From Acidobacteriota bacterium (GTDB taxonomy: Bacteria; Acidobacteriota; Vicinamibacteria; Marinacidobacterales; SMYC01): 64,000 bases of DNA. The notes under the pieces were generated by a model. It did not search any database, was not told the DNA's origin, and saw nothing but the letters and a program-made list of their open reading frames with translations. Positions 1-64,000 of this stretch are shown here, piece after piece (within the stretch, counting starts at the first letter, position 1; the number at the start of each line of letters is the position of its first letter). The stretch spans positions 11,041-75,040 of the forward strand of contig SMYC01000142.1 in NCBI GenBank assembly GCA_004356105.1, written 5' to 3'. The position numbers and the translations under genes are program-made.

Positions 1-354
1 GAGGACGATTGCGGTCGCGGGTTTATCCTGGACGGGTTTCCCCGGACCATCCCGCAGGCGGAGGCGCTCGACGGGCTGCTAGACGAAGCGGAGACGCCGC
101 CTTTGGCCGTCGCCAATCTCGAGCTCGATGAAGACGAGCTCCGGCAGCGGATTGCGGGCCGGCGCGGCGAAGATCAACGCTCGGATGACAGTGAAGAGAC
201 CATGCTCAACCGCTTCCACGTCTATCAGAAGCAGACGGAGCCTCTTTTGGACTATTATAGGGATCGGGTTTCGGCCATCGACGGCCGGGGCACGGTCGAC
301 ACGGTTTTCGAGAGACTCACGAGCCTTCTCGCTTCGACGGAGGAGCGCGCATGA
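1..354 (+). CDS. adk: Adenylate kinase, C-terminal part (5'-truncated by the window edge)
   Basis: Frame 1 from base 1 reads EDDCGRGFILDGFPRTIPQAEAL...RSDDSEETMLNRFHVYQKQTEPLLDYY; it lies directly upstream of map-infA as in the spc operon. Confidence 0.95.
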   Translation, partial: EDDCGRGFILDGFPRTIPQAEALDGLLDEAETPPLAVANLELDEDELRQRIAGRRGEDQRSDDSEETMLNRFHVYQKQTEPLLDYYRDRVSAIDGRGTVDTVFERLTSLLASTEERA

Positions 355-1133
355 TTTGTCGTCGCTCCGACAAAGAGCTCGAGAAGATGCACCAGGCGAA
401 TGCTATTGTGCTGCACATACTCGAGCTCTTGAAGACGGCGCTCGAGCCGGGCATCACGACGGCGGAGCTCGACCGCATCGCGGCGGATTCGCTGAAGCGC
501 GAGGGCGCCAAAGCGGCGTTTCTAGGCTATCGCGGTTTTCCCGCGTCGCTTTGCGTTTCGGTCAATGATGAGGTCGTGCACGGGATACCGTCGGAGACGA
601 AGGTTCTCGCCGAAGGTGACATCGTGAGCTTGGATTTGGGTTCCATCGTGGACGGTTATTATGGCGACAACGCCATCACCGCGGGTGTCGGAGCTATTCC
701 GGAGCAACATGAGAGGCTTCTCACGGTAGCCGAGCGGGCGATGTTCAAGGGAATCGAGGCCATGGAGGCCGGCAATCATATTTCGGATATAGGACATGCG
801 GTGCAAAGCCATGTGGAGTGCCACGGCTATTCGGTCGTGCGCGAGTACGTGGGCCACGGCATCGGTCGTGCGCTTCACGAGGACCCACCCGTACCGAACT
901 ACGTACAAGCGGGCCGCGACCCGCGTTTGAAAAAGGGTATGTGCCTCGCGATCGAGCCGATGGTCGTCACGGGCGAGAGTCATGTGAAGACTTTGGCAGA
1001 TAAGTGGACAGTCGTGACCGCCGATGGTGGCTTTTCCGCTCACTTCGAGCGCTCGGCGACCATCACAGATTCAGGTCCGTGGATTCTCGCGGAGCCCAAG
1101 CGAGTGTATTCCGAGGGAGCTAGCATTGTCTAA
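351..1133 (+). CDS. map: Methionine aminopeptidase type I
   Basis: Motifs [14 protein letters not shown]...GYYGD, GHGIG, AIEPM, SAHFE. Confidence 0.97.
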
Positions 1134-1153
1134 TTGTTCTAAGGAGACTAGCA

Positions 1154-1372
1154 TTGCCTAAAGAAGATGCCATCGAAGTCTCGGCGACGGTGCTCGAGCC
1201 GCTTCCGAACGCGATGTTCAAAGTCGAGCTGGATAATAAGCATAAAGTTCTCGCTCATGTCTCGGGGAAGATGCGCAAGCATTTCATCCGCATCCTTCCT
1301 GGCGACAAGGTCCTAGTAGAGCTTTCGCCCTACGACCTGACGCGAGGTCGCATCGTCTATCGATATAAGTGA
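1154..1372 (+). CDS. infA: Translation initiation factor IF-1
   Basis: [51 protein letters not shown]; TTG start after AGGAG. Confidence 0.98.
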
Positions 1373-1391
1373 GTTTGAAAAGGAAGCCATC

Positions 1392-1505
1392 ATGAAAGTC
1401 AGAGCCTCCGTTCGGCGTTTTTGCGCGAAGTGTAAGATTGTTCGTCGCAACCGTGTTGTGCGGGTGATTTGTGTCAACCCCAAGCACAAGCAACGACAAG
1501 GTTGA
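1392..1505 (+). CDS. rpmJ: 50S ribosomal protein L36 (Zn-binding form); not in the ORF track
   Basis: Manual translation [37 protein letters not shown]; canonical position between infA and rpsM. Confidence 0.97.
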
Positions 1506-1541
1506 GTCCAAGGAACTAGGGGAACTAAAGGAGAAAGTAGC

Positions 1542-1907
1542 GTGGCACGTATTGCCGGAGTGGATTTGCCGCGAGAAAAGCGGATCGCCATTGGCCTAAC
1601 CCATATTTATGGCATCGGCCACGTCCGGTCTGCGAGGATTCTCACGAAGGCGGGGATCGAGCCCGCGACTCGCGTCAAGGAGTTGACCGAGCAGCAGGTC
1701 AGCCAGATCAGCAGGACGATCGACGACGAAGGCGGTGTCGAGGGCGATCTGCGCAAGGAGGTCTCGATGAACATCAAGCGATTGATGGATATCGGGGCCT
1801 ATCGCGGTCTCCGTCATCGCCGCGGTCTCCCGGTGCGGGGGCAGCGCACGAGCACCAATGCCAGGACGCGCAAAGGGCCGAAGCGTGGCCAAATGAGGAA
1901 GAGGTAG
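1542..1907 (+). CDS. rpsM: 30S ribosomal protein S13
   Basis: [10 protein letters not shown]...[26 protein letters not shown]. Confidence 0.98.
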
Positions 1908-1914
1908 TCCCGTT

Positions 1915-2334
1915 ATGGCGAAGAAGAAGAAGAAAAAAGACGACAAGAAGGGCAAGCGCAAGACCTTCAAGAAGAAGGAAAAGCGCACGCTCTTGAGCGG
2001 GATCGCCCATATTCAAGCGACCTTCAACAACACGCACGTGACTGTCTCCGACATGGAAGGCAATGTCGTGGCTTGGGCGAGCGCGGGCGGCCTCGGTTTC
2101 AAAGGCTCGCGCAAAGGAACGCCTTTCGCGGCGCAGCAGGCCGCGAGCCAGGTGGCTCAAACGGTGAGGTCCATGGGATGCAAGAGCTTGGAGATTCGGG
2201 TGAAAGGGCCTGGCTCCGGCCGCGAATCCGCCATCCGTGCGCTTCAAGCGGCGGGAATCATTGTCAAGTCCATCCGCGACGTGACCCCGATCCCTCATAA
2301 TGGCTGCCGGCCTCCCAAGCGGCGCCGGGTGTAA
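1915..2334 (+). CDS. rpsK: 30S ribosomal protein S11
   Basis: [53 protein letters not shown]. Confidence 0.98.
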
Positions 2335-2371
2335 TCGCTATGCCCGCTATCACGATTATTAACGACACGCC

Positions 2372-2398
2372 TGACATGAATGACATGAATGACATGAA
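2372..2398. repeat. Tandem repeat (TGACATGAA)x3 in the rpsK-rpsD spacer
   Basis: Three perfect 9-nt units read directly from the sequence. Confidence 0.9.
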
Positions 2399-2442
2399 AG
2401 CTGAATGCCGAGAGCCGAGCGCTTCCGGCCGGGAGGAGACTA

Positions 2443-3072
2443 TTGGCTAGGTACCGCGGTCCAGTTTGCCGGCTTTGCCGGCGCGAAGGGATGAAGCTCT
2501 TCCTGAAAGGGGAGCGTTGCTTCGGCCCCAAATGCGCTATCGAGAAGCGAAACTTCGCCCCGGGCGCTCACGGCAAGTCTCGTCGAGCGCGCATCCAGGG
2601 CTATGGCCTTCAGCTGCGAGAAAAGCAGAAGGTCAAAAGAACCTATGGGCTTCTCGAGAAGCAGTTTCGGCTCTATTTCAAGCGCGCCGAGCGAACCCGT
2701 GGCATCACGGGGGAAATCTTGTTGCAGTCGCTCGAGCTGCGACTCGACAACACGGTCTATCGGCTCGGCTTCGCCACGTCGCGGCCTCAAGCGCGTCTTC
2801 TCGTCTGCCACGGTCACGTTCGTATCGGTGACAGACGGGTCAACATCCCGTCTTATGCCGTGCGCGAAGGCGATCTCGTTTCCATCGGTCCGAAATATGC
2901 ACAACATCATCAGTTTCTGCACGCCGCCGAAGTGGTAAAAAGCCGCGGCGTGCCCAAGTGGTTGGAGCTCAACGAAGAGGGTACAACAGGCAGAGTCGCG
3001 GCGCTTCCCGCCCGCGACGACCTGGAGCTTTCGTTTCAAGAACAGCTTATCGTCGAGCTCTATTCGAAGTAA
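2443..3072 (+). CDS. rpsD: 30S ribosomal protein S4 (Cys-containing form)
   Basis: [47 protein letters not shown]; TTG start after GGAGG. Confidence 0.98.
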
Positions 3073-3133
3073 GTCGTTTACAGCAGGTCCCGCGCTTGCC
3101 GCGGGACGCGACCAGAGGAGGTCTTTCGAACGT

Positions 3134-4093
3134 ATGCTCTGGACAGGATTTCAAAAGCCCAAGCGGCTCGAGGTGGAACATTCTACCCTGACCCCAACAT
3201 TCGGCCGGTTCTACGCGCAGCCATTCGAACGTGGTTTCGGAACCACGATCGGAAACGCACTCAGGCGCGTGCTCTTGTCGTCCATCGAAGGTGCGGCCAT
3301 CACGGCCGTGAAGATCGATGGCGTGCTCCACGAGTTCTCCCCGATTCCGGGAGCGCTCGAGGACTCGACCGAGATTATCTTGAACTTGAAACGCATCCCT
3401 TTCAAGCTGCGCACGCCCGGGCCGAAGACGGTTACCCTTCAGGCCCAGGGCGAAGGCGTTGTGAAGTCAGGCGATATCGATCTTCCGTCGGATATCGAAG
3501 TTCTCGATCCGGACATCCCGATCGCCAACTTGTCCCCGTCGGGAAAGCTTGCCATCGAGATGCGTCTCAACGACGGCAGGGGCTATGTTGCGGCCGACAA
3601 GAACTTCGAAGAGGACCTTTCGATCGGCTATATCCCGCTCGACTCCGTCCATTCGCCCGTCAAGAAAGTGAACTATGTCGTCGAGGCTGCTCGCGTGGGG
3701 CAAGCCACCGATTACGACAAGTTGACCCTGGATGTTTGGACGAATGGCTGTGTGACGCCGCAGGACGCGGTCGGCCTCGCGTCGAAGCTCATCAAGGACC
3801 ACCTGACCATCTTTGTTAACTTCGAGGAAGAGATTGCGGTGGACGAGACCGTGACCGTGACCGAGCGCGACGCGATTGTGGAACATCTGAACCGCAGCGT
3901 CGACGAGCTTGAGCTCTCTGTCCGCTCGTATAACTGCTTGAAGAACGCGGATATCAAGACGATCGGTGAGCTCGTGACCAAGTCGGAAGCAGAAATGCTA
4001 AAGACCAAGAATTTCGGGCGCAAGTCCCTCAATGAGATCAAAGAAATTCTGGGAACGATGGGGCTTTCGCTGGGGATGAGAATCGAGACATGA
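3134..4093 (+). CDS. rpoA: RNA polymerase subunit alpha
   Basis: [49 protein letters not shown]. Confidence 0.98.
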
Positions 4094-4587
4094 GACATCG
4101 CGTCGCTCATCGCAAGCTCGGCCGCACTTCCGCGCATCGGCTGAGCTTGCTACGCAACATGGCGGCCTCCCTGATCAAACACGAGCGTATTCGCACCACG
4201 GTAGCCAAAGCGAAGGAGCTACGGCCTTTCGTGGAAAAGCTCGTGACGCTTGGAAAAAGGGATTCACTCCATGCCCGCCGCCAGGCGCTATCTATCCTTC
4301 CGCAGAAGGACGTCGTGCGTCGGCTCTTTGGTGAGATCTCGCCGCGCTTTTCCGAGCGCCCGGGCGGCTATACCCGCATCTTCAAGCTCGGTCCGCGCCG
4401 CGGCGACGGTGCGCCGATGGCGTTCATCGAGTTCGTGGACTTCGTCTTCAAGGGCGCGGCTGGAGCACCCGAAGCGAAGAAGAAAAAGTCGAAGGCCAAG
4501 GACGAGCCTGAGGAAGTCGAAGCGTCGACCGAATCCGAAGAGGAAGTGGAGCAGGACGACGGCGCCGACGAGAAAGATTCCAAGTAG
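4090..4587 (+). CDS. rplQ: 50S ribosomal protein L17 with acidic C-terminal extension
   Basis: [38 protein letters not shown]. Confidence 0.97.
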
Positions 4588-4605
4588 AATCGCGTAGCTC
4601 ACAAG

Positions 4606-4647
4606 AACGGCCCGGAGAGTCAGTAAATTCTCCGGGCCGTTTTCTTG
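4606..4647 (+). terminator. Rho-independent terminator closing the alpha operon
   Basis: Perfect 13-bp stem AACGGCCCGGAGA / TCTCCGGGCCGTT with a 10-nt loop, followed by TTCTTGT. Confidence 0.85.
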
Positions 4648-4704
4648 TCTGGCATTCGCTCCCCGTCGGTCGTCTCCTCCTACGGATGTATACAGGAAAG
4701 AACA

Positions 4705-4835
4705 GCCACAGAGGCACAGAGCCACAGAGGGTGAAGAGGTGGTTTCGTGACGCGGCGTCGGAAGATGACTCTTGGGAACGGCCCGACAAGTACGAAGAGT
4801 GCACTCAAACCTCTGTGTCTCTGTGCCTCTGTGGC
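4705..4835. repeat. Inverted-repeat element with 26-bp arms built from CACAGAG units (REP/MITE-like)
   Basis: Left arm GCCACAGAGGCACAGAGCCACAGAGG (4705-4730); right arm 4810-4835 is its reverse complement with 1 mismatch; related element at 50387-50602. Confidence 0.85.
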
Positions 4836-4844
4836 AAAAAACAG

Positions 4845-6923
4845 TCAGGCTTTGGCTTCTAGCTCTGCCTTACGTTCCGCGACGATCTTTTGAATTTGGT
4901 GCGCGGGCACTTCCTCGTAGTGGGAGAACTCCATGTGGAAAGCGCCTCGCCCGCCCGTCATCGATGTCAAAGCGGGCTCGTAGTTCAACATCTCCGCCAT
5001 GGGCACCTGCGCCTTGATGGAGGTGGCGTTGCCTTTCGTGTCCATTCCCTGAGTGCGCCCCCGGCGTGAGTTGAGGTCGCCCATCACATCTCCGGTACTC
5101 TCCTCCGGGACGGTGATTTCCACATCCATGATGGGCTCGAGAAGCGTGGGCTTGCATTTCTGCATCGCTTCTTTGAACGCCATCGAGCCCGCGATCTTGA
5201 AGGCCATTTCGGACGAATCCACCGCGTGGTATTTTCCATCGAAAACCGTAGCTTTGAAGTCGACCATCGGATAGCCGGCGAGAAAACCTTTGAGCCGGGC
5301 TTGCTGAATGCCTTTTTCTACCGCGGGGATGAACTGCCTGGGGATGGAGCCGCCAAAGACTTCGTTGCCGAACTGGAAGTCGGCGCCGGATTCGAGAGGC
5401 TCGAAGCGCACGTGGCAATCGGCGAACTGGCCGTGGCCGCCCGTTTGTTTCTTGTGCCGCGCATGCGCCTCGGCCGTCCCTTTGATGGTCTCGCGATACG
5501 GGACTTTCGGCGGATGAAGGTCGACTTCGACGCCGAATTTCTCTTTGAGGCGCGCAACGACGACCTCGATATGGAGCTGGCCCGTCCCGGAGAGAATGAG
5601 CTCACCGTCCCGACGGAAACGCAGCATGTTGTCCTCTTCGCCCATGCGCTGGAGCGCCTGGTTGATTTTTTCTTCATCGCCCCGAGACTTCGGCTCGATG
5701 GCGAAGCTGATGACGGGCTCGGGAAACACGACCTTCTTGAAGGTGATGGGAGCGGACTTGTCCGCGAGAGTGTCTCCGGTATGGCTATCCTTGAGCTTGG
5801 CGACCGAGCCGAGGTCCCCGGCTCGAATCTCATCGACAGGAACGGAGTCCTTGCCTTGCAAGAGCGCCAAGCCTCCGAGGCGCTCGGCCGATTCGGACGT
5901 CGTGTTCTGATACGAAGAGTCCGGCTTGAGAATGCCGCTCATGACCCTGAACAAACTGATGCGGCCCGCGAACGGGTCGGCAATGGTCTTGAAAATAAGA
6001 GCGCTTACCGGCTCTTCGCTCGAGATTTTGCGCGTGATTTCGTTGCCATCGGCGTCGAGGGCGTTGGTCTCGCCGCGCGCGTCCGGCGCCGGGCCGAGCT
6101 CGACGAGAGCGTTCATGAGCGGTTGCACCGCAATGTTGCGGGCGCCGGCACAGGCGAAGACTGGGTATACGTTGCCTGCGAGAATCGCTTGTTTCAAACC
6201 CGAAAGGAGCTCTTCCGCGCTCAACTCGCCCTGGTCGAAATATTTTTCCATCAAGGCATCGTCGCCCTCGGCGACCATCTCCACGAGCGTGCCATGCGCG
6301 GCCTCGACTTCGTCTTTCATCTCCGCGGGAACGTCCTGTTCTTTGAACGAGCCCTTTTCGCCGTCTTCGTAGATATAGGCGCGCATCCGCACGAGATCGA
6401 CGACGCCTTTGAAGTTACTTTCCTCCCCTACCGGAAGCTGGACAGGAACGGCCTCACGGCCAAACGCTTCTGTTACCGATTCGAACGACCGAGAAAAACT
6501 GGAACGATCGCGGTCGAGGCGGTTGATGACGATCATACGCGCGGGTCCGAACTCGTCCGCGAACTGCCAGACCTTTTCCGCCTGCACTTCGACCCCGCCG
6601 ACGCCGCAGATGTTGACGAGCATCGTGTCCGCCACTCGGAGGGCCAGGCGTGCCTCCTGGATGAAGTTGCCATATCCAGGCGTATCGAGAAGGTTGAGCT
6701 TCGTCTTGTTCCACTCGCAATGGGCGAGCGATGTGGACAGGCTGATTTGGCGCGCGATCTCATCCGCGTCGAAATCGGTCACGGTATTGCCGTCTTCGAC
6801 CTTGCCAAGGCGGTTGACGGCGCCAGCATCAAACAGCATTGCCGATGTCAGCGAAGTCTTTCCAGAGCCACCGTGCCCCACGATGGCAACGTTGCGGATA
6901 CCGGCAGTATCGTAGATCTTCAT
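4845..6923 (-). CDS. fusA: Elongation factor G paralog (EF-G2/EF-G II type)
   Basis: RNVAIVGHGGSGKT, LDTPG, NRLD, domain IV HKKQTGGHGQF, YHAVDSSEMAF; G2 region reads DEIARQISL instead of ERERGITI; start moved to ATG 6923 (GGAGG upstream). Confidence 0.92.
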   Translation of the reverse strand: MKIYDTAGIRNVAIVGHGGSGKTSLTSAMLFDAGAVNRLGKVEDGNTVTDFDADEIARQISLSTSLAHCEWNKTKLNLLDTPGYGNFIQEARLALRVADTMLVNICGVGGVEVQAEKVWQFADEFGPARMIVINRLDRDRSSFSRSFESVTEAFGREAVPVQLPVGEESNFKGVVDLVRMRAYIYEDGEKGSFKEQDVPAEMKDEVEAAHGTLVEMVAEGDDALMEKYFDQGELSAEELLSGLKQAILAGNVYPVFACAGARNIAVQPLMNALVELGPAPDARGETNALDADGNEITRKISSEEPVSALIFKTIADPFAGRISLFRVMSGILKPDSSYQNTTSESAERLGGLALLQGKDSVPVDEIRAGDLGSVAKLKDSHTGDTLADKSAPITFKKVVFPEPVISFAIEPKSRGDEEKINQALQRMGEEDNMLRFRRDGELILSGTGQLHIEVVVARLKEKFGVEVDLHPPKVPYRETIKGTAEAHARHKKQTGGHGQFADCHVRFEPLESGADFQFGNEVFGGSIPRQFIPAVEKGIQQARLKGFLAGYPMVDFKATVFDGKYHAVDSSEMAFKIAGSMAFKEAMQKCKPTLLEPIMDVEITVPEESTGDVMGDLNSRRGRTQGMDTKGNATSIKAQVPMAEMLNYEPALTSMTGGRGAFHMEFSHYEEVPAHQIQKIVAERKAELEAKA

Positions 6924-7024
6924 CGGGCCTCCGTCGGAATATAGAGGTAGGGTCGGCCCCACCACACGCCCTTCCCTCCCGTCGGGCGGGTGATCGGGTT
7001 CCCTCTCGGACTCCTGAGCCAAGA

Positions 7025-7068
7025 ATTATACCATCGGCCCCTCCGGGCAAGCCATATCAAACTATAAT
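7025..7068. promoter_or_regulatory. Back-to-back -10 boxes for fusA2 (minus strand, TGGTATAAT) and the pilM-like operon (plus strand, TATAAT)
   Basis: ATTATA at 7025-7030 (TATAAT on the minus strand with extended TG) and TATAAT at 7063-7068. Confidence 0.6.
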
Positions 7069-7104
7069 TGGGGTCTGTGCGGACGGCCGTCCCCCGATGG
7101 TGGG

Positions 7105-7135
7105 CCTGCCTCGCCGAAGCCTTGGCGAAGGCGGG
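7105..7135. repeat. REP-like imperfect palindrome CCTGCCTCGCCGAAGCCTTGGCGAAGGCGGG
   Basis: Self-complementary TCGCC...GGCGA core with GC-rich flanks; recalls the CCTTCGCCAAGGCTTCGGCG type of intergenic repeat. Confidence 0.55.
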
Positions 7136-7161
7136 GCGGCTCGGATCCGGCGCGAGCAGTT

Positions 7162-7995
7162 ATGTCGAGCTTTTTCTGGCCTTTCCAAAAGAAGCGCATT
7201 GGCCTCGCCTTTTCGGATCGTCTCGTCCTTGCCATATGCAACGGAGGGCCCCTCCAGATTGCAATGCGAGAGCTTCCCGTGGGGCTGATAGCGCCCTCCT
7301 CGGTTACCCCCAACATCCGCTCTGTCGCGGAGCTCGCCCAGCTAGCCGAAGACGCTCTAGGAGAGCTCGAAGCGCGCCGTGAAGGCGTTGTGGTTCTGTT
7401 GCCCGATCGTTCGATCGTGACAGCGCTCTACACCTCACGTCGGGGGGCTTCTGAAAAAGAGCTCAAGGTCGAGATGGGCGCGAAACTGGCCTTTCCGAGC
7501 ACGGAGGCCCGCTTCGATTTCTGGCGAGGGCGAGGTGGCGCGGTGCTCGGCGCCGCGGTCCGCGAGGCCGTGGCTGAGCAATACGAGCAGGTCGTCGAGG
7601 CCACGGATAGCCGGCTCGGTTGGGTGGATAGCACGAGCCTGGCCAGAATCCCTGCCTGGGCGCGACCGTCCGGCGGGAGCGGGCTCGACGTTCAGCTCCA
7701 GCTTTATGAGAACCACTACTGTCTGTCGGTCTTCGTCGAGGGGTCGCTCGTCGATTTGCGCATCAAGCTTCGGCCGGCGGGCATATTGGACGGCGTGCAG
7801 CGAGAAGTGACGCGCTTGCCAGCCCTTCACGGCGTTGCCTTGGGCGCCATCACCGTGCTCGGGGAAGGTGCCGCCGCGCTCGCGGCGGCCCTCGAAGAGA
7901 TCCCAGACGTCGGACGCGTTCACGTCGAGGACGACGGTGAGGAGCGTTTGCTGGCCTCGGCCCTGAAGGCCTTGCTGGAGCGTCCGCGGCCATGA
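7162..7995 (+). CDS. PilM/GspL-like cytoplasmic alignment-complex protein
   Basis: IGLAFSDRLVLA N-terminal strand, VVVLLPD, VLGAAVREAVAEQYEQVV, LGWVD pattern; coupled to the next two genes by ATGA overlaps. Confidence 0.6.
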   Translation: MSSFFWPFQKKRIGLAFSDRLVLAICNGGPLQIAMRELPVGLIAPSSVTPNIRSVAELAQLAEDALGELEARREGVVVLLPDRSIVTALYTSRRGASEKELKVEMGAKLAFPSTEARFDFWRGRGGAVLGAAVREAVAEQYEQVVEATDSRLGWVDSTSLARIPAWARPSGGSGLDVQLQLYENHYCLSVFVEGSLVDLRIKLRPAGILDGVQREVTRLPALHGVALGAITVLGEGAAALAAALEEIPDVGRVHVEDDGEERLLASALKALLERPRP

Positions 7996-8519
7996 ACGCT
8001 GGAATCTATCTCGGCCCGCGAAAAAACGTTTGGCGCCGCGCGCGAGCCCTGCTCCTGGCCTTCGCTGCCATACCCACGCTCTTCCACGGCGTCGAGCGTT
8101 ACGTTCGGCGCCAAGAGGTCGCGACGCTACGCGGTGAGCTTGCCACGATGGAGGAAGAACTTTCTCGCACGCTGTCTTCGACTGCACTCAGTGAAAGCCG
8201 CGCTGTCATGTGGCAGCTTCGCGCCATCTCTGAATCCGGCGTGGCGGGGGCGATTCCGGTGACGGAGCTCTTGAAGCTCCTCGAGAGAACATTACCAGAC
8301 GGTGTGGCTCTCATGGGCGTCAGCATCGACCCTATCCCGCCGCGCGCAAGCTTGACGATCGAAGCTCGGGCCGCGCGTGCCGCGGACGTGACGGAGCTTC
8401 AGAAAAACGTAGCGAGCTCGCCACGGGTGGCTGTAACGCAACTACTCGAAGAGCGGCGAGCGCCGGACGGCTTGCTGACGATCCGCCTGCGGGTGGACTT
8501 GATCGGAGGGCGGCCATGA
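7992..8519 (+). CDS. PilN-like inner-membrane protein
   Basis: One N-terminal TM segment, a coiled coil, then LLKLLERTLPDGVALMGVSI...LTIEARA ferredoxin-like pattern. Confidence 0.65.
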   Translation: MNAGIYLGPRKNVWRRARALLLAFAAIPTLFHGVERYVRRQEVATLRGELATMEEELSRTLSSTALSESRAVMWQLRAISESGVAGAIPVTELLKLLERTLPDGVALMGVSIDPIPPRASLTIEARAARAADVTELQKNVASSPRVAVTQLLEERRAPDGLLTIRLRVDLIGGRP

Positions 8520-9445
8520 AGGCCATGGTGGTTGCCTGGGTCGTCCTCGTCGCCGTCAACAGCGCGCTTTGGGTCGAGGGCCGTTCCGTCTCCCAGGAGC
8601 TGGCCGAGCTCAAAAAGCAGTTCGCCGAGGGCTCGGAGCAGGTTCTGAGAGAGCGCGCCTTGTCGAGGGAGCGTCAACGTTTCGAGAAGCTCGTAGAACT
8701 GTCGCGGGACAGGATGCTAGCCGCGCCCCTCGGCATAGCGCCTCTTCGGAATCTTCTGATCGAGGCCGAGCGCGGTCTAGCCGTAGAGCGGCTCACACTC
8801 GATTTTCACTCTGCCGCCCGGCTTCCCGCCGGTCTCGACGGCAATCGTATCAACGCGAGCTATCGGGGCTCCCTCGACGGGCTCTTCGGCTATCTCGATC
8901 GCGTCGAAGCCGCGCACTTGCCGTTAATGACACAAACGTTCTCCCTTAGAAGCGATGGGGCAGGCTCGAGGATGACGCTCGCGATCCGTTGGTTAGCGCT
9001 GTGGCCACTCGACGTGGAGTCGACTCCTATAGCGCTCCTGCCCGCCGAGGTCGAAAGACTGACCGCTTGGATCGAGCTTCCGCGCCCTCTCGCGCTCGGC
9101 CGCGATCTCTTCGCGTTCGGAGACATCGCGCCCGAGCAAGAAGCCCGGCCTCTCGAGACGGCGGCCGAGATAGAAGCCGCGCCGCCCGAGCTACCCGAAA
9201 CAGAGGACCTTGCTCAGGAGGCGCCACCGAGTCCCGAGCTCACAGGATTCGTGCTCGTGCGGCCCGAGCTCGAGTCCGATGTAGGGCGGCGGGTGCTGGC
9301 GGCGATGCGCTATGAGGGCACCGTGCGCCTCGTCCAAGTGGGTGACCACATCGGCGGCTACGTCGTTGTGCGCATCGACGCGCGCGAGAGCGTGACCCTT
9401 GCCGATGCGGGAACGGGTGAGAAACTCTTGCTCCGCCTCGAATAG
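8516..9445 (+). CDS. PilO/GspM-like protein with a C-terminal PilP/GspC-like domain
   Basis: N-terminal TM plus coiled coil, INASYRGSLDGLFGYLDRVE (PilO-like), acidic linker, then ELTGFV...VRLVQVGDHIGGYVVVRIDARESVTL. Confidence 0.55.
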   Translation: MKAMVVAWVVLVAVNSALWVEGRSVSQELAELKKQFAEGSEQVLRERALSRERQRFEKLVELSRDRMLAAPLGIAPLRNLLIEAERGLAVERLTLDFHSAARLPAGLDGNRINASYRGSLDGLFGYLDRVEAAHLPLMTQTFSLRSDGAGSRMTLAIRWLALWPLDVESTPIALLPAEVERLTAWIELPRPLALGRDLFAFGDIAPEQEARPLETAAEIEAAPPELPETEDLAQEAPPSPELTGFVLVRPELESDVGRRVLAAMRYEGTVRLVQVGDHIGGYVVVRIDARESVTLADAGTGEKLLLRLE

Positions 9446-9451
9446 CTTGCT

Positions 9452-10138
9452 CTAGAACCGCAAATGGCCGGGAGGAATGCCCGCGGCGCGGCCCTTCGCT
9501 TGCAAATCCGTCTTGAGCTCTTCTTTCCGCTTCCTGAGCGTCTCGTTGATTGATTTCAGGCGATCTTGCTCCCCGACGAGATGAGCTGCGTCCTGTCCCG
9601 TCATGGGGGTAGTGGCTGCACCGGTGCCGGTTTGGGGCGGGACGGGTAGGCCGCCGCCTCCGAGCCACGTCGCGGCAGCAATTCGGGCATCGAGCTGACG
9701 GATGCTTTCGTCGTTCTCGGCGATACTTTTGTCGATTTCAACGACTTGCCTCTCGTAGCCTTGCTTCATGAGCCTGAACAATTGAAGTCGGTCTTCGAGT
9801 GAGGCATCGATCGAGATTTGTGTCGGCACAAAAATTTCGTCTTCTTCCAAATCATCTTCGATCGCCCGACGTTCTTCTTCTTCCGAGCGCCTTGGGCCGG
9901 TGGGGGTGAGCGTAACCCCGGACGAGGGCCGGGCCGTCGTGGCTTCGGCCGTATTCTCGTTCTCCGAGCCCGTCTCGCTCTCTGGGGCAAGTGCGTCGCC
10001 GGAAATCACGAACACTTCCTTGCCCTCTTCCTTATTCTTCTCCCGGCGCTCTTTTTCTTTTTTTGCGAGCTCCCCGAGAGACTGCCCGAAACCCATAGTG
10101 GTCAGGAGCAGGCACAAGACCAGAAGTGTCGACTTCAT
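9452..10138 (-). CDS. Exported coiled-coil hypothetical protein
   Basis: Signal peptide, QSLGELAKKEKERREK motif, C-terminal heptads; GGAGG RBS and a perfect TATAAT upstream. Confidence 0.8.
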   Translation of the reverse strand: MKSTLLVLCLLLTTMGFGQSLGELAKKEKERREKNKEEGKEVFVISGDALAPESETGSENENTAEATTARPSSGVTLTPTGPRRSEEEERRAIEDDLEEDEIFVPTQISIDASLEDRLQLFRLMKQGYERQVVEIDKSIAENDESIRQLDARIAAATWLGGGGLPVPPQTGTGAATTPMTGQDAAHLVGEQDRLKSINETLRKRKEELKTDLQAKGRAAGIPPGHLRF

Positions 10139-10321
10139 AAAAACCTCCGCGATAGCTCCGGAATCTCTCTATTATAGACGCTTCGTCTGGGGCCGACCAG
10201 GCGCGCCCGGTCTCCCTCGAACTCCCCTGCTCTCTTGCCCTTACGGACGTTCTTCAGTTTGCGCAGGGTCTCCCCGCGCCATACAATCAACTGCTTATAC
10301 CAAGAAGGAGCTCTAATCGAA

Positions 10322-11623
10322 ATGGGTGTGATTGCGAACAGAATCGCCGCCATGGGTACGGAGAATGCGTTCAAGATTGGGGACGACGTGGCGCGAGCCC
10401 AAGCGCGCGGTGTCGACGTTGTCCGCTTTACCATCGGCGAGCCGGACTTCGATAGCGCGCCCCACATCAACCAGGTAGGCATCGACAACATTCTCGCTGG
10501 CAATACGCACTATACGGACCCCGCCGGGATCAAACCTCTTCGCGAAGCGACGGCGGCGCATGTCAAGAAAACACGCGGTCTCGATGTGAGCGCCGATCAA
10601 GTGATCATCCTCCCCGGAGCCAAGCCGGCGATTGGCTACGCGATGATGAGCTACGTCAATCCCGGCGACGAAGTTATCTATCCGAGCCCCGGCTTTCCCA
10701 TTTATGAGTCTTGGGTGACCTATATGGGTGGCACTCCCGTGCCGCTCGTTCTCCGCGAAGAGAACGGGTTTGCCTTCACGGTGGAAGAGCTCGAAGCACT
10801 CATCACCAAAAAGACAAAGCTTCTCATGTTGTGCTCGCCGTCCAACCCGACGGGCGGCGTTCTCTCGCGGGAGATCCTCGAAGGCGTCGCCGAGGTCGTG
10901 CGCTCGAAGGCGCAGCCTGATTTGCGGGTCTATTCCGACGAGATCTACGAGCACATCACCTTTGACGGCTTCGAGCATTTTTCGATTGCTCAGGCGCCGG
11001 GAATGAAGGAGCGCACGATCATTGCGAGCGGCCACTCGAAAGGCTTTGCCATGACGGGTTGGCGCCTCGGCTGGTCGGTGCTGCCAAACGAAGAAGAGGC
11101 GGCCTTATGGAAGCAGCTCAATATCAATACTGTCAGCTGCGTCCCGCCCTTCATACAGGAGGCAGCGCGCGAGGCTTTCGAGAACCCGAAGACTGCCGAG
11201 GTGGTTCTACACATGGTCTCGGAGTTCAAGAAGCGGCGAGACTATGTCGTGCCCGCACTCAATGACATCCCCGGCATCACGTGTAACAAACCTCTCGGAG
11301 CGTTCTACGTGTTTCCTAATGTTTCTGGCATTTGCGCCGCGCTCGCTATCCACGATTACTACGATGGTCTCTCGGCGGAAAGGCGGGGCAAGACGAGCCC
11401 GGCCACGCTCTTTCAGCGTTTTCTCTTGTACTACCACGGGGTCGCGCTCGTCGATCGGCGAAGCTTCGGCGTTTTGAAGAGCGAAGGCCAGCATTTCCTG
11501 CGCCTTTCCTACGCGACGGATATGGACTCCATCAAGGAAGGTGTCGCGCGGATCCGAAAAGGGGCTTCCGACCACGCTGGGTTCGAGAAGTTCCAAGACG
11601 ACAACGTCGCGCTCGGAGTATGA
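10322..11623 (+). CDS. PLP-dependent aminotransferase class I/II (aspartate aminotransferase-like)
   Basis: IGEPDF, HYTDPAG, CSPSNPTG, SDEIYE, GHSKGFAMTGWRLG; start moved to ATG 10322 (AAGGAG upstream). Confidence 0.93.
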   Translation: MGVIANRIAAMGTENAFKIGDDVARAQARGVDVVRFTIGEPDFDSAPHINQVGIDNILAGNTHYTDPAGIKPLREATAAHVKKTRGLDVSADQVIILPGAKPAIGYAMMSYVNPGDEVIYPSPGFPIYESWVTYMGGTPVPLVLREENGFAFTVEELEALITKKTKLLMLCSPSNPTGGVLSREILEGVAEVVRSKAQPDLRVYSDEIYEHITFDGFEHFSIAQAPGMKERTIIASGHSKGFAMTGWRLGWSVLPNEEEAALWKQLNINTVSCVPPFIQEAAREAFENPKTAEVVLHMVSEFKKRRDYVVPALNDIPGITCNKPLGAFYVFPNVSGICAALAIHDYYDGLSAERRGKTSPATLFQRFLLYYHGVALVDRRSFGVLKSEGQHFLRLSYATDMDSIKEGVARIRKGASDHAGFEKFQDDNVALGV

Positions 11624-11624
11624 C

Positions 11625-12650
11625 GTGAAGATTTTCGCAACGCGCAAAATTCCCGAAGCCGGTCTCGAGATTTTGAAGGGCGCCGGTGACCTCTCTATCG
11701 CGACGGAGATCGAAGACGCGATCGTGCCGCGGGAGAGCGTTCTCGCCGGTGTGCGCATGGCGGATGTGCTCGTCTCGCTCTTGACGGAGTCCGTGGACCG
11801 CGACGTGCTCGCCGCCGGTGAGAGGCTGCGCGGCGTCGCCAACTACGCCGTGGGCTACAACAATATCGACGTGGAGGCGGCGACCGAGCTCGGCCTCCCT
11901 GTCACCAATACGCCCGGTGTGCTCACCGATACGACGGCCGACCTGACTTGGACATTACTCATGTCCATCGCGCGAAACGTCGTACCCGCCGATCGCTACA
12001 TGCGGGCCGGGAAGTACAAGATCTGGGGGCCGAGCCTGTTCCTGGGCGGCGATATCTCGAAGGGCGGCGACGGAACGCCCAAAGTGCTCGGCATCATCGG
12101 CTTCGGCCGCATCGGCCAAGCCATGTACCGGCGCGCTCGAGGCTTCGATATGCGGGTGCTGGCCTACGACCCGCCCATCCGCGATTTGATCGACGGCATG
12201 GAGGGCGTCTCTTATGCCGAAATGGATCGGTTGCTCGAAGAGAGCGACTTCGTGACGGTGCATACGGATTTGAACGAAGCCACGCTTCATCTCATCGACG
12301 CGGCGGCTCTCCAGAAAATGAAGTCGACCGCTTATCTCATCAACACAGCGCGCGGCCCCATCGTCGACGAGCGTGCTCTCGTCGACGCGCTGAAAAGCGA
12401 GGTCATTGCGGGCGCCGGCCTCGATGTGTTCGAGGACGAGCCCAAAATGGCCCCTGGCCTCGCCGAGCTCGACAATGTCGTCATCCTGCCGCACATCGCC
12501 TCGGCGAGCCGAGACACGCGGAACAAGATGGCGACCATGTGCGCCAAAAACGCGGTCGCACATGCAAAGCTCGAAAAAGCGCCCAACTGCGTGAACCCCG
12601 AAGTCTATGACAGCGACGCTTATCAGAGCCGCCTACAACGGATCCGCTGA
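11625..12650 (+). CDS. D-2-hydroxyacid dehydrogenase (glyoxylate/hydroxypyruvate reductase-like)
   Basis: NYAVGYNNID, TNTPGVLT, GIIGFGRIG, INTARGPIVDE, GLDVFEDEP, LPHIAS; GTG start 1 nt after the upstream stop. Confidence 0.92.
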   Translation: MKIFATRKIPEAGLEILKGAGDLSIATEIEDAIVPRESVLAGVRMADVLVSLLTESVDRDVLAAGERLRGVANYAVGYNNIDVEAATELGLPVTNTPGVLTDTTADLTWTLLMSIARNVVPADRYMRAGKYKIWGPSLFLGGDISKGGDGTPKVLGIIGFGRIGQAMYRRARGFDMRVLAYDPPIRDLIDGMEGVSYAEMDRLLEESDFVTVHTDLNEATLHLIDAAALQKMKSTAYLINTARGPIVDERALVDALKSEVIAGAGLDVFEDEPKMAPGLAELDNVVILPHIASASRDTRNKMATMCAKNAVAHAKLEKAPNCVNPEVYDSDAYQSRLQRIR

Positions 12651-12883
12651 AATCTTGTGGATTCTGTTCTAGATCAATACTCAAGGTAGACGTCGTGCGG
12701 CGCCGCCTCGGCGAAGTGCTCAGAAGCGCCTGACGGTCGCATACAGGACTAGTGCCAGAGCGGGGGAGCGGGCGGGCCTGTGTAGTCGTGTGAGAGCGCC
12801 GATGATACAATAATCGGCACGGGTTGAGCAGAAAACCCGCTTTGTTGCACGTCATTCAGGAATGTTTCTCGTCTTTAAGGCCG

Positions 12884-15088
12884 ATGTCGTCCGTTCCCGA
12901 AAAAATTGATAAGTACATCGTGCTTGGCGAGCTGGGCCGTGGCGCGATGGGCACGGTCTACAAAGCGCGTGACCCGGTTCTCGACCGCGTCGTGGCCATC
13001 AAGATGATGTCCGAAGATCTTCTCATCGAAGAGGAGATGCGCGGTCGGTTCGACCGGGAGGCGCGATCGGCAGCCGGGCTTCAGCACCCCAATATCGTGA
13101 CGATTTTCGACTTCGGGGAGCTCGAGGGTGAGGGTGTGCCTTACATCGTGATGGAGCTTCTCGAGGGGGATAGCCTCGCGCAGCTCATGGAGCAAGGCAA
13201 GCCCGAGCGGCTCGAGGACAAGATGCACATCGTCTCTCAGATTTGCCGGGGCCTCGACTATGCCCACAAACGAGGCGTCATCCATCGCGACATCAAGCCC
13301 GGGAACATCCAAGTCTTGCCCGACGGGACCGCGAAAGTGCTCGATTTCGGGATCGCGATGGGCGGCGAAGGCTCCGCGATAAAGACGAAGACGGGCCTCG
13401 TCATGGGTACGCCCAACTACATGGCCCCCGAGCAGATTTCGGGAGCAAAGGTCGATCATCGCGCCGATATGTGGGCCGTCGGCGTCGTTCTTTACGAGCT
13501 TCTCAGCAAAGGCCGGCCGTTCAACGCCTCGTCGGTTCCCGGTCTCGTCTATCAAATCGTGCACGCCGAGCCAAAAGCGCTCGATGCTCGTGCGCTCGGC
13601 TTGCCCCAGAAGCTCGTTTCGGTGGTCGAGCGCGTCCTGAGCAAAGTTCCGGACCAACGCTTCCGCGATCTGGCTTTGTTGGGTCGCGCGATCGATCAGA
13701 TCATGGGCAAGGTTTCCACTTCGGCGGAGGCCCCCGACGAGAAGAGGGCACGCAGCTATCAGACGAATTTCGAGCTCGCGCGGGGCCTGCACCAAAAGGG
13801 GGAGCATCAGCGCGCGCTCGAGGCCGCGCGGCGGGCTCAGGCACTCGAGCCGTCCCATGCCTCCGTCGTCGATCTCGTCTCCGAGATCGAGATTGCGCTC
13901 ACGCGGATGCAGGCGCAAGAGACGATCGTGCCGAAATCGGAGCCCTCTTCCTTCGACGCGGCGCGGTGGGTGGACGAAGCGCGGATGGCTCTGACGGCGG
14001 GCAATCGCAGCGCAGCTTTGCGTATCGTCGACGACGTGCTCGCGGTCGAGCCCACTTTCGAGGCGGCGATGGAGCTGAAAGAGCTCCTCGACACGCCGGC
14101 GCGGCCAGGACATGTGCGCACGGGCTCGCTGCGTCCGCAAACCTATCGTCACACCCGCGTACGCCCCGATCACACCTTCGCCGAATCGGCGACCTTCGGG
14201 GAGCCACCGGGCATTCAAGTATTGTCCATCGGTCCGAGCCCTCAGCTCGTCGCCGCGGGAGGGGTCGACGGCTCGGTGCGCCTCTGGGATATCGATTCGC
14301 GGCGAAAGGTCGCGAGCTTCCGCACGGAGCTTCATCGGCGATCCGGCCATGAAGCGCTCGCGACTTCTTTGGCGTTCTCCCCGGACGGGGCCTTTCTCGC
14401 TTCCGGTCACGTCGATGGCAATATCCATCTCTGGAGCCTCGATATGGGGGCCGAGGTCACGGTGCGCGTTCGCCACGAAGCTTCGATTGGCCAGCTCGTG
14501 TTCTCGCCGGACGGCTCTACGCTCGCCTCGTGTGCTCTCGATAGCACCGTCAAGCTGTGGAACCTCGACTTGCTTCGCAAGGGCGACGCCCAGAGACAGC
14601 TCATCCGGGAGCCCGCGGGCGTGACCACGCTTCTCTATTCCGAAGACGGGGCGGAGCTCATCGCCGGTAACACCAAGGCCGTCCTGCGGGTTCACGACAG
14701 CAAGACGGGCCGGCTCACGGCGACGCTCAGAGGCCACAGCGCCCCGTTGTCGACCTGTATTCTCTCTCCGGACGGCGATCAGATTGCGACCGGCTCGCGC
14801 GACGGCGTCATTCGTATCTTTGACTTGAATCGGCGCGAGGAGGTCCGAACGCTGATGGGACACCAGAAGGCGATAGCGGGGCTCGCTTACTTTCCCGGAG
14901 GGACCGAGCTCGCGAGCGTTGCGATGGATAACACCTTGCTCATCTGGGACCTCACGGCAGGGAATCCTCGTCAGACCCTTTACGGCCGATCGGAGGAGGT
15001 CTTTACCGGGGTCGTGGTCACGAGCGACGAGCCGCTCCTCGTCGCCGGGCTCGGCGACGGGCGCGTGCGCGTTTGGGCGCCGGAGTAA
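12884..15088 (+). CDS. Hanks-type Ser/Thr kinase with a TPR-like linker and a C-terminal WD40 propeller
   Basis: LGRGAMGTVY, VAIK, HRDIKPGN, DFG, GTPNYMAPE; then about 7 WD repeats (e.g. GHSAPLSTCILSPDG...VIRIFD). Confidence 0.92.
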   Translation: MSSVPEKIDKYIVLGELGRGAMGTVYKARDPVLDRVVAIKMMSEDLLIEEEMRGRFDREARSAAGLQHPNIVTIFDFGELEGEGVPYIVMELLEGDSLAQLMEQGKPERLEDKMHIVSQICRGLDYAHKRGVIHRDIKPGNIQVLPDGTAKVLDFGIAMGGEGSAIKTKTGLVMGTPNYMAPEQISGAKVDHRADMWAVGVVLYELLSKGRPFNASSVPGLVYQIVHAEPKALDARALGLPQKLVSVVERVLSKVPDQRFRDLALLGRAIDQIMGKVSTSAEAPDEKRARSYQTNFELARGLHQKGEHQRALEAARRAQALEPSHASVVDLVSEIEIALTRMQAQETIVPKSEPSSFDAARWVDEARMALTAGNRSAALRIVDDVLAVEPTFEAAMELKELLDTPARPGHVRTGSLRPQTYRHTRVRPDHTFAESATFGEPPGIQVLSIGPSPQLVAAGGVDGSVRLWDIDSRRKVASFRTELHRRSGHEALATSLAFSPDGAFLASGHVDGNIHLWSLDMGAEVTVRVRHEASIGQLVFSPDGSTLASCALDSTVKLWNLDLLRKGDAQRQLIREPAGVTTLLYSEDGAELIAGNTKAVLRVHDSKTGRLTATLRGHSAPLSTCILSPDGDQIATGSRDGVIRIFDLNRREEVRTLMGHQKAIAGLAYFPGGTELASVAMDNTLLIWDLTAGNPRQTLYGRSEEVFTGVVVTSDEPLLVAGLGDGRVRVWAPE

Positions 15089-15222
15089 CGAACGCCGATG
15101 ACTGCTTCCGATATCGACTCCGCGCAAAATAGGGATCCCTATCTGTCGAGCTAGGGTGGATCCCATCGCCGCGCGCGGCGGAGTTACTGGACCCGCCTGT
15201 TCGAGGTTCTCGGATGGCTGAG

Positions 15223-15690
15223 CTATTGCGGCATGACGCCGACCGGCAGAACGAGCTGGATGGTCCAACGCGCGTCTTCGCGTCGGTCGAGCCGCACCAG
15301 CGACGCTGGATGAAAAACGAGCAACGGCATGCTTTCGTCTTGAGCCAAAAGAGCGCCCGCGATCCGGTTCAAGTAAGGCAGATGGCCCACGACCATCACG
15401 TTTTGCTGCAAGCCCGCGGCCTCGCGGCGCAGGGGGTTGATGTCATCATCGGGTCCGATGCCGCTCACCGGGCTTCGAGGACATTGAAGGATTTTTTCGA
15501 ACTCTTGCGCTGTTTGCACCGCGCGTAGCTTTTCGGAGTGTCGTATCTCGGCGACCCGCACGCCGAGGCGTGCTGCGAAAGTGGCGCATCGTCGGACGTT
15601 AGCGAGACCGGCTTCGGTGAGCGGTGGCCCGCCGTCCGCGTCTCCCAAATTGGGGTCCACATCACCGTGTCGAACCAGGTAGAGCTCCAT
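15223..15690 (-). CDS. sixA: Phosphohistidine phosphatase SixA
   Basis: LYLVRHG, PLTEAG, HSEKLRAVQTA, VMVVGHLP; start moved to ATG 15690 (AGGAG upstream). Confidence 0.85.
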   Translation of the reverse strand: MELYLVRHGDVDPNLGDADGGPPLTEAGLANVRRCATFAARLGVRVAEIRHSEKLRAVQTAQEFEKILQCPRSPVSGIGPDDDINPLRREAAGLQQNVMVVGHLPYLNRIAGALLAQDESMPLLVFHPASLVRLDRREDARWTIQLVLPVGVMPQ

Positions 15691-15832
15691 GAACGCTCCT
15701 CTTTTGCTTGGTTTCTCAGGATCTTCGTAAGCTAGAAACGAGATTTGCCGCGATGAAATCAATTCTACCCGGTATCCTGCCAGCTTTCTAGCCGCCTCTT
15801 GTGCTAGGCTTTTCGGCTTTCAGGAGGTCTTA

Positions 15833-17515
15833 TTGCCCGAGAACAAGATTGCCTATTTCTCGATGGAAATTGGGCTCAGAGCGGATATGGCGACCTATTC
15901 CGGCGGGTTGGGGGTGCTCGCCGGAGATACGCTTCGCGCCGCCGCGGATTTGGGGCTGCCGCTCGTCGCGGTCACGCTCGTCTATCGGAGAGGATATTTT
16001 CGCCAGCATCTCGATGCGGTCGGCGCACAAACGGAGTCGCCCGATAGTTGGAATGTGGCGGATGGGCTGCGGGAGATGGATCCGCGGGTGGATGTCGAGA
16101 TCGAAGGAAAAACCGTTCGCCTCCGAGCTTGGCTCCAAGAGATAGTGGGGGTTTTGGGACAGAAGGTGACGGTTTATTTCCTCGACAGCGACCTCGAAGA
16201 GAACGACCCTGCGAGCCGGGCTCTGACGGACCAGCTCTACGGCGGCGACAAGCGTTACCGTCTATCTCAGGAAGTTGTGCTCGGTATCGGCGGCGTGCGC
16301 ATGCTGCACGCGCTCGGACATGACGCGCTCGAGACCTATCACATGAACGAGGGCCATTCGGCTTTACTCACGCTCGAGCTCATGCGGAGAGCGGCTTTCG
16401 ATGAGGGACGCGAGGAGCTGTCCGAGGAGGACGTCTTTCGGGTCCGCGAAGGATGCGTCTTCACCACCCATACACCCGTCGCCGCTGGCCACGATCGTTT
16501 CCCGCTCGATCTGGTGAGGAGCGTACTCGGCGAGGTGACGTGGAAGCGGCTCGAAGGCCTCTATGCGATGACCGAGCTAAACATGACCGAGCTCGCTCTG
16601 CGTCACAGCCGTTACGTCAACGGCGTCGCGCGTCGCCACGGCGATGTCACCCGGGAGATGTTCGATGGCTACGACGTCCAAGCGATCACGAACGGCGTCC
16701 ACGCCGCGACCTGGACCTCGGCGCCGCTCTCAGAGCTCTTCGATCGGTATGTGCCGGGATGGCGCGAGGACAATCAAAGCCTTCGCTACATGACCTACAC
16801 CGCGCTCGAGGAGATCGAAGCTGCCCATCGCGCGGCGAAGAAGAACTTGATCGATTATGTCGAGACGGCGAACGGTATTCGCTTGAGCGAAGAGACCTTC
16901 ACCATTGGTTTTGCGCGGCGCGCGGCCGCCTACAAGCGCGCGGATTTGCTCTTCGACGACGTCGAGCGGCTGAAAGCCATCGCTTCGAAATCCGGCGCGA
17001 TTCAAATCGTCTATGCAGGTAAAGCGCATCCTCACGACGAGCCGGGCAAAGCGATCATTCGACGCATCGTTGAAGCCGGTAAGAGCCTCGGGGAGCACGT
17101 CGTGCTCGTCTATCTCGAGAATTACGGCATCGAGCTCGGGGGGCTCATGACCTCGGGATGCGATCTGTGGCTGAACACGCCCGAGCCTCCCAAGGAAGCC
17201 TCGGGGACGAGCGGGATGAAAGCCGCGCTGAACGGTGTCCCGAGCTTGAGCATTCTCGACGGTTGGTGGGTCGAGGGCCATGTCGAAGGCGTCACGGGAT
17301 GGTCCATCGGCGATACCCATCCCGATCGGGCCCGCGATGCGAGCGAGCTCTATGACAAGCTCGAGAGCAAGATTCTTCCGCTATATTACGACGATCGCGA
17401 TGGCTATAGCCGCGTCCGCCGCTACGCAATCTCGATCAACGGATCGTTCTTCAACACCGAGCGCATGGTGAGCGAATATGCGCGGCAGGCCTATCGTCAC
17501 CGTGGATGTGCCTGA
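15833..17515 (+). CDS. glgP: Alpha-glucan (glycogen/starch) phosphorylase, short form
   Basis: AYFSMEIG, YSGGLGVLAGD, HMNEGH, FTTHTPV, ITNGVH, FARRAAAYKR, EASGTSGMKAALNG. Confidence 0.95.
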   Translation: MPENKIAYFSMEIGLRADMATYSGGLGVLAGDTLRAAADLGLPLVAVTLVYRRGYFRQHLDAVGAQTESPDSWNVADGLREMDPRVDVEIEGKTVRLRAWLQEIVGVLGQKVTVYFLDSDLEENDPASRALTDQLYGGDKRYRLSQEVVLGIGGVRMLHALGHDALETYHMNEGHSALLTLELMRRAAFDEGREELSEEDVFRVREGCVFTTHTPVAAGHDRFPLDLVRSVLGEVTWKRLEGLYAMTELNMTELALRHSRYVNGVARRHGDVTREMFDGYDVQAITNGVHAATWTSAPLSELFDRYVPGWREDNQSLRYMTYTALEEIEAAHRAAKKNLIDYVETANGIRLSEETFTIGFARRAAAYKRADLLFDDVERLKAIASKSGAIQIVYAGKAHPHDEPGKAIIRRIVEAGKSLGEHVVLVYLENYGIELGGLMTSGCDLWLNTPEPPKEASGTSGMKAALNGVPSLSILDGWWVEGHVEGVTGWSIGDTHPDRARDASELYDKLESKILPLYYDDRDGYSRVRRYAISINGSFFNTERMVSEYARQAYRHRGCA

Positions 17516-17551
17516 ACGAGGCCCCCGACGGAGCGTCGAAGCGGGGCTTGC

Positions 17552-19879
17552 TCAGCTTTGCTGCAAGCGCCGCGCTGACTGAAGCTCGCGCTCCGCGTCT
17601 TCGACCCGACCTTGCCTGTTGTAGATATCGGCGAGGATGAAGTGGCCGAAGGGCGCCATCGAAGGATTCGGGCTGAGCTCGATGCCTCTAGAAGCGAGCT
17701 CCTGCGCTTTGTCCAAGTTCCCCGAATCGAGATGGAGCTTCGCGAGGTACAGATGGCCGATGGCGAAGCTTTCATTGGCCCCGATGGCGGCCTCGAAGTG
17801 TTCCTTCATTTTGCGCGGGCGCCCCGTCTGGCCGTAGAGCTTGCCGAGATTGAAGTGGGCTTTGAAACCTTTCGGCGAGACGTCGATCTCCTTCACGTAA
17901 GCTTCGATGGCCGCGTTCACATCGCCGCGCTCTTCGAAAATGAGAGCAAGGTTGTAATAGGCCGTGGGAAGCTCCGCGTTCATCTCGAGCGCGCGATGGA
18001 CTTCCTGCTCGGCGATGTCGAGCTCCTTCAAGCCGAAATAGCACTCCGCCATCAAATTGTGTAGCGGCGCCCGCTCGCTCCCGATATCGGCGACCTGTTT
18101 GAGAAGCTCGATCGCCTTCTCGAACTCGCTGCGGTTTGCATGGCTCTTGGCGAGCATGAAATGCGCGCGGCTGTCGCGCGGGTCGAGCTCGATGAGGCGT
18201 CGGTAACCGGCGTCGGCGTCATCGGGCCGTCCGAGCTCCTGATAGGTCAGGGCGAGGCCGAAGAGCGCGGGCGTGTATTCGGGGTCTCGAGCGAGCGCCT
18301 CTTGATAAGCTGCCAATGCCCGCTCGAGGTCACCGTCCTTCGTGAGAAGATTGCCCATGATGTTATGCGCTTCGAGGATGCCAGGGTCCTCGAGCAAGAC
18401 TTGCTCGATCTTGGCAATCGCTTCCGTGATGCGGCCCTCGCTCGAGTCCGAGCCCGCATCCTTGATCAAGTTGAACAAGCCGATCTTGTCCTTCGGATCG
18501 GCGAGCGGTCGGTCGGGATCGATGTTGACTTTCGATGGGCCGCCTAGATAACCGAGCGCGGCGAGCTGTTGCTGGGTTTCCGCGTCGAGTGTCTCGGGCG
18601 CCTGCTCGTCGATCCCTTCCACCCCGAGCTCTGCGATGAGCGCGTCGAGCTTCGCTTTCAGTCGGCCCACGGTCGCAGCGCGCTGGTTGGCCAAGTTCGT
18701 CTGCTGGCGCGGATCCTCACGAACATCGAAAAGCTCCGGTCGCGGCGCATCGATGAAGTGGAGCGACTCGTTGCGAATCGATTTCAGCTCCGACCATCCG
18801 TAGTGGTTGCGCGGGTAGAAAGATTCGCCATAGGCGTAGAGTCCGAGATCGTCCATCTCGCCGCTCGCGAGCGGGACGAGGCTCGTTCCTTGCACCGCCT
18901 CTGGCGCTTCGATACCCACGAGCTCGAGCAGCGTCGGCATCAAGTCGATCGATCGCACTTGAGCCCCGACGCGGCGGCCGCCGCCGAGTTGGCGGTATGG
19001 GGTCTTGAGGATGAACGGCACCCGCATTGTGGCGTCGTAGATGAAAAAGCCGTGCGTGTTCTCTTTGTGCTGGCCGAGGCTCTCGCCGTGGTCGGCGATG
19101 AAGACGACGATCGTATCGTCCTCGAGACCGTTCGTTTCGAGCCAATCGAAGAGCTCGCCCATGAGGCTGTCCACATAGGCGATCTCTGCGTCGTAGCGGC
19201 TCCCACGGTAGCCTTGATATTGGGAGAAGAAAGGCTCCGGCGCTTCCCAAGGTGTATGCGCGTCGTAGAAATGGAGCCACGAAAAGAACGGGCCGTCTTT
19301 GACGTCGTCCATCCACCCGAGGGCTTCTTCGAGCACTTCGCCCCCAGGTCGCTGTACGGTGTCGAGCGCGATTCTCTCGAATTTCTGAAAATCGAACTCG
19401 TCGTAATAGCGATCGAAACCTTGGCTCAGACCCCAGCGCGAGTCGAGAACGAAAGCGGCGACGAAGCCTCCCGTTTTGTAGCCGTTATCCCGGAGTGTCT
19501 CCGCCAGCGTCTGGTGCTTTTCGTCCAGATAGTAGCCGCCATTGTCGCGGACGCCGTGATACATGGGGAAAGTTCCCGTAAACATCGACGCATGGGAAGG
19601 GAGCGTGAGCGGTACGACGGTACTTGCGTTCTCGAACAAGACGCTCTCGGCGGCCATGGCATCGAGGTGGGGTGTGCGGACGCGTTCATAGCCGTAGGCC
19701 GGAAGGCGGTCTGCCCGGAGCGTGTCCGCCGTGACGAGCACGATGTTTACCCGGCGATACGGCTCGGGAATCGCTCGGCGCATGAGCCAAAAAAACGCGC
19801 CCACGAGAACCGCGCCGGCCGCAGCGGCAACTAGGAGCCCCTGACGATGACGGCGGGGTGTGCCCTTTTCCTTGCTCAT
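17552..19879 (-). CDS. Sulfatase-like (alkaline phosphatase superfamily) hydrolase with C-terminal TPR repeats
   Basis: N-terminal TM, LVTADTLRAD, PLTLPSHASMFTG, HFYDAH, IADHGE, VPFI; about 8 TPR-like units from residue ~480. Confidence 0.9.
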   Translation of the reverse strand: MSKEKGTPRRHRQGLLVAAAAGAVLVGAFFWLMRRAIPEPYRRVNIVLVTADTLRADRLPAYGYERVRTPHLDAMAAESVLFENASTVVPLTLPSHASMFTGTFPMYHGVRDNGGYYLDEKHQTLAETLRDNGYKTGGFVAAFVLDSRWGLSQGFDRYYDEFDFQKFERIALDTVQRPGGEVLEEALGWMDDVKDGPFFSWLHFYDAHTPWEAPEPFFSQYQGYRGSRYDAEIAYVDSLMGELFDWLETNGLEDDTIVVFIADHGESLGQHKENTHGFFIYDATMRVPFILKTPYRQLGGGRRVGAQVRSIDLMPTLLELVGIEAPEAVQGTSLVPLASGEMDDLGLYAYGESFYPRNHYGWSELKSIRNESLHFIDAPRPELFDVREDPRQQTNLANQRAATVGRLKAKLDALIAELGVEGIDEQAPETLDAETQQQLAALGYLGGPSKVNIDPDRPLADPKDKIGLFNLIKDAGSDSSEGRITEAIAKIEQVLLEDPGILEAHNIMGNLLTKDGDLERALAAYQEALARDPEYTPALFGLALTYQELGRPDDADAGYRRLIELDPRDSRAHFMLAKSHANRSEFEKAIELLKQVADIGSERAPLHNLMAECYFGLKELDIAEQEVHRALEMNAELPTAYYNLALIFEERGDVNAAIEAYVKEIDVSPKGFKAHFNLGKLYGQTGRPRKMKEHFEAAIGANESFAIGHLYLAKLHLDSGNLDKAQELASRGIELSPNPSMAPFGHFILADIYNRQGRVEDAERELQSARRLQQS

Positions 19880-20030
19880 CTCGGGTGCTATGCGATTCTA
19901 GCACTCCCTCCTTCTCTCGCACGTTGCTGTCACCCAGATGAAGCTTTGCCCTACACATCCCCGCATGCGCGAGTGTGGGAAGGCGCGACACCCTGACAGA
20001 ATGACGGCTAATGGACGTAGAATGCCCAAC

Positions 20031-21716
20031 ATGTCGCGAGCGTTGCTGTTTCAGCTCCTGTTTGGTCCCTTCATCGTACTCGCGAACGCCCAGGAAAAGC
20101 CCGTTTTTCGAGACGCGCTCGAAGGCTCCGGAATCGATTACATCAACGTTAGCGGTGAACCGGACAAGCGCACCATCGTCAGCACGCTAGGAAGTGGGGT
20201 CGCGATGTTCGACTACGACGAGGACGGCGACCTCGATCTTTATTTCGCGAATGGCGCGCGGCTCGCGGGCGGCCGTGTCGAAGAGGTCACGAGCGACCGT
20301 CTCTATCGAAACAACGGTGACTGGTCTTTCGAAGACGTCACCGCGCGCGCGGGCCTCGGAGACAGGGGCTGGGCGATGGGGGTCGCGGTGGGAGATGTCG
20401 ACAACGACGGTGCGCCCGATCTCTACGTGACGCGTATCGGCACAAACCTCCTCTATCGCAACCGTGGCGACGGAACGTTCGAGGAGATCGCAGAGGCCTC
20501 CGGTGTCGCCGACGGTGCGTGGGGTACGAGCGCCGCGTTCTTCGACGCCGAAGGTGACGGAGACCTCGATCTCTACGTCGCCAACTATATCGACATCGAT
20601 CTCGACGCTTTCCCGCCTCCGGGGCAAGAAGCGCGCTGCCAATGGTTCGGGCTCGACATCATGTGCGGGCCAAAGGGGCTAGAAGGGGCCTCGGATGTCT
20701 TCTTTCTGAACGAGGGGGACGGCAGCTTCTCGGATGGGACGGCGGCCGCCGGGTTGAGCGATCCGACCGGGGCTTATGCGCTCGGCGTGGTCATCGGCGA
20801 CTACGATGACGACGGGGATCTGGATGTTTATGTCGCCAACGATTCGGCGCCGAACTTCCTTTATCAAAACGACGGCTCGGGCCATTTTACCGAGACCGCG
20901 TTCTTGTCGGGCGTTGCGCTCTCGTCGGACGGCCTCGCCCAAGCGGGGATGGGGGTGGACATCGGGGATCTCAGCGGCGACGGACGGCTCGATCTCTTCG
21001 TCACCAACTTTTCCCATGAGACGAACAACGCGTATTTCAACCACGGCCATGGCCTCTTCATCGACAGTGTCGGGGCGGCGAACTTGCACGGGCCGAGCTG
21101 GTTCTCCCTCGGCTGGGGGACCCGCATGGTCGATTTCGATCACGACGGCGACCTCGATGTCTTCGTCGCGAACGGACATGTTTATCCCGGTGTCGATCGG
21201 AGCAATTTGAAGACGCGCTACCATCAGGCGAATCAGATCTTCTGGAACGACGGCACGGGTGTGTTCTCCGAACATGAGTTTGCCCAGGGTGACGCGATGA
21301 CGCGCATGGCCGCGAGTCGGTCGGCCGCATTCGGCGATGTCGATGGCGACGGCGATGTCGATGGCGTCATCGTGAATATCGATGCGGCGCCCTCGCTGCT
21401 CGTCAACGAGCTCGAGGGCGAGCGCCGGGGGGTGCTTTTCCGGCTCGTCGGGACCCGCGGCCCGCGCGACGCGATCGGCGCGCGTATCACTATCATTATC
21501 ACTGTCGAGGCGGGCCACGTCCGTCAAATGCGGGAGATCCACCCATCCGGGAGTTTCCTTGCGTCGAGCGATGGCCGCGCGCATTTCGGCTGGTCGGGCG
21601 AGGACTGGGTAGAACGTGTGCAGGTGCGCTGGCCCGGCGGCAGGGTCGAATCGTTCAGCGTGTCCGAGGCCGGGATCGTCATGACACTCGTGGAAGGGAC
21701 AGGAGTTTCTCGATGA
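20031..21716 (+). CDS. CRTAC1-family protein (FG-GAP/VCBS repeats plus ASPIC/UnbV domain)
   Basis: Repeated DxDxDGDxD motifs, NLLYRNRGDGTF, DAIGARI, GSFLASSD; signal peptide; start placed 7 nt after TAGAAT. Confidence 0.88.
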   Translation: MSRALLFQLLFGPFIVLANAQEKPVFRDALEGSGIDYINVSGEPDKRTIVSTLGSGVAMFDYDEDGDLDLYFANGARLAGGRVEEVTSDRLYRNNGDWSFEDVTARAGLGDRGWAMGVAVGDVDNDGAPDLYVTRIGTNLLYRNRGDGTFEEIAEASGVADGAWGTSAAFFDAEGDGDLDLYVANYIDIDLDAFPPPGQEARCQWFGLDIMCGPKGLEGASDVFFLNEGDGSFSDGTAAAGLSDPTGAYALGVVIGDYDDDGDLDVYVANDSAPNFLYQNDGSGHFTETAFLSGVALSSDGLAQAGMGVDIGDLSGDGRLDLFVTNFSHETNNAYFNHGHGLFIDSVGAANLHGPSWFSLGWGTRMVDFDHDGDLDVFVANGHVYPGVDRSNLKTRYHQANQIFWNDGTGVFSEHEFAQGDAMTRMAASRSAAFGDVDGDGDVDGVIVNIDAAPSLLVNELEGERRGVLFRLVGTRGPRDAIGARITIIITVEAGHVRQMREIHPSGSFLASSDGRAHFGWSGEDWVERVQVRWPGGRVESFSVSEAGIVMTLVEGTGVSR

Positions 21717-21731
21717 AGGTCCCCGGGGGGA

Positions 21732-21760
21732 TTGACAGGAGGCACCAGTTTCGGTACAAA
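21732..21760 (+). promoter_or_regulatory. Sigma70-like promoter TTGACA-17-TACAAA upstream of the TonB-dependent receptor
   Basis: Perfect -35, 17-nt spacer, 4/6 match at -10. Confidence 0.5.
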
Positions 21761-21902
21761 CGCTCCAATTGGTTGGACTTGAATCCACTGATGTGGATCT
21801 CGGGACGGGCAAGGCTCTAATTGGTCGTAAATGGATTTCGCGAAAACTCAATCCGGCCATGTACTTAGCGAGCACGACGCGTCACGTTCACGTTCAAAGC
21901 CG

Positions 21903-21918
21903 TGGCACAATGATTGCT
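21903..21918 (+). promoter_or_regulatory. Sigma54 (RpoN) -24/-12 promoter TGGCAC-AATGA-TTGCT
   Basis: Exact GG-N10-GC spacing and TGGCAC/TTGCW consensus, 63 nt upstream of the receptor start. Confidence 0.7.
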
Positions 21919-21981
21919 TTAGTTTATAGCGGGGGGTCCGTCGACTCTCCATTGTTTGATTCAGGCAGGAGGTACAAATTG

Positions 21982-24783
21982 ATGAGTAGCCGCTTGATAC
22001 TTCTGGGTCTCATTTTCGCGTTGCCGGCTGCCGTGATGGGGCAGGTCAATCTTGGCTCCATCGACGGCACGATCCGTGACGGATCAGGAGGTGTGCTGCC
22101 CGGCGCAACCTTGGTGCTGACGTCACCGGAGCTTCCGGGTGGTCCTCAAATGTTCACGACCAACGATCAGGGCCGGTATCGCTTCCGGAATCTTCCTCCG
22201 GGTGATTACCAGCTCACGATCGAGATGCCCGGATTCGCGACGTACCGGGAAGAAGGTCTCATTGTCACGCTAGGCGGCAACGTGGAGCGCAACGTCAATA
22301 TGAGCGTGGCGTCCGTCGCCGAGACCATCACGGTGACCGGCGAGAGCCCGATCGTCGACACCCGCAAGTCGGGTCTCTCCACGAACTACGACGACAGCAT
22401 GATGGAGAACATCCCTCTCCGTCGCTTCAGCATGTTCGACTTCACCAAGTCGGCGCCAGGAATGTCGGCGACGAACCCGACGAGCGGCTCGAGCACGCGT
22501 GTTTCCGCTTATGGGTCGAACACGGACGAAAACACCTATCTCATGGACGGCACGGACTTCACCGCACCGGTCTCAGGCGCGGCCTGGCCGTGGCCGGACA
22601 CGGACACCATCGAAGAGATCGAGATCATCTCCCTGGGCGCCTCGGCAGAGTACCAAGTCGGTGGCGGTGCGGTCTTCAATGCGATATCAAGGCAGGGCAC
22701 GAATGAAGTAAGGGTGGACGCCGCCTACTTCGGGATGTCCGACGCGATCACGTCCAAACCCATCAAAAGGGGTTGCGGCGGATGCCCCGATGGCGACGAG
22801 AACGGCGAGACCGGCTTCACCCGGGACAAGTACATCGACTTCACGACGCACGTGGGTGCACCCATCGTCAAGGACAAGGCTTGGATCTATGCCGGTTACC
22901 AGTACCTGCGGGACTATGACAACCAGCCCGGCACCGACCCTCGGTTTCCGAGGCAGTTCGAGGCGGATCGCATCAACTGGAAGTTCACGTGGCAGATTAC
23001 CGAGAACATGAAGTTCATGCATACCTACCACGACGACTACTGGGTCATCCCGCAGACGCCGAGCATCACGGCTCCTTTCGAGTCCATCCTGACGTTCGGC
23101 GGCCGCAATCCGTCCATTACGTTCGGTAACATCACCCACGTGCTCTCGCAGGATACGTTCTACGACGTGCGCGTGTCGGGCTTCTACTCGCCGGATGATT
23201 ATGCGAGGCCCAACGGTAACTTCGGCCAGTCGCGCCGCGAGGACACCGCCACGGGTCAGATCAGCGGCGGCCCTCCGTTCTCCGGTGGGTTCCGCCAGGC
23301 CCGTACTGCGGTCCACGGCAAGCTGTCCCACTATGCCTCGGACTGGATGGGCTCAGACCACGACTTCAAGTTCGGCGTCCAATACGTGGTCGGACAGCAC
23401 AGTGGTCACTACGGCTACACCAACGACATCATTTATTACGACTACAACGGTGCGCCCGACTACGCCTACATCCGTGAGCGCTACAACTACGGTGGCAAGT
23501 TCACGGACCTGGGATTCTTCGTGGAGGACATGGTCCATATCGGCGACCGGGCCACGGTTCAGATTGGAGTCCGCTACGATCGCGTCGAGGCCATCAGTCA
23601 GGATGTCCAGTTCATGGAGCAGGACGACCGGGGTGTGATCCCCGTTTCGGGACAGGAAGTGACGGGGCTGGGAACGCTCTATACGAACAACAACATCGCC
23701 CCCCGTATCGGCTTCAACATCAAGCTCGACAACGAGGGCAAAACCGTGCTGCGCGGAAACTGGGGGCTCTACTTCCGCCAGCCGATCACCGGTGAGATCG
23801 CAGCCGTCCACCCTGGCAACACGACGATTACAACGGCGTTCTTCGATCCGGCCACCGGCGGGTATACCGATATCGTCGATGTCTTCGATCCCCTTGTAAA
23901 TATCGGAGTCGCTTCCGATACGGTCTCACCGAGGACGAGCCAGTTCTCCATCGGAATCGATCGGGAGGTGACGAACGACATTGCCGTCGGGTTCACCTAT
24001 ATCCGGAAGGACGGCAGCAACTATAACGGCTGGATCACCCAGAATGCGTTGTACGAGCCCGGCCAGGTCACGTTGGATGACGGATCGCAACTCGACGTCT
24101 TTAACATTACGACGGACCCCAGCGATCGCTTCTATCTGCTCGGCAACTGTCCGTGTGGTCCTGAGTCGATGAACTTCCCCAACTTCTTCATGGACTATGA
24201 CGGTCTCGAGTTCAAGGTGACCAAGCGCATGGCGAATAATTGGCAGGCCTTGATCTCGTACAACTATTCTCATGTCCGTGGGCTCATGGGCCGCAACTAT
24301 GCCGGCCCCTCGAGTAGCCAGGAGAGCAGGGTACGCAGTGGCGCCATCGGTCGGGATCCCAACCAATTCACGAACGCGGAAGGGAACCTCCTCAACGATC
24401 GCCCCCACACGTTCATTTTCACCGGAACCTATGAGTTTCCAGGCATCGAGCTTCTCATCGGCGCCAACTACCGGTACTTTACCGGCAAGCCGTGGGCCTC
24501 TCAGGCCCGTCCGCGCCTGCCCCAAGGGCGGCAGCCCATCTATCTCGAGCCGTTGGGCTCGAGGCGGCTTTCGTCGCAGAACAACTTCGACTTGAGAATC
24601 TCGAAGATCTTCCGTTTCGGTGAGGCCGGGAAGTTTGAGATCTTCGCCGACATTCTCAATGTGCTGAACGAGACGGCGGAAGAGGATATCGAGTCGCGGA
24701 ACGCTTTCAGCAGCAACCTCGGAGTGGGCGACCGCTGGGTGGATCCGAGACGAGCGTTCGTCGGCGTAAAGTTCGCCTACTAG
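21982..24783 (+). CDS. TonB-dependent receptor, Oar-like, with an N-terminal carboxypeptidase-regulatory-like domain
   Basis: Signal peptide, GSIDGTIRDGSGGVLPGAT, GRYRFRNLPPG, ETITVTGESPIVD, IEEIEII..GASAEY, C-terminal PRRAFVGVKFAY; start moved to 21982 (AGGAGG upstream). Confidence 0.92.
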   Translation: MSSRLILLGLIFALPAAVMGQVNLGSIDGTIRDGSGGVLPGATLVLTSPELPGGPQMFTTNDQGRYRFRNLPPGDYQLTIEMPGFATYREEGLIVTLGGNVERNVNMSVASVAETITVTGESPIVDTRKSGLSTNYDDSMMENIPLRRFSMFDFTKSAPGMSATNPTSGSSTRVSAYGSNTDENTYLMDGTDFTAPVSGAAWPWPDTDTIEEIEIISLGASAEYQVGGGAVFNAISRQGTNEVRVDAAYFGMSDAITSKPIKRGCGGCPDGDENGETGFTRDKYIDFTTHVGAPIVKDKAWIYAGYQYLRDYDNQPGTDPRFPRQFEADRINWKFTWQITENMKFMHTYHDDYWVIPQTPSITAPFESILTFGGRNPSITFGNITHVLSQDTFYDVRVSGFYSPDDYARPNGNFGQSRREDTATGQISGGPPFSGGFRQARTAVHGKLSHYASDWMGSDHDFKFGVQYVVGQHSGHYGYTNDIIYYDYNGAPDYAYIRERYNYGGKFTDLGFFVEDMVHIGDRATVQIGVRYDRVEAISQDVQFMEQDDRGVIPVSGQEVTGLGTLYTNNNIAPRIGFNIKLDNEGKTVLRGNWGLYFRQPITGEIAAVHPGNTTITTAFFDPATGGYTDIVDVFDPLVNIGVASDTVSPRTSQFSIGIDREVTNDIAVGFTYIRKDGSNYNGWITQNALYEPGQVTLDDGSQLDVFNITTDPSDRFYLLGNCPCGPESMNFPNFFMDYDGLEFKVTKRMANNWQALISYNYSHVRGLMGRNYAGPSSSQESRVRSGAIGRDPNQFTNAEGNLLNDRPHTFIFTGTYEFPGIELLIGANYRYFTGKPWASQARPRLPQGRQPIYLEPLGSRRLSSQNNFDLRISKIFRFGEAGKFEIFADILNVLNETAEEDIESRNAFSSNLGVGDRWVDPRRAFVGVKFAY

Positions 24784-24804
24784 CGCATCGAGGAGTTTGA
24801 CTCC

Positions 24805-24834
24805 ATGGCGGGGCTTCGGCCCCGCCATTTTTTT
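24805..24834 (+). terminator. Rho-independent terminator after the receptor
   Basis: ATGGCGGGGC-TTCG-GCCCCGCCAT (cUUCGg loop) followed by a T run. Confidence 0.9.
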
Positions 24835-24838
24835 GTGT

Positions 24839-27643
24839 CTAGCGCGCGCTCCGGTACTCGGCGAGACGCGCGCGGATGGCTCGTGCGAGCGCTTCGTCAG
24901 GAGGCGCCAGCCGGAAGGCTTTCTCGGCTGCCGTGGCGGCTCGCTCGAAGTCTCCCGCGGCGGCGTAGGCCTGCGACAGCGTGTCGAGCACCTCGGCGCT
25001 TTGTTCGTCGGTCGCTCCTGCGGCGGATTCCGCGAGCCGGATAGCGCGCTCCGGATCGCGGCGGCTCGGGTCGTCATGTGACGCGAGCACACCCGAAAGC
25101 CCGACCTGAGCGGAAATAGATTCCGGATCCGCCGCGAGCGCCGCCTCGAAGTGCTCGATAGCATCATCGAGACGGCCCGCCAGCTTGAGCGCCCAGCCCA
25201 AGTTGTTCTGTGCCGAAGGTGTGGCGGCGTCTTCCGTCGAGATCGCCTGCTCGAAGGCTTCGATGGCTTCGTCCTGTCTTCCCAGGGAGGCGAGCGCGAT
25301 GCCGAGGTTGTTGAGCGCCTCGCCGTAGCGCGGCTCTATCGCGATCGCACGACGGTAGCTCGCCATCGCATCCTGCGTCCGTTCCGCGGCTTGGTGCACA
25401 AGCCCGAGGTTGTAGTGGGCCTCCGCGCGATCGGGCTCGAGGCCAATCGCCCGGCGAAAGCTCGCGGCCGCGTCGTCGGAGCGGCCCTGCAGGACCAGGA
25501 CGTTTCCTAGAGCGATGTGCGCGTCGGGGAGCCTCGGCTCTAGGGACAGCGCTTTGCGGTGCTCGGCGGCAGCCTCGTCGAGCCGGCCCTCCTCCTTGAG
25601 AGCGACGCCGAGGTTGTTGTGCGCGCGCGCGAACCCGGCGTCGATCTCAATCGCCCGTCGGTAGTGAAACATCGCCTCATCGATTCCGCCGTGGGGAAAA
25701 AGCGCGTTGGCGAGATAGTAGTGGGCGGTGCTGGAGTCGGGTTCGAACCGCACGAGCTGGCGGTAGTGCTCGACTTCTTCGGCCTCCGATTGTTCCGGTA
25801 TACGCGTGGTCGTCCCATCGAGCAGGTAATGTTCGACGAGGGCCGCGAGGGGCTTCTCGCGCTCGTCCTCGAACATGTAGAAGCGGTAGCCGAAATGCTC
25901 CAGCCGCGTTTCGAGCATGTCGTCGAGCCCGATCTGCGCGAACTGGCGCACGAGCATGTATTTGCTGTCGAGCGCGCCGAAGAGCTCCGGGAGCGCCCAG
26001 TCGGCTCTTGCTTTCGTCAGGACGTCGGCGGCCACCATTTGCGTCGTAGGATGCCAGCTTCGCAGCCACAAAAGCGTGGCCGCCGTGGTCCTCTCTATCT
26101 CAGTCGCTTCGTACTGCGCGCCGTACCACTGTTCGAGCTTCGCCAACGTCCAGGCGAGCGTCTCCCGAACGTGGCACATGTTGCACGCGTTCGGCTGATT
26201 CGCCTCGATCATCTCGCGGTTCGTCGGGCTGAAGATCATGTGCGTGCGCACCATCGCCTGCAGCCCCTCGTTGATACGCGGCATGTGGCAGTTCATACAG
26301 CGGCTGCCGGTGCTTCCCATGGGATGGCGCGTGTGGCCGACGCGCTCGGGCTCGGGCTCGAGCTCGGTGTGGCACTTCAGGCACAACCCATCGTCCTCGT
26401 CCGGCGTTCTCGACCACGCCTTCCCCGTGGTCTCGTGCGGGTTGTGGCAATCGATGCAGCGCAACATCGCGCGCTCCGGCTCGTCGGACCGGTAGCATGC
26501 GCCTTTCATCGCGTCGCTGTGCTCGGTCGAGTTCCATGTGCCCATCCCGGCGGCGTACTCGAAGCGTGTGCCCTGGTGGCACCGGCCGCAGGTCCAGTTC
26601 TGGTTGACCGGATTGCGCGCCAAATCCACCGCCGGGTCGGTGCCGTCGATGAAGAGCCGCGGGCTCGTGGGGAACATGCGCGGCAGTATCGCCCCTCCGC
26701 TCTCGACGTGCGCGCGGTTGCCGTAGTGGCACGCCTCGCAGCTGATACCCGACGTGAGCTCCCACACGGGGGCTTTCTTGTGGGTAATGCGCAGCAAAAG
26801 CTCTTGCACGTCATCCAGCTCGAGCCGCGACGGGTCCTTGCCGGCTAGAAGCTCCGCGTGGTTGTCGGCGACGTAAGATCTCAGGTCGAACGAGAAGCCG
26901 CGCGGGCTCATGGGAAAGGACGGCTGGCGGTGGATGAGCCAGTCGCCCGTCGGCATGGTCGTGTGGCACTGAGAGCAGGACTGCGCATAATCGTGGACCG
27001 CGGGCTGCGTGAACGGATCGCGCCGCATGGCATCGATGAGGCTGGGCTCGCCTTCACGGGTTTTCTCCACGTGCACGACGGGAACCCACTGGGTGTAGTC
27101 GAGCCAGTAGCCGAACGGGAGCACGTGCTCGGACCGATAGATTCTGTGCCCCATCGGCTCCGGCCCTTCGATCTGGAGGCCCACGTAGTACTGAAAGAAT
27201 CTCGATCCGATGGTCTGCGTGACGTGGTACGTCCGCCCCGTGTCGCCCCGGACGAGACGCATGAGGTATCGATCGTTCTCCCGCGCGAACGTGGCGCGCC
27301 CGCCGAAATAGTCGATAAAAGCATGCCCGGAAAAATCGCCTTTGACGGTCGCTTCGGTGGCGGGCGCGTTCATGAAGCGGTGACGGTGTTGCGACCAGCG
27401 CTGGTACTTGTCCTCGTGGCACGTCTTGCAGGCCTGCGGGCCCATGAAATCCGCGGGCTCGATGTTGCTGAAATCCGCGGTCGAGAGGCTGCTCCGTTTC
27501 ACAGATTCCGGGACGTCGTCCCACCAGTAGCGGATGTCTGGATCGCGGGAGACCTGGAAGACGCGCGACTGCTGGCTCGACGACGTGGTGGCGAGCAGAA
27601 CGGTGACGAGGGCCACTCCGAGGCAGCAGGACGCGGTCCGCAC
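24839..27643 (-). CDS. Exported multiheme c-type cytochrome (8 CxxCH) with a C-terminal TPR array
   Basis: CKTCH, CSQCH, CEACH, CGRCH, CIDCH, CLKCH, CMNCH, CNMCH; about 8 TPRs after residue ~630; start moved to GTG 27643 (GGAG 7 nt upstream). Confidence 0.9.
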   Translation of the reverse strand: MRTASCCLGVALVTVLLATTSSSQQSRVFQVSRDPDIRYWWDDVPESVKRSSLSTADFSNIEPADFMGPQACKTCHEDKYQRWSQHRHRFMNAPATEATVKGDFSGHAFIDYFGGRATFARENDRYLMRLVRGDTGRTYHVTQTIGSRFFQYYVGLQIEGPEPMGHRIYRSEHVLPFGYWLDYTQWVPVVHVEKTREGEPSLIDAMRRDPFTQPAVHDYAQSCSQCHTTMPTGDWLIHRQPSFPMSPRGFSFDLRSYVADNHAELLAGKDPSRLELDDVQELLLRITHKKAPVWELTSGISCEACHYGNRAHVESGGAILPRMFPTSPRLFIDGTDPAVDLARNPVNQNWTCGRCHQGTRFEYAAGMGTWNSTEHSDAMKGACYRSDEPERAMLRCIDCHNPHETTGKAWSRTPDEDDGLCLKCHTELEPEPERVGHTRHPMGSTGSRCMNCHMPRINEGLQAMVRTHMIFSPTNREMIEANQPNACNMCHVRETLAWTLAKLEQWYGAQYEATEIERTTAATLLWLRSWHPTTQMVAADVLTKARADWALPELFGALDSKYMLVRQFAQIGLDDMLETRLEHFGYRFYMFEDEREKPLAALVEHYLLDGTTTRIPEQSEAEEVEHYRQLVRFEPDSSTAHYYLANALFPHGGIDEAMFHYRRAIEIDAGFARAHNNLGVALKEEGRLDEAAAEHRKALSLEPRLPDAHIALGNVLVLQGRSDDAAASFRRAIGLEPDRAEAHYNLGLVHQAAERTQDAMASYRRAIAIEPRYGEALNNLGIALASLGRQDEAIEAFEQAISTEDAATPSAQNNLGWALKLAGRLDDAIEHFEAALAADPESISAQVGLSGVLASHDDPSRRDPERAIRLAESAAGATDEQSAEVLDTLSQAYAAAGDFERAATAAEKAFRLAPPDEALARAIRARLAEYRSAR

Positions 27644-27647
27644 CGGG

Positions 27648-29492
27648 TTACTCCGCGCCTTTGATGATCTTCCTGATTCGGCTCCGGGCTTCGTCCGCTG
27701 CGCCGGCATCGCCGCGCGCCGTGTGCACCGACAACATCGTCTGGTAAAGCGAAAGCTCGTTCGGCATTCTCACGAGGCCTTCGTCCAGCACCCGTTTGGC
27801 GTCGTCGAGACGATCGCGGGACAGATAGAAGTCGCCTAGATAGACGTAAGGAAGCGGGTCGTCCGGTGCGAGGTTCTTCGCGGCGTTTAGAAGCGCCAGC
27901 GCCCGGTCATCGTCTTCGGCCTCCGACGCCGCGACCGCCCCGTTGAGAAGATTCAGAAGCTGCTCGGAGCGCTGGGCGGCAAGCTCGCTCCTGCGCTCGC
28001 GCTCGGCGAACTCTTCGAGAAGCGCGTTGCGCTCGTCGAGCCGGCCGAGCTTCACCAGCTCCGCGCCGAGGCGGTAGTAAAGTCGCGTCTGCTCCGGGTC
28101 GAGCTCGAGCGCGCGCTGCCAAGAAGCCGCGGCCGCGGCCGGATCGTTCTGGCGCGACTCCACGACGCCTTTCTGGTACCAGGCTTCCGCGTTGTCAGGC
28201 GCCATCGCGATCACGCGGCCGAGGTAGTCGAGCGCGGTCTCGTGCTCGCGCAGGTTGAGATGGACCACACCGAGCTGCAGTAGTGATCCGACGAAGTCCG
28301 GGTTGCGCTCGAGCACCTTGTGGAGCACCGCTTTGGCTTCGTCCCACCGGCCCATCACCGAGAGCAGGTTGCCCCAGTCGTGGTAGAGCTCGGCGCTGTC
28401 TGCTCCCGCTTCCGCCGCGCGCTCATAGGCCGCTTCCGCGGGCTCGTATTCCAGCAGCTCGTGATGGGCGAGGGCCATCAGGTGGTACGCCCGAGGTGCG
28501 AGCTCGGGCACGGTGGCCCCATCGCGCGCGCTTTCCACGACCTGCGCGTGCAGCCGCAGTCGCAGCTCGACCTCGGCAAGAGCGAGCGAGGTCTTGGGGT
28601 TGGGCGCGAGCTCGAGCGAGCGCTCCAAAAGGCGCACCGCGTGCAGGCCAAAAGGATTCGCGGAGCCCGGAGCGAGCGTCTCGCCTTCCTGAAAGAGAAA
28701 CAGACCTTTGAAGTAGTGGGCGGTCGCGAGATCGGGCTCTTTTTCGAGCGCGCGATCGAGGGCGCGCTGCGCCTCTTCGTACTCTCCGAGCCTGCCGAGC
28801 GCCATGCCAAGCCGAAGGTCCGATTCCGCGAGCTGATAGCCGTTCTCGAGGGCCCGTAGCACGTCGTCCGCGGATTCCCGATAGCGCTCCTCCTCGAAGG
28901 CAACGATCCCTCTCAAGAGCCACGCGCGCCCCACTTCCGGATGCTTGGCCACCAGATCGTCGAGGTGAGCCCTGGCCTCGTCGAGCTGCGACAAACGGAC
29001 CTGACAGCGAGCGAGGCCGAGCGCGAAGCGGATGTTCTCGGGCGGGAGAAAGGCGAGGCCCTTCCGGTAGACTTCGGCCGCCTCGTCGAAGCGCTCCAGC
29101 GCCTGCAACGACCGGCCCAGGTTGAACAGCGCCTTTGCCCGGCGGGGCTGCACCGCGAGCGCCGCCCGGAGCGGCGCCACGGCGTCGGCGTGACGGCCCG
29201 ATTGCGCGAGCGCCAGTCCGTAGACGGTGTTGGCGGTGGGGGAGCGATCGGCCTTGGGCACCCCCTGGATCAACGGCTCGATGATCTCGAGCGCGCGCTC
29301 GGGCCGCTCCGTGTTGAGAAACAGGTTCGTCAAGAGCATTTTCGCCTGGACCTCGTCTGGGGCGATGTCGATCGCCTCGCGGAAGGCCTGCTCGGCCTCA
29401 CCCATCCGGCCCGCCTCGAGGGCTTCGAGACCGCGCGCCAGGGTCGCGTCCCAGCTTTGGATCGCGAGCGCGATTGCGAACAGCCACTGCAT
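27648..29492 (-). CDS. Exported tetratricopeptide-repeat protein
   Basis: Short signal peptide then continuous TPR-like helical repeats (ALFNLGRSL, AHYFKG, AWYQKG). Confidence 0.88.
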   Translation of the reverse strand: MQWLFAIALAIQSWDATLARGLEALEAGRMGEAEQAFREAIDIAPDEVQAKMLLTNLFLNTERPERALEIIEPLIQGVPKADRSPTANTVYGLALAQSGRHADAVAPLRAALAVQPRRAKALFNLGRSLQALERFDEAAEVYRKGLAFLPPENIRFALGLARCQVRLSQLDEARAHLDDLVAKHPEVGRAWLLRGIVAFEEERYRESADDVLRALENGYQLAESDLRLGMALGRLGEYEEAQRALDRALEKEPDLATAHYFKGLFLFQEGETLAPGSANPFGLHAVRLLERSLELAPNPKTSLALAEVELRLRLHAQVVESARDGATVPELAPRAYHLMALAHHELLEYEPAEAAYERAAEAGADSAELYHDWGNLLSVMGRWDEAKAVLHKVLERNPDFVGSLLQLGVVHLNLREHETALDYLGRVIAMAPDNAEAWYQKGVVESRQNDPAAAAASWQRALELDPEQTRLYYRLGAELVKLGRLDERNALLEEFAERERRSELAAQRSEQLLNLLNGAVAASEAEDDDRALALLNAAKNLAPDDPLPYVYLGDFYLSRDRLDDAKRVLDEGLVRMPNELSLYQTMLSVHTARGDAGAADEARSRIRKIIKGAE

Positions 29493-29694
29493 GTGCGCAG
29501 TTTACCTGATTCGCTCGGCGCGTACCCGATCCGAAGTTCTCGATTCTGCCGTCGATCGAAAAAAAGGCTCGAGGAAGCGGCCGATTGACGTCAGATCGCC
29601 CTGTCGCTAACGACACCTACCGTGGATTGGCGAACAGGACCCAACACCTTGAATCGAGTGCGTCGCCTCAGCTCTTTGAACACGAGCCTTTGCA

Positions 29695-31755
29695 TCACGG
29701 TAGCAGCTCGTAGCCGGGTTTGGCCTCTACTACCAGAATTCGTTGGTCTGCGGCGACATTATGCAACACCCGGCGGGCGCCAGCGGGCCAACGGATCTCT
29801 AGCTCGTCGGCCGAAGTCGCTTCGCCAAGGCCGAATTCCAAGATCAGGCTGTTCGTCGAGCCAAAGCCCCCGCCAATCGTAACTTCTTGCATTACAAGGG
29901 TTTCGCCGAATCGCACGCGCACTTGCGCCCCCACCGCATCACGGTGGCCCGTCGTTCCCCGCAGCTTGACGTGTAGCCAGTGGTTCGACGTTCCGGGATT
30001 GCGATAGAGCGCGTCGGCTTGGCGGTCCCCGAGAAAAGCACCGCCCGTGGGTACGTAGATGTCGAGATCGCCATCGCCGTCGTAATCGGCGAAGCTCACG
30101 CCGTGCCCTTTGCCGAGATGGTCGACACCCGCCGCGGCGCTGATATCGGTGAAGACGCCGTTACCCCCGTTCAGGAAGAGCTTGTTGGGCTCGAAACGCT
30201 CGATCGCCGGGGCCCCGCATCCGAGATAAATGTCGAGATACCCGTCATTGTCGATGTCGCCGAAGCTCGCCGCCATCGCGCCGAAGTTCTTCGCGAGCCC
30301 AGCGGCTTCGGCGAGCTCCGTGAAGGTCCCGTCCTGATTGTTACGATAGAGCGCGAGCCGGCTCGCCTCGTTCACTGCTGCGCCCGCCCGCGCGCTCCTC
30401 AAGGCTTCTTCCATCTTTGCCGCGAAGCCAACGATGAAGATGTCGAGCCAGCCGTCGTTGTCATAGTCGAAGAAAAATCCCACGAAGCCTTGGTACGGGC
30501 GTGTGATCCCGGCGCTCCGGCTGACGTTCGAGAAGCTCTGTCCTTGATTGTTATGGTAGAGGGCGGGATGGCCGAAGAAGTTAACGACGAGCAAGTCCGG
30601 CCAGCCGTCGTTGTCGTAGTCGCCGAAAGCCGAGCCGATGGAGCGGCCGTGATTCGCCACGCCGTAGCGATCCGCGACTTCGGTAAACGTCCCGTTGCCG
30701 TTGTTGAGAAACAGCTCGTTGGGGCTTCCGCCTTCCGTCGCGACGCCGTTTGCGACGTAGAGATCGAGGTCGCCATCGTGATCGATGTCGGCAAAGGCTG
30801 CGGTGAAGCTGTCGCGGGCGCCTGCGACCCCGGCGCGCTCGGCGACGTCGATGAAGACACCTTCGTCGTTACGATAAAGACTGTTGGGAAGCTCGCCGTC
30901 CCAGCCGTCGCGCGTCACATAGAGGTCGGGGTCGCCGTCATTGTCGTAATCGGCCCAGAGCGCCGACCAGCCGCCTGTCGGATCGAAGAGACCCGAGTCC
31001 ACTGTAATATCTGTGAACGTACCGTTGCCGTCGTTGCGATAGAGTGCGTGTGGATCGTGGATCCCGACAGCAAAGAGGTCGAGGTCGCCGTCGCCGTCGA
31101 CATCGCTCCAACCACTGCCACGGGCGCGGCTATAGCGCGTGATGCCCGAGCGCTCGGCGACGTCTTCGAAAACGATGGGGGACGGGCCGATACCTTCGGT
31201 CGAAAGCTCCAAACGATATTTTGTCGGAAGCGAGGCGGGATCCTCGCCCGCGAATCGCATCGCGAGCGCGAGATTCCAGCGGGGCTCTAGTAGAGACGGA
31301 TTAGCGTCCACCGCACGTTTCAGAATATCGACCGCTTCTCGGTAGCGCTCGAGCCGCATCAGCGTGGCGCCGAGAGAGTACAACGATAGGTAGTAGTCGT
31401 CCTCGGCGGCGAGCATGTGCTGGAGATCCGAGACCGCTTCTTCGTACGCCCCGAGGCGCATACGGACGACGCCACGATAGTGGAACTGTCGGGGGTTTCT
31501 CGGGTCGAGCTCGATGGCCCGGCTCAGGTGGTGGTCCGCCTGTTCGAGGCCAGTCAGGCCCCGCTGGATATAGGCAAGCCCCGCATAAAAATGGGCGTCG
31601 TGGTGGCTCGGGTCGAGCGCAAGCACGTAGAGGAACTGGTCGATTGCCTTGACGTAGAGCTTTTTTCCCAAGAGCTCGTAAGCGTGGTCGAAGTGTCGCT
31701 CCGCCAGCTCCTTGGGCGATTGAGCGAGCAGGGCCAGCAGAAAAAGGATGCGCAT
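29695..31755 (-). CDS. TPR plus CRTAC1-family (FG-GAP and ASPIC/UnbV) protein
   Basis: N-terminal TPRs, DVDGDGDLD/DYDNDG repeats, NHWLHVKL.G...DAVGAQV, GGFGS. Confidence 0.9.
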   Translation of the reverse strand: MRILFLLALLAQSPKELAERHFDHAYELLGKKLYVKAIDQFLYVLALDPSHHDAHFYAGLAYIQRGLTGLEQADHHLSRAIELDPRNPRQFHYRGVVRMRLGAYEEAVSDLQHMLAAEDDYYLSLYSLGATLMRLERYREAVDILKRAVDANPSLLEPRWNLALAMRFAGEDPASLPTKYRLELSTEGIGPSPIVFEDVAERSGITRYSRARGSGWSDVDGDGDLDLFAVGIHDPHALYRNDGNGTFTDITVDSGLFDPTGGWSALWADYDNDGDPDLYVTRDGWDGELPNSLYRNDEGVFIDVAERAGVAGARDSFTAAFADIDHDGDLDLYVANGVATEGGSPNELFLNNGNGTFTEVADRYGVANHGRSIGSAFGDYDNDGWPDLLVVNFFGHPALYHNNQGQSFSNVSRSAGITRPYQGFVGFFFDYDNDGWLDIFIVGFAAKMEEALRSARAGAAVNEASRLALYRNNQDGTFTELAEAAGLAKNFGAMAASFGDIDNDGYLDIYLGCGAPAIERFEPNKLFLNGGNGVFTDISAAAGVDHLGKGHGVSFADYDGDGDLDIYVPTGGAFLGDRQADALYRNPGTSNHWLHVKLRGTTGHRDAVGAQVRVRFGETLVMQEVTIGGGFGSTNSLILEFGLGEATSADELEIRWPAGARRVLHNVAADQRILVVEAKPGYELLP

Positions 31756-31912
31756 CTTGCGATTGGGAGTCTAGCGAACGCGGGCCATAAAATCCACGAG
31801 CGCATCCCGAGATAACGGACTCGAGAATCCGAGAAAACAGAAGGCTTGCGCCGGAGCCTTTAACCGCCCCTGACACCAACCCTGCGCTCGCCGAGCTGAT
31901 AAGCTGAACAAC

Positions 31913-33229
31913 ATGTCGGACCCGCCAGTGCCTCGTCTCGAGCTTCACATTCGCTCGCCCGAGATCACGCTCAAAGGAAGGAATCAAAGTGATTTCTGGT
32001 CTCAGCTTCGCGGGAACATCCGCCATACGCTCCGTAGCGAAGGCATCTCCTGGCCGATGCAGCGGCGACAAGGCCGTCTCTACGTGGAAGCGCAGGATTA
32101 CACCGAAGCGTCTCTGAAGTCTGCGGTGAGGACGATCGATCGAGTATGCGGGGTCCATTCTGTAGCCGTGGCTGAACGCCTCGCCCGCGACGAGCTCCTC
32201 CGCGATGGCGAGCTCGACCGTCCACGCGTCGAGTCCATCGTCGTCCGGCTCGCGCGTGAGAGCTATCGCGCTCAAAAGACCTTTGCTGTACGCGTGCATC
32301 GGGTCGACAAGAAATTTTTGTTGTCGTCGGCCGAGATGGAGCGCTGGCTAGGACAAGTGGTTCGGGATCGGACTGAATGGGAGCGCGTGCGGCTCGACGA
32401 CCCGGATATGACGATCCATGTGGACATCTACACCGACGCGGCTTTCTTCTACACCGAGCGACCGAGGGGCATCGGAGGGCTCCCGGTGGCTTCGAGCGGC
32501 CACGTCGTAAGCTTGCTTTCGGGCGGGATCGATTCCCCGGTCGCGTCTTTCCTGTTGGCTCGGCGAGGCTGCACCGTCGATTTTTTTCACATGAGCGCGA
32601 CCCACATGACGGAGGGAGAGCTCGAACGCTCGGTCCCCGGACGTCTCGCGCAAAAGCTCAGCCGCTTCACGTTGCGCTCGCGCCTCTTTGTCGTGCCCTA
32701 TACACATTTCGATCTTGCGCTCCGTGGAAAAAACACGGGTTATGAGACCGTGCTCTTTCGTCGTTTCCTCTTCCGGGTCGCGGAGGCGCTCGCTCTAAAA
32801 ACGCGAGCGATCGCGATCGTGACGGGGGATAGCCTTTCTCAAGTCGCGTCGCAGACGATCGAGAATCTTGTCTCCAGCGAAAAGGCTGTCGCCATCTCGG
32901 TGCTGCGTCCACTCTTGGCTATGGACAAGCAAGCGATCATGAAGGTCGCGGAGCAAATCGACACTTACGCGATTTCGATCGAGCCCTACAAAGATTGCTG
33001 CGCGCTCTTTACCCGACGCACCCGAACCAAGACCTATGACGAAGTCCTCACCCGGATGGAGACGAAACTGTTCCCGGATTACGAGGCATTAATCGCTTCT
33101 TCTCTCGCCGACATTCTTCGAGTGCAATATGACTGCGGAAAGCTTCTCTCGACCGAGCACGGTGTCGACGCGCTCGGGGCGGAGGCCGCGATAGAGGCGT
33201 CGCGGCTCGATAGTGTTTCCAAGAGCTGA
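31913..33229 (+). CDS. thiI: tRNA 4-thiouridine synthase ThiI (THUMP plus PP-loop, no rhodanese domain)
   Basis: TLKGRNQ, TFAVRVHRVDK, GIGGLPV, LLSGGIDSPVA, GDSLSQVASQT, RPLLAMDK, KDCC. Confidence 0.9.
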   Translation: MSDPPVPRLELHIRSPEITLKGRNQSDFWSQLRGNIRHTLRSEGISWPMQRRQGRLYVEAQDYTEASLKSAVRTIDRVCGVHSVAVAERLARDELLRDGELDRPRVESIVVRLARESYRAQKTFAVRVHRVDKKFLLSSAEMERWLGQVVRDRTEWERVRLDDPDMTIHVDIYTDAAFFYTERPRGIGGLPVASSGHVVSLLSGGIDSPVASFLLARRGCTVDFFHMSATHMTEGELERSVPGRLAQKLSRFTLRSRLFVVPYTHFDLALRGKNTGYETVLFRRFLFRVAEALALKTRAIAIVTGDSLSQVASQTIENLVSSEKAVAISVLRPLLAMDKQAIMKVAEQIDTYAISIEPYKDCCALFTRRTRTKTYDEVLTRMETKLFPDYEALIASSLADILRVQYDCGKLLSTEHGVDALGAEAAIEASRLDSVSKS

Positions 33230-33264
33230 CATCGCCGGTCGATATTGGAGATAATGCCGGAGCG

Positions 33265-33825
33265 ATGTCGCTTCTAGGGTTCGCCAAATGGCTCGCGGAG
33301 ACGCAGTGGAGCATAGCGCTTCACGAATCGCTTTGGGTCTATCCCCTCGTCGAATCCACCCATGTGTGGGCGCTGGCATTGTTCTTCGGCTTCGCGACGG
33401 TTCTGGATTTACGACTATTGAGCCTCGCTTTGACGCAGGTCCCGGTCTCTGAAGTAGCAAAAAGACTCTTGCCTTGGACGATCGCGGGTTTCATCGTGAT
33501 GATCGTCACCGGCGCGCTCCTGTTCTACGCGATCCCCGTCCGGACCTATCAGAGCATCTTCTTTCGAGTGAAGGTGTTCCTACTTATAGTCGCCGGCATC
33601 AATGTGTGGGTGTTTCACTCGACGATTTGGCTGCGCGTTGCTGAGTGGGATCGGGATCCCGTGACGCCTAAAAGGGCGCGATTTGCGGGTGCGGCCTCGC
33701 TCGTTCTCTGGGTGTGTATCATTTTCGCGGGGCGCATGATCGCCTATAATTGGTTCGACTGCGATCGGCAGCCGCAGCCCCCGATCGTCAACTGGGCGGC
33801 CGGATGCGTTGTGGAGCCGGAGTGA
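33265..33825 (+). CDS. DUF6644-like four-TM membrane protein (copy 1)
   Basis: ESLWVYPLVESTHVWAL, DLRLL, TGALLF, FRVK, IFAGRMIAY. Confidence 0.8.
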   Translation: MSLLGFAKWLAETQWSIALHESLWVYPLVESTHVWALALFFGFATVLDLRLLSLALTQVPVSEVAKRLLPWTIAGFIVMIVTGALLFYAIPVRTYQSIFFRVKVFLLIVAGINVWVFHSTIWLRVAEWDRDPVTPKRARFAGAASLVLWVCIIFAGRMIAYNWFDCDRQPQPPIVNWAAGCVVEPE

Positions 33826-34298
33826 TGCTTCTCCCGCTCTTCGAATGGTTCGAGCTCACGACGGTGGGCGAGATAATCCGTACTTCGACGTGGCTGTTTC
33901 CCTTCATCGAGGCGTTTCACCTCGTTGCCTTCGGAGTTGTCGGAGGCGCCGTGCTCCTCGTAGATCTCCGCCTGATTGGGCTTGCGTTTCGATCGCAACC
34001 CGTCGCGCAGGTTGCGCAGGAGATGAAACCGTGGCTGCAGCGAGGCGTAGCTGTTGCTGTCGTCTCCGGGAGCTTGCTCTTCGTCTCCGAATCCGTGAAG
34101 TGCTACTACAGCGAAGCGTTCTGGATAAAGATCACGGGCCTCTTCTTCGCACTCATCTTCACCTTTACGATTCGCCGCAAAGTATCGATGGCGGAAGCCG
34201 GAAGCATCGGCCCTGTCTGGGGCCGGGTCGTCGGTGTCGTTTCGATCGGGCTCTGGGCGACCGTCGCTTGGGGCGGACGCTGGATCGGCTTTTCCTAG
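33825..34298 (+). CDS. DUF6644-like four-TM membrane protein (copy 2)
   Basis: STWLFPFIEAFHLVA, DLRLIG, SGSLLF, FWIK, WGGRWIGF; ATG overlaps the stop of copy 1 (TGATG). Confidence 0.8.
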   Translation: MLLPLFEWFELTTVGEIIRTSTWLFPFIEAFHLVAFGVVGGAVLLVDLRLIGLAFRSQPVAQVAQEMKPWLQRGVAVAVVSGSLLFVSESVKCYYSEAFWIKITGLFFALIFTFTIRRKVSMAEAGSIGPVWGRVVGVVSIGLWATVAWGGRWIGFS

Positions 34299-34310
34299 CT
34301 TAGCTGCTCG

Positions 34311-34769
34311 CTAACGGTTGTTGGGCTTTTTCTTTTGCGGCGGCTCCTTGGGATCCGCTCCGTCCCGGGGTGCACCCGTGCCCGACGAGCCCAGGAAGAG
34401 CTTCCGTCCGTCCGGGAAAGTCACGTTGCGCCCGTTGGCCCGATTCGAGCGGTCTTTGCTTTGGTAGCCGTCGACGATGATCACCGTACCTGGCTTCAAC
34501 GAGTCCTTCGTGACGCCGCGTCTCAAGAGCGTGTTGGGCGTCCCTCCTTCGACCATCCACGACTCCGTCTTGCCGTCTTCGGTCGTCACGTCGAGGTGGA
34601 TCCAGGCATGCGGGTTGACCCACTCGACTTTCGTCACCGGCCCCTCCAATAAGACGGGCCGGTTGGGATCGAACTCTGCCCCGAAGGCGTGATGAGCCAC
34701 GACTGGCAGAGCCGCGGCGAGGAGTAAAGCGAATACCGCAAGGATGACGACGGCTAGTTTATCGCGCAT
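34311..34769 (-). CDS. DUF6152-like exported protein
   Basis: Signal peptide ending VVA, then HHAFGAEFD, EGPVTKVEWVNPHAWIHLDV, WMVEGGTPNTL, GW/GV...PG, DGYQ. Confidence 0.8.
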   Translation of the reverse strand: MRDKLAVVILAVFALLLAAALPVVAHHAFGAEFDPNRPVLLEGPVTKVEWVNPHAWIHLDVTTEDGKTESWMVEGGTPNTLLRRGVTKDSLKPGTVIIVDGYQSKDRSNRANGRNVTFPDGRKLFLGSSGTGAPRDGADPKEPPQKKKPNNR

Positions 34770-35830
34770 GGGTGCTTACCTCTTTTTTTCTCCTCGGCTT
34801 CGGCTTCGAGTAGCCGGGCGCCTCTGAGGATGTTTCCGAGAGCGTAATTGGCTTCGTGGCAGGCATATTCGTACATCGCGTCATCCGTCGCCACCCACGG
34901 ATATTCGCCGCTCCACGTTGTTTCCCAAGTTTCGGGATCGTGGATCGTGAACTGATAGAGGACCGTATTCTCGTCGACGCGCGTGAAGCGTTCCACCACG
35001 TGCAGGTTCTCTGAAGCGCCGCGGAATGCGGTCTTGTCGGTAAAGTTCGTCGTGTCCACGACGAGCGTGTCACCTTCCCAATGGCCGACCGAATCACCCA
35101 TCCACTTCCGGATCTCCTTCGGTGCGTGCTCTCGGTTCAAAGGGATGATGCGCGCGTCGTGAACCATCTCGACGAGGATGACGACGTAGTCCGGAGTCTG
35201 AACGATGCGCTTGAAGTTGTTGTAGAGCACGGGCAAGGAAGGCGGTCCTGACGAAGAGCCGAAAGCGAGCAAGCAGCGCTCGCCGAGCGGGCGCCCTTCG
35301 GGGTTGTCGTACGGGCCGGGCCCTGGCCGGTCGAGCCACCAGGCTTCGCCGGTGTTCTTCCCAAAAAGGCTGACCCAAGCGGCGCGCCGCTTCTTGCCAG
35401 CCGGGGTCATTTCCGGGACGCGGCCGTTTTTCGGCTCGACGATGATAGAGGTGCGGAATTTGCCCTCGAGCGTAAAGGCTTCGGTGCCCCGATCGATCCA
35501 GAAGTTGTTATATCCGCCCACGTTGCCGGCCGCGCCGGGCGAGCCGTCGCCGCCAAGCGGAGGCGCGTCGCGTTCCACCTCACTCGGCAGCGCGAGCCTC
35601 TCCGTGCGCGCGGCCTCTTTGGCGCGAATGGACTCCGCCTCTTCCGGGGTCAGGAGCAGTTTGTCGCCGAGCTCGACGGGCCGCTCCAGAGGCGTCAAGG
35701 TCGCCGTGTCGTACATTCCGGAGAGGTCCGGACGGCCGTCGGGGGTCCGAGGGATCTTCTTGGCTTCCTGAGGCAGTAATGCTTTGGCGACGACGAGTGC
35801 CGCGATCAGGAACGTGAGTCGAGCGCGCAT
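34754..35830 (-). CDS. Exported hypothetical protein (PRxxDGxPDLxG family)
   Basis: Signal peptide, PRTPDGRPDLSG, ERCL, WMGDSVGHWEGDTLVVDT, VVERFTR, YEYACHE. Confidence 0.85.
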   Translation of the reverse strand: MRARLTFLIAALVVAKALLPQEAKKIPRTPDGRPDLSGMYDTATLTPLERPVELGDKLLLTPEEAESIRAKEAARTERLALPSEVERDAPPLGGDGSPGAAGNVGGYNNFWIDRGTEAFTLEGKFRTSIIVEPKNGRVPEMTPAGKKRRAAWVSLFGKNTGEAWWLDRPGPGPYDNPEGRPLGERCLLAFGSSSGPPSLPVLYNNFKRIVQTPDYVVILVEMVHDARIIPLNREHAPKEIRKWMGDSVGHWEGDTLVVDTTNFTDKTAFRGASENLHVVERFTRVDENTVLYQFTIHDPETWETTWSGEYPWVATDDAMYEYACHEANYALGNILRGARLLEAEAEEKKRGKHPCAIN

Positions 35831-35846
35831 CGGCCTAGCTCCTCCA

Positions 35847-36698
35847 CTACCGGCTGAGCGGCGTCTTGCGGAACTCGCCGTACATCATCTCTTCGACGAA
35901 CTCGACGCACTTGAACTCCATCAACTGCGCGCTCGACTCGATCCGTCGATAGAGTGGCATGCTGATCTTCCACGGCCGCTCGAAGATTTTCGGGTCTTCG
36001 ATCGTGGCTTCGTACAGTAGGTGGTCAGGCCCGGTCCGCGTATAGCGCTCCACGACACGGAGCTCTTCACTGTGGAAATTCCCAGAGCGGTCGAACCACG
36101 TTTGGTCGTTCTGACCAGTGACCTCGACGACAAAGGTCTCGCCTTCCCAGTGTCCGACGGATTGCCCCATCCAGGAATCAATGGGCGGAGGTCCGGGGTC
36201 TTCGAGATAGATATCGCGCACGGCACCAGCATAGGTATAGGCGATGAAAAACGAGTTGTGGCTCTGAAAAATCTGGAAGGGGTAAGGCATATAGGTCGCC
36301 CGCGGAACACCCGGCAAGTAGCACTTGATCTCCGGGTCGCGGTCGAGCCAGTTCTCGCGATTTTCCTTTTGCTTCGCGAGCGCCGCGGGTTTGTACGGGA
36401 TCTCGCCGCCTTCGATCACCCCGAATCCGCCGGGCACAGCACCGACGGCACCGAGCGCGAGCACGCCGTCCGCGGGAACAGGGCGGACGGGGCCCTCGCG
36501 AAACGCCATGGCCGCGCGCGCCATATGGGTGGCGAGGTCGTAATGCGCCTCGTTGAGCGCCTGCCAAATGCCGTTCAAATCGGGATGCCCGTCCGCGGCG
36601 CGGGGTGCGGTGTAGGCGGGTCGCTCCTGTCCCGTTTCGGACGCCGCGGGAGCGTTTGGGGCGAGGGCGAGAAAGGCAAACCCCATCAACAAAGACAT
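35847..36698 (-). CDS. Exported hypothetical protein, paralog of 34754-35830
   Basis: PRAADGHPDLNG, KCYLPGVPR, WMGQSVGHWEGETFVVE, VVERYTR, MEFKCVE; AGGAGG RBS. Confidence 0.85.
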   Translation of the reverse strand: MSLLMGFAFLALAPNAPAASETGQERPAYTAPRAADGHPDLNGIWQALNEAHYDLATHMARAAMAFREGPVRPVPADGVLALGAVGAVPGGFGVIEGGEIPYKPAALAKQKENRENWLDRDPEIKCYLPGVPRATYMPYPFQIFQSHNSFFIAYTYAGAVRDIYLEDPGPPPIDSWMGQSVGHWEGETFVVEVTGQNDQTWFDRSGNFHSEELRVVERYTRTGPDHLLYEATIEDPKIFERPWKISMPLYRRIESSAQLMEFKCVEFVEEMMYGEFRKTPLSR

Positions 36699-36708
36699 CG
36701 GTCCTCCT

Positions 36709-36763
36709 GAATCACTGTGATTCGGCCGAAGGCTACTCTGACATCAGAGCGCCGGACCGTCAA
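36709..36763 (-). promoter_or_regulatory. Putative promoter (TTGACG-17-CAGAGT) with two palindromes
   Basis: GAATCAC-T-GTGATTC (36709-36723) abutting the RBS, and CTCTGA-CA-TCAGAG (36736-36749) overlapping the spacer and -10. Confidence 0.5.
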
Positions 36764-36797
36764 GGTGCCGGGTTTGCCCACGGCGCTAGACTGAATC

Positions 36798-37073
36798 ATG
36801 GCTCGGTTGGTGTTGGTCGCGGCTTTTGTCGCCTTCGTCGTCTGGCTCTTTTCGAGCTCTTTCATTTTTCGAATCGAGTTCAAGGGCGGCATCATCCAAT
36901 CGGTGCGCGGCAAGGTGGCTGGGCCGCTCCGACGCGGCTTCGAAGAGGTCGCCCGTCATGCGGGCATCACCGGCACGGTGTCGTTATATCCCGGCCGGAT
37001 CTTGAAATTTTCACGCGGCGTTCCCGCAGACGATCGGCAGCGCTTTCAAAACGTGTTGTCGTTCCTTCTTTGA
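36798..37073 (+). CDS. Small membrane-anchored protein, DUF3634-like
   Basis: N-terminal TM, FRIEFKGG...RGKV...FEEVA...ITGTV pattern. Confidence 0.6.
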   Translation: MARLVLVAAFVAFVVWLFSSSFIFRIEFKGGIIQSVRGKVAGPLRRGFEEVARHAGITGTVSLYPGRILKFSRGVPADDRQRFQNVLSFLL

Positions 37074-37075
37074 CG

Positions 37076-38590
37076 TCACTCCGCGCGCTCGTAGACTTCG
37101 ATCACAGGGTTTGCTTTCGCGATGTTTCCGAGGATGTTCTCGAAGTCGAGGAGCATGGCTCTCGGTTGCGACTGATGCTGAAGTGCGAGGCCGTAGCCCG
37201 CGCGCCCCGCCGAGAGCTTCGTGAACAGCTTGCCTTCGCGGGTGCCCGGTGCGAAGCGCGCAGCATATTCGGGATTGATGACGAGATAGTCGGGTCGTGA
37301 GCGCTCGAGAACCGACTCCGTCGGTCGGAGCCTCTTGGCGTTCAAACCGTCGAAACGCGGGAGGTAATATTCCGGCCCCATGAAACCCACGACCTCGCCG
37401 GGCTTCATATGCTCCTCGAGCCAATGCTCGACCGTATAACGCGAATCGTTGAGCAGCAATATGTCGACCGAGGCCGCGTAGAGAAAAGAGTACGCGAGCA
37501 CGGCGACGATACCAGCTCGATACCAACCTTTTGAAAGACTCCATAGGGTGGCCAGCGCGTGGCCGGCGAAAAGAGACAGGATGAGCACGAGAGGCAAGCT
37601 GTAGCGCAGCCACGTGCTGCGCACCGGCGCGATGAAGAAGATGTAATAAGAAAGTGCGGCGAGCACGAGCCAAAGCGGGAGTGGGTCTCCGTCTCGTTTC
37701 ACGAAAGCGAGCCACAACCCGCCGATACTCGCGAGCGTCAGAGGCCAGCCGAGCCCGAACTGGATGTGGCGAAGCGTTTGGAAGAGCAGGTCAAGCTGGC
37801 TGAGACCGTCGGCTTGGAACGCGCTGTAGTGACTTTGCGCCCAGAGGATTTCTTCGAAGTGGTGGACGAAGCCCCAGAAATTCAAGACGACGTTGTGGAT
37901 AGTGAGAAAGAGGATGAAGGCTATCGCCGCCGCGAGCATCGGGCCGCGTTCTACGAGCTTGCCGGTGCGGCGGAAGCGGAGAAATAGGTACGCGCTCACG
38001 GGGAGCACGTAGAACGCATAGGCCTGGTCTTTGGTGCACATCGCCAAGACGGCAACCGACGCGAACAGCCACAGGTCGCGTTGTTCTCCGAGCTTCCAGT
38101 GGCGCACGAAAAAATACAGGGACAACAGCACCCAAAAGGAGAGCGGAACGTCGAGATTGGCGAACTTGGCGTAGTACACGAAAGGCACCGTCAAGGCTGC
38201 GGCGAGACTAGCGAGAACCGCGGAGCGCCGGTCGAAAATCTCGATACCGATGCGGTAGAGCGTCAGCAATATCCCGACGCCCATCGCAAGAGAAAGAGCG
38301 CGCCCTAGATAGTAGAGAAGGGTCCGTCCCTCGACGCTCTCGACGTCGATGGCGTCGGCGGCAAGGAGAGGGATATAGGACGCGGCCAAAAGGTAGTAGT
38401 GAAGTGGAGGATAGGCAGGCTGATGCCAGTCGCCCGAGAAACGCTCCTCGATCCCCAAGAGAATGACGGGCGGCTGTAGCTCGTCGGTAGCCCACGCGAA
38501 TCGCGACGGCAGGCCCCAAGACACCGCCGTGAGGTTGAGACCTAGACTCAATGCAATGACCGCGAGAAAGATCACCCGATCGCGGATCAT
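37076..38590 (-). CDS. GT-C fold (ArnT/PMT, family 39-like) membrane glycosyltransferase
   Basis: WATDE in the first loop, YPPLHYY, GRALS, YYAKFANLD, LAMCTK, about 11 TM segments; start moved to ATG 38590. Confidence 0.8.
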   Translation of the reverse strand: MIRDRVIFLAVIALSLGLNLTAVSWGLPSRFAWATDELQPPVILLGIEERFSGDWHQPAYPPLHYYLLAASYIPLLAADAIDVESVEGRTLLYYLGRALSLAMGVGILLTLYRIGIEIFDRRSAVLASLAAALTVPFVYYAKFANLDVPLSFWVLLSLYFFVRHWKLGEQRDLWLFASVAVLAMCTKDQAYAFYVLPVSAYLFLRFRRTGKLVERGPMLAAAIAFILFLTIHNVVLNFWGFVHHFEEILWAQSHYSAFQADGLSQLDLLFQTLRHIQFGLGWPLTLASIGGLWLAFVKRDGDPLPLWLVLAALSYYIFFIAPVRSTWLRYSLPLVLILSLFAGHALATLWSLSKGWYRAGIVAVLAYSFLYAASVDILLLNDSRYTVEHWLEEHMKPGEVVGFMGPEYYLPRFDGLNAKRLRPTESVLERSRPDYLVINPEYAARFAPGTREGKLFTKLSAGRAGYGLALQHQSQPRAMLLDFENILGNIAKANPVIEVYERAE

Positions 38591-38866
38591 GGCGGGGACG
38601 TTATCATAGCTTCGCCGCACGGCGCGGGTCTCGGATTCAAAAGCGCTGAACAAACGAGCCCGGATACCGCCTCTGAGATCGGCGGCTACCTGAGATCTCG
38701 TCCTCGTGAACCGCGCATGCTGGTTCCTCGACCAGGATGTCAGTTTCACCTAAAATACATCTACGCCTTGTCATCCTAAAGGATCTGGTGCTGCGGTCGA
38801 TTAGGACGCTAGATTCAAAAATTCAAACTCAACATCCGTTTTTCTATTTCATTCGAGGAAAATCTC

Positions 38867-39313
38867 ATGGCAGAAGCTCAACTATTCAAGCCGTTGTCCA
38901 AACGATCCTTCTCGTCGAGGACAGCCCGGAGGACAAAGAAGCCATCATTCGTGCCTTCCGCAAAGCGGGCGTCGACAACAGCATCCACTGGTGCCCCGAT
39001 GGAGACAGCGCTCTCGACTACTTGAATCATCGGGGAGAGTACGCCGACGCTAGCAAAGCTCCTCGACCGGGGATAGTTTTGCTCGACCTCAACTTGCCGG
39101 GAACGGATGGGGGCGAGGTGCTTCGGGAGATCAAAACGAGCCCTGATCTTCGATATCGGTATGCCAGGTGGCGATGGCCACACGGTGGCGCGGCGCTTAC
39201 GTGACAACGTCAAGACGTGCAACGTACCGATCATCGCCCTCACGGCGAGAACGGCAGGGAGCGATCGGATCAAGGCGAAGGAGAACGGTGTCGTGAAATA
39301 TTTTACCAAACCG
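38867..39313 (+). pseudogene. Chimeric, out-of-frame response-regulator remnant (two different receiver halves)
   Basis: Frame A: TILLVEDSPED...IVLLDLNLPGTDG.EVLREIK, ending near 39151; frame B from 39143: LIFDIGMPGGDG...PIIALTA...KYFTKP; the RBS-linked ATG at 38867 is out of frame with fragment A. Confidence 0.7.
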
Positions 39314-39414
39314 ACCAACCAGCCCTGCGGCGGGAAGTCTCGGGCTTTCCAGCGCGCCCGTGCGTCTAGAGCGCTCGCGTCAAGCCAGGCATGGAAAATT
39401 AGCTCGTTGCCGGC

Positions 39415-39441
39415 TAAAGCCTTGGGCGATCTTACCGATAA
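39415..39441 (+). promoter_or_regulatory. Sigma28 (FliA/SigD) promoter TAAA-N15-ACCGATAA
   Basis: 11/12 match to TAAA-N15-GCCGATAA with exact spacing, upstream of cheA. Confidence 0.7.
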
Positions 39442-39632
39442 CTATTCTAGACTTTGTCCAATCCATCGTGAACAAACATGAAGAAACTCACGAAGCCCAA
39501 CGACGTGACCCTGCTGCGACGGCTAGCGCCGCAAGCTCTATCCACGATGTCCGGGCACAGTAATTTGCCGGTTGCCCGGGTCCAGTCCGAGCTAGACATC
39601 CATGGGGTCGCACCGGAGCAGGAGTTGCACGC

Positions 39633-41936
39633 ATGAACGACATGGACGAAGTGGTCAAGGAATTTCTGATCGAAAGCTACGAGAACCTTGACCAATTGGA
39701 TCGCGACTTGCTCGCTCTCGAGACAGACCCTTCTCACAAGGAGACTCTGGCCAGCGTCTTCAGGACGATTCATACGATCAAAGGCACTTGCGGGTTTCTG
39801 GGATTCTCGAAGCTGGAATCACTGAGCCACGTGGGTGAGAGTCTGCTGAGTCGACTCCGGGATGGCGAGCTCTTGCTGAATACCGAGATCACCAACGGTT
39901 TGTTGGCAATGGTGGACGCCGTGCGGGAAATGTTGGGCAAGATCGAATCCACGGAAGTCGAGGGTGACGGAGATTACCAATCACTGATAGAGCGACTGAC
40001 GAAGCTCCAGGAAGGCGAGGCGCCTGAGGCCGTGACGCCACCCGAGGCCACGGTGCCACCCGAGGCCACGGTGCCACCCGAGACCACGGCCCCATCCGAA
40101 TCGGTGGCGGAGCCTGGCACCGGAGGAAACGGCCCGCGTCGGATTGGCGAGTCCCCATTCGGGGAAAGAAAGCCCCGGGATGTCGTGGAACCCGCCGAAG
40201 TCCAAGCGGTCTCTGGGGGGCACGGCATATCGGAGAGTAACGTCCGAGTCGACGTTGAAATCTTGGACAGACTCATGAACCTGGTAGGGGAGCTGGTGCT
40301 GGCACGCAATCAGATTCTCCAGCTCAGCATGGACCAGGAGGACGCGCGTTACCAAGCGACTTCGCAGCAGCTGAATCTGCTTACCACCGAGCTTCAGGAA
40401 GGGGTCATGAAGACCCGCATGCAGCCTATCGGGAACGTGTGGGGGAAATTCCGCCGGATCGTCAGAGATCTGTCGATGGCTTGCGGCAAGAAGATTCGCC
40501 TCGAGATGGAAGGCGGGGAGACGGAAATCGACAAGACCATCATCGAGGCCATCAAGGATCCTCTCACCCACATCGTTCGGAACTCGGTCGATCATGGCAT
40601 CGAGACTCCCGACGCCCGTATAGCCGCCGGTAAGTCCCCGGAAGGGCACCTATACCTTCGCGCCTTCCACGAAGGCGGTCAAGTCAACATCGAGATTGCC
40701 GATGACGGCGCCGGCATCAATTTCGATCGAGTCAAAGAAAAGGCTATCCAGAACGGCATCACCACTCCCGAACAGGCCGCCCGCATGAGTGAGCGTGAGC
40801 TGGCCAACTTGGTCTTTCTTCCGGGGTTGTCCACGGCCAAGAAGGTGACGAACGTTTCCGGCCGAGGTGTGGGCATGGACGTCGTTAAAACCAACGTCGA
40901 GAAGATTGGTGGCACGATTGACATCCAAAGCAAGCTCGGGGAGGGGACGAAGCTCAAGATCAAGATTCCTCTCACCTTGGCGATCATTCCTGCTCTGACG
41001 ATAGGGAGCGGAGGGGACCGGTACGCCATACCACAAGTGAGCTTGGTGGAGCTCCTGCGGATTGACGGCGAGCAGGGTCGCAACCGCGTCGAGATGGTTC
41101 AAGGCGCTCCGGTCTATCGCTTGCGCGGCAAGCTGCTGCCGCTGGTCTACCTCAGCCAGATATTGGGAAAAAGCAATGGAGACGGCCAGCCGCAGAAAGG
41201 CAAAGTCGTCAACATCGTCGTTCTGCAGGCCGAAGGACGTCAGTTCGGTCTGGTTGTAGAAAATATTCGCGACACCGAAGAAATCGTCGTCAAACCGCTC
41301 GGCAACCTGTTGACGGGCCTGACGGTATATTCCGGCGCCACGATTATGGGCGACGGCACGGTGGCCCTGATCCTGGACGTTTTGGGCCTGGCCCAGCGCA
41401 GCCATGTGCTCTCCGAGGTTAGCGAACGCCGTTTGGCCCGTACCGATACCGAAACGGCGGCCGATGAAAGCGACCATCGCGCGCTGCTTGTCTTCGAGCT
41501 CGGCAAGGGCAGCCGGATGGCCATGCCGCTTTCGGCGGTTAGGAGGCTCGAGGAGATTCCCAAATCCAAGATCGAGCACACCACCGAGCACGACGTTGTG
41601 CAGTACAGAGGAGAGATCATGCCTCTGGTTTGGCTTTCCGACGTCTTGGGCCTGGGGAGGGATGAGACGGCCGAGGCGTCCGACGTGCTGCAAGTCGTCG
41701 TCTATTCCGAGAACGACCGCAGCGTCGGGCTTGTCGTGGCGCAAATCCTGGACGTCGTCAAGCAATCCATCACGGTCCAACGTGATTCCCAACGCGATGG
41801 CGTGTTGGGCTCGGTCGTCATCCAGGATCAAGTGACGGAGTTGCTCGATCTGGGCCGCATCATCCGTATGACCGGCTTGGGATTTTTAGATTCTGAGGTT
41901 TCTGAGCGGCCGCTCGCTGCCGCGGTAGGAGCGTAG
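39633..41936 (+). CDS. cheA: Chemotaxis histidine kinase CheA (HPt, dimerisation, HATPase, two CheW domains)
   Basis: FRTIHTIKG, LDRLMNLVGELV, HIVRNSVDHG, DDGAG, SGRGVGMDVV, IPLTLAII, EEIVVKPL; second CheW-like domain at the C-terminus. Confidence 0.95.
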   Translation: MNDMDEVVKEFLIESYENLDQLDRDLLALETDPSHKETLASVFRTIHTIKGTCGFLGFSKLESLSHVGESLLSRLRDGELLLNTEITNGLLAMVDAVREMLGKIESTEVEGDGDYQSLIERLTKLQEGEAPEAVTPPEATVPPEATVPPETTAPSESVAEPGTGGNGPRRIGESPFGERKPRDVVEPAEVQAVSGGHGISESNVRVDVEILDRLMNLVGELVLARNQILQLSMDQEDARYQATSQQLNLLTTELQEGVMKTRMQPIGNVWGKFRRIVRDLSMACGKKIRLEMEGGETEIDKTIIEAIKDPLTHIVRNSVDHGIETPDARIAAGKSPEGHLYLRAFHEGGQVNIEIADDGAGINFDRVKEKAIQNGITTPEQAARMSERELANLVFLPGLSTAKKVTNVSGRGVGMDVVKTNVEKIGGTIDIQSKLGEGTKLKIKIPLTLAIIPALTIGSGGDRYAIPQVSLVELLRIDGEQGRNRVEMVQGAPVYRLRGKLLPLVYLSQILGKSNGDGQPQKGKVVNIVVLQAEGRQFGLVVENIRDTEEIVVKPLGNLLTGLTVYSGATIMGDGTVALILDVLGLAQRSHVLSEVSERRLARTDTETAADESDHRALLVFELGKGSRMAMPLSAVRRLEEIPKSKIEHTTEHDVVQYRGEIMPLVWLSDVLGLGRDETAEASDVLQVVVYSENDRSVGLVVAQILDVVKQSITVQRDSQRDGVLGSVVIQDQVTELLDLGRIIRMTGLGFLDSEVSERPLAAAVGA
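40023..40094 (+). repeat. 18-bp coding tandem repeat (about 4 units, PEATVP) in the CheA linker
   Basis: CCCGAGGCCACGGTGCCA twice exactly plus two degenerate units. Confidence 0.85.
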
Positions 41937-41939
41937 GCG

Positions 41940-42434
41940 ATGGCGGTGCAACAGTTTTGCACGTTTTTCTTGGACGATCATTGCTTTGGCGTGGAAGTCG
42001 AAAAGGTTCAAGAAGTTCTTCGCCCCCAGAAGATGACTCAAATACCTCTGGCACCCTCGACGGTCAAGGGCTTGATCAACCTCCGCGGCCAAATCGTCGT
42101 GGCCATCGACCTGCGCCAGTGTCTGGATTTCGATGAGCGGGAGGGGGCCTTGTCCGCGAACGTCGTGCTTCGGACCGATGACGGCGCCGTCAGCCTGTTG
42201 GTCGATCGGATTGGCGATGTGATGGAAACGACTGAAGACAGCTTCGAGGAGGCGCCTGAAACCCTGACTGGCGCTGCTGCCGACTTGGTTCACGGCGTTC
42301 ACAAGTTGGAAGACAAGCTCATGCTCGTTCTGGATACGGAAAAAACGATCCGTCAAGCCGGAGTGCAGGGCGCTGTATCGAATAGCGAAGGAACCGATGT
42401 TCTGGCAGAGCCCACGTCATCTCGTGGGGAATAG
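41940..42434 (+). CDS. cheW: Chemotaxis coupling protein CheW
   Basis: FCTFFLD, VQEVL, VKGLINLRGQIV, LLVDRIGDV, LMLVLD. Confidence 0.95.
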   Translation: MAVQQFCTFFLDDHCFGVEVEKVQEVLRPQKMTQIPLAPSTVKGLINLRGQIVVAIDLRQCLDFDEREGALSANVVLRTDDGAVSLLVDRIGDVMETTEDSFEEAPETLTGAAADLVHGVHKLEDKLMLVLDTEKTIRQAGVQGAVSNSEGTDVLAEPTSSRGE

Positions 42435-42447
42435 AAGGAAGTCGAAG

Positions 42448-42639
42448 ATGCCATCAACCTTGAGGAATAAGCTCGGAATGACCGTGGCTGTTCTAGCCGT
42501 CTCGACATTTGTGGCGGCAAAAAGCTCGTCGAACGGTGACAACGAAAAACTAGCGCTCGAAATGGCCACCTTGTTTCGATCCGCCCGTGCCGTGCTGAAC
42601 GAGCTGGGCGGAGCCATCAGCGTCGTGATTTACGGGTAG
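42448..42639 (+). pseudogene. Internally deleted DUF3365 (Tll0287-like) exported protein remnant
   Basis: Signal peptide plus [16 protein letters not shown] joined in frame to [12 protein letters not shown], which resemble the N- and C-terminal ends of that family. Confidence 0.5.
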
Positions 42640-42659
42640 CCGCTCCACAGGAGACCAGA

Positions 42660-44279
42660 ATGAACAACATGCGGATTTCAGTCAAATTGCTCAGCATGGC
42701 TGCTGCGGTCCTGCTACCCGTGGTTGGGTCTCTGCTGTACGTTTCCTACGAGCTCTCGCTCGCGAACGCGGTGGTCGAGAATCAGGTGAAGACTTTATCC
42801 CGCCTGGACACGACTAACGCTGCCGCCAAGGAATTTGTCTTGCTCCGTTCTTGGCTGTCTGACCTTGCCGTGAGCCTTCTGAGCGAATCTGAAGTACAGG
42901 CTACGGCGACGGAGGCCCGGCTCGACGAGCTCCTTGCTGAGCTAGAGGTGACCGACCCGCGGTCGGTGAGCTCGCTGCGTCCTCAGATCAAACAGTATTT
43001 CGAGACGATGTTAACGGCCGCGGACGCCTATGCGGACGACAATCGAGTGCTTGGAAACTCTCTAGTGGCGCAGACGCGCGTGCTTGCCATGGCCGTAGAT
43101 GCCGAGTTCGACGAGCTTCTCTCGAGTGCCTCCACCAGCGCCAATGAGGCTGGCGAGACATTGATCCGTGCCAACTCGAGTCTGCGGCTCCTGTGCTTTC
43201 TTCTGATTCCGTTCTCAACGCTTCTCGGAGGCATCGTCGCCTGGTGGTTCTCGCGAAAAATCACTAAACCAATCAACATCATGCTCGATACGATCGCCAG
43301 GGTGGATCGCGACTCCGACCTGGGAGCACGGATCGACCTCGAGTCCACTGACGAGATCGGCAAAACGGCTGCATCCTTCAACCGCTTGATCGCGAGGTTC
43401 GAAAGTGTCTTTACCCCCATCGGGGAAAATGCGCAATCCCTCGCCGCATCTGCCGAAAAGCTGACTCTGGATAGCCAGCAGATGGCTTCCTTTGTCGAGG
43501 AAGCGTCCGGTCAAGCCAACGTGGTCGCGGCCACGGGCGAGCAGGTTTCTCAGCACGTCCAGTCGGTCGCCACCGGTATCGAGGAGCTCAGCGCTGCTGG
43601 GAGCGAGATCGCTCGGCAAGTCGCGGAAGCCGCGGCGGTGTCCGACGATGCGGTGAGGGCGGCAGAAAAAACGAATGCCACCGTCACGAAGCTCGGAGAG
43701 AGTAGCGCGGAGATCGGCAACGTCGTCAAAGCGATCAACTCGATTGCTGAACAGACGAATCTGCTAGCCCTCAACGCCACCATCGAAGCCGCGCGAGCAG
43801 GCGAGGCCGGTAAAGGCTTTGCCGTAGTCGCGAACGAGGTGAAAGAGCTGGCCAAGGAAACAGCTCTGGCGACGGAAGACATCAGCCGGAAGATCGAGAT
43901 CATTCAAGCCGATACAAAGGGAGCCGTCGACGCGATTCGTGGCATTGGCAAGATCATCGCGGAGATCAACGAGATCCAGACGACCGTGGCGGCAGCGGTC
44001 GAGGAACAGACGGCAACCACGGCCGAGATCTCCCGAAGTGTGAACAGCGCCAACACCGGAACCGTCGAAATTGCCAAGAACATCAACGGGGTCGCGCGCG
44101 CGGCGCAGGCTTCGACGGCCAGTGTGTCCAACAACCTCGAATCTGCCCGGGCCCTGATGCACATGGCGGAAGAGCTCCGCAAGTGTGTGGGAGAGTTCAA
44201 CGCGGGCAGCGGGGCGCAAAAGCACAGCGGCAATGGCGCTGCGTCCGGACAGGGATCGAGCGCGGCAGCTCTGCACTAG
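42660..44279 (+). CDS. Methyl-accepting chemotaxis protein (TM-helical bundle-TM-HAMP-MA)
   Basis: [15 protein letters not shown]; [37 protein letters not shown]. Confidence 0.95.
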
Positions 44280-44294
44280 CAGGCTCTGCCTGAA

Positions 44295-44557
44295 TTTTTT
44301 GGTGTGTACTACACCGACTGGATGACGCTCGAGGGCTCCCAGCTGGAGAGCTATTGGCTCCTGCGTCGGAATTCTTTGGTGGTCGACGCGGTTCACACCC
44401 TTGGTGTGCGATTCGAACACAAAGGAAGCTCTTGGGATTCCAATCTCGAAGTTTCAGGTCAGCTCGGCGATTTCCAGGGAATGCAACATATGTCAGCGAG
44501 ACCGGAGCGGACGAGAATGCCGACTATCTGTTCTTTCAGACGAAGTTGACGTTCTGA
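44295..44557 (+). pseudogene. Remnant of an alginate-export-type outer-membrane beta-barrel gene
   Basis: FGVYYT...LESYWL...VHTLGVRF...WDSNLEVSGQLGD in one frame; TGADENADYLFFQTKLTF* (terminal Phe) in another; no start or signal peptide. Confidence 0.55.
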
Positions 44558-44573
44558 TTCGAACCGGTCCGCC

Positions 44574-46637
44574 CTACTCGTCTACTTCGATGCGGGAGTT
44601 GTCGCGGAGCGCTTGTAATGCGGCCACGAGATTCCAGTCGATAGCACCGTCGACGAGTAGGAGCGAAGGCCGGGTTCCGAGAGAAGGAAACAGCGCGAGC
44701 CAACGCTGCTTCGCCGAAACGGCCGCCGCGTCGCAGATGTGGGAAGCGTCCGTATAGTCATAGGCGAAGTCGTCGAAGCCGGGAAGCGCTCGCAGCGAGC
44801 GCCCGGCCGCGTGGCGTACGGCTGGATACGGGTCGTTCAGGACTTGGCTGAGATAGGCTGCCTGCCAGGTATCGCCGCTCGCTTCGAGCGCCGGCTTCCA
44901 GCTCATGTGCCATGCTAGGACGGCGCGCTCGAGGCCGTTGCCTTTGATGAGCCACAGGATGGAGGCCGCGATGTCGCGCTCCTCCTCGGTGAGCTCGACC
45001 ACCGGTTGACCGTACCACGCGGTCAACCAATCCGAAGCGTCGCCTAGGGATGTGTCGAGGTGGCACAGGTTGCAGGCGTTGGGACGGCCTGTGCTCGCGG
45101 AGACCGCCACGCTCGGGCTGTCGATACGATGCGCTCGCATGGCGCCGAGAAGCCCCCACGTCGTATGGGGCATATGGCAGTTGTAACATTGGCTTCCGGA
45201 GGATTCCGGGGCGTGATGCGTGTGGGCGGTCAGGTCCGTGCCCAGCTCCTGGTGGCAGCTCAGACAAGCATCGTTGCCGCGCGCCTCCGGACGCAGCTGG
45301 TCGTCGGGCTCGGCCGCGTGCATGGAATGGCATGACAGGCACGACATCTTGCCTCGGATGAAGCAGGCCGACTCCACCAGCCCGTTATAGTCGCGCCCGG
45401 CAATGAGGATAGTCCCATCCGGCCAGAAGCTGTCGCGGAACAAGCCTTGGTTGTCCTCGAGGGCTTCTTGGATCCAGTCCGGGTAGGGCGGCTCGCCGTA
45501 GCGGCGGAGGACATGGGCGTATGGCTCGATTGGGTCTCCCGGGCGGAAGGCTTCGACTCCCGGATCCTTGTCGATGAGCTCCGCGTGGCACTGGGCGCAA
45601 ATCGCGCTCGCGAGCTTGGGGCTCAGCTTGGCCGGGTTCACGATATCGTCCTCGGACGCGTTCGCCGTGAGGTGGCGTCGATAGCGCTCGAGCGGGTTTC
45701 GAAGGCGCGCCACGTGGCGCGCGGCGGGGCCGTGGCATTCCTCACAGGCGATACCGAGCTCGACCGCTTCCGAGAAACCGCGCTGAGCATCGCCGTCCCA
45801 CCTATAGTCTGCGTAAGTCGCGTGACAGCCGTCGCATTTGTCGTCCCAATTATTGCCGTAGGGCTCCACCGAATGCTCTCGGGGGCCGGGTTGGAGATAG
45901 GTCAGTCCATCGAATACCCAACGTTGCTCGCGGATGAACCAGGTAAAGGGGAACATCGTGAGCCGGCCGGGAAACTGGAGACGTTCCACGTAGCGGACGA
46001 TGCGCGCGACGTCCTCGCTCCCGAGCTCCTCCAAAATCTCGAGATGCGTCTCGTCATCGGGTCCCAAAAACTGAACCACGTTCGTTCCGAGACCGGCGGC
46101 GAGGAGGGACCTCTCGCCATCCTCGAGACCCAGACCCCCGGGACCGTGACAGGCCGCACAATGCTTCTCGAAGCGATCTCGTCCTTGCGTTTCCGGGGGC
46201 TCGTCGAGCCAGGGCGCCGGCATCCAATAGGACTGCATGTGATGCGAGCCCGTCGTTTGCACGACGGGGAGGAGAACGCGGTCCTCGAGCGCTTCTCCTT
46301 TCGTAGCCATGCGAGGCATGTCCACGAAAAATCGATTGCCTTCGCGCCGCAGATGGTACGTGCGTCCCTCGCGGGACAAGCTCACGCCGTCCCACGCTTG
46401 GTGTATCGCGTCGGGCGTTGCAACCTGCGTCATCGTTCTGTGATAAGTGCGATACCAGCTCGCATATTGATCGGGATGGCAGGAACGACAGGTGCGGGAC
46501 GACGCGAAGGCACTCTGCGGCACGGCGGTCTTGTCCCGGGGCAAGTACAAGTCTTCGGAGGTGGTCGTGACGAATCCCAGCACGCTTCCGAAGGCGACGA
46601 GGACGCCCAGCACCATGAATACCGTCCCGAGTTTCAT
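44574..46637 (-). CDS. Membrane-anchored/exported multiheme c-type cytochrome (9 CxxCH) with a HEAT-like tail
   Basis: CRSCH, CAACH, CDGCH, CEECH, CAQCH, CLSCH x2, CYNCH, CNLCH; LNDPYPAVR HEAT-like motif. Confidence 0.9.
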   Translation of the reverse strand: MKLGTVFMVLGVLVAFGSVLGFVTTTSEDLYLPRDKTAVPQSAFASSRTCRSCHPDQYASWYRTYHRTMTQVATPDAIHQAWDGVSLSREGRTYHLRREGNRFFVDMPRMATKGEALEDRVLLPVVQTTGSHHMQSYWMPAPWLDEPPETQGRDRFEKHCAACHGPGGLGLEDGERSLLAAGLGTNVVQFLGPDDETHLEILEELGSEDVARIVRYVERLQFPGRLTMFPFTWFIREQRWVFDGLTYLQPGPREHSVEPYGNNWDDKCDGCHATYADYRWDGDAQRGFSEAVELGIACEECHGPAARHVARLRNPLERYRRHLTANASEDDIVNPAKLSPKLASAICAQCHAELIDKDPGVEAFRPGDPIEPYAHVLRRYGEPPYPDWIQEALEDNQGLFRDSFWPDGTILIAGRDYNGLVESACFIRGKMSCLSCHSMHAAEPDDQLRPEARGNDACLSCHQELGTDLTAHTHHAPESSGSQCYNCHMPHTTWGLLGAMRAHRIDSPSVAVSASTGRPNACNLCHLDTSLGDASDWLTAWYGQPVVELTEEERDIAASILWLIKGNGLERAVLAWHMSWKPALEASGDTWQAAYLSQVLNDPYPAVRHAAGRSLRALPGFDDFAYDYTDASHICDAAAVSAKQRWLALFPSLGTRPSLLLVDGAIDWNLVAALQALRDNSRIEVDE

Positions 46638-47077
46638 TGTTGGTCACGTGGTGGTTTCAGCGCGTAAACGACGATGGCGGCCGCGACGATCAATGAGACG
46701 GCCCCGATAGGGACGAGCAGCACGCCGAGTCCAGGGTCGCCTCCGTAGGTCACGACCCCACCTAGAAAAAAACCAATAGGAAGCAACACGCCTGCCGCTA
46801 CGAGGGCGTGTGATGCGACGCCAAGGGCGTCGCCCGGTCGATCGATCCGCTCCAGGGTCACGGCGAAGGCCAAGTGCACAATACCGATGAGCGTGCCGTG
46901 GGTGTGCGCCAGCGTCCACATGAGCCGTCTCGTCTCCATTCCGACATCGAGATAAAAGCCGGCTTTGAGCCCATGAAGGCCCTCGAGCACGAGCCCGAGC
47001 GTAGCGAACAGCAAGAGCCAGACCCAGCCAAGCTTCAAGTGCAGCCAGATCCGGCGCGAGTTTGGAGACGCGTTCAT
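46634..47077 (-). CDS. Four-TM membrane protein with His motifs (LEGLHG, LAHTHG), coupled to the cytochrome
   Basis: Hydrophobic segments; the stop overlaps the cytochrome ATG (ATGA); start moved to ATG 47077. Confidence 0.75.
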   Translation of the reverse strand: MNASPNSRRIWLHLKLGWVWLLLFATLGLVLEGLHGLKAGFYLDVGMETRRLMWTLAHTHGTLIGIVHLAFAVTLERIDRPGDALGVASHALVAAGVLLPIGFFLGGVVTYGGDPGLGVLLVPIGAVSLIVAAAIVVYALKPPRDQQ

Positions 47078-47238
47078 ATGTGCTTCCGCGCGGAAGAAAG
47101 TCAAGTTCGATGGGTTCGTTTGGGGAACATTATTAGTGTACCGCACGAAATGAGGATGGGAACGTCCCGCGCACTCGCGTCTCGTGGGGGAAAGAACTAC
47201 GGTGGCGTGGCCGAGGACGCCCGGGAGGGGTTCCTCGA

Positions 47239-47433
47239 TCAGCGGCTGGGGGAGGAGAGCGAGAGGACCGAGACGAGCGTGACCGCGCCTCCGACGAGAA
47301 GCCACGAAAGCCGCGAGCCGTCCACGACATAGCCGATGGCGCCGTAGAGAAGTGCCGCGTTGCCCGCGAAATTCGCGATTAATCCCCAAACGCGCAGTGT
47401 GGCTGGGCCGAGGCGTGTCTCGAGATCGATCAT
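47239..47433 (-). CDS. Small two-TM membrane protein (64 aa)
   Basis: MIDLETRLGP...; its ATG overlaps the stop of the transporter gene (ATGA). Confidence 0.6.
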   Translation of the reverse strand: MIDLETRLGPATLRVWGLIANFAGNAALLYGAIGYVVDGSRLSWLLVGGAVTLVSVLSLSSPSR

Positions 47434-48740
47434 TCGAACCACCAGCCGAGACGGTTGAACACGTAAATAATCGCGATCGAGTTCAGGAGCGTGATTTGGA
47501 GAAGAAGGCCAAAGTTCCAGAAGCGGGAACGACAACGATCGTCGCCGAGCGCCCGTTTGTCGTTGAGCAGCAGATACATCGACCAGGCAACGATATTGAC
47601 CGTGAGGGAGAGAAAGGCGCCAATCGCGATCACGAGCCATACCGGCCGCTCGTACCACGCCGCGAGAAAACCTATCTGCGGGAGGAGCGCCGAGATGCGC
47701 CAGCGCCACGAGCTCGTGTCTCGTTCCCAGCCGAAAGCGGCGTGGATGGCCATCGCTCCCGCGATGCTCATCCCAACGGTGGTGGAAATGGGGACGGCGA
47801 GAAAGCCGAGATAGAAGAGCACGGGCGCCCAGCTCGTGCCGAGAAGAGGCTCGAGCCGCTCGGCGAGCTCGTTGGGCGCGGCGTCCGAAGCAATACCCAG
47901 CGGCAGAAGGGTCTCCGCGAACACCGCGATCACGATAAAATTGATGAGGATGAACGGCAAGAAGAGACCGATGCTCATGTCGAAGCGCGCGAGCGGCTCG
48001 TGAGCTTTCCCCCACCCACGGGCGAGGCCGGCATAGTTGAAGAGAAACCAATCCATGACGCCAATCGCGGCCGCCGAGGACGCGACGAACAAATCGAGGC
48101 CTTCGCCGCCCGGTGGCAGCCAAGGCACGACGCTTCCGTGAAGCGCGGCGCTCCAATCGATACCGGTCACCATCAGGCAGGCGCCGAAGGCGAGGAGCAT
48201 GAAGCCGATGCTCACCTTCATGAATGTTTCGATGAAGCGGATGCCGCGGCGGCCTTTCCGTCCGTAGCTCAAAGTGAGCCAGCTCGTGAGGGCCACGTAG
48301 AGGATCCAATTCCACCGTTGCGGGAAAGCGTAGCCGAGCCTGTCCGCCAGTAACTCCATCAAGTAGGTGCCGAGGCTTACTTGGCCCCAATTGAAGACGA
48401 TGGCGACGCCGGCAGTGCCGATGAGCGCCGTCATGAGCGAGCCGATGACCCAGCCGTGGTAGCGGTCTTGAAGGGCTATGACCCCGAGGCCACGCGTGGT
48501 GAACCGCGCCATCGCGGCCATCATGAACATGCCGAGCCCCATCGAGACCCAGAGGAGCCAAACCGTCTTATAGCCGAAGGTGGCGCCCGAGAGCATGGCC
48601 GCCGTGAGTGTGCCCGCGCCGAGCGTGAGCGCGGCGTCCATGAAGCCGGGGCCGCCGAGACGAAAGTACCCCGCGAAGCGACGAAGAGGAGGCTGTTGCC
48701 GAAGCTCCTCTAGCTGGACGACTTCACTCGGCTCCGTCAC
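47430..48740 (-). CDS. NRAMP-related (LeuT-fold) transporter
   Basis: LGGPGFMDAALTLGAG, GATFGY, LFYLGFLAVPISTTV; about 11 TM segments. Confidence 0.75.
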   Translation of the reverse strand: MTEPSEVVQLEELRQQPPLRRFAGYFRLGGPGFMDAALTLGAGTLTAAMLSGATFGYKTVWLLWVSMGLGMFMMAAMARFTTRGLGVIALQDRYHGWVIGSLMTALIGTAGVAIVFNWGQVSLGTYLMELLADRLGYAFPQRWNWILYVALTSWLTLSYGRKGRRGIRFIETFMKVSIGFMLLAFGACLMVTGIDWSAALHGSVVPWLPPGGEGLDLFVASSAAAIGVMDWFLFNYAGLARGWGKAHEPLARFDMSIGLFLPFILINFIVIAVFAETLLPLGIASDAAPNELAERLEPLLGTSWAPVLFYLGFLAVPISTTVGMSIAGAMAIHAAFGWERDTSSWRWRISALLPQIGFLAAWYERPVWLVIAIGAFLSLTVNIVAWSMYLLLNDKRALGDDRCRSRFWNFGLLLQITLLNSIAIIYVFNRLGWWFE

Positions 48741-48778
48741 AGCCCGAGGGCAGCAGGAAGCAACAGCGTTATGCGGTC

Positions 48779-50320
48779 CTACTCAAACGTGATGCCCTGA
48801 GCTAGAGGCAGCTCTTTCGACCAGTTGATCGTGTTCGTCTGGCGTCGCATATAGGCCTTCCACGCGTCGGAGCCCGATTCCCGGCCGCCGCCGGTCTCTT
48901 TCTCACCGCCGAAGGCGCCGCCAATCTCGGCGCCGGACGTTCCGATATTGACGTTTGCGATGCCACAATCCGAGCCCGCGACAGACAGGAACGTTTCGGC
49001 GGTGCGCATGCTGTCCGTAAAGATCGCGCTCGAAAGCCCCTGTGGAACGTCGTTGTGGATCGCCACCGCGTCCTCGATAGCGTCAAATTCGAGCATGTAC
49101 AGGATCGGGGCGAACGTCTCTTCCTTCACGATCTCGGATTGCTCCGGCATCTTCACGATCGTTGGCTCCACGAAATTCGGTCCCTTTTCCGGAAGCTTGT
49201 TGCCGCCCACGAGGATCTCGCCGCCTTGCTCTTTCACGGTCTCGAGGGCAGCGAACATGTCGTCGACGGCTTTGGCGTTGATGAGAGGTCCCATCAAGGT
49301 GCTTTCGTCGAGCGGGTCGCCGATGCGGACTTGCTGATAAGCTTTGACCAGGCGGTCTTCGAGCTGCGCTCTGATGTCCTTCTGCACGATGATGCGACGC
49401 GTGCTCGTGCAGCGCTGGCCTGCCGTTCCCACGGCCCCGAAGAGAATCGCGCGCGTCGCCATGTCGAGATCCGCGTCGCCGGCGACGATGATGGCGTTGT
49501 TGCCGCCGAGCTCGAGGATCGTGCCTCCGAAACGCCTGGCCACGGCCTCGGAAACGTGTCTTCCGACAGGGGTGGAGCCGGTGAACGAGACGAGCGCCGC
49601 TCGGGGGTCGTTCAACAGAAGCTCGCCGACACTTCGGCCCGGGCCCACTGTAAGGGTGAAGATGCCCGACAAACCGTGATCCGCCATCACACGGTTGGCC
49701 ACATGCTGCACGGCGATGGCCGTGAGCGGCGTATCGGTCGACGGCTTCCACAAGACCGGGTCGCCACAAACCGCGGCGATGGCCGTGTTCCAGGACCAGA
49801 CCGCCATCGGAAAATTGAAGGCGGTGATGATGCCGACGACACCCAATGGATGCCATTGCTCGTACATCCGATGGTTTGGCCTTTCGGAATGCATCGTGAG
49901 CCCGTAGAGCTGTCGTGAAAGGCCGACGGCGAAATCGCAAATGTCGATCATCTCCTGGACTTCGCCGTGCCCCTCAGCGCGAATCTTGCCCATTTCGAGC
50001 GAAATCAGATCTCCGAGCGGCTCTTTCAACTCCCGAAGCGCGTCTCCGAGATCGCGAACCAATTGTCCGCGCTCCGGAGCGGGTACCGTCCGCCAGGACA
50101 GAAAAGCTTCGTGGGCTTGAGCCATGACCGTCTCGTAGGTCGCGGGCGTCGCCTGGATGATTTTCGCGATGGGCTCACCCGTCGTAGGATTCAAGGACGC
50201 GATCTCCGTGCCGTTCGGGTCCGCGATCCATCTATCGGGTCCCGCACAAGCTCCCGCATTGACGTCTTCGAGCCCTAGCTTGTCGAGCAAAGCCTTGTGT
50301 TTTTCCATTACCGTGGTCAT
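48779..50320 (-). CDS. Aldehyde dehydrogenase family 7 (alpha-aminoadipic semialdehyde / piperideine-6-carboxylate dehydrogenase-like)
   Basis: TAFNFP, LELGGNNA, GTAGQRCTS, EETFAPI, GAEIGGAFGGEKETGGGRESGSDAWKAY; start moved to ATG 50320. Confidence 0.93.
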   Translation of the reverse strand: MTTVMEKHKALLDKLGLEDVNAGACAGPDRWIADPNGTEIASLNPTTGEPIAKIIQATPATYETVMAQAHEAFLSWRTVPAPERGQLVRDLGDALRELKEPLGDLISLEMGKIRAEGHGEVQEMIDICDFAVGLSRQLYGLTMHSERPNHRMYEQWHPLGVVGIITAFNFPMAVWSWNTAIAAVCGDPVLWKPSTDTPLTAIAVQHVANRVMADHGLSGIFTLTVGPGRSVGELLLNDPRAALVSFTGSTPVGRHVSEAVARRFGGTILELGGNNAIIVAGDADLDMATRAILFGAVGTAGQRCTSTRRIIVQKDIRAQLEDRLVKAYQQVRIGDPLDESTLMGPLINAKAVDDMFAALETVKEQGGEILVGGNKLPEKGPNFVEPTIVKMPEQSEIVKEETFAPILYMLEFDAIEDAVAIHNDVPQGLSSAIFTDSMRTAETFLSVAGSDCGIANVNIGTSGAEIGGAFGGEKETGGGRESGSDAWKAYMRRQTNTINWSKELPLAQGITFE

Positions 50321-50386
50321 GCCAAACTCACTCCTGTCGAACAGATCCAACCATAACGCGGCGTAGCCGCAAAAAAGAAAGGGATT

Positions 50387-50602
50387 GGCCACAGAGGCAC
50401 ATAGGCACAGAGAAAAGCGACGACCAGCTCCGTGGACTCTGCCTTTTTTCTGTGGTCGACGTTGCTAGCGGCAAGAATGCCCACGATGGGTACAACCGTC
50501 GGCGAACCAATTGGAGATGTCGTCGCGACCCGTGACTGGGCGAATGGAGCGTGGGAACGACCAGTGTTTTGATTTTCTCTGTGTCTCGGTGTCTCTGTGG
50601 CC
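50387..50602. repeat. Second CACAGAG-type inverted-repeat element (30-bp imperfect arms)
   Basis: GGCCACAGAGGCACATAGGCACAGAGAAAA (50387-50416) versus the reverse complement of TTTTCTCTGTGTCTCGGTGTCTCTGTGGCC (50573-50602), 4 mismatches. Confidence 0.8.
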
Positions 50603-50720
50603 ATGCTTTTTGGGCGTTGAAGACCGCGAAACATTTGCGCGGTCAACACAAATCCTGACGAGTAATTCCATAATAGAGGTCGAAGAAATCGACCGCAAGT
50701 GCAGTTTGGAAGGCACGTAT

Positions 50721-51207
50721 CTAGCGGAAGCGTTCGACGAAATCCATGAAACGCATTCCGAGATACCCGGCTTTGAAACCGATGATACGGAGCGGCTCGG
50801 GCGGTAGGGGCATCAGCGGGTCTTTCAAATAGAGCAGATTGGACCAAGGTTCTTCGCGGCCGGTGACGAGATCCGCGAGCGCGCGGCCGCAGAGCGTGGC
50901 GAGCGACACGCCCATTCCCGAATAGCCGAGCGCGAACCATAGGTTGTCGTTCTCACGGCTCCCGATCATGGGCGTTCGTCTCCACGTGATCGCGACGGGC
51001 CCACACCATCGGTGCGTGATCGCGATGTCGTGCAGGCTCGGAAACGTCTCGAGGAGCGTCTCATGGAGCCTCGCAAATATATTGTCGATCTCCGGGGGCG
51101 ATTCGAGGCCGAAGTGATACTGCACCCGGCCGCCGAACAAGATGCGATCGCCGGTCAAGCGCACGTAATTATGATCGCGCCGCCATCGGTATAGCCTTGC
51201 CGTTCTC
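50721..51207 (-). pseudogene. 3' fragment of a PuuB/OrdL-like FAD-dependent oxidoreductase
   Basis: NYVRLTGDRILFGG, ITHRWCGPV, ALGYSGMGVSLATLCG; the N-terminal FAD-binding half is absent. Confidence 0.75.
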
Positions 51208-51398
51208 CGCTTTGTCGAGACCAGGTAGATGCCACCAATCTTCGAACGCAGCCGAAGCCGCCGCCACCGCGAGGTCGACATCTTCGGCGCGCGCGCGGGG
51301 AACGTCTTCGATCACCTCTTCGGTCGCCGGATTCTCCACGGCGAAGTTTCTTTCGACGCCGCCGCCACCGAAGCCCCATCGATCCACATTGCGCTCAT
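51208..51398 (-). pseudogene. 5' fragment of an aldehyde dehydrogenase, frameshifted and truncated
   Basis: AAGGAG plus ATG 51398 gives MSAMWIDG; after a 1-nt shift FAVENPATEEVI...AEDVDLAVAAA..AF..W; joined directly to the oxidoreductase fragment. Confidence 0.7.
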
Positions 51399-51587
51399 CG
51401 TTTCGCTCCTTTACGTAGCCAGAGACAATGCTATGATTGTCTTTTCTCATATCAAGAATAAGTCACAAGAATTCGATGCAGCCGAATGCGTCCGGCCGCC
51501 TGGCCGAAGACCGTACGCCGTTCCCCCGCCCATGTCGACGTGCTCCATGTCGGCGTTCGTTCGTCCACCCTATCGCGAGCCGACTCA

Positions 51588-52736
51588 ATGAACCAGCAAG
51601 AACAAAGCGCTAGAGCTCTAATTCTCTTCATGCTCGTCGTCGCCGCGTCAATCTTGGCCGGTTGCAAGAGCCTCGAGGATCCGGACCCCGTACCGCTGAC
51701 AGGTTCTTCGAGTGTCGCTACGGTCCAGCCGGGCTCCACCGTTTCCGCGGGGGGAACCACGTCGGCGCCACCTGCGAGCGGTTCCGTGAACGGTGTCGGT
51801 GCTCCGACAATCTTGGATCCCCTACCGGGTGCGTCCACTGCAGATACCACCCCCCTGTTGACGGTTCGCAACGCGAGCGTGTCAGACGGATCGGCGCTCA
51901 CCTATACGTTTCAAGTGTCGACCAACGACGCCTTCACGCAAATGGCCGCGGAGATTTCCGGCTTCCCACAAGGATCGGCAGGGACCAACGGAACAACGAC
52001 GTGGGAGGTGACTCCGGCGCTCGGAGCGGGGCGCTATTTCTGGCGCGCGCGCGCGACCGGTGCGCAAGGGCCAGGCCCTTTCTCGCCCATTTCGGATGTG
52101 TTCATCGGATCGAGCCCGAGCCCGAGCCCGAGCCCCTCTCCCAGCCCACCCGGGCCGTCGGGCCCGTCGGTGATTTCCGATCCGCTCACGAATGGGGGCT
52201 CGGTCGGCCAAGTCTCCGGTGGTAGGTTCACCGGGTCAGGCTGGCAAGTGGCGCATCGCGGAAACTACATCCGATACGTCGTGCCGACGCTCCAGAGCGG
52301 TTTCGTAGAATGGGAGAATCGCAATCTGACGCCGTTCAATCCAGAGCGTGATGCCTTCTCGCTCTTGGGGATGTGGGATCCGTCACGGGGCGCCTATCGC
52401 GAGAACCCGTTCCGTGTGCATATTCGCAAGCTCGACACCCAAGGTCACAACCCGCCATATGTCCGGATGCGTTTCATTGCGAATGGCGATCAGCACGATG
52501 TGGGCTTTGATTTTCTCGACTGGAATCCGAGCCACACCTATCGCTGGCGTGTCGAGTGGGGCCCCGGCGGCGGCGGCAATCAAGCCCGGGTGTTTCTGGA
52601 CGGGCGTGTCATCATGAGCACCAGTTACGGCCCGAGCTACTCCCCGAGAGACCACTGGATCGAGCTCGGTGTCCAAGAGCGCGCGGAGAGCATCGTCGGC
52701 GTCATTTACCGGAACGTTCGGATCGGGCGTCGCTGA
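51588..52736 (+). CDS. Putative lipoprotein: Ig/FN3-like domain, (SP)n linker, C-terminal beta-sandwich domain
   Basis: Lipobox ILAGC; YTFQVS...YFWRARA; (GAGCCC)x4 at 52112-52135; Trp/Tyr-rich C-terminal domain. Confidence 0.8.
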   Translation: MNQQEQSARALILFMLVVAASILAGCKSLEDPDPVPLTGSSSVATVQPGSTVSAGGTTSAPPASGSVNGVGAPTILDPLPGASTADTTPLLTVRNASVSDGSALTYTFQVSTNDAFTQMAAEISGFPQGSAGTNGTTTWEVTPALGAGRYFWRARATGAQGPGPFSPISDVFIGSSPSPSPSPSPSPPGPSGPSVISDPLTNGGSVGQVSGGRFTGSGWQVAHRGNYIRYVVPTLQSGFVEWENRNLTPFNPERDAFSLLGMWDPSRGAYRENPFRVHIRKLDTQGHNPPYVRMRFIANGDQHDVGFDFLDWNPSHTYRWRVEWGPGGGGNQARVFLDGRVIMSTSYGPSYSPRDHWIELGVQERAESIVGVIYRNVRIGRR

Positions 52737-52739
52737 TCT

Positions 52740-53717
52740 TCAGCGCGGAGCTTCGTTCCGCGTCTCGAGGTCGATGCGGCGCAACGAGTCGCCCCAAGCG
52801 GCAGGCGCTGTGACCACGAAAGCTGTATCGGGAAGATCGCGGTTGACCGTGATGCCGTCGGGTCTAACGTTCACGACAAGCGTGTAGTTGTCGTAAGGAC
52901 GCTCGATGCGGACGCGAGAGGCGAATCGGGGGCCGTCCTCGCCTCGAGGCGGCAGGTAATCCGCGTACTCGATATTGGCGACAAGGCGCCCGTCCGCATC
53001 GTAGACCTGCTGGCGTTTCACCAGGAGCTCTGAGGTGCGGTCGAACCAATAGCGAGCTCGTGGAGCGTTCTCGCCGAGGCGGACGGCCGTGACGACGTAG
53101 TAGCTCTTCTTGACTTGGCTGTTCTTCTTGGCCCCGGGACGACGATCCGCCTCGATGACGCGCTCTTCTTGAAGGAATACGACCGTGTAGGGATCGTCGA
53201 CGGGGATGGGGGAGAGAAGAAACGCATCCGTGAAGTGCTGTGGCCGGATGTTGACGAGAGGTCCCGCTTTCTTGAGCTCCGGGTCTTGGTCGAGCCTCTT
53301 GACCTCTTCGCCATAGCTCGCGTCGTTCTGACCCTCAATCAGAGCCCGGTAGGCGAGTGGATAGATCAAGAGCTGAAAACGCTCGCCGTCCGATGCCATC
53401 TCCGCGATATTGGTGCTCAGGATCGGGGCCTCGATGGTCAGCCGGATGCGGTTCGGACGCTGCAGAAGGAGGCGCCCCTGTGCCATGCGGTATTGACGGC
53501 CCTCCCCCTCTTCCGCCTTTTCTACTGTCTCGAACTGCAAATCGACGCGTAGCACGAGCGAGTCGATCTTGCGCCACTCGTTGATGTGCGCGACGAGCTG
53601 ATCGAGCGTCGCGTTCTCCGTCGGCGCCAGGAACGGCACCACATCGACCCTTCGGGAGACGCACGCGACGGCCCCGCTGAGCCCGACGGCGAATAAAAGA
53701 ATGGCGAAACGTTTCAC
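52740..53717 (-). CDS. Lipoprotein, possibly LolA/LolB-like fold
   Basis: Lipobox AVAC; GRLLLQRPNRIRL, MASDGERFQL, YWFDR, IEYADY, SRVRIERP. Confidence 0.7.
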   Translation of the reverse strand: MKRFAILLFAVGLSGAVACVSRRVDVVPFLAPTENATLDQLVAHINEWRKIDSLVLRVDLQFETVEKAEEGEGRQYRMAQGRLLLQRPNRIRLTIEAPILSTNIAEMASDGERFQLLIYPLAYRALIEGQNDASYGEEVKRLDQDPELKKAGPLVNIRPQHFTDAFLLSPIPVDDPYTVVFLQEERVIEADRRPGAKKNSQVKKSYYVVTAVRLGENAPRARYWFDRTSELLVKRQQVYDADGRLVANIEYADYLPPRGEDGPRFASRVRIERPYDNYTLVVNVRPDGITVNRDLPDTAFVVTAPAAWGDSLRRIDLETRNEAPR

Positions 53718-53751
53718 AGCCGCGATCGTACTACGTTGGACAAGCGCTTGC

Positions 53752-55998
53752 TCAATGGAGCAGGTCGAATTGATAGTTGTATTTCACGATGAAGCTACGA
53801 TTCTGAGGCCCGAAGCGCTCGTTCCCCAAACCGCTGGCGTTGTTGTAGACGATGAACAAGCCCGTTCCCGCCGTGTTGAGCCAGCTGAAGCGGACGTTCG
53901 ATGTCCACAAGTCGAGATTGTCATTATATTGGACGAAGGCCTGCAGGTAGATAAACGAGGAAAAGTTGTAGCTGATGCGGAACTGGCCGAGATTGGTGAT
54001 GAAGCTTCCTTCGATGAGATCGACGTCGTTGTAGGACCATGTCGCTGACGTGATGATCTTCGACTTGTAGCGGTAGTTGATCGTCGTGTTGACGGTGGTC
54101 TTGCTGCCCGAGAGAAAGCCGCCATTCTGCAGGCCGCCTGAATAAGACACAGGCGCCGCTTGGTTCGTGTTCCACCGCCACGCCATTTCCCAGTTTTGAT
54201 AGGTTCCCGGCTGCACGATGATCCCGTCGGCGATCTCGAAAGGCTCTTTCAATCCTTCCACCGGCCGATTGACGGCGGGGCTGAAATAAGCGCCGTTCTC
54301 GAAATCGATATGGGTATCGAAGTGGAGGTCTTCGGTCTCCTTGAAGCCATCGAGATCCCAGAAACCGCGATAGGTTACGTGGGGTCGGAGCTCGCGCAGC
54401 CATTCGATGTCGGGGCGTAGGTTCATGAAAACCCCTGTGTTGATGCTGCGGTAATCGTCGCGACGCAGAAAACCCACCTCGGGGTTGAAGTTCTCGCCGA
54501 CTTCTGCCACTCCCATCCAAACGCGGCCTCTCGTGCGCTGATATTCGGCACGAGCGTTCAAGGCATGCTCGCCGCCTTCGAGGCCCGGTGTTTGGGTGCG
54601 GGCGGCAAAGCCGGTTAAAGTAAACGCTTCTCCGATGCCGAGTTTGCCGTCGAGGCCGAAGGTCCGGTTCCAGTCATTCTCACCCGCTAAGTCTCCGGTC
54701 GCGACTCGATTGACGAACAACGCGCCAATGCGCGAGCGGTTCGGGAATTCTCGGATCACGCTCGCGACGGTGTAGTTGTTGGCTACCGCAACCCCGGCTT
54801 TGTCCTGGGTTTGCATGTTCATGACGCCAACGTCGAAATCTCGGAGCTTGCCGCTCAAGCGGGCACCGCCTAAGATCGGCACGATCTCGCCCGCGTCACT
54901 GATGCCGATGCGGCGGCTGAAGAACAGCTCTACCGCTTGGGACTGGCCCATGGTGAAGTGCCCAGCGTTCTCGAGAAAGAAGGGCCGCTTTTCCGGAAAG
55001 AACAAGTTGAAGCGTGTCAGGTTAACCTGTTGGGCGTCGACTTCGACTTGGGCGAAGTCGGTGTTGTAGGTGAGGTCGAGATTCATGGCCGGCGTAATGC
55101 CGAGTTTGGTGTCCACCCCCCACTCGGCGTCTCTATTTGTGGATGCGTTGGCGTAGTCGCGATCGCCCGCGCCCAAGGCATAGGGCGTCACTTTGAAGTT
55201 CCGTGGCGTCGACAGCTCGAGACCTTCGAGAATACCCGCGGAGGAGACGCGGTTGAGGTTGAAGATGCGCGAGACCGGCGACCAATAAACGATTTCGCGT
55301 TTGCGGCGCACGTTTCTTTGGAAGTTCAAGCCCCAGGTCTGAGGGTTGTCGGACCCATAGCGCAGCGTGCGAAGGGGGATGGCGAACTCGGCCGACCAGC
55401 CATAGTCTCCGCGGGCGGTCGCGACGGTGAAGCTCGTATCCCAGTTCAAGTTGAATCCAGCGCCGGCGCCCCCCTGGGAACGTCTCCCGCTTCCGCGACC
55501 GGGGCCTCCGCCTCCGCCCTGCCCTTCGTTCGTTACCTGGGCGTCGTACTCGATGCCGGCAGGGTTGGTGCCGAAGACGAACCCATTCTGCTTGTCGTGA
55601 TAGGTGTCGAAGATGATGCGGAATGAATCCGTATCGTCGAGATTCGAATCGCGCCGTGCGTCCGTGACGATAATCTTATTCGGCTCCGAATCGAAGCAGA
55701 TGACGCCGATATAAATGTTCCGGTCGTCATAGAGGATCCGGACTTCGGTTTTCTCCGTGGCCGGTTGTCCTTCGTAGCGCTCCGCTTGGACGAAATCGGT
55801 GATGACCGTGGCTTTTTGCCAGGGATCGTCGTCGACGCGTCCATTGATGACGGGAGCTTCCTCGGTCTTGGCCGCTTTCGCGACCCGTGTCGTTGCTGCG
55901 GGCGTCTCGCTGCCTAGGGCGAGAGCACCTTGGCACGCCACGAACGTCAAGATGAGAAGAGTTGCTTGGAGCTTCCTCTTCAGCGCAGTCTTACACAT
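53752..55998 (-). CDS. CBM9-like sugar-binding domain plus DUF5916 protein
   Basis: APVINGRVDD, TEVRILYD, GFVFGTNPAG, WSAEFAIP, TYNTDFAQVE, LFFPEKRPFFLE, LFFSRRIG. Confidence 0.88.
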   Translation of the reverse strand: MCKTALKRKLQATLLILTFVACQGALALGSETPAATTRVAKAAKTEEAPVINGRVDDDPWQKATVITDFVQAERYEGQPATEKTEVRILYDDRNIYIGVICFDSEPNKIIVTDARRDSNLDDTDSFRIIFDTYHDKQNGFVFGTNPAGIEYDAQVTNEGQGGGGGPGRGSGRRSQGGAGAGFNLNWDTSFTVATARGDYGWSAEFAIPLRTLRYGSDNPQTWGLNFQRNVRRKREIVYWSPVSRIFNLNRVSSAGILEGLELSTPRNFKVTPYALGAGDRDYANASTNRDAEWGVDTKLGITPAMNLDLTYNTDFAQVEVDAQQVNLTRFNLFFPEKRPFFLENAGHFTMGQSQAVELFFSRRIGISDAGEIVPILGGARLSGKLRDFDVGVMNMQTQDKAGVAVANNYTVASVIREFPNRSRIGALFVNRVATGDLAGENDWNRTFGLDGKLGIGEAFTLTGFAARTQTPGLEGGEHALNARAEYQRTRGRVWMGVAEVGENFNPEVGFLRRDDYRSINTGVFMNLRPDIEWLRELRPHVTYRGFWDLDGFKETEDLHFDTHIDFENGAYFSPAVNRPVEGLKEPFEIADGIIVQPGTYQNWEMAWRWNTNQAAPVSYSGGLQNGGFLSGSKTTVNTTINYRYKSKIITSATWSYNDVDLIEGSFITNLGQFRISYNFSSFIYLQAFVQYNDNLDLWTSNVRFSWLNTAGTGLFIVYNNASGLGNERFGPQNRSFIVKYNYQFDLLH

Positions 55999-56363
55999 GG
56001 TAACCAATCTAAACGGCGGGGCGAACAAAAGCAATTATTCGACAAGATTATATGGTTCAGAAGCTTAGCGCGACTAGAACTAACGGAATGGGGCACCCCT
56101 GGTTGCCGATAGCTCTGACGCGCCCTATCCAGTTATGATTGGCGTGGCGACCCAGGCGGGCCCCCCGCCATCGCACCGGACACTGACCTCTTGCTCCCCC
56201 CTGACATAGATGACCACAGATGACAAGAGATAGGCTGTTGAGATATTAAGTCCGAGCGGATCGGTGATCCATGAAGCCAACCGGCGCGTTCCCGGAGGTG
56301 CTTCAGCGGGTTGAGCGCTTCCCTGTGACGAGCAGCAAACGAACCAGAGTGGAACCACGAGGT

Positions 56364-57563
56364 ATGCATCGAATGTTAAGAGGAACCTTGTCGGCTAAAG
56401 CGTTTTATGCCCTATGCCTACTTGGGGCAGCTGGGCTTCAAACCACATCGGAAGCGAGCGCTACCCAGGCCATTTCAGAACCGGTTCGAGTGACAACGTT
56501 AGCTCACTATGTCAATTGGTACAACGGCACCAATTTTCGTAACGCAACGACGCTGCCCACCAATGGATTGGGTGAATACGAGTCAACCGATCCTTACGTG
56601 ATCGCGTTCCACAAATCAACGTTCTTGCAAGGGGGCGAGATACCCCTGATCTCATGGTGGGGTAGAGACGACAGCCGGGGGGACGAGTTCTTGGACATAT
56701 TCTTCGCCGTTGCCCCCTTGCACCACAAGAAACGTGACGTTCAAGTGAGCTTGCTGTACGAAGCGAGAGGAATGTTGCTCGAGGGGAACGAAGAAAAAAT
56801 TGATTTCAATCAACAAAAGACGCGGGCACAATTCATTTCAGACATCATCCATCTAGACGAAAAATATTTCTCGAACCCGGAGCATCGTGACCGATTCTTC
56901 AAAATCGACGGCCGACCTGTGATTTTCGTTTGGTATTCACATGCTTTCCGAGGCCCCTTTCAGGAGGCGGTGTCCGACGCTCGCAAATATGCCGATTTCT
57001 ATTTGATCGGGTCGAATTTCACGTTGAGAGGAAATCTTCTCGACGAATGGAAGGAGTTCATCCCCGCGTTCGACGCGATATCTGCCTATGGGGCCTATGA
57101 CCAACATTTCTTGGCACAATACGGAGGTCCCAACGAGAAATATGTGAGTCAGTATTTTAACGGAGTAGCTTTGTGGTCTCGATGGCTTGCAGAAAACGCT
57201 CCCGACACGGATTTGATCTTGCCAATGTCTTTTGCTTTCGACAATTCCAATTCGAAATCCGAACAGCGAACCATCCATTTCTATATGAACACCTTCGAGG
57301 CCACTCACTTTGCAAAGCAGGTGAGGCTGGCCATTGAATGTTCACTATCGGGAAACCCGATATTCGACAAGGTAATCCCGACCATCGTTTTTGCGTCATT
57401 CAACGAGCATTTCGAGGGCACGCCTCTCGAACGCGCGACTCACTACGAAGACAAGGTCCGGCCGTACGACGCCTACGGGGACATATATCGCGACATTTTC
57501 TTGAGTCTGATACCCGCTCGTACATACATCGACCCACCTAGATGTGAAGGTCTCCTTTACTAG
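56364..57563 (+). CDS. GH99/GH71-like glycoside hydrolase (exported), AT-rich gene
   Basis: AHYVNWY, ISWWG, LLYE, KIDGRPVIFVW, SFNEHFEGT (GH99 has SFNEWHEG); start moved to ATG 56364. Confidence 0.7.
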   Translation: MHRMLRGTLSAKAFYALCLLGAAGLQTTSEASATQAISEPVRVTTLAHYVNWYNGTNFRNATTLPTNGLGEYESTDPYVIAFHKSTFLQGGEIPLISWWGRDDSRGDEFLDIFFAVAPLHHKKRDVQVSLLYEARGMLLEGNEEKIDFNQQKTRAQFISDIIHLDEKYFSNPEHRDRFFKIDGRPVIFVWYSHAFRGPFQEAVSDARKYADFYLIGSNFTLRGNLLDEWKEFIPAFDAISAYGAYDQHFLAQYGGPNEKYVSQYFNGVALWSRWLAENAPDTDLILPMSFAFDNSNSKSEQRTIHFYMNTFEATHFAKQVRLAIECSLSGNPIFDKVIPTIVFASFNEHFEGTPLERATHYEDKVRPYDAYGDIYRDIFLSLIPARTYIDPPRCEGLLY

Positions 57564-59023
57564 CGACCGAGCGCGTAGACGTAGTCGACTGTAAAACGCT
57601 GATCGCGCGAGGAGAGATAAACGAGCTGTTCCGGCGTTTGTCCCGCGTCCGCCCACCGTAATTGCAGTAGATGCTCCCGGTTGAGCTCTATAGAAAGCGA
57701 GACCTCGTGAGCGCGACTCTTTCCACCGACGATCACGGACGGGAAGCGACGCTCATGCCAAGTCCACTCTAGCCGAATGAACTCGACGCGAGACTCCCCT
57801 CGTGTGAAGGGCCACGCCATGCGCCACGGAACGCCTACGAACATGCGATAGCTATCGGTTTGAGATCCCACGAGCTCATCCACGGTAACTATCAGCTCGA
57901 AGCCTAGCTGCGGGACGTTCCGCTCACGAACTTGAGCGCGATACAAGGCCTCGATGTCGCGCGCAAGCTCTTCTCGGTGCGACGAGATCGACAATCTCTC
58001 CCGAAGCGAGCGTAGCGCGGCGACGTCATAGACTCGCCGCTCGTTGTAGCCGAGCTCGTTGACGCGGCGGGTGATGCGGAGCAACTCCTCGGCAAACTCA
58101 CTCGAGCGCGCGAACCGGAAACGGCGGCCGAAGAAAGTCACACCGCCGCGGTACTCGCGGAGGAACCGCTCCACGCCCGGCTGCCACTCTTGGCGTGTGC
58201 GAGCGGTCGCGACGAAGTACGCGGCGAAACGAAAGGCGAGGCCTAGCTCGACGAGCGCCTCGCTCCGAGAAAGCCTGCCGGTTATGCGATCGATGAATGC
58301 GCGTGCGTCGATCTCGAGATCGGAATGATTCCATATCCCGCCCCCCCCGGCTCTGGCTCGGGTCAGGTCGAAGCCGGCTTCGCTGCGCATACGCGAGACG
58401 GAGGCCTCTCCGTTCAGCTCGAGGTCGTTGTTGTGCTGAAAGAGAAATCCTGCGGAGCCGAACCGTATGATGCGCGTCGCGGGACTCGGCGACGGTAGCC
58501 GACTCGTCTCGACGAAATCCTGCAGCGAAGGCTGAGCGCCGCGGGAGTCGTCCGTATCATGTCGATAGCCAAAGAGAAGCTCCCAATCAGAGCTCAAACG
58601 CAGAGACCCCACCCCGTTGACGATCCATGTATCGTCGAGGCGGCTGTCCGAGCGGCGCCTTTCCGCATCCACCGTCACGCGCAAGAACGACCCCCGGTAC
58701 CCTCCACCAAACGCCCATGAGCCCTCTTCCTGGCTCATTCTCAGCTCGAGTCGCTGGGTCTCGAGAAAAACGCCTTGTTGTTTTCCCCGCACGGCGGCGC
58801 CTAGAAAAGCTTTGGCGCCGAGCTTCCATCGCGGCCGGAAGCTCCAATCCGACAAACCCTCTTTGCCCCCTCCGAAGCTCAGATCGACGAGACGGATAGG
58901 TTCTGCTGGCTCGGTCACGGGCGGGAGTCTAAGTTTTCCGAGCGGGTAGTCGGCGTCGGCGTCTTGCGCCTTTATCGGTGCCGCGCAGAGGAGGAGCGTG
59001 AGAACGAAGCCGCGGCGGATCAC
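57560..59023 (-). CDS. Exported hypothetical protein, possible outer-membrane beta-barrel
   Basis: Signal peptide; many alternating Gly/aromatic beta-strand patterns; the GTG start overlaps the upstream stop. Confidence 0.65.
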   Translation of the reverse strand: MIRRGFVLTLLLCAAPIKAQDADADYPLGKLRLPPVTEPAEPIRLVDLSFGGGKEGLSDWSFRPRWKLGAKAFLGAAVRGKQQGVFLETQRLELRMSQEEGSWAFGGGYRGSFLRVTVDAERRRSDSRLDDTWIVNGVGSLRLSSDWELLFGYRHDTDDSRGAQPSLQDFVETSRLPSPSPATRIIRFGSAGFLFQHNNDLELNGEASVSRMRSEAGFDLTRARAGGGGIWNHSDLEIDARAFIDRITGRLSRSEALVELGLAFRFAAYFVATARTRQEWQPGVERFLREYRGGVTFFGRRFRFARSSEFAEELLRITRRVNELGYNERRVYDVAALRSLRERLSISSHREELARDIEALYRAQVRERNVPQLGFELIVTVDELVGSQTDSYRMFVGVPWRMAWPFTRGESRVEFIRLEWTWHERRFPSVIVGGKSRAHEVSLSIELNREHLLQLRWADAGQTPEQLVYLSSRDQRFTVDYVYALGR

Positions 59024-60126
59024 CGAGGAAACTCTTCGGGCAACCCGATAGACGTCGATTCGATGATCCGGAGGTCTTCTTCGGTCGGAAAGTAGAGCAT
59101 GATGTCCGGAACGAGCTCTTCGTAGGACGCGTGCGTGCCGGCGCTCGCTTCAACGACTCGGTTTCTAAGCAAAGAAATGAGATCGACCGATTCTTCGACG
59201 GCGCGAAATCCTTCCTGGGGGTCCGCGACAATGTCGAAAAGGCGAAATCGGTTCGGTTGAAAATCGAAAAGGTCGAACCAGTAGATTCGCTCAACGAGCG
59301 GGAACCCGTTTCGGATTTCCTCGAAAGTGGACGTGAACCAGTCCAGGTGTTGCGCGCTACCTTCCGCTCCGGACTCGGTGATCCAAACGGGCTTTTGTGT
59401 CAGCGCGGACAAACGTTCGACGAAGCGGGTGCTGTAGACGTGAAAGGCGACGCGGTCGCAAAAATTCTCACTTCCTGCTTCGATCATCCGTTGCGCGCGA
59501 AGAAAGCCCTCCGCGCTCGACACGGGCGCTGCTGCCACGATCTGAATCGACGGATCGTCCTCCTTGAGGTGGAGGTAGGCCGGTCGAAGAAAATCTCGTA
59601 CATAGGCTTCCGGCGAAATCCCGTAGAAGAAAGACGGCTCGTTCAGAATCTGTACGGCAAATCTGCCGGGCCTCACGATCTCGGCAGACGCCTTGGGAAC
59701 GAAATTGCCAAAGATGGTCGCGTAGGTCTCGTACACTTCGTCACGCGTCGCCGGGTCGAGGATCGCGTGAACCAGGTCTAGACCGGAGAACTGATCGATG
59801 ATCCCAACGACGTCGATGCCGAGCGCGCGGGCCGCCCGCACATAGGGGATGGCAGCCAGGAAGTTTGGACCGAAGCACGCGAAGGAGATGGTCACCCTCA
59901 TCTGCTCGAAACCGAGCTCGTATATGAGCTTCATCTGCAGGTCGACGAGCCGCGGCACGATGATAGGCGGCGTGAAACCGGCGTCCAAGTCGAAGCGCCT
60001 CAAAGGTGCGATATTGATGCCTCCGTTGATGCGTGGAACGGGCGAGCGGCCGCCGCGTCGAGCCAAAGCACCCGCGAGACTCGTCAGGCCCAGGCCGAGA
60101 AATTCGCGACGGTGCAGGCGACTCAA
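59020..60126 (-). CDS. Tat-exported clan GH-A-like glycoside hydrolase
   Basis: MSRLHRREFL twin-arginine signal, QILNEP (acid/base), AFHVY, WITESG (nucleophile), IYWF. Confidence 0.7.
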   Translation of the reverse strand: MSRLHRREFLGLGLTSLAGALARRGGRSPVPRINGGINIAPLRRFDLDAGFTPPIIVPRLVDLQMKLIYELGFEQMRVTISFACFGPNFLAAIPYVRAARALGIDVVGIIDQFSGLDLVHAILDPATRDEVYETYATIFGNFVPKASAEIVRPGRFAVQILNEPSFFYGISPEAYVRDFLRPAYLHLKEDDPSIQIVAAAPVSSAEGFLRAQRMIEAGSENFCDRVAFHVYSTRFVERLSALTQKPVWITESGAEGSAQHLDWFTSTFEEIRNGFPLVERIYWFDLFDFQPNRFRLFDIVADPQEGFRAVEESVDLISLLRNRVVEASAGTHASYEELVPDIMLYFPTEEDLRIIESTSIGLPEEFPR

Positions 60127-60210
60127 GATTGCCTCACTATAGCTGCCCAGCGCCCGAACCCGCTAACGACGAAGTCTTCTAGTTGACGCAAACGGAGGGC
60201 TTCGAAAGCT

Positions 60211-61182
60211 TTATTCGCCGAGGAGCCGCGCGGCTTCTTTGGCGAAATAAGTGAGGATCATGTCGGCGCCGGCGCGTTTGATGGACGTCAAGGCTTCTAG
60301 GATGGCTTTGTCGCGATCGATCCACCCGCGCTCGGCCGCGGCGACGATCATCCCGTACTCTCCCGAGACGTTATAGGCTGCGACGGGAACGTCGAATTGG
60401 GCGCGCACGCGCGCGATCACGTCCAGATAGGGAAGCGCCGGCTTGACCATCACGACGTCGGCCCCTTCTTCGATGTCGAGAGCGATCTCGCGCATCGCCT
60501 CGCGCTGATTGGCGGGGTCCATCTGGTAGGTCTTTTTGTCGCCTTTCCGCGGCGCGGAGTCGAGAGCGCCGCGGAACGGCCCGTAGAAGCAGGAGGCGTA
60601 TTTGGCCGAATAGGCCAGGATCCCAACATGCGGTTTAGAAGCCTCGTCGAGAGCGTCGCGGATGGCTCCGACGCGGCCGTCCATCATGTCCGACGGGGCG
60701 ACCCAATCCACCCCCGCCTCTGCATGCACCACCGCCATTCGGCAGAGGACGTCGACCGTCTCGTCATTGGCGACTTCGCCTTCGATGACGAGCCCGTCAT
60801 GGCCGTGGATGGAATAGGGATCGAGCGCGATGTCGGTTTGGACGCAGATATCCGGGAGTGCTTTTTTGAGCGTGCGGACCGCGTTCGGAATGACGCCTTC
60901 CGGGTTGTAGGCTTCGCTCGCGCCGTCGTCCTTCTTCGTCGAATAGCCGAAGAGGTTGACGGCGCGCACCCCCAGCTCCCAGAGCTCCTCGGATTCGCGC
61001 ACGAGCTCGTCGCTCGAAAGCCGAAACTGCCCGGGCATCGTGTCGATGGGCTCTCGGAGCCCACGGCCTTCCTTGATGAAGAGCGGTGCAATGAGCTCTC
61101 CCGCGCTGAGCTTGGTCTCCCGCACGAGGGTGCGGATGGGCTCGCTGCGGCGGAGCCTGCGAGGTCGGTGTACCAAATCCAT
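60211..61182 (-). CDS. hemB: Porphobilinogen synthase
   Basis: RPRRLR, PSDMMDGR, YSAKYAS.FYGPFR, YQMDPAN, MVKPA, AYNVSGEY. Confidence 0.97.
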   Translation of the reverse strand: MDLVHRPRRLRRSEPIRTLVRETKLSAGELIAPLFIKEGRGLREPIDTMPGQFRLSSDELVRESEELWELGVRAVNLFGYSTKKDDGASEAYNPEGVIPNAVRTLKKALPDICVQTDIALDPYSIHGHDGLVIEGEVANDETVDVLCRMAVVHAEAGVDWVAPSDMMDGRVGAIRDALDEASKPHVGILAYSAKYASCFYGPFRGALDSAPRKGDKKTYQMDPANQREAMREIALDIEEGADVVMVKPALPYLDVIARVRAQFDVPVAAYNVSGEYGMIVAAAERGWIDRDKAILEALTSIKRAGADMILTYFAKEAARLLGE

Positions 61183-61239
61183 ATCGAGCAGGTTGTATCA
61201 GAAATAGATGTCGCTTCACAAGATGCGCTATGCTCCCCC

Positions 61240-61896
61240 GTGACCAAGGATCAAGTGCTTTTCACGGAGCTGCTCGCTCAGCATGACGTGATCCGCTTCG
61301 GGGACTTCACGCTGAAGTCCGGCCGACAATCGCCGTATTTCATCAACGCCGGGCAGCTGCGGTCAGGGAGCGCAATTGCCGGTCTCGGCCGCGCCTATGC
61401 GGCGTGCATCCTCGATAACAACTTGCCCTGTGATTTCATTTTCGGCCCCTCTTATAAAGGTGTGCCGCTTGCGGTGGCGACGGCCATAGCACTCGCCGAG
61501 CGCGGCCGGGATCTCGGCTTCGCTTTCGACCGCAAGGAAGTGAAGGACCATGGTGAGGGTGGCCGCTTCGTTGGTACGCAGCCGGAAAGCGGTATGCGCG
61601 CGGTCGTTGTGGACGACGTGATCACATCGGGCGCCTCGATCCGCTATTCGGTCGGGCTTCTGAGAGAAGCGTCGGTGGAGGTCACGGGTGTGGTGATCGC
61701 CGTGGATCGCGAGGAAAGAGGCTCGGGAGCGAGAACCACATTGTCCGAGCTCGAAGAGAGCTTGAAGATCCCGGTGCTCCCGATCGTAACGGTGACCGAA
61801 ATGGTCGAGCACCTTCACGAAAGCGGTAGCTTGAGCGCGGAAATGAAGGCCCGGATCGAAGACTACGTGCGGGAGCACGGAGCGAAGGCGGAGTGA
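61240..61896 (+). CDS. pyrE: Orotate phosphoribosyltransferase
   Basis: FGDFTLKSGRQSPYF, FGPSYKG, DRKEVKDHGEGG, VVVDDVITSG, VDREE; GTG start at 61240. Confidence 0.95.
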   Translation: MTKDQVLFTELLAQHDVIRFGDFTLKSGRQSPYFINAGQLRSGSAIAGLGRAYAACILDNNLPCDFIFGPSYKGVPLAVATAIALAERGRDLGFAFDRKEVKDHGEGGRFVGTQPESGMRAVVVDDVITSGASIRYSVGLLREASVEVTGVVIAVDREERGSGARTTLSELEESLKIPVLPIVTVTEMVEHLHESGSLSAEMKARIEDYVREHGAKAE

Positions 61897-61900
61897 TCGA

Positions 61901-63265
61901 GTGACGGGCGCAGACCGCATCCTGGTCATCGGGGGAAATGCTGCCGGGATGACCGCCGCTTCCCGTGCGAAGCGCCTCGAGCCCGGCTTGGATATTACGG
62001 TCCTCGAGGCGGACGAGCGCATCGCGTACAGCATTTGCGGTCTTCCTTATTACTTGGAGGGGCGTGTTGCCGATATTCGCGAGCTCGAGCTGTTCACTCC
62101 CGAGACTCTCCGAAACGAGCGAGGGATTGAAGCGCGGGTTCGGACGCGGGTGGTAGCGATCTCGCCGACGCAGCGCAAGATCGAGGTCGAGGAGGCAGGC
62201 TCGGGAAGTCGCGAGACGCTCGGATATGACAAGTTGCTCGTGGCGACGGGGTATCGACCGAAAATTCCGAATATCGAGGGTTCTGACCTCGAGGGTGTGT
62301 TCACGGCAAGCCGGCTCGCGGATGGCGAAGCCGTAGGGTCCTGGCTCGACGAGCGGAAGCCGCGCCGTGCGGTTCTCGTCGGGGGCGGCTATGTCGGCCT
62401 CGAGATGGCGGAGGCGCTATCGAAACGCGGCCTCGAGGTCACGCTCGTGGACGCGGCGCCGCAATTGTTCACGGCCCTCGATCCGGATATGGCTCGGCAT
62501 GTCGAAGATGCACTGGTGCAGCATGGCGTCCGCGTGATGACGGGCCGAAGAGTGCGGCGCCTCGAAGGGAGCCGTAGCCGTTTAGTCGAGGTGGTCGAGC
62601 TCGAAAAAGGCGCGCTGCGCATCCCGGCAGAGCTCGTATTCGTGGATATCGGCGTCGCGCCGGACGTTCTGCTCGCTTCTGAGGCGGGTATAGAGCTCGG
62701 CCAGAGTGGCGCGATTGCGGTTAGCGAGCGGATGGAGACGAACTTCGCTGGGATCTACGCGGCGGGGAATTGCGCCGAGACGCTCCACCTGGTTACCGGA
62801 CGGGCGACGACCATCCCGCTCGGAACCGTCGCTGCCAAACAAGGACGTGTGGCGGGGGAAAATCTCGCGGGCCGCCGGAGCCGTTTTCGAGGCGCGGTGG
62901 GTACGAGCGTCGTCAAGGTGTTCGGCGTCGCCGCCGCGCGCACGGGATTGAGCTCGGCGGAGGCCGTCGCGGCAGGTTTCGCCGTGGTGGAGGCGACGAT
63001 CGAAGGCACCTTTCGGGCGCGCTATTTCGGCGACGCTAAAGGAACGGTGAAAGTCATTGGGGACCGAGACTCGGGCCGGCTTCTGGGGGCTCAAATTGTG
63101 GGAAGCGATGAGGCGGCGATGCGCATCGATGTCGCGGCGACCGCTTTGACCGCCAAGATGACGGTCCACGAGGCGTCCCAGCTCGATCTCGGCTACGCCC
63201 CGCCCCTCGGCGCGTTGTGGGATCCCCTCCTGGTGGCGCTAAACACCCTCACGCGCGAGCTTTAG
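61901..63265 (+). CDS. CoA-disulfide reductase / NADH oxidase-family flavoprotein
   Basis: IGGNAAG, YSICGLPY (single redox Cys), GGGYVGLE, YAAGNC, LLGAQIVG, DLGYAPP. Confidence 0.9.
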   Translation: MTGADRILVIGGNAAGMTAASRAKRLEPGLDITVLEADERIAYSICGLPYYLEGRVADIRELELFTPETLRNERGIEARVRTRVVAISPTQRKIEVEEAGSGSRETLGYDKLLVATGYRPKIPNIEGSDLEGVFTASRLADGEAVGSWLDERKPRRAVLVGGGYVGLEMAEALSKRGLEVTLVDAAPQLFTALDPDMARHVEDALVQHGVRVMTGRRVRRLEGSRSRLVEVVELEKGALRIPAELVFVDIGVAPDVLLASEAGIELGQSGAIAVSERMETNFAGIYAAGNCAETLHLVTGRATTIPLGTVAAKQGRVAGENLAGRRSRFRGAVGTSVVKVFGVAAARTGLSSAEAVAAGFAVVEATIEGTFRARYFGDAKGTVKVIGDRDSGRLLGAQIVGSDEAAMRIDVAATALTAKMTVHEASQLDLGYAPPLGALWDPLLVALNTLTREL

Positions 63266-63297
63266 GTAGACCCGAGCTTCGGTAAGAGACGATCGGA

Positions 63298-63822
63298 CTA
63301 ACGCGCCATCGTGGCCGACGTGCTCGCCTCCGCCGGCGCGAACTCGCGTACGTCGTCTTCCTGGGGTAAGGTGTGGCGGTTGATGGGCGCGGACAGCACG
63401 ACCGACGTCTTTGTCGAAGCGGTGCCGGAGATGCTCTTGATACGCTGCAGGACTTTCTCGAGCGTCTTGGGCGTGCGCGTCAGCACTTGCGCGATATACG
63501 CCTCTTCGCCAGCGACACTGAAACATTGTTGGATCTCGGAGATCTCCGCGAGGTAGCTCTCGTAAACCTCGGACGATATGCCTGCATCCGTCGTGATGCG
63601 CACCATCGCGGTGATGTCATATCCGAGAGACGTGGGATTGATGTTCGCGGTATATCCTTCGATGACGCCACTCCGCTCGAGCTTCTTGACACGATCGTGC
63701 ACCGTCGGTGCCGTTAGGCCGACTTGTGCCGCAAGATCGGCAAAGGTGCTCCGTCCTTTGGATAGCAATGCTGACAGAATTTGTTTGTCGGTGTAATCGA
63801 TGGAACCATTTATGAAGCTCAC
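63298..63822 (-). CDS. Lrp/AsnC-family transcriptional regulator
   Basis: DYTDKQILSAL, VGLTAPTVHDRVKKLERSGVIEGY, C-terminal RAM domain TKTSVVL. Confidence 0.92.
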   Translation of the reverse strand: MSFINGSIDYTDKQILSALLSKGRSTFADLAAQVGLTAPTVHDRVKKLERSGVIEGYTANINPTSLGYDITAMVRITTDAGISSEVYESYLAEISEIQQCFSVAGEEAYIAQVLTRTPKTLEKVLQRIKSISGTASTKTSVVLSAPINRHTLPQEDDVREFAPAEASTSATMAR

Positions 63823-64000
63823 GGGGTCACTCTCTCGGGTCCGAAGTGCCGCCGATACTAGCGAGTCGGATCCGAGAAATCAAATCCAGAAATAGAAGTA
63901 GAGTCTGCGAAAGTTCCGAGTCATAGTTGTCTTTGCACTCGTTTTGTGATGAAGGTATTTCTTGAGGAGGGGGTTTTGTTGAAGCAGTGGATCTTCTTGT

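Follow-up and report, generated by a model that had tools for sequence, protein, structure and literature searches.

The six consecutive genes described here are read, tentatively and with a probability of about 45%, as recurrent envelope modules around an Oar-type TonB-dependent receptor, in which modular TPR-tailed periplasmic enzymes would act in a nutrient-utilisation-like manner and to which a redox module would be attached. Members of these uncharacterised families adjoin one another far beyond chance, and we therefore consider that the neighbours probably cooperate in the cell envelope. The six ORFs occupy exactly positions 17552-31755 of the window, i.e. of the whole 64,000-nucleotide stretch of marine acidobacterial DNA that was analysed:

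g1, 17552..19879, minus strand: 775 aa, sulfatase-fold enzyme with a C-terminal TPR array
g2, 19938..21716, plus strand: calcium-binding CRTAC1/ASPIC-family propeller, transcribed away from g1 and immediately ahead of g3
g3, 21769..24783, plus strand: Oar-like TonB-dependent outer-membrane receptor
Hairpin terminator, 24805..24828, no strand assigned: between the convergent g3 and g4
g4, 24839..27709, minus strand: octahaem c-type cytochrome with a TPR tail
g5, 27648..29492, minus strand: 614 aa, all-TPR protein
g6, 29695..31755, minus strand: 686 aa, N-terminal TPR and CRTAC1/ASPIC propeller, leading the g6-g5-g4 strand block

Every domain assignment for g1-g6 was confirmed by Pfam profile search. 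The first-pass annotation had reported six envelope genes in this interval, four with TPR, two encoding propellers and one an octahaem-TPR protein; ORF positions and Pfam agree with it for all six, TPR being found in g1, g4, g5 and g6, FG-GAP_3 repeats plus UnbV_ASPIC in g2 and g6, and eight CXXCH motifs together with TPR in g4. Judged by eye, an N-terminal hydrophobic signal or anchor is present in 6/6 proteins. From the strand layout there are three transcription units, g1 (minus), g2-g3 (plus) and g6-g5-g4 (minus), of which g1 diverges from g2-g3 and g2-g3 converges on g6-g5-g4; a reading of the six genes as one operon was ruled out by this layout. The hairpin at 24805-24828 has a stem of 10 pairs (8 G-C) and a loop of 4 and is followed by the T-run TTTTTTGTGT. 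Genes for TonB/ExbBD, a SusD-like protein or a regulator were not found within the cluster, and its flanks (a Ser/Thr kinase-WD40 protein, a phosphorylase-like protein and ThiI) are unrelated to it.

In the working that we propose, g1 and g3, with g2 between them, would form a module A that pairs the receptor with an anchored, TPR-tailed sulfatase-fold esterase using a Thr nucleophile, the calcium-binding CRTAC1 propeller being encoded directly ahead of the receptor. Module B would comprise g6-g5-g4, i.e. the TPR-fused CRTAC1 propeller, the all-TPR protein and the octahaem cytochrome, which is exported. We infer transport direction, substrate, esterase chemistry, haem role and physical contact as follows: the receptor would use TonB energy to move an organic, esterified substrate through the outer membrane, the propellers might serve as calcium-dependent binders, and the Thr-type esterase would act periplasmically, taking off phospho- or other ester groups. 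By electron transfer the cytochrome would link the respiratory chain with a partner or substrate in the periplasm, and the TPR arrays may keep interchangeable parts close together or close to the receptor. That uptake is coupled to redox chemistry is a conjecture.

All families involved are multi-copy in this genome (24 CRTAC1, 11 Oar, 34 sulfatase-fold and 71 TPR; UnbV_ASPIC has 2-28 copies in other genomes), which speaks for a mere chance adjacency of families abundant in the phylum. This explanation is nevertheless extremely improbable and is largely refuted by the observed associations. In a permutation test on the genome itself (±3 genes, 5887 ORFs, 2000 shuffles), Oar was near CRTAC1 in 5/11 cases (0.24 expected) and CRTAC1 near TPR in 14/24 (1.6 expected), values reached in 0/2000 shuffles each; multihaem genes were near CRTAC1 in 3/9 (0.19 expected; 1/2000 shuffles) and sulfatase-fold-TPR genes in 2/3 (0.06 expected; 6/2000). 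Across 150 Acidobacteriota genomes enrichments were about 6- to 30-fold, under a chance model that assumes uniform gene placement, with all families multi-copy and crude ORF calling: 27 of the 147 Oar hits listed, from 22 genomes, had a g1-like gene within 3 kb (~0.9 expected), and among 141 listed cases CRTAC1 had a g1-like gene at up to 10 kb in 9 (1.25 expected) and an Oar gene in 5 (0.45 expected). Some pairs overlap by 4 nt (L122). When the neighbours of octahaem genes were clustered without supervision for 82 loci from three phyla, CRTAC1 ranked first (17 loci) and Oar second (14 loci), a CRTAC1 gene being expected within ±10 kb by chance in ~4% of cases.

Conservation of gene order points in the same direction. 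Locus L001, from a relative, preserves g5, g4, g3, g2 and g1 with order and orientation unchanged, the five proteins being 62-83% identical and the flanks different; g6 is absent from it. L005 retains g6-g5-g4 with a g6 orthologue 73% identical. Paralogous clusters occur in this genome on contigs C318, C178, C77, C152, C246, C122, C249 and C101, and the family-level association spans Acidobacteriota, Planctomycetota and Verrucomicrobiota, where L028 of the latter has the order TPR, octahaem, CRTAC1. The first-pass annotation had named co-occurrence in relatives as its own test. This was run, and the idea of associated genes survived it through the five-gene core of L001 and the family-level enrichment. 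Its further proposal of a periplasmic or surface complex fared worse, the data speaking against a fixed one: arrangements vary from locus to locus, only 3/151 sampled Acidobacteriota genomes have a full-length octahaem orthologue whereas many have the Oar/esterase pair, and the cluster is split into three transcription units. The parts of the locus are not obligate partners.

The head of g1 matches Pfam Sulfatase (PF00884, 168.7 bits, residues 45-323); it is preceded by a likely membrane anchor, GLLVAAAAGAVLVGAFFWLM, and followed from about residue 490 by the TPR array. Its top sequence matches are S1 formylglycine sulfatases and phosphonate monoester hydrolases (PMH; 7p24, 7oz8, 2vqr, 2w8s; E 1e-30 to 1e-35), with which it shares the fold, and its Asp...Asp-His metal ligands are PMH-like (PMC12421950). 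The nucleophile is Thr instead of the Cys/Ser-derived formylglycine, however: in the alignment T-L-P-S-H occupies the C/S-x-P-x-R position of the solved sulfatases, with His for the motif Arg, and the second Asp of the N-terminal Asp pair is replaced by Thr. In addition, g1 has the membrane anchor and a 290-aa TPR tail. Thr-x-Pro-x-His was found in most of the TPR-fused homologues examined, from two phyla. A formylglycine sulfatase identity was ruled out by this replacement; the earlier label of a sulfatase-like TPR protein holds for fold and TPR only, and, lacking the formylglycine motif, g1 is unlikely to have the sulfated substrate suggested with it. It would presumably act on a phosphoester or another ester.

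The receptor gene g3 is the most conserved of the cluster, with 83% identity in L001. Its Pfam matches are all above cut-offs (CarboxypepD_reg 65.7, Plug 25.7, OMP_b-brl_4 126.7 and TonB_dep_Rec_b-barrel 37.1 bits), the likely true start is Met72 (21982), the signal peptide is MSSRLILLGLIFALPAAVMGQ, and an ETITVTG motif precedes the plug. Compared by architecture, not orthology, a carboxypeptidase-regulatory-like domain, a plug and a large barrel are expected alike in Oar of Myxococcus xanthus (PMC6434023). The Myxococcus Oar is implicated in protease export, being needed for secretion of the protease PopC. On this precedent the barrel could work outward, in envelope biogenesis or secretion, with the Oar-like protein exporting a polymer or a protein such as the CRTAC1 propellers, and with TPR-tailed esterases modifying an exopolymer or lipid. 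We regard this as unlikely, although a CRTAC1 gene lies immediately before or after a receptor gene at six loci in this genome, and in the NCBIfam search PgaA, BcsC and PrsT were matched weakly, below threshold. Such an apparatus would resemble exopolysaccharide systems built of TPR and barrel; cellulose, PNAG and alginate systems combine TPR scaffolds, outer-membrane barrels and periplasmic modifying enzymes, and the Thr-/Ser-nucleophile members of the g1 fold include the transferases EptA, LtaS and BcsG. However, domain search and flank inspection revealed no gene for a synthase or glycosyltransferase within the cluster or next to it, g1 has a single transmembrane segment where EptA/LtaS have a multi-helix lipid-binding domain, the solved structures nearest to g1 are of hydrolytic enzymes (sulfatases and phosphonate monoester hydrolases), and g3 combines a plug with a TonB-box-like motif, as in importers.

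The preferred reading of nutrient-utilisation-like modules has a close parallel in the SusC/SusD polysaccharide utilisation loci with S1 sulfatases of Bacteroidota and the CUT loci of Xanthomonas (PMC1790865), where, as here, a TonB-dependent receptor stands beside exported hydrolases and binding proteins and a genome holds many paralogous loci with interchangeable enzyme sets. The present locus differs in that SusD-like lipoprotein, glycoside hydrolase and hybrid sensor are absent, the receptor belongs to the Oar/CarboxypepD_reg type, the "sulfatase" has no formylglycine motif, and TPR-tailed partners and a multihaem cytochrome are present. In hydrazine-synthase-homologue clusters of non-anammox bacteria (PMC12758564) a CRTAC1-family FG-GAP propeller gene likewise lies between or next to multihaem cytochrome genes; these belong to another family (HZS alpha and beta-gamma homologues), and receptor, esterase and TPR component are absent there.

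The propeller g2 (likely true start Met32, 20031) has six FG-GAP_3 repeats plus UnbV_ASPIC, and its residues 76-577 match the solved Cartilage acidic protein 1 structure 9etn (E=7e-22), so that the whole calcium-loop propeller with UnbV_ASPIC is common to g2, vertebrate CRTAC1 and bacterial ASPIC/UnbV proteins. In g6 the six FG-GAP_3 repeats and UnbV_ASPIC (607-673) follow an N-terminal TPR array (residues 24-165), in which it differs from these relatives; some of the bacterial ones carry SCO1/SenC heads. The sole conserved residues of the CRTAC1 propellers are the DxDxDG calcium loops. Because residue conservation revealed no catalytic or redox residues in them, their role is a guess, and we know of no bacterial CRTAC1/ASPIC member with a known function.

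g4 comprises an N-terminal beta-sheet domain, the eight CXXCH motifs (residues 94-513), a HEAT-like stretch and a C-terminal TPR tail of ~315 aa; AlphaFold models are among the evidence for this description, and Pfam reports Cytochrome_C7, C554, Paired_CXXCH and TPR. The likely start is GTG at 27643, 4 nt past the g5 stop codon (TAA at 27650-27648) and with GGAG upstream, and from this arrangement g5, which is TPR throughout, is predicted to be translationally coupled to g4. A TPR gene lies directly upstream of the octahaem gene also in L001, L002, L004, L005, L016 and L028. g4 belongs to a large family, being ~48% identical to hundreds of proteins across three phyla, and structure comparison gave no solved fold match for its octahaem domain. 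With NrfA/MccA/OcwA-type cytochromes (4rkm, 6i5b, 5ze8) it shares the first-haem motif P-x-x-F-x-G-x-x-x-C-x-x-C-H-x-x-x-Y-x-x-W-S and a few later sites, with E values of only 4e-5 to 0.02 over 28-45 residues; MccA also has eight haems. The special CXXCK or CX15CH site of these enzymes is absent from g4, and they are without its beta-sheet domain, HEAT-like stretch and TPR tail. An outer-membrane electron conduit, in which cytochrome and barrel reduce or oxidise extracellular or imported Fe, Mn or Cu in porin-cytochrome style, is very unlikely. It would fit the large barrel gene adjoining the octahaem gene in acidobacterial loci, the nine invariant His outside the CXXCH motifs in the family alignment, which should suffice for eight bis-His electron-carrier haems, and the SCO1/SenC-CRTAC1 fusions adjoining the octahaem gene in two Planctomycetota loci. 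Yet the g3 barrel has a plug and TonB-dependent architecture unlike MtrB/OmbB-type porins, an extracellular lipoprotein cytochrome is absent, most octahaem loci have no barrel gene, and similarity to MtrA/DmsE/OmaB is sub-threshold only.

Two separate systems could also share these neighbourhoods, a receptor-esterase nutrient module (g1-g3) and a cytochrome/CRTAC1 redox module (g4-g6) of unrelated function, with no common substrate and no contact, which we consider possible but rather unlikely. In many Acidobacteriota, Oar and Thr-type esterase (often with GWxTD-TPR) occur without a cytochrome. In Planctomycetota and Verrucomicrobiota the octahaem gene occurs with or without CRTAC1 and without a receptor, and in most planctomycete octahaem loci neither CRTAC1, Oar nor esterase was found near it. 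In the phylum sample 0/25 listed haem-family hits had a listed Oar of the g3 type or a listed g1-like gene nearby, and in the window the modules converge on a terminator. Against such a separation, an Oar-like gene stands beside the octahaem gene in 14 of ~17 acidobacterial-type loci in several arrangements, CRTAC1 is statistically tied to both modules, and the L001 five-gene block is intact despite its new flanks. The TPR tail of g4 speaks against it too: although repeat content can inflate TPR similarity, this tail shares 37-40% identity over its full length with those found on a Thr-type sulfatase-fold protein (C318) and on two GDSL-esterase proteins (C203, C314), the next-best matches having half the score. 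The GDSL-esterase gene adjoins an Oar on C203 and a CRTAC1 on C314. One TPR tail is thus found on different enzyme heads, cytochrome and esterases, in this genome. Further TPR-fused heads in sister clusters are GWxTD and DUF1028.

The cluster under study comprises six genes (g1-g6) in 17552-31755 of the window and is built from uncharacterised families. The ORFs and domain calls of the first-pass annotation were recovered at identical coordinates, with Pfam in agreement for each:

Genes of the cluster, with strand and domain content
17552-19879 (-): g1, Sulfatase (PF00884) and TPR (Pfam)
19938-21716 (+): g2, six FG-GAP_3 repeats and UnbV_ASPIC (Pfam)
21769-24783 (+): g3, CarboxypepD_reg, Plug and OMP_b-brl_4 / TonB-dependent barrel (Pfam)
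24839-27709 (-): g4, eight CXXCH motifs and TPR
27648-29492 (-): g5, TPR only (Pfam)
29695-31755 (-): g6, TPR, FG-GAP_3 and UnbV_ASPIC (Pfam)

Against NCBIfam none of the six proteins scored above a cut-off, and g2 had no match at all. Given the likely start sites (Met32 in g2, Met72 in g3, GTG at 27643 in g4), a hydrophobic signal or anchor was noticed by eye at the N-terminus of all six. The limits assigned to the cluster were right, since the flanking genes (a Ser/Thr kinase-WD40 protein, a phosphorylase-like protein and ThiI) are unrelated. The cluster is not a single operon. The g1 gene is divergent from g2-g3 with a gap of 58-151 bp, and a strong hairpin lies at 24805-24828, where g2-g3 and g6-g5-g4 converge. 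On the latter arm g6 and g5 are separated by about 200 bp, while g5 and g4 are translationally coupled, since the TAA stop of g5 (27650-27648) is followed by GGAG and the GTG at 27643. The kinase-WD40 fusion (754 aa, 12824-15088, + strand) is located two genes upstream of the cluster; an antisense and longer ORF at 12875-15268 has no Pfam match and is probably spurious. Just past ThiI we noticed a DUF6152/DUF6644 envelope module (33265-36763), whose nearness to the cytochrome/CRTAC1 locus may be coincidence.

The phyla Acidobacteriota, Planctomycetota and Verrucomicrobiota abound in soil and ocean, with most members uncultured. To our knowledge the Oar-type, CRTAC1/ASPIC, TPR-fused sulfatase-fold and octahaem families are highly expanded in these three phyla without having an assigned function. 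We analyzed the adjacency of these families in the own genome, whose draft assembly comprises 6.77 Mb in 335 contigs, with the window on contig C299. Among named records, a marine Acidobacteria MAG (L004) comes closest, with 97% identity. In the own assembly 5887 ORFs were called and families were labelled by phmmer; ORF calling was crude, and bulk labels came from home-made profiles with a Pfam check in selected cases. This yielded 24 CRTAC1, 11 Oar-like, 34 sulfatase-fold (three with TPR), 71 TPR and 9-10 multihaem proteins. Labels were shuffled among genes 2000 times, assuming uniform placement, and pairs within ±3 genes were counted. An Oar gene was found near CRTAC1 in 5 of 11 cases (0.24 expected) and CRTAC1 near TPR in 14 of 24 (1.6 expected), values reached in none of the shuffles. 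Multihaem genes were near CRTAC1 in 3 of 9 cases (0.19 expected; reached in 1 of 2000 shuffles) and sulfatase-fold-TPR genes in 2 of 3 (0.06 expected; 6 of 2000). Paralogous clusters on other contigs show the same mixture of families:

Paralogous clusters of the own genome, by contig
C318: sulfatase-fold-TPR, Oar and CRTAC1
C178: CRTAC1 adjoining sulfatase-fold-TPR
C77: three CRTAC1, TPR genes and one Oar
C152: haem-TPR, three CRTAC1 and one Oar
C246 and C101: CRTAC1 adjoining Oar
C122 and C249: multihaem gene adjoining CRTAC1

Two CRTAC1 paralogues (C122:22274-23902 and C77:1265-2836) each contain one in-frame stop (TAG, TGA; six-frame search) and may be pseudogenes or assembly errors.

Among relatives, a metagenome contig (L001) preserves the order and orientation of g5, g4, g3, g2 and g1, with identities of 67%, 64%, 83%, 62% and 69%, respectively. 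Its flanks differ completely and it lacks g6; a 582-aa ORF in the place of g6 was considered as a diverged CRTAC1 and rejected. A second locus (L005) keeps g6-g5-g4 at 69-73% identity. One rival explanation is that the cluster consists of two independent modules merely sharing neighbourhoods. We regard this explanation as doubtful, though a serious contender.

The neighbourhoods of octahaem genes were then taken from 79 genome loci and three metagenome loci (82 in total), and the neighbouring proteins were clustered unsupervised. CRTAC1 was the commonest neighbour (17 of 82 loci), followed by Oar-like receptors (14 of 82). All Oar cases fall within about 17 loci of the acidobacterial type; those with CRTAC1 come from all three phyla, Acidobacteriota, Planctomycetota and Verrucomicrobiota. 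Among the latter are four loci, checked with Pfam, in which the octahaem gene directly adjoins CRTAC1 (L028, with the order TPR, octahaem, CRTAC1, as well as L030, L047 and L069). The genomes of these octahaem loci carry 2-28 UnbV_ASPIC copies, and CRTAC1 would therefore be expected within ±10 kb in about 4% of loci.

For the phylum as a whole we evenly drew 150 Acidobacteriota genomes and added the own genome (151). Receptors similar to g3 were present in 103 of these, g1-like enzymes in 99 (copy number reaching 12 or more) and g2-like propellers in 61, and a full-length octahaem orthologue in only 3. Pairs were counted by crossing the coordinates of the matches listed per genome, so that all counts are lower bounds, and expected values assume uniform placement. 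Among the matches listed, at least 27 of 147 Oar genes (in 22 genomes) had a g1-like gene within 3 kb (about 0.9 expected), and within 10 kb at least 9 of 141 CRTAC1 genes had a g1-like gene (1.25 expected) and at least 5 of 141 an Oar gene (0.45 expected). Longer stretches show operons with the order esterase-TPR, Oar, GWxTD-TPR, some with 4-nt overlaps. The first-pass annotation had considered that the families might fail to co-occur in relatives; instead they co-localise in L001, in L005 and across three phyla. Chance adjacency is rejected, and we leave this explanation only a very small residual probability. The architecture of the cluster and its genomic linkage are direct observations, and they turn what was a list of hypothetical proteins into recurrent, statistically linked modules, that is a testable system.

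The g1 protein matches PF00884 with 168.7 bits over profile positions 2-301, and in alignments two of its segments, VTADT and ADHGE, coincide with the metal ligands of sulfatases whose structures are solved. It thereby has the elements of the S1 sulfatase fold, namely PF00884, the N-terminal Asp and the C-terminal Asp-His/Asn ligands. The formylglycine motif C/S-x-P/A-x-R was not found in g1; at the aligned position of C/S-x-P-x-R in the solved sulfatases it reads T-L-P-S-H. Most TPR-fused homologues collected from two phyla carry P-L-T-L-P-x-H-x-S-x-x-T-G (the starts of some were unreadable), and the true sulfatases of the own genome retain CxPxR. Judged by its sequence, g1 is not a formylglycine sulfatase. 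The first-pass annotation had proposed a periplasmic or surface complex combining uptake, haem redox chemistry and hydrolysis of a polymeric or sulfated/phosphorylated substrate. This interpretation is supported in part: the gene families are linked beyond chance, but a sulfated substrate is unlikely for g1 because the motif is replaced. The "sulfatase" label is corrected here because the protein cannot make formylglycine, and left uncorrected it would feed inferences on the sulfur cycle.

Compared with phosphonate monoester hydrolases (PMHs), g1 retains the metal ligands in a PMH-like Asp...Asp-His arrangement (PMC12421950). Members of the g1 family have a signal anchor or lipobox immediately N-terminal of the catalytic domain. 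Three features define the transferases of the EptA/MCR and LtaS types: Thr as the nucleophile, a multi-helix membrane domain to which the lipid donor binds, and a sequence most closely related to these enzymes. We rejected g1 as such a transferase: it has the Thr but just a single hydrophobic segment at its N-terminus, the NCBIfam matches to EptA/MCR span about 60-100 residues and reach 31-41 bits where the cut-offs are at least 500, and the best PDB matches are hydrolytic sulfatases and PMHs.

In g4 the CXXCH motifs are located at residues 94, 245, 324, 374, 418, 443, 471 and 509, giving the eight c-type haem sites of octahaem enzymes. The domain of about 600 aa is roughly 48% identical among hundreds of proteins, with eight invariant CXXCH and nine further invariant His; a profile search among 1.84 billion representatives returned 522 clusters at E<=1e-30 and 5419 at E<=1e-3. 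Solved structures gave motif-level matches only (MccA, 3.7e-5; 6i5b; 5ze8). By sequence, no family-level similarity of g4 to HAO, OTR, ONR and MccA, enzymes with special active-site haem features (CXXCK, CX15CH, Tyr cross-link), was found; all eight motifs end in His, and a search for wider spacings, which covered CX3-4CH, gave no variants. In the models an N-terminal five-stranded sheet domain, the haem-carrying part and a HEAT-like stretch can be told apart, together with the TPR tail present in this protein. A Foldseek search with the haem-domain model, which lacks haems and has low confidence in haem-rich parts (residues 335-387 and 421-447), gave a best E of 0.15, which makes it a weak test of the fold, and the full-length model, as an AlphaFold model likewise without haems, had fold matches to TPR proteins only. 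The sequence suggests electron transfer rather than catalysis, because the invariant His suffice for eight bis-His haems.

A dedicated apocytochrome chaperone of the CcmI/NrfG type is only a possibility for g5: it scores 68 bits for PF23914 (cut-off 42), but TPR proteins with no relation to it score as high or higher in the same genome. The window encodes another octahaem-family protein at 44574-47389 (- strand), with 687 aa and nine CXXCH; a 251-aa ORF without Pfam match follows it.

Both g2 and g6 have the architecture of CRTAC1/ASPIC-UnbV proteins, an FG-GAP/VCBS calcium-loop propeller followed by UnbV_ASPIC. Six FG-GAP_3 repeats score 163 bits in g2 and 187 bits in g6, UnbV_ASPIC 54.6 and 69.9 bits (cut-off 23.4), and g2 matches the solved CRTAC1 structure 9etn with E=7e-22. 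Only the DxDxDG calcium loops are conserved. With no conserved His/Cys cluster, a catalytic or redox role was rejected, and we read the propellers as probable binders rather than enzymes. A CRTAC1 gene has been noted among hydrazine-synthase homologues (PMC12758564), the only remark found in the literature linking CRTAC1 to multihaem genes. In two Planctomycetota loci, near the octahaem gene, SCO1/SenC (a thioredoxin-fold copper chaperone) is fused N-terminally to CRTAC1 (L074:4057-6789, - strand; L081:6552-9065, - strand), which hints that propellers may be tied to redox or copper handling. Directly upstream of another Planctomycetota octahaem gene, a protein of 1842 aa (L047:3995-9523, + strand) carries a pyruvate-phosphate-dikinase-type AMP/ATP-binding domain in addition to nine FG-GAP_3 repeats.

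The receptor g3 is Oar-like, with a carboxypeptidase-regulatory-like domain, a plug and a large beta-barrel (four Pfam models above cut-off), and by eye a TonB-box-like ETITVTG motif; a sequence search against solved structures gave no match, and no tonB or exbBD genes lie within the cluster. By analogy the cluster would work most like a TonB-receptor-centred utilisation locus. It does not belong to the SusC/SusD polysaccharide utilisation loci because a SusD partner is missing: no match to the family was found in the six proteins or the flanks. No published description of this gene system was found in the literature. We tentatively read the locus as receptor-centred and nutrient-utilisation-like, with a probability of about 0.45. 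The g3 receptor would pass an esterified organic substrate by TonB-powered transport, the calcium propellers would capture it and the anchored g1 enzyme would de-esterify it, with g6-g5-g4 as a putative accessory electron-transfer module and the TPR arrays holding the parts together. What we infer here is the chemistry, the transport direction and the contacts between the parts.

A metal or electron conduit would make use of the same barrel and cytochrome and appears improbable to us. Known conduits of the MtrAB/C and Pcc types consist of a plug-less porin, a periplasmic multihaem protein and an extracellular multihaem lipoprotein. The cluster was rejected as such a porin-cytochrome system: g3 has a plug, the cluster encodes no cytochrome besides g4, and the DmsE and GSU2203 models are far below their cut-offs. 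Likewise, BcsC, PgaA and AlgK/E systems encode a TPR-plus-barrel exporter together with a glycosyltransferase synthase; no synthase is located in or beside the cluster and the PgaA and BcsC models reach 30-50 bits against cut-offs of 367-858, so that a synthase-dependent exopolysaccharide exporter was rejected as well. An apparatus working outward, in secretion or envelope modification, would be in line with Myxococcus, where according to PMC6434023 Oar is needed for secretion of PopC; next to the plug and TonB-box-like motif of g3 we consider it quite unlikely.

When comparing the tail of g4 (residues 641-956) with the own genome, we found three best matches with 37-40% identity over about 315 residues, each with double the score of any other TPR protein:

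Best matches of the g4 tail, by contig
C318: tail of a sulfatase-fold protein with Thr-x-Pro-x-His in place of the formylglycine motif (Thr-type)
C203: tail of a GDSL-esterase-headed protein, adjoining an Oar-like gene
C314: tail of a GDSL-esterase-headed protein, adjoining a CRTAC1 gene

Besides proteins of the GWxTD-TPR and DUF1028-TPR types, the sister clusters encode a TonB_C fusion, a molybdenum oxidoreductase and an amidase. The overall picture is that of a putative toolkit of TPR-tailed periplasmic heads encoded near Oar-type receptors and CRTAC1 propellers. The receptor-centred reading could be carried further: TPR tails might dock interchangeable heads (Thr-type sulfatase-fold and GDSL esterases, GWxTD, DUF1028, CRTAC1 propellers, the octahaem cytochrome) to Oar-type TonB-dependent transporters in a cellulosome-like manner, so that imports would lose their ester groups and undergo oxidation or reduction at the transporter exit. 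We regard this as unlikely in its full form. If true, it would be the first case in which multihaem redox chemistry is coupled directly to uptake through TonB, and docking by TPR tails would represent a novel way of organising sets of periplasmic enzymes and would explain the frequency of TPR fusions in these phyla.

The GWxTD-TPR protein (about 650-720 aa), a domain for which no mention was found in the literature, is the third recurrent partner of Oar and the Thr-type esterase in Acidobacteriota (L120:13861-15900, L121:6438-8393, L122:11416-13398, L124:11480-13633; in the own genome on C152, L162:2079-4217). GWxTD genes also occur near the octahaem gene in three loci (L002, L003, L008). The sister cluster on C77 (L161:10891-13146) in addition contains a TonB_C-DUF1326 fusion and a sulfite-oxidase-type molybdopterin oxidoreductase, a different redox enzyme at the place where the cytochrome would be.

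Follow-up and report, generated by a model that had tools for sequence, protein, structure and literature searches.

A widespread five-gene cell-envelope module with a conserved His-His exported protein and a candidate role in metal handling

The locus and its gene products

The window analysed here, a 64,000-nucleotide stretch of an Acidobacteriota genome, contains five genes (Table 1) that form one copy of a widespread cell-envelope gene set. ExpS, ExpL and DUF6152 make up one operon, in which the ExpL stop lies 16 nt inside the DUF6152 open reading frame and overlaps the DUF6152 start. This operon converges on the DUF6644-A/B pair, with the stops of DUF6152 and DUF6644-B only 12 bp apart. 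The TGA of DUF6644-A and the ATG of DUF6644-B share one base in the string TGATG, an overlap through which the two genes are judged to be translationally coupled. An earlier note on this DNA had described the five-gene layout, the paralogies, the 12-bp convergence and the coupling, all of which were confirmed in the gene calls; the end that it gave for the module, at 36763, falls 65 bp beyond the ExpS start codon at 36698. The gap between thiI and DUF6644-A is just 35 bp, and a weak sigma-70-like promoter candidate, put forward for its match to the consensus, immediately precedes DUF6644-A, overlapping the end of thiI. A search for a metal-responsive riboswitch or a recognisable regulator site found neither, and no published description of a DUF6152/DUF6644 module was found in the literature.

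Table 1. Features of the module, with positions given in the window
Feature	Position	Strand	Description	Evidence
Sigma-70-like promoter candidate	33226-33255	+	CTGACA, 18 nt spacer, GATAAT	10/12 consensus match
DUF6644-A	33265-33825	+	186 aa; four-helix inner-membrane protein	PF20349, 45.4 bits
DUF6644-B	33825-34298	+	157 aa; paralog of A	PF20349, 92.6 bits
DUF6152	34311-34769	-	152 aa; exported, predicted OB fold	PF19649, 111 bits
ExpL	34754-35830	-	358 aa; long exported paralog, unnamed barrel family	Family-profile match, 1.5e-58
ExpS	35847-36698	-	283 aa; short exported paralog	Alignment, AF2 model, Foldseek

The Pfam assignments made in the earlier note hold: DUF6152 stands well above the PF19649 gathering cut-off of 27 bits, and both membrane proteins exceed that of PF20349, also 27 bits. 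The motifs that it quoted (PRxxDGxPDLxG, ERC/KC, WMGxSVGHWEG, YACHE/FKCVE, VVA followed by HH, NPH and ExxH) are likewise present. Signal cleavage of DUF6152 is predicted between VVA and HH, which would leave His-His as the mature N-terminus. The earlier note had singled out the HH and NPH histidines, and both prove to be conserved in homologs. Ala or Gly followed by His-His occurs in 37 of the 38 DUF6152 members found by profile, NPH occurs in the same 37, and both motifs are kept even in the weakest profile matches (32-45 bits). Position -1 is always A or G and position -3 is small or aliphatic. Besides His-His, the alignments reveal NPH (His29), W46 and E49 as invariant. The tail, GSSGTGAPRDGxDP, is also conserved, in a region of low model confidence. 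The AF2 model of the mature protein is an OB fold (pLDDT 84), matched by Foldseek to the OB folds of SSB, PriB and LysRS. Judging by the strand order of this model, a monomer may have its N-terminus and NPH loop far apart. DUF6152 has no CopC or DUF1775 Pfam match.

The exported paralogs ExpL and ExpS share 37% identity over the C-terminal 126 aa that form the barrel (E 6e-20). Their family has no Pfam or NCBIfam match and no sequence-level match in the PDB, and comprises 11,116 representative clusters at E<=1e-3. ExpS consists of an N-terminal PRxxDGxPDLxGIW arm, a conserved Cys pair (C126 and C264) that fits a structural disulfide, and a C-terminal domain modelled as an antiparallel beta-barrel (AF2 pLDDT 88.8). 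In Foldseek searches this barrel shows a weak likeness to calycins, the best matches being CRABP, CRBP and FABP at 11-16% identity (best E 3e-3; TM 0.24-0.31 by query, 0.41-0.55 by target). Unlike calycins, ExpS is exported, disulfide-stapled and equipped with a ~100-residue N-terminal arm and a C-terminal helix. Conserved barrel residues include Arg, Tyr and Trp; neither His, Met nor a free Cys is conserved in the alignment, and no conserved catalytic residues were recognised. The exported paralogs are unlikely to be the metal-containing clients that the earlier note proposed, because they lack conserved metal ligands.

The two membrane proteins share 31% identity (E 4e-23) and each has four transmembrane helices according to hydropathy and alignment. 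A 25-sequence alignment gives H33, G42, D48, R50, G83, K103 and R157 as invariant in DUF6644-A, for which Lys and Arg counts predict an N-out/C-out topology with H33, K103 and R157 on the periplasmic side. ExxH does not stand as a conserved motif, since the Glu varies among DUF6644 homologs and the His alone is kept. DUF6644-B orthologs share the same start, MLLxxFEW. DUF6644-A and DUF6644-B are presumed to pair as a heterodimer, an arrangement supported by fused A-B proteins of 343 aa found in relatives.

Comparison with CopD suggests a distant kinship. Alignment of DUF6644 to a 21-sequence CopD alignment using hhalign fell below significance (probability 20%, E 1e-3, 104 columns), and places DUF6644 H33, G42, G83 and K103 against the CopD invariants H150, G159, G197 and K223. 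One divergent DUF6644 open reading frame from a relative matches the CopD HMM at 8e-4 over positions 3-100 of 105, with 20 bits against a cut-off of 32; the same HMM (PF05425) finds neither window membrane protein even at E<=10. Divergent DUF6644 members match DUF2214, and a separate small four-TM comparator protein matches CopD, DUF4149 and DUF2214 together. DUF6644 is probably a split, remote CopD relative. The earlier note had called the system CopCD-like but non-homologous; the CopC/CopD-like logic fits, while the lack of homology is doubtful for the membrane pair, which is probably a remote CopD homolog. CopD and the module co-occur positively in genomes, with no sign of mutual replacement.

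Distribution, copy number and partner genes

Among 251 genomes of the phylum, DUF6152 is found in 23 and DUF6644 in 26, with both present in 23 (Fisher p 1e-29, ignoring kinship between genomes). The Exp family occurs in 24 of these genomes, 21 of which also have DUF6152. The co-occurrence of the three families, which the earlier note had suggested examining, is thus seen in essentially the same 21-23 genomes, and the module pattern is far beyond chance. The order ExpS-ExpL-DUF6152 converging on DUF6644-B-A is repeated at nine further loci, which belong to at least three families of the phylum; within the phylum sample, ExpL is likewise found in this position at nine loci besides that of the window. 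Across phyla, Exp adjoins DUF6152 in 78 of 80 loci, whereas DUF6152 is paired with DUF6644 in 30. In some genomes DUF6152 is present in 11-19 copies and Exp genes number ten or more, with only one to three DUF6644 pairs, an unusual ratio for a system of metal uptake.

Most relatives have a class II cytochrome c gene next to DUF6644-A, and it is present at 36 of the 80 cross-phylum loci. Its product is a ~155-aa lipoprotein with a C-terminal CxxCH and an invariant N-terminal Met, features shared with class II cytochromes c (cytochrome c', c-556, b562 fold). Profile searches match it to cytochrome c' in the PDB (E 4e-6) and, weakly and under the Pfam cut-off, to PF01322 in 12 of 12 members. A partnership of class II cytochrome c with CopD-like membrane proteins is previously undescribed. 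No homolog of the cytochrome is encoded in the window or elsewhere in the 6.77-Mb, 93% complete assembly, and a genus-mate also lacks it yet keeps the module. Its gene is present within the same bacterial family, in genus g163; the window genus has lost this partner.

Gammaproteobacterial loci (11 of the 80) carry a HupE_UreJ_2 (PF13795) permease gene beside DUF6152, and the mature N-terminus of this permease is itself His. The window locus contains no PF13795 gene; a homolog is located on another contig. The commonest neighbours of the module are PQQ-propeller proteins, some of them fused to cytochrome c; exported hydrolases and oxidoreductases also occur nearby, with no single neighbouring enzyme family consistently linked to it. 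The earlier note had missed the class II cytochrome c partner, the HupE/UreJ-2 permease and the strong expansion of the exported pair, with DUF6152 reaching 19 copies in a genome.

Resemblance to known metal-handling systems

The pairing of an exported N-terminal-His protein with a His-bearing polytopic membrane protein follows the same logic as the copper-uptake pairs CopC-CopD, YobA-YebZ and YcnI-YcnJ. CopC and YcnI share with DUF6152 a mature N-terminal His, presumed to ligate the metal, which for DUF6152 is predicted from sequence. They are beta-sandwiches, whereas DUF6152 is a predicted OB fold. CopD is a single eight-TM protein, in contrast to the two separate four-TM proteins found here (or their fused forms in relatives). 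Furthermore, the module differs from CopC-CopD in having two obligatory extra barrel partners and usually also the class II cytochrome c.

A second point of comparison is CusF, a small periplasmic OB-fold Cu(I)/Ag(I) chaperone with conserved His and Trp on its beta2-beta3 hairpin, which serves an RND efflux pump. DUF6152 His29, in NPH, and W46 would correspond to the CusF His and Trp. Unlike CusF, DUF6152 lacks a Met-rich site, has an N-terminal His-His and would be partnered by a CopD-like protein; the top Foldseek matches of the DUF6152 model did not include CusF.

An experimental parallel concerns the anglerase domains Ang-1 and Ang-2, together with DUF4198 and DUF6702 N-terminal-His proteins (Franco Cairo et al. 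2025, PMC12537917). In that study, exported N-terminal-His domains on HupE/UreJ-2 permeases were found to bind Cu2+ with a Kd of about 60-75 nM, Ang-1 also bound Ni2+ (Kd about 220 nM), and the domains were proposed to feed the permease. The N-terminal-His proteins showed no substantial oxidase or peroxidase activity. The paper makes no mention of DUF6152 or DUF6644. Anglerases and DUF6152 both have a conserved His directly after the signal peptide, and the gammaproteobacterial modules place a HupE_UreJ_2 gene next to DUF6152. The anglerase is an Ig-like beta-sandwich fused to the permease, however, while DUF6152 is a free-standing predicted OB fold.

Proposed mechanism and competing explanations

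We tentatively favour a reading of the module, somewhat short of an even chance, as a self-contained, CopC/CopD-like system that captures and transfers a transition metal, probably with a redox step. The conserved His-His and NPH, the OB fold, the co-occurrence of the families, the CopD likeness and the HupE/UreJ-2 association were counted for metal handling. Counted against it were the copy-number imbalance, the barrels without ligands, the sub-significant CopD likeness, the co-occurrence with CopD and the missing regulator site. DUF6152 would be exported and cut by signal peptidase after VVA, upon which its free amine would combine with the His1 and His2 imidazoles, and probably with the NPH His or Glu49, in a metal-binding tip on the OB body. 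We infer that DUF6152 binds metal. Each DUF6152 would work one-to-one with the disulfide-stapled, FABP-like ExpS and ExpL barrels of the same operon, whose putative part in metal handling may be to hold an organic ligand or metal chelate (siderocalin providing a functional analogy) or simply to dock DUF6152. Metal would then pass between DUF6152 and the DUF6644-A/B heterodimer, a split distant CopD relative whose invariant His, Lys and Arg are predicted to sit in the periplasmic half of the membrane. A change in the redox state of the metal at hand-over, for example from Cu(II) to Cu(I), is suggested by the cytochrome c lipoprotein that most relatives encode with the DUF6644 pair. Copper is a plausible metal and the one we favour, with nickel, cobalt and iron as further candidates; import is the favoured direction, and loading of periplasmic proteins is possible.

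The cytochrome c partner and the frequent PQQ-propeller and cytochrome c neighbours are just as compatible with a redox enzyme system. A periplasmic redox or oxidative system, which we regard as a credible contender if an unlikely one, would have the DUF6644 heterodimer as a small membrane electron-transfer anchor, in which the one invariant His of each subunit ligates haem b and the periplasmic-side Lys and Arg hold the propionates. Its partners in electron exchange would be the quinone pool and, by way of the class II cytochrome c, DUF6152, itself a mononuclear copper subunit of histidine-brace-like character active in redox chemistry or oxygen activation. The FABP-like barrels would hold a variety of organic substrates, accounting for the large number of paralogous pairs, and the sharing of few membrane pairs among up to 19 DUF6152/Exp pairs agrees with this, as do the abundance of PQQ-propeller proteins, exported hydrolases and oxidoreductases around the module and the frequency of the cytochrome beside DUF6644-A. 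Against this, haem b binding is pure conjecture, the window genome and its genus-mate keep the module without the cytochrome, and the Exp barrels have no recognisable conserved catalytic residues. Additionally, ion handling is what the distant resemblance to CopD and the HupE/UreJ-2 permease suggest, and the N-terminal-His proteins of PMC12537917 lacked substantial oxidase or peroxidase activity.

Elements of metal handling and of redox chemistry are joined in a more far-reaching proposal, which we consider rather doubtful. DUF6152 would found a new class of periplasmic metalloprotein, in which an OB fold bears a metal centre at an N-terminal His-His. Its one-to-one pairs with the FABP-like barrels would make up a large and diversified family of units that strip metal from, or oxidise, organic ligands held in the barrels. 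These units would be served by shared parts, namely the split-CopD membrane heterodimer, the class II cytochrome c and, in certain lineages, the HupE/UreJ-2 permease. If true, this would constitute a multi-component, redox-coupled envelope system without a described counterpart.

Outward delivery of metal appears improbable. Here the CopD-like pair and DUF6152 would serve as a metallochaperone line loading metal onto periplasmic proteins, either the Exp barrels or neighbouring enzymes, in a manner comparable to CtaG/PCuAC/Sco copper insertion. CopD-like membrane proteins include oxidase copper-insertion factors, many neighbours are periplasmic metal- or cofactor-dependent enzymes, and DUF6152 pairs more tightly with Exp than with DUF6644. 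However, the Exp proteins have no conserved metal ligands, no one enzyme family recurs consistently beside the module, and the HupE/UreJ-2 partner comes from an import family. Least probable, and in our view very unlikely, is the trafficking of hydrophobic or anionic small molecules through the periplasm by the Exp barrels, with DUF6152 as a non-metal adaptor or lid and the DUF6644 pair as acceptor in the inner membrane: this leaves unexplained the invariant His-His at the signal-peptidase site, the cytochrome c, the HupE/UreJ-2 permease and the CopD likeness, and draws on a weak barrel-fold match (E 3e-3), although the FABP/CRABP-like shape and the conserved Arg, Tyr and Trp count in its favour, and so large and paralog-rich an Exp family is what varied ligands would predict.

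Organisation and distribution of the module

The five genes of the module form two convergent units whose ends lie 12 bp apart. In the first, the TGA of DUF6644-A and the ATG of DUF6644-B have a single base in common, within the string TGATG, and the encoded proteins are 31% identical. In the second, a gap of 16 bp separates the end of ExpS from the start of ExpL, the stop end of which overlaps the DUF6152 ORF by 16 nt; ExpL and ExpS are 37% identical across their C-terminal 126 residues. An earlier note on this DNA had described the same five genes, and every motif it quoted is found in the sequence. Its coordinates stand with one correction, the end it had placed at 36763 lying 65 bp past the ExpS start codon, and Pfam places both membrane proteins and the small exported protein in the families it had named. 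None of the five module proteins was matched by NCBIfam.

Features of the module and its surroundings, in window positions
Feature	Position	Strand	Remark
thiI	31913-33229		ends 35 bp 5' of DUF6644-A
sigma-70-like site	33226-33255		overlaps thiI end, just 5' of DUF6644-A
DUF6644-A	33265-33825	+	PF20349 by Pfam
DUF6644-B	33825-34298	+	PF20349 by Pfam
DUF6152	34311-34769	-	PF19649 by Pfam
ExpL, 358 aa, exported	34754-35830	-	no Pfam or NCBIfam family
ExpS, 283 aa, exported	35847-36698	-	no Pfam or NCBIfam family
91-aa ORF, N-terminal hydrophobic segment	36798-37073	+	between ExpS and PMT_2 glycosyltransferase

The co-occurrence of the three families, on which the earlier note had made its proposal depend, is borne out in an even set of 251 genomes from the phylum. 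DUF6152 occurs in 23 of these and DUF6644 in 26, with all 23 DUF6152 genomes carrying DUF6644, and Exp occurs in 24, of which 21 also have DUF6152 (Fisher p = 1e-29 for DUF6152 with DUF6644 and 2e-25 for DUF6152 with Exp, phylogeny being ignored). Nine further loci of this sample, from at least three families, have precisely this arrangement of ExpS-ExpL-DUF6152 converging on DUF6644-B-A. At the syntenic locus of the genus-mate G251 (L137, G251:C1:3676000-3692000, ~5660-7600), DUF6644-B is uncallable and ExpL falls into two ORFs; either the module is decaying there, or this single-contig MAG, probably built from long reads, contains indel errors.

A second, cross-phylum set comprises 80 loci from Acidobacteriota, Gamma- and Alphaproteobacteria, Gemmatimonadota and Actinomycetota, groups across which DUF6152 is 64-81% identical. 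Because an Exp gene adjoins DUF6152 in 78 of these loci and DUF6644 does so in 30, the Exp + DUF6152 unit is the tight core of the module and the membrane pair a frequent, looser partner. The copy numbers point the same way: some genomes hold 11-19 DUF6152 genes and at least 10 Exp genes, yet only one to three DUF6644 pairs. On another contig of the source genome itself (class Vicinamibacteria; 6.77 Mb in 335 contigs, 93% completeness), a second ExpS-DUF6152 pair occurs with no membrane genes beside it, and the genome encodes four additional ExpL-like proteins.

The module is abundant among soil, sediment and seawater bacteria, and near-identical DNA occurs in metagenomes of subsurface, marine sediment and seawater. 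Two runs from marine-sediment libraries labelled metatranscriptomic (X8 and X9) yielded short contigs with 95-100% identity to window 32800-37200, about half of them at 99% identity or above. All five genes are covered at low depth and the flanks similarly, a pattern compatible with expression in situ but also with DNA carry-over, from which nothing firm follows on expression.

Properties of the component proteins

Among 38 DUF6152 sequences found by profile, 37 carry His-His with an Ala (33) or a Gly (4) in front of it at position -1 and, at -3, a residue that is small or aliphatic, NPH following 20-35 residues beyond, the weakest members (32-45 bits) included. The conservation of His-His is claimed from these HMM-found sequences alone; in the 80 cross-phylum loci the same statement would be circular, because the scan patterns themselves contained HH. 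An alignment of 39 sequences has H1, H2, N27, P28, H29, W46, E49, R58, G60 and G69 invariant, and the second His of the WIH motif unconserved. The mature protein is modelled as an OB fold (pLDDT 84), for which the best structural matches are SSB, PriB and the anticodon-binding domain of LysRS; PDB sequence searches with DUF6152 and ExpL gave nothing meaningful. The tail GSSGTGAPRDGxDPTE, where model confidence is low, is invariant in close orthologs and looks like a docking motif.

The invariant residues of DUF6644 in 25 sequences are H33, G42, D48, R50, G83, K103 and R157. The distribution of Lys and Arg (counts of 3.0 in loop 1 and 3.6 in loop 3, against 0.8 at the N-terminus, 1.2 in loop 2 and 0.04 at the C-terminus) gives a predicted N-out/C-out topology, which would place H33, K103 and R157 in the half of the membrane that faces the periplasm. 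Two of the loci compared (L034:3733-4764 and L042:3843-4874) encode proteins of 343 aa in which two DUF6644 units are joined in one chain, and these natural A-B fusions support a putative DUF6644-A/B heterodimer.

Several comparisons link this family to CopD. Alignment by hhalign with 21 CopD sequences reaches a probability of only 20% (E 1e-3) but pairs H33, G42, G83 and K103 of DUF6644 with the CopD invariants H150, G159, G197 and K223. One DUF6644 ORF above the family cut-off matches the CopD HMM over nearly its full length (E 8e-4), divergent members match DUF2214, and a small four-TM protein of a relative matches DUF4149, CopD and DUF2214 jointly. Taken together these matches are suggestive, and DUF6644 is probably a split, remote member of the CopD-like superfamily. 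Homology to HupE_UreJ_2 is ruled out (hhalign probability 0.4%), and a search of the PDB with the DUF6644 profile returned no match. DUF6644 does not behave as a complementary replacement for CopD, which occurs in 14 of the 23 module genomes versus 39 of 228 others.

The Exp family comprises 11,116 clusters at 50% identity (E<=1e-3), whose members carry hypothetical annotation only. ExpS is modelled with confidence (pLDDT 88.8, pTM 0.83); an arm at the N-terminus, well packed, is followed by an antiparallel barrel in the C-terminal part and by a terminal helix. The near-invariant residues of the family include C126 and C264, which are likely to form a disulfide in ExpS, together with several Arg, Tyr, Trp, Asp and Glu. 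No His or Met is among them, and for this reason the barrels are unlikely to be metal-containing clients, as the earlier note had suggested they might be. The barrel bears only a weak likeness to CRABP, CRBP and FABP (E 3e-3). A role in ligand binding or docking appears more plausible.

Variable partners and possible function

In most relatives, DUF6644-A is adjoined by a protein of ~155 aa, a lipoprotein in most members, with an invariant Met and a C-terminal CxxCH followed by Tyr. Profile comparison identifies it as a class II cytochrome c (match to cytochrome c' in the PDB, E 4e-6; all 12 members match PF01322, weakly). Its gene is present in 36 of the 80 cross-phylum loci and in another genus of the same bacterial family as the window; none was found in the source assembly or in the syntenic locus of G251. 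A second partner appears in 11 gammaproteobacterial loci, where the module includes a HupE_UreJ_2 (PF13795) permease whose signal peptide ends in Ala directly before His-Asn. It is accompanied there by a membrane-anchored protein of a family with no match in Pfam (~190-220 aa, one N-terminal TM helix, motifs ILPAEFxxDPLGxG and HGWFWENR) that invariably adjoins HupE_UreJ_2 (L044, L089, L092, L107, L114, L115, L121 and other loci). In Porticoccaceae this pair and the DUF6644 pair occur together. The sole HupE_UreJ_2-like ORF of the source genome (C322:9121-10572, 101 bits against a custom profile) is on another contig, unlinked to the module, and the ORF calls around it conflict.

No published description of the module was found, and no paper mentions DUF6152, DUF6644, PF19649 or PF20349. 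The nearest published work is that of Franco Cairo et al. 2025 (PMC12537917), in which exported proteins with a conserved His right behind the signal peptide are metal binders. In that study Ni is bound by DUF4198, and DUF6702 is termed a metal sequesterase. HupE/UreJ-2 permeases carry Ang-1 and Ang-2 as fused domains, the Kd of these for Cu2+ being ~60-75 nM; Ang-1 also binds Ni2+ (Kd ~220 nM). The feeding of permeases by such N-terminal-His domains is the authors' proposal, and DUF6152 is not among the families described (PMC12537917).

Our leading, if tentative, reading is that the module could capture a metal and pass it on in the manner of CopC/CopD, a redox step being added wherever the cytochrome occurs. 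This is suggested by the invariant His-His of DUF6152, which sits precisely at the predicted signal-peptidase site, by the periplasm-facing polar cluster of the CopD-like membrane pair, by the addition of a HupE/UreJ-2 permease in one lineage, and by the published behaviour of analogous N-terminal-His proteins. The interpretation of the earlier note is supported in part. Its core, a CopCD-like metal-handling system, survives and is reinforced on the membrane side. Its ExxH motif in DUF6644, the Glu of which varies among homologs, and its metal-containing clients find no support; it had also overlooked the cytochrome, the permease and the expansion of paralogs.

A periplasmic redox-enzyme system is a rather unlikely alternative that nonetheless accommodates several observations: the class II cytochrome c partner, the many Exp/DUF6152 pairs per genome, and the barrels, which a simple uptake scheme leaves without a role. 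It also draws on the PQQ/cytochrome c neighbours. Genes beyond the module are heterogeneous, the commonest encoding PQQ-propeller proteins, in some of which a cytochrome c domain forms the N-terminus, followed by beta-lactamase-fold hydrolases, peptidases and dehydrogenases. Outward delivery of metal is improbable, and an organic-ligand system centred on the barrels is the least probable of the readings considered.

TonB-dependent receptors were rejected as regular neighbours, CarboxypepD_reg or OMP barrel domains being found in 3 of 89 neighbours in one sample and outside the top neighbour families in the other two. Directly 5' of ExpS and on the same strand, two loci of one acidobacterial family (L026:649-2466 and L029:722-2611) encode proteins of ~600-630 aa that combine a cytochrome c domain, at the N-terminus, with a PQQ-type beta-propeller.

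The association of an N-terminal-His periplasmic protein with a CopD-like membrane partner is of a known kind; what is new in the module is that other folds are used for it and that further components are obligatory. The module proteins show high conservation and all come from families without experimental data, one of which, Exp, exceeds 11,000 clusters at 50% identity and has no Pfam model. The capture of metal by an N-terminal histidine is a principle known in CopC, YcnI, LPMOs and anglerases. If metal handling is the true function, an OB fold with a His-His tip would be a third structural solution to it, CopD-like proteins would gain a minimal split form that could be an easier object of study, and metal hand-over would be tied to a dedicated cytochrome. 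If instead the redox alternative holds, the module would point to a large and so far unexplored family of oxidative enzymes in the periplasm of environmentally dominant bacteria.

Flanking sequences

No riboswitch or other RNA was found by Rfam (E<=1) in window 33000-37300, and comparison of the region upstream of ExpS with G251 is uninformative, the two being 94% identical. A perfect 7-1-7 palindrome, GAATCACTGTGATTC, lies at window 36709-36723, 11-25 nt 5' of the ExpS start codon; it differs at 2 positions in G251, and could be an operator or meaningless. Beyond the 5' side of ExpS follow a conserved 91-aa ORF on the opposite strand and a PMT_2-type glycosyltransferase. The ORF has the same length in G251, within a stretch of 94% identity, and may be a real small membrane protein. 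Further along, a CheA-like gene (39633-41936) is preceded, at window 38737-39481, by two short ORFs that overlap each other and look like fragments of response regulators.
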